DNA of 30,012 nt, taken from a virus. Both the position numbers and the translations under genes were made by a program. Location of the stretch: the UHGV virus genome UHGV-0299922, one strand, 5' to 3'. Shown one piece after another: positions 1-30,012 of this stretch. Under the pieces are notes generated by a model. That model saw nothing but the letters and a program-made list of their open reading frames with translations. It had not been told where the DNA came from and searched no databases. How positions within the stretch are numbered: position 1 is the first letter of the stretch; the number at the start of each line of letters is the position of its first letter.

Positions 1-215
1 AACGCCAGAAATGGTGGAAAAAATAGCCTAAATAGGCTGATTCGATGTGTTTGCGGGAAAAAAATCGGCCCAGATCCGCGAAATTTTAATCAGCGAGTCA
101 GCTTGGGAAGAAATGACCTGCTTATTCGCACCTTCCCTAAAGGAAGTGGCTTGAGGGAGCCACTTATATGTTGGGGAGGCAACGCCTCCCGCAACATATC
201 TTTTTCGTAATCAGA

Positions 216-1313
216 TTAGAACTGGTAAACCAGACCTACAGCAACGATGTCATCAGTGCTTACACCGAGTGCTTTAGTGAAGTCATTTTTGTCAAGCAGG
301 TTGATTTTGTAATCAACGAAAGTAGACATATTTTTGTTGAAGTAATAGGTTGCACCTACATCAACATATTTGACTAAGTCCTGATCGCCCCATACTCCAA
401 GATCCTTACCTTTAGATTGCAGGTAAGCAACGGACGGACGCAGACCGAAATCGAACTGATATTGTGCAACAGCTTCGAAGTTTTGGGCTTTATTAGCAAC
501 GAAGTGATCAGCAAATACAGTCATATTCTGGGTTTCAGAATAGGTAGTGGCCAGGTAAATGTTGTTAGCGTCATATTTCAGACCTGCGGCCCAAACTTCT
601 GCATTTTTACCGGAAGCAAATACTTCAGGAAGAACTTTCCCTGCATTAACTTGAGTGTCGGTACGATCAGATTTCGCATAAGTTGCACCGATACCGAATC
701 CTTCGTATTCATAGGTAGCAGAGAAACCGAAGCCATCACCGTTACCTTCGGTGTAGTTATCGAAATCGCTACGATCGTTTTTGCCTTGGTACTGAGCAGC
801 AAAGTTCAGACCATCAACCAGACCAAAGAAGTCGTTGTTACGATAGGTTGCAACACCAGTTGCACGTTGAGTCATGAACACGTCGGTTTGAGTCCAAGTG
901 TCACCACCGAATTCTGGCAGGACGTCAGTCCACGCACCGATGTCGTATGCTACACCGTAGTTACGGCCGTAATCGATGGAGCCGTAGTCACCGAATTTCA
1001 GGCCAGCGAAGGCAAGACGGGTTTTATCTTTGGAGGAACCTTGAGATTCAGCGCGGTTGCCTTTGAATTCATATTCCCACTGACCGAAACCAGTCAGTTG
1101 ATCGTTGATTTGGGTTTCACCTTTGAAGCCAAGACGGGCATAAGTAGTATCACCATCATCTGCATCATTAGAGGAGAAGTAGTGCTTAGCATTAACTTTC
1201 CCGTACAGATCCAGCTTGTTACTGTCTTTATTATAAATTTCAGCTGCCTGAGCAGACATCGCCATCAGTACTGATGCAGCTACAGCAGAAATTGCCACTG
1301 TTAATTTTTTCAT
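216..1313 (-). CDS. nmpC: OmpC/OmpF-family outer-membrane porin, prophage-encoded (NmpC/Lc-like), apparently intact
   Basis: ORF track 216..1373 minus; likely true start is the ATG at 1311-1313 ([23 protein letters not shown] signal peptide followed by [16 protein letters not shown]). Ends in the C-terminal Phe (..VGLVYQF) typical of OM beta-barrels. General porin motifs throughout. Position beside a phage-21-type lysis cassette matches the DLP12/PA-2 arrangement (recalled). Confidence 0.9.
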
Positions 1314-1529
1314 CGTGAGCCCTTTTTTTGAACTATTATTAAAAAATGATGTCACTGCGCGATAAATATTCATCTAATCAATGTGATTATTTCAAGATGT
1401 AAGTTTTGGTTTCTCGTTTGATTTGTGAAGTAGATCTCTATTTTTATCTGAACTTTTTTCTATCGAATCCTATTCATGGCTCTTGGCTGAATAAAAATAA
1501 ATCTATTAGCCAATTTATATTAATGGCTG

Positions 1530-1560
1530 TTATTTATAAGTGCTCTATAATTTGAAGGTT
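1530..1560 (+). promoter_or_regulatory. Candidate late promoter (pR'-like); -10 hexamer TATAAT at 1546-1551, weak -35
   Basis: Perfect TATAAT about 190 nt upstream of the tR'-like terminator, giving a short leader RNA comparable to lambda 6S RNA. No convincing -35. Placement is inference only. Confidence 0.25.
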
Positions 1561-1742
1561 CAATTTAAACCGGCTAAAAATAACACTGGAAATTATTTGT
1601 TGGTTATTTGTTGAAATTTGCTTATGTATTTGTAGTGGTGTTTTCAATACTCGGTAGCATTCTCGCAAATATCATTTAGTGGTTTACGTACGTAAAAAAT
1701 TGGTTATGCTGTTAAGAGTGGTTACTTCGTCACACAGCTTAA

Positions 1743-1773
1743 ACCCGCCGTCGAGCGGGTTTTTCCATTTTTT
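1743..1773 (+). terminator. Intrinsic terminator upstream of the holin gene (tR'-like)
   Basis: GC stem acccgc-cgtcga-gcgggt followed by ttttccatttttt on the plus strand, about 110 nt before the holin start. Confidence 0.5.
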
Positions 1774-1885
1774 GAGTCTCGATATTAGCTGATAACCCAA
1801 TACCTGAGTTATTCACTGACTCCGAGTCTGTTACGTTTCGTAGTATTCCCTCAATTTACACCCGCTTTGTCTGCGAGGTGGGGTT

Positions 1886-2101
1886 ATGAAATCCATGGAT
1901 AAGTTAACAACGGGTGTCGCCTATGGCACCTCAGCAGGTAGTGCCGGGTACTGGTTTTTACAGCTGCTAGATAAAGTCACGCCCTCACAGTGGGCGGCAA
2001 TTGGAGTGCTGGGTAGCCTGGTATTTGGCCTGCTGACGTACCTGACAAACCTTTATTTCAAGATTAAAGAAGATAAGCGCAAGGCTGCGAGAGGTGAATA
2101 A
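1886..2101 (+). CDS. S: Class II holin (pinholin), phage 21 S-type, with dual-start motif
   Basis: 71 aa, [26 protein letters not shown]..., two predicted TM segments and a charged C-terminus ([13 protein letters not shown]). Met1 and Met4 give the classic holin/antiholin dual start. Strongly resembles S21/EssD as I recall it. Confidence 0.9.
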
Positions 2102-2598
2102 TGCCTCCATCATTACGAAAAGCCGTTGCTGCTGCTATTGGTGGCGGAGCAATTGCTATAGCATCAGTGTTAATCACTGGCCCAAGTGGTAACGATGGTC
2201 TGGAAGGTGTCAGCTACATACCATACAAAGATATTGTTGGTGTATGGACTGTATGTCACGGGCATACAGGAAAAGACATCATGCTCGGTAAAACGTATAC
2301 CAAAGCAGAATGCAAAGCCCTCCTGAATAAAGACCTTGCCACGGTCGCCAGACAAATTAACCCGTACATAAAAGTTGATATACCGGAAACAACGCGCGGC
2401 GCTCTTTACTCGTTCGTCTACAACGTGGGTGCTGGCAATTTCAGAACATCGACGCTTCTTCGCAAAATAAACCACGGTGATATCAAAGGCGCATGTGATC
2501 AGCTACGGCGCTGGACATACGCTGGCGGTAATCAATGGAAAGGACTGATGACTCGCCGTGAGATTGAGCGTGAAGTCTGTTTGTGGGGGAAACAATGA
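2101..2598 (+). CDS. R: SAR (signal-anchor-release) endolysin, lysozyme family (R21-like)
   Basis: 165 aa; Gly/Ala-rich weakly hydrophobic N-terminal segment ([18 protein letters not shown]) typical of SAR domains, followed by a lysozyme-like domain with Glu/Asp/Thr spaced as in R21-type enzymes. ATGA start/stop overlap with the holin gene. Confidence 0.9.
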
Positions 2599-3062
2599 GC
2601 AGAGTAACCGCGATTATCTCCGCTCTGGTTATCTGCATCATCGTCTGCCTGTCATGGGCTGTTAATCATTACCGTGATAACGCCATTACCTACAAAGCCC
2701 AGCGCGACAAAAATGTCAGAGAACTGAAGCTGGCGAACGCGGCAATTACTGACATGCAGATGCGTCAGCGTGATGTTGCTGCGCTCGATGCAAAATACAC
2801 GAAGGAGTTAGCTGATGCGAAAGCTGAAAATGATGCTCTTCTGCGGAAGCTTGATAATGGTGGCAGGGTGCTCGTCAAAGGAAAATGCCCTGTGCCATCC
2901 TCTGCCGAAACCTCCAGCGCCTCCGACATGGGCAATGATGCCACCGTCGAACTCTCTCCAGTTGCTGGACGAAACGTTCTCGATATCCGGGACGGAATTA
3001 TCCGCGACCAAACAGCACTGAGAACGCTTCAGGAATACATTAGGACGCAATGCCTTCGATGA
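2595..3062 (+). CDS. Rz: Rz inner-membrane spanin (i-spanin)
   Basis: ATG at 2595 overlaps the endolysin stop (ATGA). N-terminal TM segment ([20 protein letters not shown]), coiled-coil-like periplasmic domain, ends ..[11 protein letters not shown] track extends upstream to a GTG at 2583. Confidence 0.9.
2815..3021 (+). CDS. Rz1: Rz1 outer-membrane lipoprotein spanin (o-spanin), embedded in the +1 frame of Rz
   Basis: 68 aa; signal peptide with lipobox ([18 protein letters not shown]|C), proline-rich mature part ([11 protein letters not shown]). Strong SD aaggag 9 nt upstream of the ATG. Wholly inside Rz in another frame. Confidence 0.85.
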
Positions 3063-3236
3063 TAGCGATAATTTTACTCATCATCCTTCACATCTGGCTC
3101 TGTAGACAGGGTGGTGATCACTTCTGGAGTAAATCCAGATTAAACATCTCATTGCTGATGCTTGATATTGAGCATCTGGCGCGCAGTAAGGGGCTGCGTT
3201 GAGATAAGAGCCAGTTCATTACAAATACCAGGATTT

Positions 3237-3262
3237 AGCCTCGCATTCGCGGGGCTTTTTAT
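3237..3262 (+). terminator. Intrinsic terminator after the lysis cassette
   Basis: agcctcgc-attc-gcggggct followed by ttttta, about 175 nt downstream of the Rz stop. Confidence 0.5.
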
Positions 3263-3404
3263 ATCTGAATTTCACAGCGCATCTCACGCGCATATTAACG
3301 AGAGCCTTTCAGTAAGCGAGCCTGAGAAATGCCGTTATAGGTGGCGACCTCTCTCGGGCGGCTTTTCTGTGAGACAGGCTCACTTTCTAAAAGGTAAAGA
3401 CGCT

Positions 3405-3929
3405 ATGAATAATCATTCAGTTATTCCAGCCTTCGACTTCCGAGAAATGGTGCAAGCCAAAAACGGAGAGGTTGTTACCACATCCAGAAAAATTGCCAAG
3501 TACTTCGGCAAGCGACACGGTGATGTTCTCAGGAAAATCGAGCAGGTTAAGGCTGATTGCTCGCGTGAGTTTAGCCAACGCAATTTTGCGTCGGCTGATT
3601 ATATCGATGAGCAGGGCAAGGTTCGCCCGATGTACAGCCTGACGAAAGATGGCTGGATCATGGTTGTGATGGGGTTCACCGGGAAAGCTGCTGCGGCAAT
3701 CAAGGAGAGCTATATCGCAGCATTCAACTGGATGGCAGAACAACTGAGCCGCCGCATGGCAATTGGCGAAGAAATGCAGCACCGCTACGCCATCAAAGAA
3801 ACACGCTCAAAGCTGAAAGGTACGATCGGCAGTCGGTTAATGAACGAACGGAAGAAAGAGAAGCGTGTCCTGGCTGTCGAGCATGAATACATCTTGCAGG
3901 TGACACAGCCTGAACTGCTGATTAATTGA
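3405..3929 (+). CDS. Rha-family phage regulatory protein (ORF6N/pRha-like)
   Basis: Start chosen at ATG 3405 (SD aaagg upstream); the ORF-track extension from 3162 runs through the terminator hairpin. Motifs SRKIAKYFGKRHGDVLRKIEQ and SLTKDGWIMVVMGFTGKAAAAIKESYIAAFNWM resemble the Rha signature as I recall it. Confidence 0.6.
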   Translation: MNNHSVIPAFDFREMVQAKNGEVVTTSRKIAKYFGKRHGDVLRKIEQVKADCSREFSQRNFASADYIDEQGKVRPMYSLTKDGWIMVVMGFTGKAAAAIKESYIAAFNWMAEQLSRRMAIGEEMQHRYAIKETRSKLKGTIGSRLMNERKKEKRVLAVEHEYILQVTQPELLIN

Positions 3930-4231
3930 AGATGTCATTACAAAGCCTATCTACGGGGGGCTTGATAATGGCTTATACCCTGCACGGGATAACTTAACTG
4001 ATATCCCTTTTAACGGATAAAGGTATTCAAGCCTGACACATCATGCGCTGTATCGTCGCCGTATTCCCGCATTAACCATGACCGTAGCCCGACGGGGAAT
4101 TCCTTCTGCGTGAGTGTGCGGGAATAATCAAAAACGATGCACACCGGGTTATTAACGCGTCAACTGAACGCGGGGTTGCTCTTCATGTCAGCCAGTCCGG
4201 TGCAGGGGTAGAAGAAACCGGACGTTATGGT

Positions 4232-4642
4232 TTAGTGTGGAAACATTTGTGATGTGCTCTGTATGTTTTCAGTAAAGAGTAATGAATTATCAAAGGTATA
4301 GTAATATCTTTTTTGTTCATGGATATTTGTAACCCACCGAAAAACTCCTGCTTTAGCAAGGTTTCTTCTGTATTCCTGAAATGTGATCTCTCTGGATTTC
4401 AGCTTATTAGAGGTCGTTTCTATAAGATGCCTATCCTTTGAAAATTTGACAGACACAATGTTTTTTAGGCCCTTTAATAACACTGTATTATCATTTTTTA
4501 ATACAATATGAACATTCTCTGTGGCTAAATAGTAAATGTAATGTGAGACATTGTGACGTTTTAGCTCAGAATAAAACCATTGATAGTTTAAATCGTTTCG
4601 AACTTTATCAAATATTTGTTTAAAAATGACTACCTGATCCAT
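4232..4642 (-). CDS. Hypothetical prophage protein, DUF1398 (YbcV/YdfO)-like; AT-rich cargo gene
   Basis: ORF track 4232..4684; preferred start is the ATG at 4640-4642 (MDQVVIFKQ..) with SD ggaagg 7 nt upstream, giving 136 aa. Markedly AT-rich compared with flanking DNA. Family assignment is from memory of prophage YbcV-like proteins at the equivalent DLP12 position. Confidence 0.55.
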
Positions 4643-4700
4643 AGATAAACCTTCCATGTGATATGAGGGGGGCGTAGTCTGCACGATTATCTAAATTGCT

Positions 4701-4934
4701 TCAATCTGGTCTGATCTGTTTTCTGAGCAATTCAGTAATGTCACTCTTTTCTTTGTTTGCTTCAGGAGAAACTCTTTTTTCTGAGCACAGTCTCCGGCGG
4801 CAGGCTTCAATGACCCAGGCTGAGAAATTCCCGGACCCTTTTTGATCAAGAGCGATGTTAATTTGTTCAATCATTTGGTTAGGAAAGCGGATGTTGCGGG
4901 TTGTTGTTCTGCGGGTTCTGTTCTTCGTTGACAT
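4701..4934 (-). CDS. Small ribbon-helix-helix (Arc/MetJ/CopG-like) DNA-binding protein, putative
   Basis: 77 aa; basic N-terminus (MSTKNRTRRTTTRNIRFP) followed by the RHH-like pattern NIRFPNQMIEQINIALDQKGSGNFSAWVIEA. Lies 58 bp upstream of the DUF1398-like gene on the same strand. Confidence 0.45.
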   Translation of the reverse strand: MSTKNRTRRTTTRNIRFPNQMIEQINIALDQKGSGNFSAWVIEACRRRLCSEKRVSPEANKEKSDITELLRKQIRPD

Positions 4935-5099
4935 GAGGTTGTCCCGTATTCAGTGTCGCTGATTTGTATTGTCTGAAGTTGTTTTTACGTTAAGTTGATG
5001 CAGATCAATTAATACGATACCTGCGTCATAATTGATTATTTGACGTGGTTTGATGGCGTAGATGCACGTTGTGACATGCAGATGATAATCATTATCATT

Positions 5100-5322
5100 T
5101 TGCGGGTCCTTTCCGGCGATCCGACAGGTTACGGGGCGGCGACCTCGCGGGTTTTCGCTATTTATGAAAATTTTCCGGTTTAAGGCGTTTCCGTTCTTCT
5201 TCGTCATAACTTAATGTTTTTATTTAAAATACCCTCTGAAAAGAAAGGAAACGACAGGTGCTGAAAGCGAGCTTTTTGGCCTCTGTCGTTTCCTTTCTCT
5301 GTTTTTGTCCGTGGAATGAACA
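5100..5322 (+). other. cos region (cosQ - cosN - cosB) of lambda type
   Basis: ...ccgacaggttacg|gggcggcgacctcgcgggttttcgctatttatg... matches the lambda right-end/left-end junction as I remember it. cosB is the stretch between cosN and the Nu1 start. Confidence 0.9.
5134..5145 (+). other. cosN 12-nt cohesive end (GGGCGGCGACCT)
   Basis: Exact match to the lambda cohesive-end sequence, directly following ..AGGTTACG. Confidence 0.9.
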
Positions 5323-5842
5323 ATGGAAGTCAACAAAAAGCAGCTGGCTGACATTTTCGGTGCGAGTATCCGTACCATTCAGAACTGGCAGGAACAGGGA
5401 ATGCCCGTTCTGCGAGGCGGTGGCAAGGGTAATGAGGTGCTTTATGACTCTGCCGCCGTCATAAAATGGTATGCCGAAAGGGATGCTGAAATTGAGAACG
5501 AAAAGCTGCGCCGGGAAGTTGAAGAACTGCGGCAGGCCAGCGAGACAGATCTCCAGCCAGGGACTATTGAGTACGAACGCCATCGACTTACGCGTGCGCA
5601 GGCCGACGCACAGGAACTGAAGAATGCCAGAGACTCCGCTGAAGTGGTGGAAACCGCATTCTGTACTTTCGTGTTGTCGCGGATCGCAGGTGAAATTGCC
5701 AGTATTCTCGACGGGCTCCCCCTGTCGGTGCAGCGGCGTTTTCCGGAACTGGAAAACCGACATGTTGATTTCCTGAAACGGGATATCATCAAAGCCATGA
5801 ACAAAGCAGCCGCGCTGGATGAACTGATACCGGGGTTGCTGA

Positions 5843-5868
<26 letters not shown>
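5323..5868 (+). CDS. nu1: Terminase small subunit Nu1
   Basis: 181 aa, MEVNKKQLADIFGASIRTIQNWQEQGMPVLRGGGKGNEVLYDSAAVIKWYAERD..., essentially identical to lambda gpNu1 as recalled. Confidence 0.97.
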
Positions 5869-9549
<3,681 letters not shown>

Positions 9550-9569
<20 letters not shown>

Positions 9570-10869
9570 TCTCCCGCATATTGCCAGCATGGCCTTTAAT
9601 GAGCCGCTGATGCTTGAACCCGCCTATGCGCGGGTTTTCTTTTGTGCGCTTGCAGGCCAGCTTGGGATCAGCCGCCTGACGGATGCGGTGTCCGGCGACA
9701 GCCTGACTGCCCAGGAGGCACTCGCGACGCTGGCATTATCCGGTGATGATGACGGACCACGACAGGCCCGCAGTTATCAGGTCATGAACGGCATCGCCGT
9801 GCTGCCGGTGTCCGGCACGCTGGTCAGCCGGACGCGGGCGCTGCAGCCGTACTCGGGGATGACCGGTTACAACGGCATTATCGCTCGTCTGCAACAGGCC
9901 GCCAGCGACCCGATGGTGGACGGCATTCTGCTCGATATGGACACGCCAGGCGGAATGGTGGCGGGGGCATTTGACTGCGCTGACATCATCGCCCGTGTGC
10001 GTGACATAAAACCGGTATGGGCGCTGGCCAACGACATGAACTGCAGTGCAGGTCAGCTGCTTGCCAGTGCCGCCTCCCGGCGTCTGGTCACGCAGACCGC
10101 CCGGACAGGCTCCATCGGCGTCATGATGGCTCACAGTAATTACGGTGCTGCCCTGGAGAAACAGGGCGTGGAAATCACGCTGATTTACAGCGGCAGCCAT
10201 AAGGTGGATGGCAATCCTTACAGCCATCTTCCGGATGACGTCCGGGAGACACTGCAGTCCCGGATGGACGCAACCCGCCGGATGTTTGCGCAGAAGGTGT
10301 CGGCATATACCGGCCTGTCTGTACAGGCTGTGCTGGATACCGAGGCTGCAGTGTACAGCGGTCAGGAGGCCATTGATGCCGGACTGGCTGATGAACTTGT
10401 TAACAGCACCGATGCGATCACCGTCATGCGTGATGCACTGGATGCACATAAATCCCGTCTCTCAGGAGGGCGAATGACCAAAGAGACTCAATCAACAACT
10501 GTTTCAGCCACTGCTTCGCAGGCTGACGTTACTGAGGTGGTGCCAGCGACGGAGGGCGAAAACGCCAGCGCGGCGCAGCCGGACGTGAACGCGCAGATCA
10601 CTGCAGCGGTTGCGGCAGAAAACAGCCGCATTATGGGGATCCTCAACTGTGAGGAGGCTCACGGACGCGAAGAACAGGCGCGCGTTCTGGCAGAAACCCC
10701 CGGTATGACCGTGGAAACGGCCCGCCGCATTCTGGCCGCAGCACCACAGAGTGCACAGGCGCGCAGTGACACTGCGCTGGATCGTCTGATGCAGGGTGCA
10801 CCGGCACCGCTGGCTGCAGGTAACCCGGCATCTGATGCCGTTAACGATTTGCTGAACACACCAGTGTAA
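9550..10869 (+). CDS. C: Head maturation protease / scaffold C (GTG start)
   Basis: GTG at 9550 gives (M)TAELRNLPHIASMAFNEPLMLEPAYARVFF..., the lambda gpC N-terminus. The ORF-track start at 9403 is an upstream extension overlapping B. Confidence 0.93.
10264..10869 (+). CDS. nu3: Scaffolding protein Nu3, in-frame internal start within C
   Basis: ATG at 10264 (..SRMDATRRMFAQ..) in the C frame, at the position corresponding to the lambda Nu3 start; shares the C stop. Confidence 0.8.
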   Translation: MDATRRMFAQKVSAYTGLSVQAVLDTEAAVYSGQEAIDAGLADELVNSTDAITVMRDALDAHKSRLSGGRMTKETQSTTVSATASQADVTEVVPATEGENASAAQPDVNAQITAAVAAENSRIMGILNCEEAHGREEQARVLAETPGMTVETARRILAAAPQSAQARSDTALDRLMQGAPAPLAAGNPASDAVNDLLNTPV

Positions 10870-10878
10870 GGGATGTTT

Positions 10879-11211
10879 ATGACGAGCAAAGAAACCTTTA
10901 CCCATTACCAGCCGCTGGGCAACAGTGACCCGGCTCATACCGCAACCGCGCCAGGCGGATTGAGTGCGAAAGCGCCTGCAATGACCCCGCTGATGCTGGA
11001 CACCTCCACCCGTAAGCTGGTTGCGTGGGATGGCACCACCGACGGTGCTGCCGTTGGCATTCTTGCTGTTGCTGCTGACCAGACCAGCACCACGCTGACG
11101 TTCTACAAGTCCGGCACGTTCCGTTATGAGGATGTGCTCTGGCCGGAGGCTGCCAGCGACGAGACGAAAAAACGGACCGCGTTTGCCGGAACGGCAATCA
11201 GCATCGTTTAA
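10879..11211 (+). CDS. D: Head decoration protein D
   Basis: 110 aa from ATG 10879 ([27 protein letters not shown]...); ORF track begins two codons earlier. Confidence 0.95.
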
Positions 11212-11231
11212 CCTTACCCTTCATCACTAAA

Positions 11232-11253
11232 GGCCGCCTGTGCGGCTTTTTTT
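11232..11253 (+). terminator. Terminator-like hairpin between D and E (probable partial terminator/attenuator inside the operon)
   Basis: ggccgc-ctgt-gcggc followed by ttttttt, 14 nt before the E start. Confidence 0.35.
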
Positions 11254-11266
11254 ACGGGATTTTTTT

Positions 11267-12292
11267 ATGTCGATGTACACAACCGCCCAGCTGCTGGCGG
11301 CAAATGAGCAGAAATTTAAGTTTGATCCGCTGTTTCTGCGTCTCTTTTTCCGTGAGAGCTATCCCTTCACCACGGAGAAAGTCTATCTCTCACAAATTCC
11401 GGGGCTGGTAAACATGGCGCTGTACGTTTCGCCGATTGTTTCCGGTGAGGTTATCCGCTCCCGTGGCGGCTCCACCTCTGAATTTACGCCGGGATATGTC
11501 AAGCCGAAGCATGAGGTGAATCCGCAGATGACCCTGCGTCGCCTGCCGGATGAAGATCCGCAGAATCTGGCGGACCCGGCTTACCGCCGCCGTCGCATCA
11601 TTATGCAGAACATGCGTGACGAAGAGCTGGCCATTGCCCAGGTCGAAGAGATGCAGGCAGTTTCTGCCGTGCTTAAGGGCAAATACACCATGACCGGTGA
11701 AGCTTTCGATCCGGTTGAGGTGGATATGGGCCGCAGTGCGGCCAACAACATCACGCAGTCCGGCGGCACGGAGTGGAGCAAGCGTGACAAGTCCACGTAT
11801 GACCCGACCGACGATATCGAAGCCTACGCGCTGAACGCCAGCGGCGTGGTGAATATCATCGTGTTTGATCCGAAAGGCTGGGCGCTGTTCCGTTCCTTCA
11901 AAGCCGTCAAGGAGAAGCTGGATACCCGTCGCGGCTCTAATTCCGAGCTGGAGACAGCGGTAAAAGACCTGGGCGAAGCGGTGTCCTATAAGGGGATGTA
12001 TGGCGATACGGCGATCGTCGTGTATTCCGGACAGTACGTGGAAAACGACGTCAAAAAGAACTTCCTGCCGGACAACACGATGGTGCTGGGGAACACTCAG
12101 GCACGCGGTCTGCGCACCTATGGCTGCATTCAGGATGCGGACGCACAGCGCGAAGGTATTAACGCCTCTGCCCGCTACCCGAAAAACTGGGTGACCACCG
12201 GCGATCCGGCGCGTGAGTTCACCATGATTCAGTCAGCACCGCTGATGCTGCTGGCTGATCCTGATGCGTTCGTGTCCGTACAACTGGCGTAA
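11267..12292 (+). CDS. E: Major capsid protein E
   Basis: 341 aa from ATG 11267 (MSMYTTAQLLAANEQKFKFDPLFLRLFF...), lambda gpE-like. Confidence 0.97.
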   Translation: MSMYTTAQLLAANEQKFKFDPLFLRLFFRESYPFTTEKVYLSQIPGLVNMALYVSPIVSGEVIRSRGGSTSEFTPGYVKPKHEVNPQMTLRRLPDEDPQNLADPAYRRRRIIMQNMRDEELAIAQVEEMQAVSAVLKGKYTMTGEAFDPVEVDMGRSAANNITQSGGTEWSKRDKSTYDPTDDIEAYALNASGVVNIIVFDPKGWALFRSFKAVKEKLDTRRGSNSELETAVKDLGEAVSYKGMYGDTAIVVYSGQYVENDVKKNFLPDNTMVLGNTQARGLRTYGCIQDADAQREGINASARYPKNWVTTGDPAREFTMIQSAPLMLLADPDAFVSVQLA

Positions 12293-12294
12293 TC

Positions 12295-12318
12295 ATGGCC
12301 CTTCGGGGCCATTTTCTC
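12295..12318 (+). terminator. Stem-loop immediately after E (atggccc-ttcg-gggccat then T-rich run)
   Basis: Perfect 7-bp stem with a ttcg tetraloop, followed by ttttctctc and the FI ribosome-binding site (ggagg). Confidence 0.35.
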
Positions 12319-12333
12319 TCTGTGGAGGAGTCC

Positions 12334-12729
12334 ATGACGAAAGATGAACTGATTGCCCGTCTTCAGGTGCTGGGTGAGCAACTGAACCGTGATGTCAGCC
12401 TGACGGGGACGAAAGAAGAACTGGTGCTCCGTGTGGCAGAGCTGGAAGAGGAGCTTGATGACACGGATGACGCTGCCGGTCAGGACACATCTGTCAGCCC
12501 GGAAAATGCGCTGACCGGACATGAAAATGAGGTGGTATCAGCGCAGCCGGATACCGTGATTGATACGGCTGCTCTGGTCACGGTCGTGGCACTGGTGACG
12601 CTGCATACTGATGCACTTCACGCCACGCGGGATGAGCCTGTGGCATTTGTGCTGCCGGGAACGGCGTTTCGTGTCTCTGCCGGTGTGGCAGCCGAAATGA
12701 CAGAACATGGCCTGGCCAGAATGCAATAA
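12334..12729 (+). CDS. FI: DNA-packaging protein FI
   Basis: ATG at 12334 with SD ggagg; MTKDELIARLQVLGEQLNRDVSLTGTKEELVLRVAELEEE.. Confidence 0.93.
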   Translation: MTKDELIARLQVLGEQLNRDVSLTGTKEELVLRVAELEEELDDTDDAAGQDTSVSPENALTGHENEVVSAQPDTVIDTAALVTVVALVTLHTDALHATRDEPVAFVLPGTAFRVSAGVAAEMTEHGLARMQ

Positions 12730-12740
12730 CGGGAGGCGCT

Positions 12741-13094
12741 GTGGCTGATTCCGATAACCTGTTCGATGCTGCCATTGCCCGCGCCGATGAAACGATACGC
12801 GGGTACATGGGAACGTCAGCCACCATGACATCCGGTGAGCAGTCCGGCGCAGTAATACGTGGTGTTTTTGATGACCCTGAAAATATCAGCTATGCCGGAC
12901 AGGGCGTACGCGTTGAAGGCTCCAGCCCGTCCCTGTTTGTCCGGACTGATGATGTGCGGCAGCTGCGGCGTGGAGACACGCTGACCATCGGTGAGGAAAA
13001 CTTCTGGATAGACCGGGTTTCGCCGGATGATGGCGGAAGCTGTCATCTCTGGCTTGGGCGTGGCGTGCCGCCTGCCGTTAACCGTCGCCGCTGA
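12741..13094 (+). CDS. FII: Head-tail connector protein FII
   Basis: 117 aa, MADSDNLFDAAIARADETIRGYMG.., lambda gpFII-like. Confidence 0.95.
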   Translation: MADSDNLFDAAIARADETIRGYMGTSATMTSGEQSGAVIRGVFDDPENISYAGQGVRVEGSSPSLFVRTDDVRQLRRGDTLTIGEENFWIDRVSPDDGGSCHLWLGRGVPPAVNRRR

Positions 13095-13105
13095 AAGGGG
13101 GATGT

Positions 13106-13684
13106 ATGGCCATAAAAGGTCTTGAGCAGGCCGTTGAAAACCTCAGCCGTATCAGCAGAACGGCGGTGCCCGGTGCCGCCGCAATGGCCATTAACCGCGT
13201 TGCTTCATCCGCGATATCGCAGTCGGCGTCACAGGTTGCCCGTGAGACAAAGGTACGCCGGAAACTGGTAAAGGAAAGGGCCAGGCTGAAAAGGGCCACG
13301 GTCAAAAATCCGCAGGCCAGAATCAGGGTTAACCGGGGGGATTTGCCCGTAATAAAGCTGGGTAACGCGCGGATTGTCCTGTCCCGACGCAGGCGTCGTA
13401 AAAAGGGGCAGCGTTCAGCCCTGAAAGGTGGCGGCAGCGTGCTTGTGGTGGGAAACCGTCGTATTCCCGGCGCGTTTATTCAGCAACTGAAAAATGGCCG
13501 CTGGCATGTCATGCAGCGTGTGGCCGGGAAAAACCGTTACCCCATTGATGTGGTGAAAATCCCGATGGCGGTGCCGCTGACCACGGCGTTTAAACAAAAT
13601 ATTGAGCGGATACGGCGTGAACGTCTTCCGAAAGAGCTGGGCTATGCGCTGCAGCATCAACTGAGGATGGTAATAAAGCGATGA
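13106..13684 (+). CDS. Z: Tail completion protein Z
   Basis: 192 aa, lambda gpZ-like. Confidence 0.95.
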   Translation: MAIKGLEQAVENLSRISRTAVPGAAAMAINRVASSAISQSASQVARETKVRRKLVKERARLKRATVKNPQARIRVNRGDLPVIKLGNARIVLSRRRRRKKGQRSALKGGGSVLVVGNRRIPGAFIQQLKNGRWHVMQRVAGKNRYPIDVVKIPMAVPLTTAFKQNIERIRRERLPKELGYALQHQLRMVIKR

Positions 13685-14076
13685 AACATACTGAACTCCG
13701 TGCAGCCGTACTGGATGCACTGGAGAAGCATGACACCGGGGCGATGTTTTTTGATGGTCGCCCCGCTGTTTTTGATGAGGAAGATTTTCCGGCAATTGCC
13801 GTTTATCTCACCGGCGCTGAATACACGGGCGAAGAGCTGGACAGCGATACCTGGCAGGCGGAGCTGCATATTGAAGTTTTCCTGCCTGCTCAGGTGCCGG
13901 ATTCAGAGCTGGATGCGTGGATGGAGTCCCGGATTTATCCGGTGATGAGCGATATCCCGGCACTGTCAGATTTGATCACCAGTATGGTGGCCAGTGGCTA
14001 TGACTACCGGCGCGACGATGATGCGGGCCTGTGGAGTTCAGCCGATCTGACTTATGTCATTACCTATGAAATGTGA
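13681..14076 (+). CDS. U: Tail terminator protein U
   Basis: 131 aa, [26 protein letters not shown]..; ATGA overlap with Z. Confidence 0.95.
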
Positions 14077-14083
14077 GGACGAT

Positions 14084-14824
14084 ATGCCAACACCAAATCC
14101 TCTGGCACCGGTGAAAGGGGCCGGGACCACACTGTGGGTTTATAACGGGAGCGGCGACCCTTATGCGAATCCGCTTTCAGACGTTGACTGGTCGCGTCTG
14201 GCAAAAGTTAAAGACCTGACGCCCGGCGAACTGACCGCTGAGTCCTATGACGACAGCTATCTCGATGATGAAGATGCAGACTGGACTGCGACCGGGCAGG
14301 GGCAGAAATCCGCCGGAGATACCAGCTTCACGCTGGCGTGGATGCCCGGAGAGCAGGGGCAGCAGGCGCTGCTGGCGTGGTTTAATGAAGGTGATACCCG
14401 TGCCTATAAAATCCGCTTCCCGAACGGCACGGTCGATGTGTTCCGCGGCTGGGTCAGCAGTATCGGTAAGGCGGTGACGGCGAAGGAAGTGATCACCCGC
14501 ACGGTGAAAGTCACCAATGTGGGACGTCCGTCGATGGCAGAAGATCGCAGCACGGTAACAGCGGTAACCGGTATGACCGTGACGCCAGCCAGCGCTTCCG
14601 TAGTGAAAGGGAAGAGCACCACGCTGACCGTGGCATTCCAGCCGGAAGGCGCAACCGACAAGAGCTTCCGTGCGGTGTCAGCGGATAAAACAAAAGCCAC
14701 CGTGTCGGTCAGTGGTATGACCATCACCGTGAATGGCGTTGCTGCAGGCAAGGTCAACATTCCGGTTGTATCCGGTAATGGTGAGTTTGCTGCGGTTGCA
14801 GAAATCACCGTCACCGCCAGTTAA
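14084..14824 (+). CDS. V: Major tail tube protein V (with C-terminal Ig-like domain)
   Basis: ATG 14084 (SD gaggacga) gives [31 protein letters not shown]..; C-terminal third has an Ig-like (Big_2-type) pattern. Confidence 0.95.
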
Positions 14825-14839
14825 TCCGGAGAGTCAGAG

Positions 14840-15262
14840 ATGTTCCTGAAAACCGAATCATTTGAACATAACGGTGTGACCGTCACGCTTTCTGAACTGT
14901 CAGCCCTGCAGCGTATTGAGCATCTCGCCCTGATGAAACGGCAGGCAGAACAGGCGGAGTCAGACAGCAACCGGAAGTTTACTGTGGAAGACGCCATCAG
15001 AACCGGCGCGTTTCTGGTGGCGATGTCCCTGTGGCATAACCATCCGCAGAAGACAAAGCAGCCTTCCATGAATGAAGCCGTTAAACAGATTGAGCAGGAA
15101 GTGCTTACCACCTGGCCCACAGAGGCAATTTCTCATGCTGAAAACGTGGTGTACCGGCTGTCTGGTATGTATGAGTTTGTGGTGAATAATGCCCCTGAAC
15201 AGGCAGAGGACGCCGGGCCCGCAGAGCCTGTTTCTGCGGGAAAGTGTTCGACGGTGAGCTGA
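14840..15262 (+). CDS. G: Tail assembly chaperone G
   Basis: 140 aa, MFLKTESFEHNGVTVTLSELSALQRIEHLALMKRQAEQAE.. Confidence 0.95.
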   Translation: MFLKTESFEHNGVTVTLSELSALQRIEHLALMKRQAEQAESDSNRKFTVEDAIRTGAFLVAMSLWHNHPQKTKQPSMNEAVKQIEQEVLTTWPTEAISHAENVVYRLSGMYEFVVNNAPEQAEDAGPAEPVSAGKCSTVS

Positions 15263-15678
15263 GTTTTGCCCTGAAACTGGCGCGTGAGATGGGGCGACCC
15301 GACTGGCGTGCCATGCTTGCCGGGATGTCATCCACGGAGTATGCCGACTGGCACCGCTTTTACAGTACCCATTATTTTCATGATGTTCTGCTGGATATGC
15401 ACTTTTCCGGGCTGACGTACACCGTGCTCAGCCTGTTTTTCAGCGATCCGGATATGCATCCGCTGGATTTCAGTCTGCTGAACCGGCGCGAGGCTGACGA
15501 AGAGCCTGAAGATGATGTGCTGATGCAGAAAGCGGCAGGGCTTGCCGGAGGTGTCCGCTTTGGCCCGGACGGGAATGAAGTTATCCCTACTTCCCCGGAT
15601 GTGGCGGACATGACGGAGGATGACGCAATGCTGATGACAGTATCAGAAGGGATCGCAGGAGGAGTCCGGTATGGCTGA
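14840..15678 (+). CDS. GT: Tail assembly chaperone G-T fusion, made by -1 frameshift near 15238-15244
   Basis: T-frame ORF 15244..15678 has no convincing independent start and follows the slippery site, as in lambda. Confidence 0.85.
15238..15244 (+). promoter_or_regulatory. Programmed -1 ribosomal frameshift slippery heptamer G GGA AAG (G to GT)
   Basis: G frame reads gcg gga aag; a -1 slip enters the frame of ORF 15244..15678 (T segment). Confidence 0.85.
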
Positions 15679-18232
15679 ACCGGTAGGCGATCTGGTCGTT
15701 GATTTGAGTCTGGATGCGGCCAGATTTGACGAGCAGATGGCCAGAGTCAGGCGTCATTTTTCCGGTACGGAAAGTGATGCGAAAAAAACAGCGGCAGTCG
15801 TTGAACAGTCGCTGAGCCGACAGGCGCTGGCTGCACAGAAAGCGGGGATTTCCGTCGGGCAGTATAAAGCTGCCATGCGTATGCTGCCTGCGCAGTTCAC
15901 TGACGTGGCCACGCAGCTTGCAGGCGGGCAAAGTCCGTGGCTGATCCTGCTGCAACAGGGGGGGCAGGTGAAGGACTCCTTCGGCGGGATGATCCCCATG
16001 TTCAGGGGGCTTGCCGGTGCGATCACCCTGCCGATGGTGGGGGCCACCTCGCTGGCGGTGGCGACCGGTGCGCTGGCGTATGCCTGGTATCAGGGCAACT
16101 CAACCCTGTCCGATTTCAACAAAACGCTGGTCCTTTCCGGTCATCAGTCGGGTCTGACGGCAGATCGTATGCTGGTCCTGTCCAGAGCCGGGCAGGCGGC
16201 AGGGCTGACGTTTAACCAGACCAGCGAGTCACTCAGCGCACTGGTTAAGGCGGGGGTAAGCGGTGAGGCTCAGATTGCGTCCATCAGCCAGAGTGTGGCG
16301 CGTTTCTCCTCTGCATCCGGCGTGGAGGTGGACAAGGTCGCTGAAGCCTTCGGGAAGCTGACCACAGACCCGACGTCGGGGCTGACGGCGATGGCACGCC
16401 AGTTCCATAACGTGACGGCGGAGCAGATTGCGTATGTTGCTCAGTTGCAGCGTTCCGGCGATGAAGCCGGGGCATTGCAGGCGGCGAACGAGGCCGCAAC
16501 GAAAGGGTTTGATGACCAGACCCGCCGCCTGAAAGAGAACATGGGCACGCTGGAGACCTGGGCAGACAGGACTGCGCGGGCATTCAAATCCATGTGGGAT
16601 GCGGTGCTGGATATTGGTCGTCCTGATACCGCGCAGGAGATGCTGATTAAGGCAGAGGCTGCGTTTAAGAAAGCAGACGACATCTGGAATCTGCGCAAGG
16701 ATGATTATTTTGTTAACGATGAAGCGCGGGCGCGTTACTGGGATGATCGTGAAAAGGCCCGTCTTGCGCTTGAAGCCGCCCGAAAGAAGGCTGAGCAGCA
16801 GAGTCAACAGGACAAAAATGCGCAGCAGCAGAGCGATACCGAAGCGTCACGGCTGAAATATACCGAAGAGGCGCAGAAGGCTTACGAACGGCTGCAGACG
16901 CCGCTGGAGAAATATACCGCCCGTCAGGAAGAACTGAACAAGGCACTGAAAGACGGGAAAATCCTGCAGGCAGATTACAACACGCTGATGGCGGCGGCGA
17001 AAAAGGATTATGAAGCGACGCTGAAAAAGCCGAAACAGTCCGGCGTGAAAGTGTCTGCGGGCGATCGTCAGGAAGACAGTGCTCATGCTGCCCTGCTGAC
17101 GCTTCAGGCAGAACTCCGGACGCTGGAGAAGCATGCCGGAGCGAATGAGAAAATCAGCCAGCAGCGCCGGGATTTGTGGAAGGCTGAAAATCAGTTCGCG
17201 GTACTGGAGGAGGCGGCACAACGTCGCCAGCTATCCGCACAGGAGAAATCCCTGCTGGCGCATAAAGATGAGACGCTGGAGTACAAACGCCAGCTGGCTG
17301 CACTTGGCGACAAGGTTACGTATCAGGAGCGCCTGAACGCGCTGGCGCAGCAGGCGGATAAATTCGCACAGCAGCAACGGGCAAAACGGGCCGCCATTGA
17401 TGCGAAAAACCGGGGGCTGACTGACCGGCAGGCAGCGCGGGAAGCCACAGAACAGCGCCTGAAGGAACAGTATGGCGATAATCCTCTGGCGCTGAATAAC
17501 GTCATGTCAGAGCAGAAAAAGACCTGGGCGGCTGAAGACCAGCTTCGCGGGAGCTGGATGGCAGGCCTGAAGTCCGGCTGGAGTGAGTGGGAAGAGAGCG
17601 CCACGGACAGTATGTCGCAGGTTAAAAGTGCAGCCGCGCAGACCTTTGATGGTATTGCGCAGAATATGGCGGCGATGCTGACCGGCAGTGAGCAGAACTG
17701 GCGCAGCTTCACCCGTTCCGTGCTGTCCATGATGACAGAAATTCTGCTTAAGCAGGCAATGGTGGGGATTGTCGGGAGTATCGGCAGCGCCATTGGCGGT
17801 GCTGCCAGTGGTGGAGCATCCGCGTCAGGCGGTACAGCCATTCAGGCCGCTGCGGCGAAATTCCATTTTGCGACCGGGGGATTTACGGGAACCGGCGGCA
17901 AATATGAGCCAGCGGGGATTGTTCACCGTGGTGAATTTGTCTTCACGAAGGAGGCAACCAGCCGGATTGGTGTCGGCAACCTGTACCGCCTGATGCGCGG
18001 CTATGCCACCGGCGGTTATGTCGGTACACCGGGCAGCATGGCAGACAGCCGGTCGCAGGCGTCCGGGACGTTTGAGCAGAATAACCATGTGGTGATTAAC
18101 AACGACGGCACGAACGGGCAGATAGGTCCGGCTGCTCTGAAGGCGGTGTATGACATGGCCCGCAAGGGTGCCCGTGATGAAATTCAGACACAGATGCGTG
18201 ATGGTGGCCTGTTCTCCGGAGGTGGACGATGA
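15671..18232 (+). CDS. H: Tail tape measure protein H
   Basis: 853 aa, lambda gpH-like; overlaps the T segment end. Confidence 0.97.
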   Translation: MAEPVGDLVVDLSLDAARFDEQMARVRRHFSGTESDAKKTAAVVEQSLSRQALAAQKAGISVGQYKAAMRMLPAQFTDVATQLAGGQSPWLILLQQGGQVKDSFGGMIPMFRGLAGAITLPMVGATSLAVATGALAYAWYQGNSTLSDFNKTLVLSGHQSGLTADRMLVLSRAGQAAGLTFNQTSESLSALVKAGVSGEAQIASISQSVARFSSASGVEVDKVAEAFGKLTTDPTSGLTAMARQFHNVTAEQIAYVAQLQRSGDEAGALQAANEAATKGFDDQTRRLKENMGTLETWADRTARAFKSMWDAVLDIGRPDTAQEMLIKAEAAFKKADDIWNLRKDDYFVNDEARARYWDDREKARLALEAARKKAEQQSQQDKNAQQQSDTEASRLKYTEEAQKAYERLQTPLEKYTARQEELNKALKDGKILQADYNTLMAAAKKDYEATLKKPKQSGVKVSAGDRQEDSAHAALLTLQAELRTLEKHAGANEKISQQRRDLWKAENQFAVLEEAAQRRQLSAQEKSLLAHKDETLEYKRQLAALGDKVTYQERLNALAQQADKFAQQQRAKRAAIDAKNRGLTDRQAAREATEQRLKEQYGDNPLALNNVMSEQKKTWAAEDQLRGSWMAGLKSGWSEWEESATDSMSQVKSAAAQTFDGIAQNMAAMLTGSEQNWRSFTRSVLSMMTEILLKQAMVGIVGSIGSAIGGAASGGASASGGTAIQAAAAKFHFATGGFTGTGGKYEPAGIVHRGEFVFTKEATSRIGVGNLYRLMRGYATGGYVGTPGSMADSRSQASGTFEQNNHVVINNDGTNGQIGPAALKAVYDMARKGARDEIQTQMRDGGLFSGGGR

Positions 18233-18558
18233 AGACCTTCCGCTGGAAAGTGAAACCCGGTATGGATGTGGCTTCGGTCCCTTCTGTAAGAAAGGTGCGC
18301 TTTGGTGATGGCTATTCCCAGCGAGCGCCTGCCGGGCTGAATGCCAACCTGAAAACGTACAGCGTGACGCTTTCTGTCCCCCGTGAGGAGGCCACGGTAC
18401 TGGAGTCGTTTCTGGAAGAGCACGGGGGCTGGAAATCCTTTCTGTGGACGCCGCCTTATGAGTGGCGGCAGATAAAGGTGACCTGCGCAAAATGGTCGTC
18501 GCGGGTCAGTATGCTGCGTGTTGAGTTCAGCGCAGAGTTTGAACAGGTGGTGAACTGA
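18229..18558 (+). CDS. M: Tail tip protein M
   Basis: 109 aa, MKTFRWKVKPGMDVASVPSVRKVRFGDGYSQRAPAGLNA.. Confidence 0.95.
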   Translation: MKTFRWKVKPGMDVASVPSVRKVRFGDGYSQRAPAGLNANLKTYSVTLSVPREEATVLESFLEEHGGWKSFLWTPPYEWRQIKVTCAKWSSRVSMLRVEFSAEFEQVVN

Positions 18559-19256
18559 TGCAGGATATCCGGCAGGAAACACTGAATGAATGCACCCGTG
18601 CGGAGCAGTCGGCCAGCGTGGTGCTCTGGGAAATCGACCTGACAGAGGTCGGTGGAGAACGTTATTTTTTCTGTAATGAGCAGAACGAAAAAGGTGAGCC
18701 GGTCACCTGGCAGGGGCGACAGTATCAGCCGTATCCCATTCAGGGGAGCGGTTTTGAACTGAATGGCAAAGGCACCAGTACGCGCCCCACGCTGACGGTT
18801 TCTAACCTGTACGGTATGGTCACCGGGATGGCGGAAGATATGCAGAGTCTGGTCGGCGGAACGGTGGTCCGGCGTAAGGTTTACGCCCGTTTTCTGGATG
18901 CGGTGAACTTCGTCAACGGAAACAGTTACGCCGATCCGGAGCAGGAGGTGATCAGCCGCTGGCGCATTGAGCAGTGCAGCGAACTGAGCGCGGTGAGTGC
19001 CTCCTTTGTACTGTCCACGCCGACGGAAACGGATGGCGCTGTTTTTCCGGGACGTATCATGCTGGCCAACACCTGCACCTGGACCTATCGCGGTGACGAG
19101 TGCGGTTATAGCGGTCCGGCTGTCGCGGATGAATATGACCAGCCAACGTCCGATATCACGAAGGATAAATGCAGCAAATGCCTGAGCGGTTGTAAGTTCC
19201 GCAATAACGTCGGCAACTTTGGCGGCTTCCTTTCCATTAACAAACTTTCGCAGTAA
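18558..19256 (+). CDS. L: Tail tip protein L
   Basis: 232 aa, lambda gpL-like, with C-terminal Cys cluster (..CTWTYRGDECGY..KDKCSKCLSGCKF..). Confidence 0.95.
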   Translation: MQDIRQETLNECTRAEQSASVVLWEIDLTEVGGERYFFCNEQNEKGEPVTWQGRQYQPYPIQGSGFELNGKGTSTRPTLTVSNLYGMVTGMAEDMQSLVGGTVVRRKVYARFLDAVNFVNGNSYADPEQEVISRWRIEQCSELSAVSASFVLSTPTETDGAVFPGRIMLANTCTWTYRGDECGYSGPAVADEYDQPTSDITKDKCSKCLSGCKFRNNVGNFGGFLSINKLSQ

Positions 19257-19261
19257 ATCCC

Positions 19262-20005
19262 ATGACACAGACAGAATCAGCGATTCTGGCGCACGCCCGG
19301 CGATGTGCGCCAGCGGAGTCGTGCGGCTTCGTGGTAAGCACGCCGGAGGGGGAAAGATATTTTCCCTGCGTGAATATCTCCGGTGAGCCGGAGGCGTATT
19401 TCCGTATGTCGCCGGAAGACTGGCTGCAGGCAGAAATGCAGGGTGAGATTGTGGCGCTGGTCCACAGCCACCCCGGTGGTCTGCCCTGGCTGAGTGAGGC
19501 CGACCGGCGGCTGCAGGTGCAGAGTGATTTGCCGTGGTGGCTGGTCTGCCGGGGGACGATTCATAAGTTCCGCTGTGTGCCGCATCTCACCGGGCGGCGC
19601 TTTGAGCACGGTGTGACGGACTGTTACACACTGTTCCGGGATGCTTATCATCTGGCGGGGATTGAGATGCCGGACTTTCATCGTGAGGATGACTGGTGGC
19701 GTAACGGCCAGAATCTCTATCTGGATAATCTGGAGGCGACGGGGCTGTATCAGGTGCCGTTGTCAGCGGCACAGCCGGGCGATGTGCTGCTGTGCTGTTT
19801 TGGTTCATCAGTGCCGAATCACGCCGCAATTTACTGCGGCGACGGCGAGCTGCTGCACCATATTCCTGAACAACTGAGCAAACGAGAGAGGTACACCGAC
19901 AAATGGCAGCGACGCACACACTCCCTCTGGCGTCACCGGGCATGGCGCGCATCTGCCTTTACGGGGATTTACAACGATTTGGTCGCCGCATCGACCTTCG
20001 TGTGA
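19262..20005 (+). CDS. K: Tail tip assembly protein K (MPN/JAMM-like plus NlpC/P60-like domains)
   Basis: 247-aa ORF; JAMM-like HSHPGG motif preceded by a conserved Glu; C-terminal Cys..His pattern of NlpC/P60 type. An internal ATG near 19406 matches the shorter start I recall from the classical lambda annotation. Confidence 0.85.
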   Translation: MTQTESAILAHARRCAPAESCGFVVSTPEGERYFPCVNISGEPEAYFRMSPEDWLQAEMQGEIVALVHSHPGGLPWLSEADRRLQVQSDLPWWLVCRGTIHKFRCVPHLTGRRFEHGVTDCYTLFRDAYHLAGIEMPDFHREDDWWRNGQNLYLDNLEATGLYQVPLSAAQPGDVLLCCFGSSVPNHAAIYCGDGELLHHIPEQLSKRERYTDKWQRRTHSLWRHRAWRASAFTGIYNDLVAASTFV

Positions 20006-20574
20006 AAACGGGGGCTGAAGCCATCCGGGCACTGGCCACACAGCTCCCGGCGTTTCGTCAGAAACTGAGCGACGGCTGGTATCAGGTACGGATTGCCGGG
20101 CGGGACGTCAGCACGTCCGGGTTAACGGCGCAGTTACATGAGACTCTGCCTGATGGCGCTGTGATTCATATTGTTCCCAGAGTCGCCGGGGCCAAGTCAG
20201 GTGGCGTATTCCAGATTGTCCTGGGGGCTGCCGCCATTGCCGGATCATTCTTTACCGCCGGAGCCACCCTTGCAGCATGGGGGGCAGCCATTGGGGCCGG
20301 TGGTATGACCGGCATCCTGTTTTCTCTCGGTGCCAGTATGGTGCTCGGTGGTGTGGCGCAGATGCTGGCACCGAAAGCCAGAACTCCCCGTACACAGACA
20401 ACGGATAACGGTAAGCAGAACACCTATTTCTCCTCACTGGATAACATGGTTGCCCAGGGCAATGTTCTGCCTGTTCTGTACGGGGAAATGCGCGTGGGGT
20501 CACGCGTGGTTTCTCAGGAGATCAGCACGGCAGACGAAGGGGACGGTGGTCAGGTTGTGGTGATTGGTCGCTGA
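19903..20574 (+). CDS. I: Tail tip assembly protein I
   Basis: 223 aa, overlaps the K 3' end in another frame; lambda gpI-like. Confidence 0.93.
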   Translation: MAATHTLPLASPGMARICLYGDLQRFGRRIDLRVKTGAEAIRALATQLPAFRQKLSDGWYQVRIAGRDVSTSGLTAQLHETLPDGAVIHIVPRVAGAKSGGVFQIVLGAAAIAGSFFTAGATLAAWGAAIGAGGMTGILFSLGASMVLGGVAQMLAPKARTPRTQTTDNGKQNTYFSSLDNMVAQGNVLPVLYGEMRVGSRVVSQEISTADEGDGGQVVVIGR

Positions 20575-20634
20575 TGCAAAATGTTTTATGTGAAACCGCC
20601 TGCGGGCGGTTTTGTCATTTATGGAGCGTGAGGA

Positions 20635-23600
20635 ATGGGTAAAGGAAGCAGTAAGGGGCATACCCCGCGCGAAGCGAAGGACAACCTGAAGTCCACGCAG
20701 TTGCTGAGTGTGATCGATGCCATCAGCGAAGGGCCGGTTGAAGGTCCGGTGGATGGATTAAAAAGCGTGCTGCTGAACAGTACGCCGGTGCTGGACACTG
20801 AGGGGAATACCAACATCTCCGGTGTCACGGTGGTGTTCCGTGCCGGTGAGCAGGAGCAGACACCGCCGGAGGGGTTTGAATCCTCCGGCTCCGAGACGGT
20901 GCTGGGTACGGAAGTGAAATATGACACGCCGATCACCCGCACCATTACGTCTGCAAACATCGACCGTCTGCGCTTTACCTTCGGTGTACAGGCACTGGTG
21001 GAAACCACCTCAAAGGGTGACAGGAATCCGTCGGAAGTCCGTCTGCTGGTTCAGATACAACGTAACGGTGGCTGGGTGACGGAAAAAGACATCACCATTA
21101 AGGGCAAAACCACCTCGCAGTATCTGGCCTCGGTGGTGGTGGGTAGCCTGCCGCCGCGCCCGTTTAATATCCGGATGCGCAGGATGACGCCGGACAGCAC
21201 CACAGACCAGCTGCAGAACAAAACGCTCTGGTCGTCATACACCGAAATCATCGATGTGAAACAGTGCTACCCGAACACGGCACTGGTCGGCGTGCAGGTG
21301 GACTCGGAGCAGTTCGGCAGCCAGCAGGTGAGCCGTAATTATCATCTTCGCGGGCGCATTCTGCAGGTGCCGTCGAACTATAACCCGCAGACGCGGCAAT
21401 ACAGCGGTATCTGGGACGGAACGTTTAAGCCGGCATACAGCAACAACCCGGCCTGGTGTCTGTGGGATATGCTGACCCACCCGCGCTACGGCATGGGGAA
21501 ACGTCTTGGTGCGGCGGATGTGGATAAATGGGCGCTGTATGTCATCGGCCAGTACTGCGACCAGTCAGTGCCGGACGGTTTTGGCGGCACGGAGCCGCGC
21601 ATCACCTGTAATGCCTACCTGACCACGCAGCGTAAGGCGTGGGATGTGCTCAGTGATTTCTGCTCGGCGATGCGCTGTATGCCGGTATGGAACGGGCAGA
21701 CGCTGACGTTCGTGCAGGACCGACCATCAGATAAGGTGTGGACCTATAACCGCAGTAATGTGGTGATGCCGGATGATGGCGCGCCGTTCCGCTACAGCTT
21801 CAGCGCCCTGAAGGACCGCCATAATGCCGTTGAGGTGAACTGGATTGACCCGAACAACGGCTGGGAGACGGCGACAGAGCTTGTTGAAGATACGCAGGCC
21901 ATTGCCCGTTACGGTCGTAATGTCACGAAGATGGATGCCTTTGGCTGTACCAGCCGGGGGCAGGCACACCGCGCCGGGCTGTGGCTGATTAAAACGGAAC
22001 TGCTGGAGACGCAGACCGTGGATTTCAGCGTGGGTGCTGAAGGGCTTCGCCATGTACCGGGCGATGTCATTGAAATCTGCGATGATGACTATGCCGGTAT
22101 CAGCACCGGTGGTCGCGTGCTGGCGGTGAACAGCCAGACCCGGACGCTGACGCTCGACCGTGAAATCACGCTGCCATCCTCCGGTACCACGCTGATAAGC
22201 CTGGTTGACGGAAGTGGTAATCCGGTCAGCGTGGAGGTTCAGCCCGTCACCGACGGACTTAAGGTGAAAGTGAACCGGGTTCCTGATGGCGTTGCAGAAT
22301 ACAGTGTGTGGGGGCTGAAGTTGCCGACGTTGCGTCAGCGCCTGTTCCGCTGTGTGAGTATCCGTGAGAACGATGACGGCACGTATGCCATCACTGCCGT
22401 GCAGCATGTACCGGAAAAAGAAGCCATCGTGGATAACGGGGCGCACTTTGACGGCGACCAGAGCAGCACGGTGAATGGTGTCACGCCGCCAGCGGTGCAG
22501 CACCTGACCGCCGAAGTCACCGCAGACAGCGGGGAATATCAGGTGCTGGCGCGCTGGGACACGCCGAAGGTGGTGAAGGGCGTGAGCTTCCTGCTCCGTC
22601 TGACCGTAACAGCGGATGACAGCAGTGAGCGGCTGGTCAGCACGGCCCGGACGACGGAAACCACATACCGCTTCACGCAACTGGCGCTGGGGAACTACAG
22701 GCTGACAGTCCGGGCGGTAAATGCGTGGGGGCAGCAGGGCGATCCGGCGTCGGTATCGTTCCGGATTGCCGCACCGGCAGCACCGTCGAGGATTGAGCTG
22801 ACGCCGGGCTATTTTCAGATAACCGCCACGCCGCATCTTGCCGTTTATGACCCGACGGTACAGTTTGAGTTCTGGTTCTCGGAAAAGCGGATTACCGATA
22901 TCAGGCAGGTTGAAACCACAGCACGCTATCTTGGCACGGCGCTGTACTGGATAGCCGCCAGTATCAATATCAAACCGGGCCATGATTATTACTTTTATAT
23001 CCGCAGTGTGAACACCGTTGGCAAATCGGCATTCGTGGAGGCTGTTGGTCAGCCGAGTGATGATGCATCCGGTTATCTGGATTTTTTCAAAGGCGAGATA
23101 GGGAAAACCCATCTGGCTCAGGAGCTGTGGACGCAGATTGATAACGGTCAGCTTGCGCCTGACCTGGCTGAAATCAGGACGTCCATTACGGATGTCAGCA
23201 ATGAAATCACGCAGACCGTCAATAAGAAACTGGAAGACCAGAGTGCGGCAATTCAGCAGATACAGAAGGTTCAGGTTGATACAAATAATAACCTGAACAG
23301 CATGTGGGCTGTGAAGCTGCAGCAGATGCAGGACGGACGCCTTTATATCGCGGGTATTGGTGCCGGTATTGAGAACACCCCTGACGGCATGCAGAGTCAG
23401 GTGCTGCTGGCGGCAGACAGGATTGCGATGATTAATCCTGCGAATGGCAACACAAAGCCGATGTTTGTTGGGCAGGGCGATCAGATATTCATGAACGAAG
23501 TGTTCCTGAAACGCCTGACGGCTCCCACCATTACCAGCGGCGGTAATCCTCCGGTATTTTCCCTGACACCGGACGGGCGGCTGACGGCGAAAAATGCCGA

Positions 23601-24114
23601 TATCAGCGGTAACGTGAATGCGAACTCCGGGACGCTCAACAACGTCACGATTAACGAGAACTGTCGGGTTCTGGGAAAACTGTCCGCCAACCAGATTGAA
23701 GGCGATCTCGTTAAAACAGTGGGCAAAGCTTTCCCCCGGGACTCCCGTGCACCGGAACGGTGGCCATCAGGGACCATCACCGTCAGGGTTTATGACGATC
23801 AGCCGTTTGACCGGCAGATTGTTATTCCGGCGGTGGCATTCAGCGGCGCTAAACATGAGCGGGAGAATAACGATATTTATTCGTCATGCCGCCTGATAGT
23901 ACGGAAAAACGGTGCTGAAATTTATAACCGTACCGCGCTGGATAATACGCTGATTTACAGTGGTGTTATTGATATGCCTGCCGGTCACGGTCACATGACA
24001 CTGGAGTTTTCGGTGTCAGCATGGCTGGTAAATAACTGGTATCCCACAGCAAGTATCAGCGATTTGCTGGTTGTGGTGATGAAGAAAGCCACTGCAGGCA
24101 TCACGATTAGCTGA
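20635..24114 (+). CDS. J: Central tail fibre / host specificity protein J
   Basis: 1159 aa, SD ggagcgtgagga before the ATG; lambda gpJ-like N-terminus ([34 protein letters not shown]..) with fibronectin-III-like repeats in the middle. Confidence 0.95.
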
Positions 24115-24133
24115 ATTTTATAACCCAGATACG

Positions 24134-24158
24134 GGCGCCAGAAATGGCGCCTTTTTTA
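24134..24158 (+). terminator. Intrinsic terminator after J
   Basis: ggcgcc-agaaat-ggcgcc followed by tttttt. Confidence 0.7.
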
Positions 24159-24181
24159 TTGCAGAAAAGCGAGAGGTAATT

Positions 24182-24781
24182 ATGCGTAAATTATGTGCTG
24201 TTATTTTGTCCGCAGCCATCTGTCTGTCCGTATCCGGTGCGCCTGCATGGGCGTCTGAACATCAGTCCACACTGAGCGCAGGGTATCTTCATGCCCGTAC
24301 GAACGCTCCCGGCAGCGATAATCTGAACGGGATTAACGTGAAATACCGTTATGAGTTTACGGACACGCTGGGGCTGATTACGTCCTTCAGTTATGCCAAT
24401 GCTGAGGATGAGCAAAAAACGCACTACAGCGATACCCGCTGGCATGAAGATTCCGTGCGTAACCGCTGGTTCAGCGTGATGGCAGGGCCGTCTGTGCGCG
24501 TGAATGAATGGTTCAGCGCGTATGCGATAGCGGGTATGGCTTACAGCCGTGTGTCGACCTTCTCCGGGGATTATCTCCGCGTAACTGACAACAAGGGGAA
24601 AACGCACGATGTGCTGACCGGAAGTGATGACGGTCGCCACAGCAACATGTCTCTGGCGTGGGGGGCTGGCGTGCAGTTTAACCCGACCGAATCCGTGGCC
24701 ATTGATATTGCTTATGAAGGCTCCGGCAGTGGTGACTGGCGCACTGCCGGTTTCATCGTGGGTGTCGGTTATAAGTTCTGA
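24182..24781 (+). CDS. lom: Lom outer-membrane protein (Ail/Lom/PagC family), lysogenic-conversion moron
   Basis: 199 aa with signal peptide (MRKLCAVILSAAICLSVSGAPAWA) and C-terminal ..GVGYKF; lambda Lom-like. Confidence 0.93.
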   Translation: MRKLCAVILSAAICLSVSGAPAWASEHQSTLSAGYLHARTNAPGSDNLNGINVKYRYEFTDTLGLITSFSYANAEDEQKTHYSDTRWHEDSVRNRWFSVMAGPSVRVNEWFSAYAIAGMAYSRVSTFSGDYLRVTDNKGKTHDVLTGSDDGRHSNMSLAWGAGVQFNPTESVAIDIAYEGSGSGDWRTAGFIVGVGYKF

Positions 24782-24807
24782 TTAGCCAGGTAACACAGTG
24801 TTATGAC

Positions 24808-24836
24808 AGCCCGCCGGTTCAGGCGGGCTTTTTTGT
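24808..24836 (+). terminator. Intrinsic terminator after lom
   Basis: agcccgcc-ggttcag-gcgggct followed by ttttttg. Confidence 0.7.
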
Positions 24837-24845
24837 GGGGGGAAT

Positions 24846-27815
24846 ATGGCAGTACGGATTTCAGGTGTACTGAAAGATGGCGCAGGTAAGCCGATACAAA
24901 ACTGCACCATTCAGCTAAAGGCCAGGCGCAACAGCACCACGGTGGTGGTGAACACAGTGGCCTCAGAAAACCCGGATGAAGCCGGGCGTTACAGCATGGA
25001 CGTTGAGTACGGTCAGTACAGCGTTATTCTGTTGGTGGAAGGATTCCCGCCGTCACATGCCGGGATCATCACCGTGTATGAAGATTCCCAACCCGGTACG
25101 CTGAATGATTTTCTCGGTGCCATGACGGAGGATGATGCCCGTCCTGAGGCACTGCGCCGTTTTGAACTGATGGTGGAAGAGGTGGCGCGTAACGCGTCCG
25201 CAGTGGCACAGAACACGGCAGCCGCGAAGAAGTCAGCCGGCGATGCCGGCACATCTGCCCGTGAGGCGGCAACCCATGCGACTGATGCTGCAGGCTCAGC
25301 ACGCGCAGCCAGCACGTCAGCCGGACAGGCCGCTTCGTCGGCTCAGTCAGCGTCTTCCAGCGCAGGAACGGCATCAACAAAGGCCACTGAGGCATCGAAA
25401 AGTGCTGCTGCTGCAGAGTCCTCAAAAAGCGCGGCAGCTACCAGTGCCAGTGCCGCGAAAACGTCAGAAACGAATGCTGCAGCGTCACAACAATCAGCAG
25501 CCACTTCTGCATCCACCGCGACTACGAAAGCGTCAGAAGCTGCCACCTCAGCCCGGGATGCGGCGGCTTCAAAAGAGGCGGCAAAATCATCAGAAACGAA
25601 CGCATCCTCGAGCGCCAGTAGCGCAGCTTCCTCGGCAACGGCGACAGCAAATTCTGCGAAGGCGGCCAAAACGTCCGAGACGAACGCCAGGTCTTCTGAA
25701 ACGGCAGCGGGACAGAGTGCCTCAGCTGCGGCAGGCTCAAAAACAGCGGCTGCGTCGTCTGCCAGTGCCGCGTCAACAAGTGCCGGGCAGGCCTCAGCCA
25801 GTGCCACCGCCGCCGGAAAATCGGCAGAAAGCGCCGCATCATCCGCTTCAACAGCCACAACGAAGGCTGGCGAAGCCACTGAGCAAGCCACTGCAGCAGC
25901 GAGGTCTGCTTCTGCAGCAAAAACCTCTGAAACAAATGCAAAGACTTCAGCAGACAATGCTGCTTCCTCTAAGGCGGCAGCCGCATCGTCCGCTGGTTCA
26001 GCGGCGTCATCGGCATCATCTGCGTCTGCTTCAAAAGATGAGGCGACCAGACAAGCGTCAGCAGCGAAAGGTAGTGCCACGACAGCAACAACGAAAGCAT
26101 CAGAGGCGGCAGGCAGTGCGACGGCTGCATCTCAGAGCAAAGTTGCTGCTGAATCCGCGGCAACGCGTGCCGAAACAGCGGCAAAACGGGCAGAGGATAT
26201 TGCTGATGCCGTATCTCTGGAAGATGCGAGTACGACGAAAAAAGGTGTGGTTCAGCTTAGTAGTGCAACCAACAGCACGTCTGAAACGCAGGCTGCAACG
26301 CCGAAAGCAGTAAAGGCAGCATATGACCTTGCTAACGCAAAATATACCGCTCAGGGCGCAACGACGGCACGAAAAGGGATAGTTCAGCTCAGTAGCGCCA
26401 CTAACAGCCCGTCTGAAACGCTGGCTGCGACACCAAAAGCGGTTAAGGCGGTAATGGATGAAACGAACAAGAAAGCGCCCTTAAATAGTCCTGCACTGAC
26501 CGGAACGCCAACAACGCCAACTGCGCCAAAAGGTACTAATAATACTCAGATCGCAAGTACGGCTTATGTGATGGCCGCGATTGCCGCCCTTGTAGACTCG
26601 TCGCCTGACGCACTGAATACGCTGAACGAGTTAGCGGCGGCGCTGGGCAACGACCCGAATTTTGCGACCACCATGACTAACGCGCTTGCGGGTAAGCAAC
26701 CGAAAGATGCCACCCTGACGGCGCTGGCCGGGCTTGCTACTGCGGCAGACAGGTTTCCGTATTTTACGGGGAATGATGTCGCCAGCCTGGCAACCCTGAC
26801 AAAAGTCGGGCGGGATATTCTTGCGAAATCGACCGTTGCTGCCGTTATCGAATACCTCGGTTTACAGGAAACGGTAAATCAGGCTTCTGGCGCATTACAG
26901 AAAAACCAGAACGGCGCAGATATTCCGGGAAAAGATACCTTCACCAAAAACATTGGTGCCTGCCGCGCATATAGCGCATGGCTGAATATTGGTGGCGATA
27001 GTCAGGTCTGGACAACTGCGCAATTTATTTCGTGGCTGGAGAGTCAGGGGGCATTTAACCATCCTTACTGGATGTGCAAAGGCTCATGGGCTTATGCAAA
27101 TAATAAGGTTATTACAGATACAGGTTGCGGAAATATTTGTCTTGCAGGTGCTGTGGTGGAAGTTATTGGCACTCGCGGCGCAATGACCATACGCGTTACT
27201 ACGCCGAGCACGTCCAGCGGTGGCGGAATTACTAACGCTCAATTCACTTATATTAATCATGGTGATGCTTACGCTCCTGGCTGGCGACGAGACTACAACA
27301 CGAAAAACCAGCAGCCTGCATTTGCTTTAGGGCAAACAGGACGCAGGGTCGCAAATGATAAAGCTGTTGGCTGGAACTGGAATAGCGGTGTTTATGATGC
27401 AGATATCAGTGGTGCATCGACATTAATCCTCCACTTCAATATGAATGCGGGGAGTTGCCCTGCTGTACAGTTCCGCGTGAATTACAGGAACGGCGGTATT
27501 TTTTATCGTTCAGCGCGTGATGGTTATGGCTTTGAAGCTAACTGGTCAGAGTTTTACACCACAACACGCAAACCCTCTGCGGGGGATGTTGGTGCATATA
27601 CGCAGGCAGAATGTAACTCAAGGTTTATTACAGGTATTCGCCTTGGCGGTCTGTCATCTGTTCAGACATGGAAAGGCCCCGGCTGGTCTGACAGGTCAGG
27701 TTATGTCGTTACGGGTTCAGTTAACGGAAACCGTGATGAATTAATTGATACAACTCAGGCAAGGCCAATTCAGTATTGCATTAATGGGACGTGGTATAAC
27801 GCGGGGAGTATTTAA
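24846..27815 (+). CDS. stf: Side tail fibre Stf; constant N-terminal part plus currently expressed variable C-terminal part
   Basis: 989 aa; lambda Stf-like N-terminus (MAVRISGVLKDGAGKPIQNCTIQLKARRNSTTVVVNTV..), long Ala/Ser-rich repeat region, conserved ..VIEYLG.. junction coinciding with the recombination site, C-terminus ..IQYCINGTWYNAGSI. Confidence 0.93.
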   Translation: MAVRISGVLKDGAGKPIQNCTIQLKARRNSTTVVVNTVASENPDEAGRYSMDVEYGQYSVILLVEGFPPSHAGIITVYEDSQPGTLNDFLGAMTEDDARPEALRRFELMVEEVARNASAVAQNTAAAKKSAGDAGTSAREAATHATDAAGSARAASTSAGQAASSAQSASSSAGTASTKATEASKSAAAAESSKSAAATSASAAKTSETNAAASQQSAATSASTATTKASEAATSARDAAASKEAAKSSETNASSSASSAASSATATANSAKAAKTSETNARSSETAAGQSASAAAGSKTAAASSASAASTSAGQASASATAAGKSAESAASSASTATTKAGEATEQATAAARSASAAKTSETNAKTSADNAASSKAAAASSAGSAASSASSASASKDEATRQASAAKGSATTATTKASEAAGSATAASQSKVAAESAATRAETAAKRAEDIADAVSLEDASTTKKGVVQLSSATNSTSETQAATPKAVKAAYDLANAKYTAQGATTARKGIVQLSSATNSPSETLAATPKAVKAVMDETNKKAPLNSPALTGTPTTPTAPKGTNNTQIASTAYVMAAIAALVDSSPDALNTLNELAAALGNDPNFATTMTNALAGKQPKDATLTALAGLATAADRFPYFTGNDVASLATLTKVGRDILAKSTVAAVIEYLGLQETVNQASGALQKNQNGADIPGKDTFTKNIGACRAYSAWLNIGGDSQVWTTAQFISWLESQGAFNHPYWMCKGSWAYANNKVITDTGCGNICLAGAVVEVIGTRGAMTIRVTTPSTSSGGGITNAQFTYINHGDAYAPGWRRDYNTKNQQPAFALGQTGRRVANDKAVGWNWNSGVYDADISGASTLILHFNMNAGSCPAVQFRVNYRNGGIFYRSARDGYGFEANWSEFYTTTRKPSAGDVGAYTQAECNSRFITGIRLGGLSSVQTWKGPGWSDRSGYVVTGSVNGNRDELIDTTQARPIQYCINGTWYNAGSI
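25190..26200 (+). repeat. Low-complexity Ala/Ser/Thr-rich tandem-repeat region inside stf (recurring AAKTSETNA-type units)
   Basis: Repeated peptide units (SAAKTSETNAAAS, AAKSSETNASSS, AAKTSETNARSS, SAAKTSETNAKTS, TTKASEA..) visible in the translation; this also generates long spurious ORFs in other frames and on the opposite strand. Confidence 0.8.
26845..26870 (+). other. Gin/Pin-family crossover site (gix/pix-like), left boundary of the invertible segment, inside stf
   Basis: ttatcgaatacctcggtttacaggaa; its reverse complement ttcctgtaaaccgaggtattcgataa has the TTCCTGTAAACC-GA-GGT... organisation I recall for Mu gix. A 25-nt core is an exact inverted repeat of 29890..29914. Confidence 0.8.
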
Positions 27816-27817
27816 CG

Positions 27818-28351
27818 ATGATGCACTTAAAAAACATTACTGCTGGCAACCCTAAAACAAAAGAGCAATACCAGCTAACAAAGCAATTTAACATCAAATG
27901 GCTTTATTCAGATGATGGAAAAAACTGGTATGAGGAACAAAAGAATTTCCAGCCAGACACTTTGAAAATGGTCTATGACCATAACGGCGTTATTATTTGT
28001 ATTGAAAAGGATGTTTCAGCAATTAATCCAGAGGGTGCAAGCGTCGTTGAATTACCTGATATTACAGCAAATCGCCGGGCTGATATTTCGGGGAAATGGA
28101 TGTTCAAAGATGGCGTAGTGATAAAGCGAACTTATACCGAGGAAGAGCAGAGGCAACAAGCGGAAAATGAAAAGCAAAGCCTGTTGCAACTTGTCAGGGA
28201 TAAAACCCAGCTATGGGACTCACAGCTACGGCTGGGCATCATTTCCGACGAGAATAAACAAAAATTAACCGAGTGGATGCTCTATGCGCAGAAAGTCGAA
28301 TCTACAGACACTTCCGGCCTGCCAGTAACGTTTCCCGAACAACCAGAATGA
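27818..28351 (+). CDS. tfa: Tail fibre assembly chaperone Tfa (copy in the expressed orientation)
   Basis: 177 aa, [40 protein letters not shown]..; starts 2 nt after the stf stop. Confidence 0.9.
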   Translation: MMHLKNITAGNPKTKEQYQLTKQFNIKWLYSDDGKNWYEEQKNFQPDTLKMVYDHNGVIICIEKDVSAINPEGASVVELPDITANRRADISGKWMFKDGVVIKRTYTEEEQRQQAENEKQSLLQLVRDKTQLWDSQLRLGIISDENKQKLTEWMLYAQKVESTDTSGLPVTFPEQPE

Positions 28352-28379
28352 GAGAAGGCCCGCTATCGGGCCTTAATTT

Positions 28380-28907
28380 TTACTCTGGTTTTTGTGGCCA
28401 TTCAGGATTTGCCGTATCCACACGGCTGACCAGAACACTGTAGCGTTCCCATGCTTCCAGTCGTGTGCGTTCCTCGTCTGTTGCCATATTCAGCCTGACA
28501 GCGCGTTCCAGCGGTTGGATGACTGATTCAGCTTCGGAAAGCAATGCGGCCTTTTGTGATTCGGCCTGTTGTTGTTGCTCGTCTGCCGTATAAATCCGTT
28601 TAACCACAGCTCCGTCCCTAAACATCCACTTACCGGAATCATCAGCGCGGCGGTTGGCTGTAATATCTGGAACCTCAACGACGCTATAACCTTCAGGGTT
28701 AAGCGTGGAGGCATCTTTGGTGATGGCGACAATAATATTATTTGCATCGTAAACAATCTTTATTGTGTCTGGCTGAAAGTTTTTCACTTCCTCATACCAG
28801 TTTTTTCCGTCTTCGGACCATAACCAGATAACATCAAAATTCTTTGTTAGCTGATATTGTTCTTTTGTTTTTGGATTTCCAGACTTAATATTTTTTAAAT
28901 GCTGCAT
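28380..28907 (-). CDS. tfa: Alternative tail fibre assembly chaperone Tfa' (inverted copy)
   Basis: 175 aa, [40 protein letters not shown]..; conserved N-terminal half and divergent C-terminal half relative to the plus-strand Tfa. Confidence 0.9.
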
Positions 28908-28910
28908 AAA

Positions 28911-29914
28911 TTACACCTGTACGACGTTATACCATGTGCCATTGATGTATTTTTGTATTGGTCTGAATACTGCCGGATCATCGCCATCAACTGCACCGAT
29001 AATGCCAAGCCCCGTAATTGCATGACCTGATTTCTCATACATCACGCCTTTTTGCATAGTCTGAACAACACGTGTACCAAGTCGGACATCTCTCACATAA
29101 CGTGAGTCAAAATTACCATAATTGCCGGGAATAACTTGCGCACCGCAAAGCCAGTTGCCATTGTTGTCCATGTACGCCTGACCATCGGTGCCATTGGCTG
29201 TCCTTGAGTTATTAATCATGTAGATGCCAAATTGCTTATTCCCCAGTCCACCAATCATAAATTTGCGATCAGCGTGGTCCTGACGAAGTAATGCCTGCGC
29301 ACCATCGGTGGATACCGCATTGCGTCCCAAAATAACATTCTGGTCACGCATATGAATCCACATGCCGGTACTACTGTTAATTGCAAAACGGTTTGCAAAT
29401 ATATCCCCTGTAACATCAAGACCATGCCCCATGCTTATCCGACCAGTTCTGAGATTAAGCGTAAAGGGGCGTAGTGGCCCTATATCACCATTTTCTCCCT
29501 CATTCTCTCGTGTAGGGATGATATGCAGGCATTCTTCAGAACGACGAAAAATAGCACCAAAAGATGAATTAAATATCCTCAGTGCATTGACTGTCGATAT
29601 TTTTACTTCACTGCTGAAAAGGGCTTTAACAAGGACAGACAAAGCATCCCATTTAAGAGTCATCAGGTCTTTTGTTGTGGTGCTCTGGCGGCTTCTCCAT
29701 TTGAAATATTCATTGCCGTTGTCGCCTGTTTCAAACCACATGTATGAATCAGTGTCGCTGTCGGCATTATTTTTAAAACCAATCTTTGCCCAGTCAGTAT
29801 TTCTAATCCAGGCAAGGATTGAGTCGTTTTCAAAAGTAAGCCCACCGGACAAGGTATCGCCATTCTTTTGCACGGCGTTCCTGGCCCTGTTTACCGTTTC
29901 CTGTAAACCGAGGT
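28911..29914 (-). CDS. Alternative Stf variable C-terminal segment (Sv'), promoterless and startless in this orientation; would fuse to the Stf constant part on inversion
   Basis: Minus-strand frame open from 29914 to stop at 28911; reads NLGLQETVNRARNAVQKNGDTLSGG.., i.e. the same LGLQETVN junction as in stf, with an in-frame stop immediately upstream of the crossover site. Ends ..IQKYINGTWYNVVQV. Confidence 0.8.
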
Positions 29915-29923
29915 TTTAGATAA
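29898..29923 (+). other. Gin/Pin-family crossover site (gix/pix-like), right boundary of the invertible segment
   Basis: ttcctgtaaaccgaggttttagataa, near-identical to the Mu gix sequence as I recall it; inverted relative to 26845..26870. Confidence 0.8.
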
Positions 29924-29977
29924 TGGCGGTTTCTGGCCTGCATGGCATGATTTGTGCTTTTGGACGGGAGATTCAGC

Positions 29978-30012
29978 GTGCTGATTGGCTATGTAAGGGT
30001 ATCAACAAATGA
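29978..30012 (+). CDS. pin: Serine DNA invertase (Pin/Gin/Cin/Hin family), 5' end only; runs off the window
   Basis: GTG start with SD gggag 7 nt upstream; encodes (M)LIGYVRVSTND.., the conserved invertase N-terminus including the catalytic-Ser region. Confidence 0.8.
   Translation, partial: MLIGYVRVSTN

Follow-up and report, generated by a model that had tools for sequence, protein, structure and literature searches.

What occupies the interval between the lysis genes and cos in the viral genome UHGV-0299922 (30,012 nucleotides in full length, hereafter the window), and does it hold cargo with a function of its own? Three poorly characterised genes lie there, and the initial annotation saw them as a separately acquired accessory locus in the place that bor takes in lambda. 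Our reading is more ordinary. With a probability of roughly 60%, we regard this interval as the right-end accessory region of a lambda-family Escherichia coli prophage, composed of three modules that assort independently. All three genes are phage passenger genes, namely a rha gene of the P22 type and two genes, of the ydfO and ynfO type, that are also found in lambda.

Gene content between Rz and cos

The three open reading frames (3405-3929 on the plus strand, 4232-4642 and 4701-4934 on the minus strand) were found in the ORF list just as first proposed, and RefSeq has the same three genes with identical boundaries at an E. coli locus of 99.8% identity. Their convergent layout is confirmed as well. 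Upstream lies the Rz spanin gene (2595..3062, plus strand; PF03245 Phage_lysis, E 1.4e-30; named 'lysis protein' in RefSeq), which ends the lysis cassette and has an Rz1-like lipoprotein ORF (2815-3021) embedded in it. The end of Rz is overlapped by orf50 (3050..3202, plus strand; RefSeq CDS WP_001139682.1), which has 50 codons, encodes a hydrophobic N-terminus and matches phrog_11822 over its full length (E 2e-37). On the right, the locus is bounded by cosN (GGGCGGCGACCT; 5134..5145, plus strand), just beyond position 5130; its sequence was read directly and its placement follows the cos annotation of DE3. An 85-codon ORF across cos (4950-5207) was dismissed because it spans cosN, and a permissive Rfam scan of 1300-5400 gave chance-level miRNA and leader matches only.

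The packaging genes of the prophage look intact (full-length Nu1, A, W and portal), and the Q gene lies upstream in the identical locus. Nor is the arrangement rare, as matches in 113 E. coli genomes span 80% or more of the 2.3-kb query, the chromosomal copies being 99.5-99.8% identical among the matches listed. Escherichia phage PhiR70_1 (PV340577.1) contains the entire 2.3-kb arrangement at 98.3% identity and shows no substantive difference. The PhiR70_1 and chromosomal records label the genes as hypothetical, Rha family, DUF1398 or YlcI/YnfO family. All three genes are indeed functionally uncharacterised, as had been claimed, and ydfO and ynfO were still listed as such in the 2024 survey of the E. 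coli y-ome (PMC11551758).

A probable late regulator gene in the place of bor

The plus-strand gene (3405..3929) lies in the late operon and encodes a Rha-family regulator of 174 amino acids, homologous to the product of P22 rha (orf201). It matches PF09669 Phage_pRha at 99.1 bits (cut-off 29.9), TIGR02681 at 113.8 bits (cut-off 45.95) and phrog_518 with E 4e-78, and shares 37% identity with P22 Rha over 83% coverage (tblastn, E 9e-17). The profile search bears out the proposed Rha-like identity and also the DUF1398-like one of the neighbouring minus-strand gene (PF07166), both far above their cut-offs. A sequence search against solved structures returned nothing usable for Rha or YnfO.

The terminator announced ahead of rha is present in the orf50/rha interval as an intrinsic terminator (3237..3262, plus strand) with an 8-bp stem of which six pairs are G-C, a 4-nt loop and a TTTTTAT tail. 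It dominates the RNA fold around the rha leader (-66.6 kcal/mol for 3195-3410, z = -2.29 vs shuffles), and a long hairpin in the leader itself (3304..3395, plus strand) ends about 10 nt 5' of the start codon. A TTG-started extension of Rha to 255 codons was dismissed, as it crosses the terminator. Upstream of rha, we found no sigma-70-like promoter even at relaxed thresholds; as for promoters of the moron type, weak promoter-like sites occur on the minus strand only. The G+C content of rha (49%) does not set it apart from the flanking genes.

Our best guess for rha is a regulator gene of the late operon. Its product would be a DNA-binding regulator of the P22/phi80 type that, lacking a recognisable promoter of its own, is probably made only in lytic growth, when Q-modified RNA polymerase from pR' would read through the 3237-3262 terminator. 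Rha may then be dispensable, working as a late regulator or in the manner of an antirepressor. According to the literature cited in PMC4936722, rha was defined genetically by inhibition of phage growth in IHF-deficient hosts, and its expression is described there as IHF-controlled. The P22 and phi80 genes are described with upstream IHF sites, whereas no IHF consensus precedes rha here; the sole match in the window falls within ydfO and is no better than chance.

What became of bor can still be read from the adjacent DNA. At 4044..4231, a remnant of the lambda sequence between bor and lambdap78 persists (about 80% identity to lambda), and within it the equivalent of the bor promoter (4058-4084, minus strand) has degenerated to CGGTCA-N15-TACGGC, compared with TGGACA-N15-TACAAT in lambda and HK629. 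The module of orf50, terminator and rha has replaced lambda's bor and inactivated its promoter. In the locus comparison, orf50 accompanies the present Rz allele with or without Rha. The claim that the bor space holds all three ORFs must be narrowed accordingly: lambda itself has DUF1398 and YlcI-like genes, and only bor and its promoter were replaced.

The two minus-strand genes

The ydfO-type gene (4232..4642, minus strand; 136 amino acids, 31% G+C) encodes a DUF1398 protein that matches PF07166 at 157.3 bits (cut-off 22) over profile positions 1-119 of 119. It differs from K-12 Qin YdfO at 2 of 135 aligned residues and has the fold of this solved family member (PDB 2HH8). The AT-rich stretch is no chance fluctuation: at 31.1% G+C vs a window mean of 53.5% (sd 6.6, 411-nt windows), the gene falls in the lowest 0.5% of windows, and the 30 kb hold just one other such island. 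As a composition test for morons, this speaks for ydfO; rha does not stand out, and ynfO (44% G+C) is only marginally unlike its flanking genes. The structural neighbours of YdfO include none that points to an activity, and the protein matches no known toxin fold or family.

Some databases nevertheless name a function. The label 'head protein', attached to phrog_413 and found in RefSeq lambda-family records (e.g., NC_001416.1, NC_042057.1), and 'putative envelope protein' in older records would make YdfO a virion or envelope component, a reading to which we give practically no credence. The gene lies on the strand opposite to the late operon and is AT-rich; the fold resembles no capsid protein; and DUF1398 is missing from most lambdoid phages (present in 43 of 50,697 phage records). 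Moreover, divergent DUF1398 genes (25-50% identity) are solitary in chromosomal contexts far from phage genes, and the names look like propagated annotation. One of these solitary genes in K-12 is presumably ycgX.

In our reading, ydfO is a stand-alone AT-rich gene, and its product is a small protein of the cytoplasm whose orphan fold, (alpha-alpha-beta-beta-beta)x2, is internally duplicated. In the prophage, this gene would be transcribed against the direction of the late operon, and is probably silenced by H-NS and released under stress. K-12 ydfO is induced 12- to 116-fold by an ionic liquid (PMC4077768) and responds to DicC. Overexpression of T4 MotB raises DLP12 ybcV/ybcW more than 1000-fold (PMC7827196), which the title of that paper ascribes to altered H-NS-dependent repression, although the increase may instead reflect prophage induction. 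YdfO is also said to raise oxidative-stress resistance (PMC4077768); we traced this statement to Wang et al. 2010, whose main text speaks of the CPS-53 protein YfdO and nowhere mentions ydfO, so that it appears to be a citation mix-up.

The second gene, of the ynfO type (4701..4934, minus strand), encodes a DUF3950 protein of 77 amino acids with a probable ribbon-helix-helix (RHH) N-terminal domain (residues ~12-55) and a variable C-terminal tail. We take it to be K-12 YnfO. It matches PF13132 at 74.8 bits (cut-off 25) and NF041551 at 35.7 bits (cut-off 30), its closest database relatives are 95-96% identical and named YlcI/YnfO family, and the segment GNFSAW, which contains the conserved NFS motif, is present and nearly invariant. 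In the structural model, an extended segment precedes helices 19-32 and 37-55, with a GSGNFS turn; as the model is a monomer, the intersubunit sheet is not visible in it. The nearest low-rmsd neighbours are RHH antitoxins. The earlier designation as a small RHH protein is plausible, and the N-terminus is probably of this type, although the Pfam RHH families gave no match at E up to 0.1. YnfO is conserved at a dN/dS of ~0.09; its N-terminal domain (~50 residues) is under strong purifying selection, and the tail is the non-conserved part.

Between ynfO and cos, two symmetric elements can be discerned. An inverted repeat, ATCAATTAATACG-N7-CGTCATAATTGAT (5004..5036), lies 70-100 bp upstream of ynfO beside a weak -10-like hexamer (5035-5040, minus strand) and is a candidate operator. 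A perfect palindrome, ATGATAAT-C-ATTATCAT (5082..5098), follows in a stretch that is 97% identical to lambda. Scanning for sigma-70 promoters of ynfO and ydfO yielded nothing convincing, with 8-of-12 matches only. YnfO would be a small DNA-binding transcriptional regulator, probably RHH, acting at its own upstream inverted repeat and possibly on its own gene. Our best guess for both minus-strand genes is that they belong to the prophage state and run against late transcription. The expression data come from K-12 homologues in cryptic prophages, where the ybcW and ylcI transcripts overlap in most RNA-seq sets (PMC12288877).

Had the two genes formed a functional pair, a type II toxin-antitoxin system would come to mind, with YnfO as the RHH antitoxin encoded first and YdfO as the toxin second. 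The gene order and the 58-bp gap resemble such operons, the genes are kept 60-63 bp apart in 69 of 80 near-identical loci, and the antitoxin neighbours of the model are joined by a weak HicB-like PHROG match. Still, the pairing breaks down on co-occurrence (80 IMG/VR loci, phage records and chromosomal loci), and we rejected this very unlikely reading. DUF1398 occurs without DUF3950 and vice versa: next to another kind of terminase there is YdfO but no YnfO, over 100 phages have YnfO and lack YdfO (YnfO-like genes occur in 152 phage records vs 43 for DUF1398), and in an Stx2a phage a YnfO-like gene has the gap between Rz and terminase to itself. The divergent DUF1398 genes are not preceded by DUF3950 or any other small partner, and their standing alone argues against such a pair; in lambda and DLP12, an oppositely oriented ybcW sits between both genes. 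Likewise, the tail of YnfO that would bind the toxin is the part that is not conserved, YdfO was obtained in yields sufficient for an NMR structure (2HH8), and at least one genome has its DUF1398 gene interrupted by IS1. A 233-aa database protein that fuses DUF3950 and DUF1398 (P0001) was set aside as an artefact in which the TGA stop of ynfO is read as Trp; this allele has a C5 run instead of C6. In short, rha, ydfO and ynfO assort independently across phages.

Could at least one of them still be a moron for lysogenic conversion, anti-phage defence or superinfection exclusion? We consider this doubtful. The position in the Rz-cos gap, where lambda has bor, the AT-richness of ydfO and the orientation antisense to the late operon are what one would look for, cryptic-prophage homologues are expressed and respond to stress, and one phage-resistant APEC mutant lists loss of ydfO (PMC8711792), albeit as one among many changes. 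For the defence or exclusion function that had been suggested we found no evidence: a search of four proteins against PADLOC-DB v2 gave no match (the best, Csx23, is at chance level with E 0.013), and in the YdfO and YnfO sequences neither a signal peptide nor a membrane segment is evident that would fit surface exclusion. The sole functional claim found for YdfO is the apparent YfdO mix-up. To our knowledge, decades of lambda genetics have assigned no exclusion phenotype to the region.

A different role is suggested by the place of YnfO: in phages with differing packaging modules, its gene always lies between Rz and terminase and always runs opposite to the late genes. If YnfO were a small DNA-binding protein at cos, serving as an accessory factor in packaging or in the insulation of late transcription, this would explain its constant place by the packaging site. 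The different terminase types concerned (lambda Nu1/A, Stx2a phage), the repeat and palindrome between ynfO and cosN, and the purifying selection on the putative DNA-binding part fit such a role. We nonetheless hold it to be improbable, as cos adjacency may simply amount to tight physical linkage and, in phage 2B8, Rha adjoins cos and the genome end without ydfO or ynfO. Minimal cos fragments are enough for packaging, and we know of no essential lambda gene that maps to the region. In the Stx2a phage, the packaging module begins with a gene annotated 'Dnase'.

More broadly, there is a small chance that the YnfO-type protein, perhaps with YdfO, is an overlooked prophage-state factor with a real function, even in lambda. 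If so, YnfO might be a repressor or insulator at the cos-proximal inverted repeats that limits late-operon read-through; alternatively, the function might be a stress-released (H-NS-silenced) one in host modulation or phage exclusion.

Relation to P22, lambda and the K-12 prophages

To return to the reading that we prefer, each part of the right-end accessory region has a counterpart in a known system. In P22 (gene order 13-19-15/Rz1-rha-...-gene 3), rha occupies the identical slot on the late strand, between Rz/Rz1 and the small terminase gene, and its product has 201 amino acids vs 174 here. Checked by synteny, the Rha slot of the Rz-cos gap is this classical P22 arrangement, with no new occupant.

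The right end of lambda reads bor, lambdap78, lambdap79, an unannotated YlcI-like ORF and cos. It is 80% identical to window positions 4044-4717 and 97% to 4772-5400, and its cosN sequence is the same. The DUF1398 gene lambdap78 (78% amino-acid identity to the window protein) and the YlcI-like ORF of 64 codons beside cos have the same strands and order as in the window. Lambda differs in having bor with a functional-looking promoter, where the window has orf50, the terminator, rha and the degenerate promoter, and in a 613-bp insert with the ybcW-like lambdap79, a gene missing in the window; the insert replaces the C-terminal tail of YnfO (64 vs 77 amino acids). Older lambda records leave the YlcI/YnfO-type gene unannotated.

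In K-12 Qin (nohA-ynfO-ydfO), the order of Nu1-type gene, ynfO and ydfO is shared, with a gap of about 60 bp between the latter two. Loci of the Qin type (36 of 80) have neither Rha nor the present Rz within 4-5 kb past ydfO, whereas Rha, orf50 and Rz follow in the window. Judged by these sequence comparisons, the minus-strand genes are an ancestral right-end module, with homologues in lambda, Qin and DLP12, rather than the separately acquired cargo that had been supposed. The genes, their families, one structure and the arrangement are already known from K-12 (Qin, DLP12), lambda, P22 and thousands of E. coli genomes; the residual value of this locus lies in drawing attention to lambda's right end, which itself holds two conserved, functionally uncharacterised genes of the DUF1398 and YlcI/YnfO type.

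Gene content of the Rz-to-cos gap

The sequence is a lambda-family E. coli prophage, and its Rz-to-cos gap (3063-5130) is a real and correctly delineated feature. Upstream lie a porin gene (216-1373, minus), the holin gene (1886-2101), the lysozyme gene (2101-2598), and Rz (2595-3062, with an embedded Rz1-like ORF), and downstream follow cosN (GGGCGGCGACCT, 5134-5145), Nu1 (5323-5868; PF07471, E 1e-100), and then terminase A, W, and the portal gene. The three ORFs listed here by the initial annotation, exactly these, are borne out by ORF calling, profile searches, and the RefSeq annotation of a 99.8%-identical chromosome, which shows the same genes and boundaries plus orf50. The profile searches place all three in families with large margins over the cut-off, namely rha (3405-3929, plus) in the Rha family (PF09669 and TIGR02681), ydfO (4232-4642, minus) in DUF1398 (PF07166), and ynfO (4701-4934, minus) in DUF3950, the YlcI/YnfO family (PF13132 and NF041551). 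The terminator noted ahead of rha is present (3237-3262, rated good), as is the AT-rich stretch: the DUF1398 gene has 31.1% G+C versus a window mean of 53.5%, within the lowest 0.5% of 411-nt windows.

The 50-codon orf50 (3050-3202, plus) overlaps the Rz end and stop, encodes a hydrophobic N-terminus, and has its own PHROG (11822). It accompanies this Rz allele even without Rha, for example, in an E. albertii locus (L111, 92% identity), and its product is possibly a small membrane protein tied to lysis. Identical records label the porin gene "porin" or "OmpD." It has the Q antiterminator region on one side and the holin gene on the other and is encoded on the opposite strand, a classical lysogenic-conversion position. 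Nowhere in the window is the AT content higher than in the intergenic region upstream of this gene, within 1300-1700 (28-29% G+C).

The whole 2.3-kb arrangement occurs at a coverage of at least 80% in 113 of 5,426 complete E. coli genomes and at 98.3% identity in the temperate phage PhiR70_1. Several E. coli genomes (H34, H35, H49, H55) carry an IS3 or IS1 inside this region. The H49 insertion breaks the DUF1398 gene into two parts, so at least ydfO is dispensable in the prophage state. The view of the gap as a seat of uncharacterized functions is fair in general, but this instance belongs to a well-populated, already catalogued set of known families and adds nothing new in kind. The suggested role in defense or exclusion found no backing, as none of the locus genes matched a known defense system.

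Independence of the three genes

Judged by their distribution, rha, ydfO, and ynfO are not one system. Among 80 IMG/VR loci carrying the closest YdfO alleles, YnfO lies 60-63 bp upstream of YdfO in 69, and Rha is found in 23, 21 of which also show orf50 and Rz; another arrangement, Nu1-YnfO-YdfO without Rha or Rz in view, accounts for 36 of the 80. In six loci YnfO is missing, ybcW accompanies YdfO, and the terminase is a different one. The number of records per gene in a curated phage set also varies (DUF1398, 43; YnfO-like, 152; Rha-like, 635). In an Stx2a phage, a 68%-identical YnfO-like gene stands alone in the Rz-terminase gap, antisense to the late genes and adjoining a packaging module unlike lambda's, and phage 2B8 runs from Rz through Rha to the genome end, with both minus-strand genes absent. 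More distant DUF1398 genes (25-50% identity) stand alone in nonphage chromosomal neighborhoods, with no DUF3950 gene nearby; they include those of Citrobacter, Kluyvera, Pseudocitrobacter, and Salmonella diarizonae, as well as a K-12 locus at 1.21 Mb that we take to be ycgX.

A toxin-antitoxin pair of YnfO and YdfO is strongly disfavored because the modules are independent, ybcW is inserted between them in lambda, and the YnfO tail is not conserved. A 233-aa DUF3950-DUF1398 "fusion" (P0001, representing a database cluster) is a gene-calling artifact and not a natural fusion: the ynfO TGA stop was read as Trp, in an allele with an intergenic C5 run versus C6 in the window (4667-4672).

As for rha, it follows the terminator downstream of the Q-dependent late genes, and no promoter-like sequence was found upstream of it. 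On the simplest reading, rha would ride along in the late operon and, as in P22, depend on antiterminated transcription for its expression.

YdfO, YnfO, and a candidate operator

With a dN/dS of 0.20 against its lambda homolog lambdap78, YdfO is under purifying selection, and its fold points to no activity. Published expression evidence covers the K-12 homologs only. There, an ionic liquid induces ydfO 12- to 116-fold depending on growth phase (PMC4077768), and DicC induction elicits a response from four Qin genes, ydfO included. Most RNA-seq data sets show converging transcripts of ybcW and ylcI that overlap as a pair (PMC12288877), and overexpression of T4 MotB is reported to raise DLP12 ybcV and ybcW more than 1000-fold, which the title of that paper attributes to altered H-NS-dependent repression (PMC7827196). 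A 2024 listing still has ydfO and ynfO as uncharacterized (PMC11551758). The only functional claim we found, that oxidative-stress resistance increases when YdfO is overexpressed (PMC4077768, citing Wang et al. 2010), traces to a source (PMC3105296) that reports YfdO instead: its main text deals with YfdK, YfdO, and YfdS of CPS-53 and never names ydfO. This is probably a mix-up of gene names, which could propagate.

We consider the YnfO-type protein the most interesting residue of the locus. It is strongly constrained, with a dN/dS of 0.09 at a dS of 0.82 over the first 50 codons (against the Stx2a-phage allele), followed by an unconserved C-terminal tail. We take YnfO to be a small DNA-binding protein of the RHH type; its structure model shows an extended segment and then helices 19-32 and 37-55, with a GSGNFS turn between the two. 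Phages whose terminases differ repeatedly carry such genes next to the packaging site and antisense to the late operon, and apparently no study of this protein type has ever been made. Upstream of ynfO, a weak -10-like hexamer adjoins a 13-nt inverted repeat (5004-5036), which is, by inference only, a candidate operator. At 5082-5098, about 35 bp before cosN, is the perfect palindrome ATGATAAT-C-ATTATCAT. Both elements are inside a stretch with 97% overall identity to lambda, and we know of no function assigned to either.

Comparison with lambda, Qin, and P22

Homolog lists for this region are swollen with error-ridden variants by stray lambda segments. The lambda right end turns up in many "genomes" of unrelated taxa (L090-L127; 3.5-kb ENA contigs), among them Kitasatospora, Flavobacterium, Pedobacter, Cohnella, Bradyrhizobium, and Nanosynbacter, often as a contig of ~3.5 kb with Rz-bor-lambdap78-ybcW-ylcI. 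Contaminating lambda control DNA seems to be the source, and the likeliest candidate is a nanopore control amplicon of roughly 3.6 kb.

BLAST against the lambda copy DE3 gave three aligned blocks: 2595-2839 (Rz, 99%), 4044-4717 (from just below the bor promoter through lambdap78, 80%), and 4772-5400 (to cos and beyond, 97%). Two of the three locus genes are thus present in lambda itself. Lambdap78 ("putative envelope protein") is the DUF1398 homolog, and a 64-codon ORF ~200 bp from cos (2742-2936, minus, in L001; about lambda 48109-48303, complement) is the YlcI/YnfO homolog, near-identical to the window's YnfO over the first 48 residues. The latter is not annotated in the DE3 and HK629 records, J02459.1 has no annotated feature beneath the match, and newer phage records do carry it. 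For the DUF1398 gene, neither "head protein" (RefSeq lambda-family records, e.g., NC_001416.1 and NC_042057.1; phrog_413) nor the older "putative envelope protein" is supported by strand, composition, distribution, or fold.

Lambda differs by a 613-bp insert that carries the oppositely oriented, ybcW-like lambdap79; the insert takes the place of the YnfO-type C-terminal tail and is lacking in the window. Upstream of lambdap78, lambda retains a 3'-end remnant of a longer ynfO-type gene (TCAATCTGGTCTGA). In addition, the place taken by orf50, the terminator, and rha in the window is occupied by bor in lambda. The DNA bearing the bor promoter is kept in the window with decayed hexamers (TGGACA-N15-TACAAT to CGGTCA-N15-TACGGC), so only bor has been swapped. 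The initial annotation had all three ORFs occupying the bor space and took the AT-rich stretch at 4232-4690 to suggest separately acquired cargo; on these alignments, the DUF1398 and DUF3950 genes are instead the ancestral right-end module, not gained relative to lambda.

The 77-aa YnfO has its closest database relatives at 95-96% identity, named YlcI/YnfO family, of which K-12 YnfO is presumably the Qin member; one genome with a Qin-type layout (L086) shares the Nu1-ynfO-ydfO order. Rha is 37% identical to P22 Rha (orf201) over 83% of its length and occupies the same slot and strand, the P22 gene following 13-19-15/Rz1 and preceding the small terminase gene.

Follow-up and report, generated by a model that had tools for sequence, protein, structure and literature searches.

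Fibre switches operated by DNA invertases are a well-known kind of system, and there is published precedent for flipping in trans by the invertases of co-resident elements. PinQ and PinR invert the P segment of prophage e14, PinE inverts the Mu G segment and Fin the Salmonella H segment (PMC12529663). Both orientations of the e14 P segment are common among sequenced strains (PMC12529663; PMC4272514). In the lambdoid phage LLS, the tail proteins resemble those of lambda, and two side-tail-fibre genes in opposed orientations are accompanied by a DNA invertase, an arrangement that its authors interpreted as tip switching similar to that of Mu and P1 (PMC12315714). The locus described here was analyzed in a viral DNA stretch of 30,012 nucleotides (UHGV-0299922), referred to as the window. 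Its positions 26845-29923 constitute a genuine invertible segment of the Gin type that is orthologous to Mu G, resides in the stf gene of a lambda-like E. coli prophage and does not represent a new mechanism.

Pairwise comparison within the window revealed two inverted repeat arms (26841-26878 and 29890-29927) of 38 nt, which are 92% complementary and have a perfect stretch of 24 bp in common. Each arm contains a 26-bp site (Table 1). A scan with a degenerate 26-mer, which was built from the two sites themselves, yielded two matches in the window at up to three mismatches, compared to 0.00 expected from 100 shuffles. The few mismatches to Mu gix are all confined to the outer half-site, and the central dinucleotide TC is common to both sites and Mu gix. 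A third recombination site was not detected in the window at up to three mismatches. A shufflon, i.e. a multi-site system of at least three sites served by the tyrosine recombinase Rci, was rejected since there are only two sites and the recombinase remnant is of the serine type. What was found instead are the hallmarks of the Gin/Cin/Pin systems: two inverted gix/cix-type sites with identical central dinucleotides, two opposed cassettes each comprising a fibre tip and its own Tfa/U chaperone, and a site inside the fibre gene that lets the constant N-terminal part continue in frame into either C-terminus. The hairpin and T run between the convergent tfa genes are a probable terminator candidate, predicted by a consensus scan whose matches were overall no more frequent than in shuffles.

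Table 1. Features of the invertible segment and its borders (window coordinates)
Feature	Position	Strand	Remarks
stf constant part	24846..26844	+	lambda-type N-terminal domain, Ala/Ser/Thr-rich repeat region, fibre repeats; in place in both orientations
Left gix site, inside stf	26845..26870	+	TTATCGAATACCTCGGTTTACAGGAA; crossover dinucleotide TC at 26857-26858; 2 mismatches to Mu gix
Tip A, Stf C-terminus expressed in window orientation (Mu S′/G(-) type)	26871..27815	+	assigned by amino-acid identity
tfa, chaperone for tip A (Mu U′ type)	27818..28351	+	PF02413 Caudo_TAP; 97% identical to Mu U′
GC-rich hairpin followed by T run, between convergent tfa genes	28355..28374		consensus scan; predicted
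tfa′, chaperone for tip B (Mu/P1 U type), silent in window orientation	28380..28907	-	PF02413
Tip B, alternative Stf C-terminus, silent in window orientation	28911..29897	-	PF21446; open in frame to right gix
Right gix site	29898..29923	-	TTATCTAAAACCTCGGTTTACAGGAA; central dinucleotide at 29910-29911; 1 mismatch to Mu gix
Spacer, right gix to invertase start codon	29924..29977	+	homologous to region upstream of Mu gin (alignment with Mu gin and phage 520873 invertase)
Putative Gin-type invertase remnant, first 35 nt	29978..30012	+	GTG start aligned with GTG start of Mu gin

Upstream of the segment lie head and tail genes of the lambda type (Nu1, gpA, lambda portal, capsid E, J and Lom). J (20635-24114) and Lom (24182-24781, PF06316) are followed by stf and tfa, and this J-lom-stf-tfa order, together with PF08400 on Stf and PF02413 on Tfa, identifies a lambda-type side tail fibre module. 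In the orientation of the window, the ORF at 24846-27815 encodes a Stf protein of 989 aa with matches to PF08400 (residues 1-134, E 3.9e-72) and PF03406. Identity to the Mu sequence begins only at 26842, and the region 26500-26845 also matches a fibre gene of the P2-like phage 520873. Tip A shows 96.5% amino acid identity to the C-terminal part of Mu S′ and 87.6% to P1 Sv′, tip B 70% to the variable part of Mu S, and the tfa′ product 98% to P1 U and 94% to Mu U. The junction peptide LGLQETVN is encoded on both sides, and inversion in silico resulted in an intact Stf protein of 1003 aa. Naturally flipped copies also contain an intact Stf ORF, of either 959 or 1003 aa, and in strain BS15R-A the 1003-aa product is annotated as such. 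The pseudogene label given by PGAP to flipped Stf genes is wrong, as these genes are intact. Taken together, the architecture proposed in the original prediction was borne out: two inverted 26-bp gix-like sites, for which the suggested alignment yielded the arms described above, enclose two alternative tips with cognate Tfa proteins in opposite orientations, the C-terminus can be swapped in frame, the relationship to Mu G and P1 C is evident from the identities, and the segment is attached to a lambda tail module.

The prediction had also implied a self-contained system with a working invertase next to the right site. As the window stops 35 nt into the ORF starting at 29978, the truncation in the window's own genome was deduced from relatives. 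Contig L006, which is 99.99% identical to window positions 10635-30012 (19.4 kb), continues for 889 bp beyond the window end. There, 64 codons of the ORF are followed by a TGA, and the remnant is joined to a 3′ fragment of tfa, with a GGDEF gene next to it. The same 64-aa product or a single-residue variant was present in all close relatives examined, whether the prophage was integrated at att-lambda, near prfC or at the Rac site, and a full-length gene was not seen at this position among relatives with at least 99% identity. The protein cluster of this product (90% identity) includes one 64-aa member with records on at least 999 contigs. The stub, for which full-length Gin, PinE, Cin and PinR served as the comparison set, keeps the N-terminal motif VRVSTNDQ and in the relatives ends at residue 64. 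It matches only positions 2-73 of the 145 positions of the Pfam Resolvase profile, i.e. half of the catalytic domain, and no HTH or DNA-binding domain was found in it by Pfam. In the relatives, the ORF at 29978 falls short of a Gin-subfamily serine invertase (approximately 185-200 aa, catalytic serine motif, helix E, C-terminal HTH), and an adjacent intact serine invertase with full Resolvase and HTH_7 domains was absent from L006 and the close relatives examined. By its near identity to L006, the ORF in the window's genome would likewise be a dead 64-codon stub fused to a tfa fragment, and the 64-aa "recombinase family protein" annotated beside these fibres should be read as such a stub. Thus, the predicted start at 29978 stands, its GTG being aligned with the start of Mu gin, but in the nearest relatives it opens a 64-codon remnant, and the stop codon and tfa fusion seen there do not support the notion of a self-contained switch.

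Following the ORF downstream, as had been suggested along with a search for the Fis-dependent enhancer, ended at codon 64 in L006 but disclosed a conserved stretch. Nucleotides 19-90 of the stub coding sequence are 100% identical to Mu gin and 76% identical to the cin enhancer, which the P1 record annotates at cin coding nucleotides 19-90. The homologous stretch begins at 29996 and ends at approximately 30067, mostly past the window end, and contains Fis-consensus sites (by sequence match) at +30 and +78, 48 bp apart. The Hin enhancer is 65 bp long and located about 100 bp from hix (PMC3798978). The stub thus retains the sequence corresponding to a cis-acting Fis-dependent enhancer, which may still be active. 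If this enhancer is the reason why the stub has been kept, a coding gene would here have been pared down in nature to a cis-regulatory element.

The segment is present in at least 178 complete E. coli genomes. Among complete genomes with the prophage at att-lambda, 64 showed the orientation of the window and 26 the flipped one, all of them with the same stub and downstream context. The corresponding numbers among viral contigs were 12 and six. Both orientations, whose detection had been named as the test of the prediction, thus exist in public genomes. In four lineages, which are approximately 20-250 SNPs apart from each other, flipped and unflipped isolates differed by 0, 1, 4 and 2-5 SNPs over 12.5 kb. 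PEC1003 (flipped) and 63-2 are identical over approximately 25 kb except for a precise gix-gix inversion, with the outer half-sites in place; the outer half-site of the left site was unmoved in naturally flipped copies. Hence, between isolates, both orientations arise by precise exchange. One of the orientation-mixed lineages is marked by the stub variant WP_206050173.1, which occurred only in that pair among the loci examined. The segment has inverted repeatedly in lineages that all bear the stub, and strain differences at this locus are phase states rather than gene loss. In the flipped copies of YSP8-1, ET474, PSJ-14, EC529, TUM2820 and SL124, an IS1 element has removed the left gix site along with the stf constant part, and these copies are certainly frozen.

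Possible sources of a recombinase were sought on chromosomes with five probes that detect genes of at least approximately 85% nucleotide identity, the counts being indirect, as they were derived from the change in the number of match places per record. By this measure, at least one invertase 3′ part exists elsewhere on the chromosome in 21 of 25 flipped genomes, and in 3827 of 5426 E. coli genomes. A gene of the Gin/Cin/PinE type was detectable by megablast in only 11 of the 25, and in four of them, including PEC1003, megablast of the chromosomes gave no invertase candidate. The known activity of PinR and PinQ concerns e14 sites and not gix. A disrupted invertase gene combined with the lack of any trans-acting invertase in the host had been regarded as fatal to the prediction; the gene is indeed disrupted in the nearest relatives, but such a lack does not hold in general because the segment kept flipping.

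We consider it likely, with a probability of roughly 0.75, that this is a genuine Mu G-type segment whose cis invertase is dead, whose enhancer sequence has been kept and which is flipped in trans. Recombination between the inverted gix sites would join Stf residues 1-675 either to tip A (Mu S′/U′ type, the one expressed in the window) or to tip B (S/U type), each with its chaperone, and the swap of tips would switch receptor specificity. With only a stub as neighbour, the segment would be an orphan switch that cannot flip itself, because the adjoining invertase is dead. Flipping may then be brought about by a serine invertase that another element in the cell produces, be it a Gin/Cin/PinE- or a PinR/PinQ-type enzyme, supplied by a co-resident prophage, a plasmid or a superinfecting phage. 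We infer catalysis in trans, as well as the kind of enzyme, and regard the enzymes of other prophages as the most likely ones. The flipped isolate PEC1003, in which no invertase was detectable, leaves room for an unrecognised catalyst. A broader reading, which we put forward tentatively and would not expect to win an even bet, is that a very widespread fibre module of lambda prophages has lost its own invertase, while both gix sites, the two intact cassettes of tip and chaperone and the stub with the enhancer sequence were retained, and persists as a 'slave' phase-variable switch run by any resident Pin-family invertase. Were it driven by whichever of these enzymes is present, flipping would depend on the resident mobilome. 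Since e14 fibre chimeras block adsorption of phage T2 (PMC12529663), orphan switches might also act as switchable receptor masks for the host.

One alternative is an autonomous switch as in Mu and P1, in which the reading frame opened at 29978 would extend past the window end and encode an intact Gin-type invertase acting in cis. The 35 nt of this ORF that the window includes do not differ from the start of functional gin-type genes, and Mu, SfMu and the P2-like phage 520873 have full-length invertases next to their homologous segments. Nevertheless, we judge this very improbable in view of the early TGA and the fusion to tfa in a contig of 99.99% identity, the recurrence of the stub in all close relatives inspected at three integration sites, and the failure to see the full gene in any relative of at least 99% identity. 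If the invertase is lost, on the other hand, the segment could have been locked ever since, the two orientations being older than the loss or having been spread by homologous recombination between prophages. The six copies frozen by IS1 and the flipped genomes lacking a detectable invertase would suit such a fossil. However, one unique stub::tfa junction is common to all copies, so the truncation predates the split in orientation. Furthermore, four lineages, one of them with the WP_206050173.1 variant, contain isolates of differing orientation at a distance of 0-5 SNPs, and recombinational import of a flipped segment is incompatible with 0 SNPs across 25 kb. A locked segment is therefore unlikely, albeit less so than an autonomous one.

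Inversion without any site-specific invertase, by RecA-dependent homologous recombination between the 38-nt repeats, would account for PEC1003, and the crossover cannot be placed more finely than the perfect 24-bp stretch. Yet 24 bp is about the shortest length at which RecA-mediated exchange is efficient, and at least four flips between near-identical genomes indicate a rate of inversion that is high relative to point mutation. Moreover, the repeats are canonical gix sites beside an intact enhancer homologue, so that this route has little to recommend it. Errors of genome assembly are hardly credible as the source of the orientation differences. Assemblers can be misled by inverted repeats and have to settle on one orientation if the population is mixed, but a repeat of 38 nt is below any sequencing read length, both junctions are flipped together in the same records, and these are complete genomes from many laboratories. 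A mixed population would, besides, itself demonstrate flipping.

The trans-flipped orphan segment favored here would be a clear instance from nature in which the host-range switch of a prophage has come to depend on the recombinases of other mobile elements. It would extend cross-prophage inversion, recently described by experiment for PinQ/PinR on e14, to a fibre of the lambda type that hundreds of E. coli genomes carry, and it offers a simple system in which the cross-reactivity between invertases and sites, and any need for the retained enhancer, can be tested.

Of the known systems, the Mu G segment with Gin (also in D108 and SfMu) is closest. The recombination sites agree within one or two mismatches and have the same central dinucleotide, the order of the sites is the same, and the 5′ end of the invertase gene is about 68 nt away from the right site. 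The segments of Mu, D108, SfMu, P7 and P88 are 92-94% identical to that of the window at the DNA level. Tip A and its chaperone are 96-97% identical to Mu S′ and U′ and the chaperone of tip B is 94% identical to U, while the enhancer-homologous region is identical. What separates them is the constant part, which is a lambda-type Stf on a siphovirus tail in the window and the S constant part on a contractile tail in Mu, the homology beginning at the gix site. In addition, tip B reaches an identity of only 70% to Mu S, and the relatives of the window have a 64-codon stub in place of the 193-aa Gin protein. The C segment of P1/P7 with Cin belongs to the same family and follows the same logic: the P7 segment aligns in one piece (92.6%), the chaperone of tip B is 98% identical to P1 U, and the enhancer is annotated inside the 5′ part of cin. 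In contrast to the window, cin of P1 is intact and lies on the other side with its 3′ end beside cixL, and the cix sites differ at five to seven positions. The stf-tfa region of lambda (Ur-lambda) has the J-lom-stf-tfa order, the PF08400 N-terminus of Stf and the Caudo_TAP chaperone in common with the window. To our knowledge, lambda possesses a single tip, no gix sites and no invertase.

The e14 P segment with PinE is likewise an invertible fibre segment of an E. coli prophage that is flipped by the invertases of other prophages (PMC12529663; PMC4272514). It differs in that its own invertase PinE has been kept, whereas the cis invertase is gone in the relatives of the window; besides, the e14 sites were not detected within seven mismatches of Mu gix, and the neighbouring genes are of the baseplate type and not lambda J-lom-stf. 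The Salmonella H segment with Hin is a Gin-family switch that can be flipped in trans by Fin of Fels-2 (cited in PMC12529663 and PMC4272514), and its enhancer is located within the invertase gene at a distance of about 100 bp from the site (PMC3798978). However, it controls a flagellin promoter and not a fibre coding sequence, and Hin is intact. LLS is described as having an invertase gene and fibres that bear no relation to those of phages reported before (PMC12315714). Given this lambda-tailed phage with an invertible fibre (PMC12315714) and the at least 178 E. coli genomes, the architecture is not unusual for lambdoid prophages.

At the right end of the window, a 38-nt inverted repeat (92% complementary; arms 26841-26878 and 29890-29927) contains two gix-like sites in opposite orientation. 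A degenerate 26-mer derived from both sites matched only these two positions of the 30-kb window (up to three mismatches), compared to 0.00 matches expected from shuffled sequences. Relative to Mu gix, the left and right sites have two mismatches and one mismatch, respectively, all located in the outer half-site, and the central TC dinucleotide is common to all three. ORFs on both strands between the sites encode two opposed tips of the side tail fibre Stf, each with its chaperone Tfa. Tip A is expressed in the orientation of the window (as-is) and tip B in the opposite one (flipped). The peptide LGLQETVN is encoded at both junctions, and inversion of 26858-29910 in silico converted the 989-aa Stf into an intact Stf of 1003 aa. 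Hence, the original prediction was right about the paired sites, the opposed cassettes and the in-frame swap of the Stf C-terminus. A promoter scan of the window gave matches no more frequent than in shuffles.

Features of the invertible segment and of the adjoining tail genes in the window
Feature	Position	Strand	Remark
J	20635-24114		upstream of Stf
Lom	24182-24781		between J and Stf
Left gix site	26845-26870	+	TTATCGAATACCTCGGTTTACAGGAA
Tip A	26871-27815	+	
Tfa of tip A	27818-28351	+	177 aa
Tfa of tip B	28380-28907	-	175 aa
Tip B	28911-29897	-	
Right gix site	29898-29923	-	TTATCTAAAACCTCGGTTTACAGGAA

The DNA of the 3-kb segment is 94% identical to the segments of D108, PhiR68_1 and P88, 92-93% to those of Mu and P7, and 89% to that of P1. 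Homology to Mu begins at the left gix site (26842). In protein comparisons, tip A was closest to Mu S' of the G(-) form (96.5%) and its Tfa to Mu U' (97%). The Tfa of tip B was closest to P1 U (98%; 94% to Mu U), while tip B itself revealed 70% identity to the variable part of Mu S. The sites, the layout, the cassettes, the sequence and the observed inversion (see below) place the segment in the Mu G / P1 C invertible-fibre family, as had been proposed.

The attachment to a lambda tail module was also confirmed. Upstream of the left gix site, the fibre gene encodes a lambda-type Stf, which has a PF08400 N-terminal domain and follows J and Lom. The remaining window is occupied by late genes of the lambda type (porin, lysozyme, Rz, Rha, Nu1, gpA, lambda-family portal, S49 protease, capsid E and tail genes). 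The lambdoid isolates PhiR70_1, Kati and mEp332 are approximately 97% identical to this late region, the best complete E. coli genomes only approximately 97.5% to the window over 25 kb, and no product identical to the Stf of the window is on record. In relatives, the prophage resides at att-lambda, with the core GCTTTTTTATACTAA adjoining ybhB-bioA. An OmpC/NmpC-type porin gene (216-1373, minus strand; PF00267, E 5.6e-157) upstream of the lysis genes, as well as Rha-family and DUF1398 genes (3162-3929 and 4232-4684), are typical lambdoid cargo unlinked to the fibre switch.

Within stf, a long low-complexity stretch rich in Ala, Ser and Thr (25220-26130) comprises many short degenerate repeats, e.g., AAKTSETNA, and is overlapped by several long spurious ORFs on both strands. 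Two direct repeat units at a spacing of 132 bp (78 nt aligned, 82%) follow at 26240-26449. In relatives, Stf is smaller by 44 aa (945 instead of 989 aa as-is, 959 instead of 1003 aa flipped), which corresponds to one 132-bp unit and thus suggests that the repeat copy number varies in the fibre shaft. The last ~350 nt of the constant part of stf (26500-26845) are shared with the tail fibre gene of 520873, a P2-like phage in whose left site the outer half-site (TTATCGAATACC) equals that of the window. Judged by these alignments, joints of the mosaic are concentrated around the site of recombination.

The gene next to the right site, starting at 29978, had been taken for an invertase that would be completed downstream. 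Judged from the nearest relatives, this part of the prediction is wrong. The window holds just the first 35 nt of the ORF, but a near-identical contig (L006, GCA_025294495.1), whose gpJ is identical and which shares 99.99% identity with window 10635-30012 (two mismatches), continues 889 bp past the window end. There, the ORF reads VLIGYVRVSTNDQ...VVWKLD and is terminated after codon 64 by a TGA where Mu Gin has Arg65. The stop is followed by approximately 12 codons resembling pinE/cin (LGHCMRHLVVLV), the 3'-terminal ~30 codons of a tfa gene and, on the opposite strand, a GGDEF diguanylate cyclase gene. Pfam detected half a Resolvase domain (positions 2-73 of 145) and no HTH in this stub, while full-length PinR, analyzed for comparison, gave a complete Resolvase domain and an HTH. 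All close relatives examined are annotated with the 64-aa product WP_001378636.1 or with a variant that differs in one residue; their integration sites are att-lambda, a position near prfC (CT30) and the Rac site (NCTC9699). Since the same product occurs at three integration sites and one 64-aa member of its protein cluster on at least 999 contigs, the stub::tfa junction is of single origin and has spread among lambdoid prophages.

At the Rac site of NCTC9699 (L004 11479-12484), a full-length pinR lies on the opposite strand within 220 bp of the stub and the tfa fragment. This arrangement suggests that a Mu-type segment together with the 5' end of gin was grafted into an stfR-tfaR-pinR-type locus before the junction reached prophages at att-lambda and near prfC. 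The GGDEF gene between stub and attR is prophage cargo replacing the lambda b region (L006 19744-20267; L001 9879-11210), and was also found in att-lambda prophages without the invertible segment. Phages 520873 and 503458, considered as lambdoid cases with a full invertase, were rejected because both are P2-like. In a one-genome-per-species set, the stub junction matched nothing but a 2.5-kb contig (JAEWTL010000008.1), which is assigned to a Bacillota MAG but is most likely E. coli prophage DNA placed in the wrong bin.

The stub does not differ from Mu gin between the gix site and coding nt 117, and up to nt 192 the identity is approximately 97%. The position of the enhancer was derived from the P1 record, in which the Cin enhancer is annotated at cin coding nt 19-90, and from the description of the Hin enhancer. 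Over these nucleotides (about 29996-30067, mostly past the window end) the stub shows 100% identity to Mu gin and 76% to cin and pinE. Fis-consensus matches are centred at +30 and +78, i.e., at a mutual distance of 48 bp and roughly 100 bp away from the centre of gix, the same place as that of the 65-bp Hin enhancer, which lies about 100 bp from its recombination site (PMC3798978). As both gix sites and the enhancer-matching stretch have been kept, the cis-acting parts (two sites and the presumed enhancer) are presumably intact and the enzyme alone is missing.

To determine the orientation of the segment in natural genomes, flipped junctions constructed in silico were searched against 5,426 complete E. 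coli genomes, in which the left one was found at 99.9% identity. In the same context of stub, tfa fragment and GGDEF gene, 64 genomes contained the as-is and 26 the flipped form, and about 30 further flipped copies had other downstream contexts. IMG/VR contigs with the same stub junction comprised 12 as-is and six flipped copies. At att-lambda, 12 flipped loci were compared with six as-is loci and C2 as a seventh. Six of the flipped loci are complete and possess intact Stf ORFs of 959 or 1003 aa. The other six (six of the first seven examined) were truncated by IS1 and lack the left site; as frozen remnants, they were not counted by themselves as evidence of flipping. Between the stub and moaA (12.5 kb), flipped copies differed from as-is copies by 0 SNPs (PEC1003 vs. 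63-2), 1 SNP (PSS-13 vs. 13C1065T), 4 SNPs (2018-02-2CC vs. PSS-16) and 2-5 SNPs (PSJ-14, EC529 and ETEC6 vs. X14-3), while about 20-250 SNPs separate the four lineages from each other. Likewise, 0 SNPs were found between PEC1003 (from sewage, Pakistan) and 63-2 (from a broiler chicken, China) in the 9,359-nt left flank and, after re-inversion, in the 3,053-nt segment, so that their copies are the same over about 25 kb, orientation apart; among the loci examined, only these two have the stub variant WP_206050173.1. The outer half-sites are unmoved in all flipped copies. The most parsimonious reading requires at least four precise inversions from gix to gix after truncation of the invertase.

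Flipped stf genes (L013, L014 of PEC1003, L015 and L018) are annotated as incomplete pseudogenes or split in two, although translation gives intact 959-aa ORFs. Here, a phase state has been misread as gene decay. Many att-lambda copies (L007-L012, L020, L022) are heavily decayed; IS1 insertions removed stf and the left gix site. In these, the segment is joined to P22-like head genes or lysis genes and locked in one orientation. An as-is IMG/VR contig (L033) has a 95-nt inverted repeat (92%; 8629-8723 / 11787-11881) instead of 38 nt, and its tip B is a different, 347-aa allele with a tip A-like start, which indicates that the copies of the module exchange tip cassettes.

Since the stub cannot be the enzyme, the segment would be flipped in trans by an invertase from elsewhere. 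RecA-mediated exchange within the 24-bp perfect stretch of the repeats might be considered instead, but it fits poorly with four or more events between near-identical genomes. Trans supply is supported by published work: PinQ and PinR invert the e14 P segment from another prophage (PMC12529663), PinE inverts Mu G, and the Fels-2 invertase Fin inverts the Salmonella H segment (both cited in PMC12529663). Moreover, the segments of e14, Mu and P2-type prophages flip continuously in culture (PMC4272514). Possible donors were sought by adding invertase 3' parts absent from the stub to the flipped-context query and comparing the change in places per record, an indirect test that covers chromosomes only, depends on megablast sensitivity and cannot name the enzyme. 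A Gin/Cin/PinE-type 3' part was detected elsewhere on the chromosome in 11 of 25 flipped genomes and the PinR/Q type as sole type in ten, while the chromosomes of four (ET474, PSJ-14, PEC1003 and 74-2) gave no megablast match. At least one such part is present in 3,827 of the 5,426 E. coli genomes. For the PEC1003 chromosome (NZ_CP160643.1), no megablast match to the 3' parts of gin, cin, pinE, pinR or the 520873 invertase was obtained; the inversion in this genome may go back to an ancestor, a plasmid or a transient infection.

The combination of an invertible segment with a lambda tail is not new, because at least 178 complete E. coli genomes carry the segment and because phage LLS, in which a lambda tail occurs together with opposed fibre genes and an invertase, is already known (PMC12315714). 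Inversion in trans across prophages has likewise been documented (PMC12529663). Of the earlier interpretation, the switch stands, but its neighbouring gene, judged from the nearest relatives, is a stub and not a working invertase. The present analysis adds the orphan state of this common module, which has kept a stub with the presumed enhancer and, as natural isolates show, has continued to flip. An adjacent intact invertase is a defining feature of the Mu G / P1 C family; in the module studied here, the stub has taken its place.
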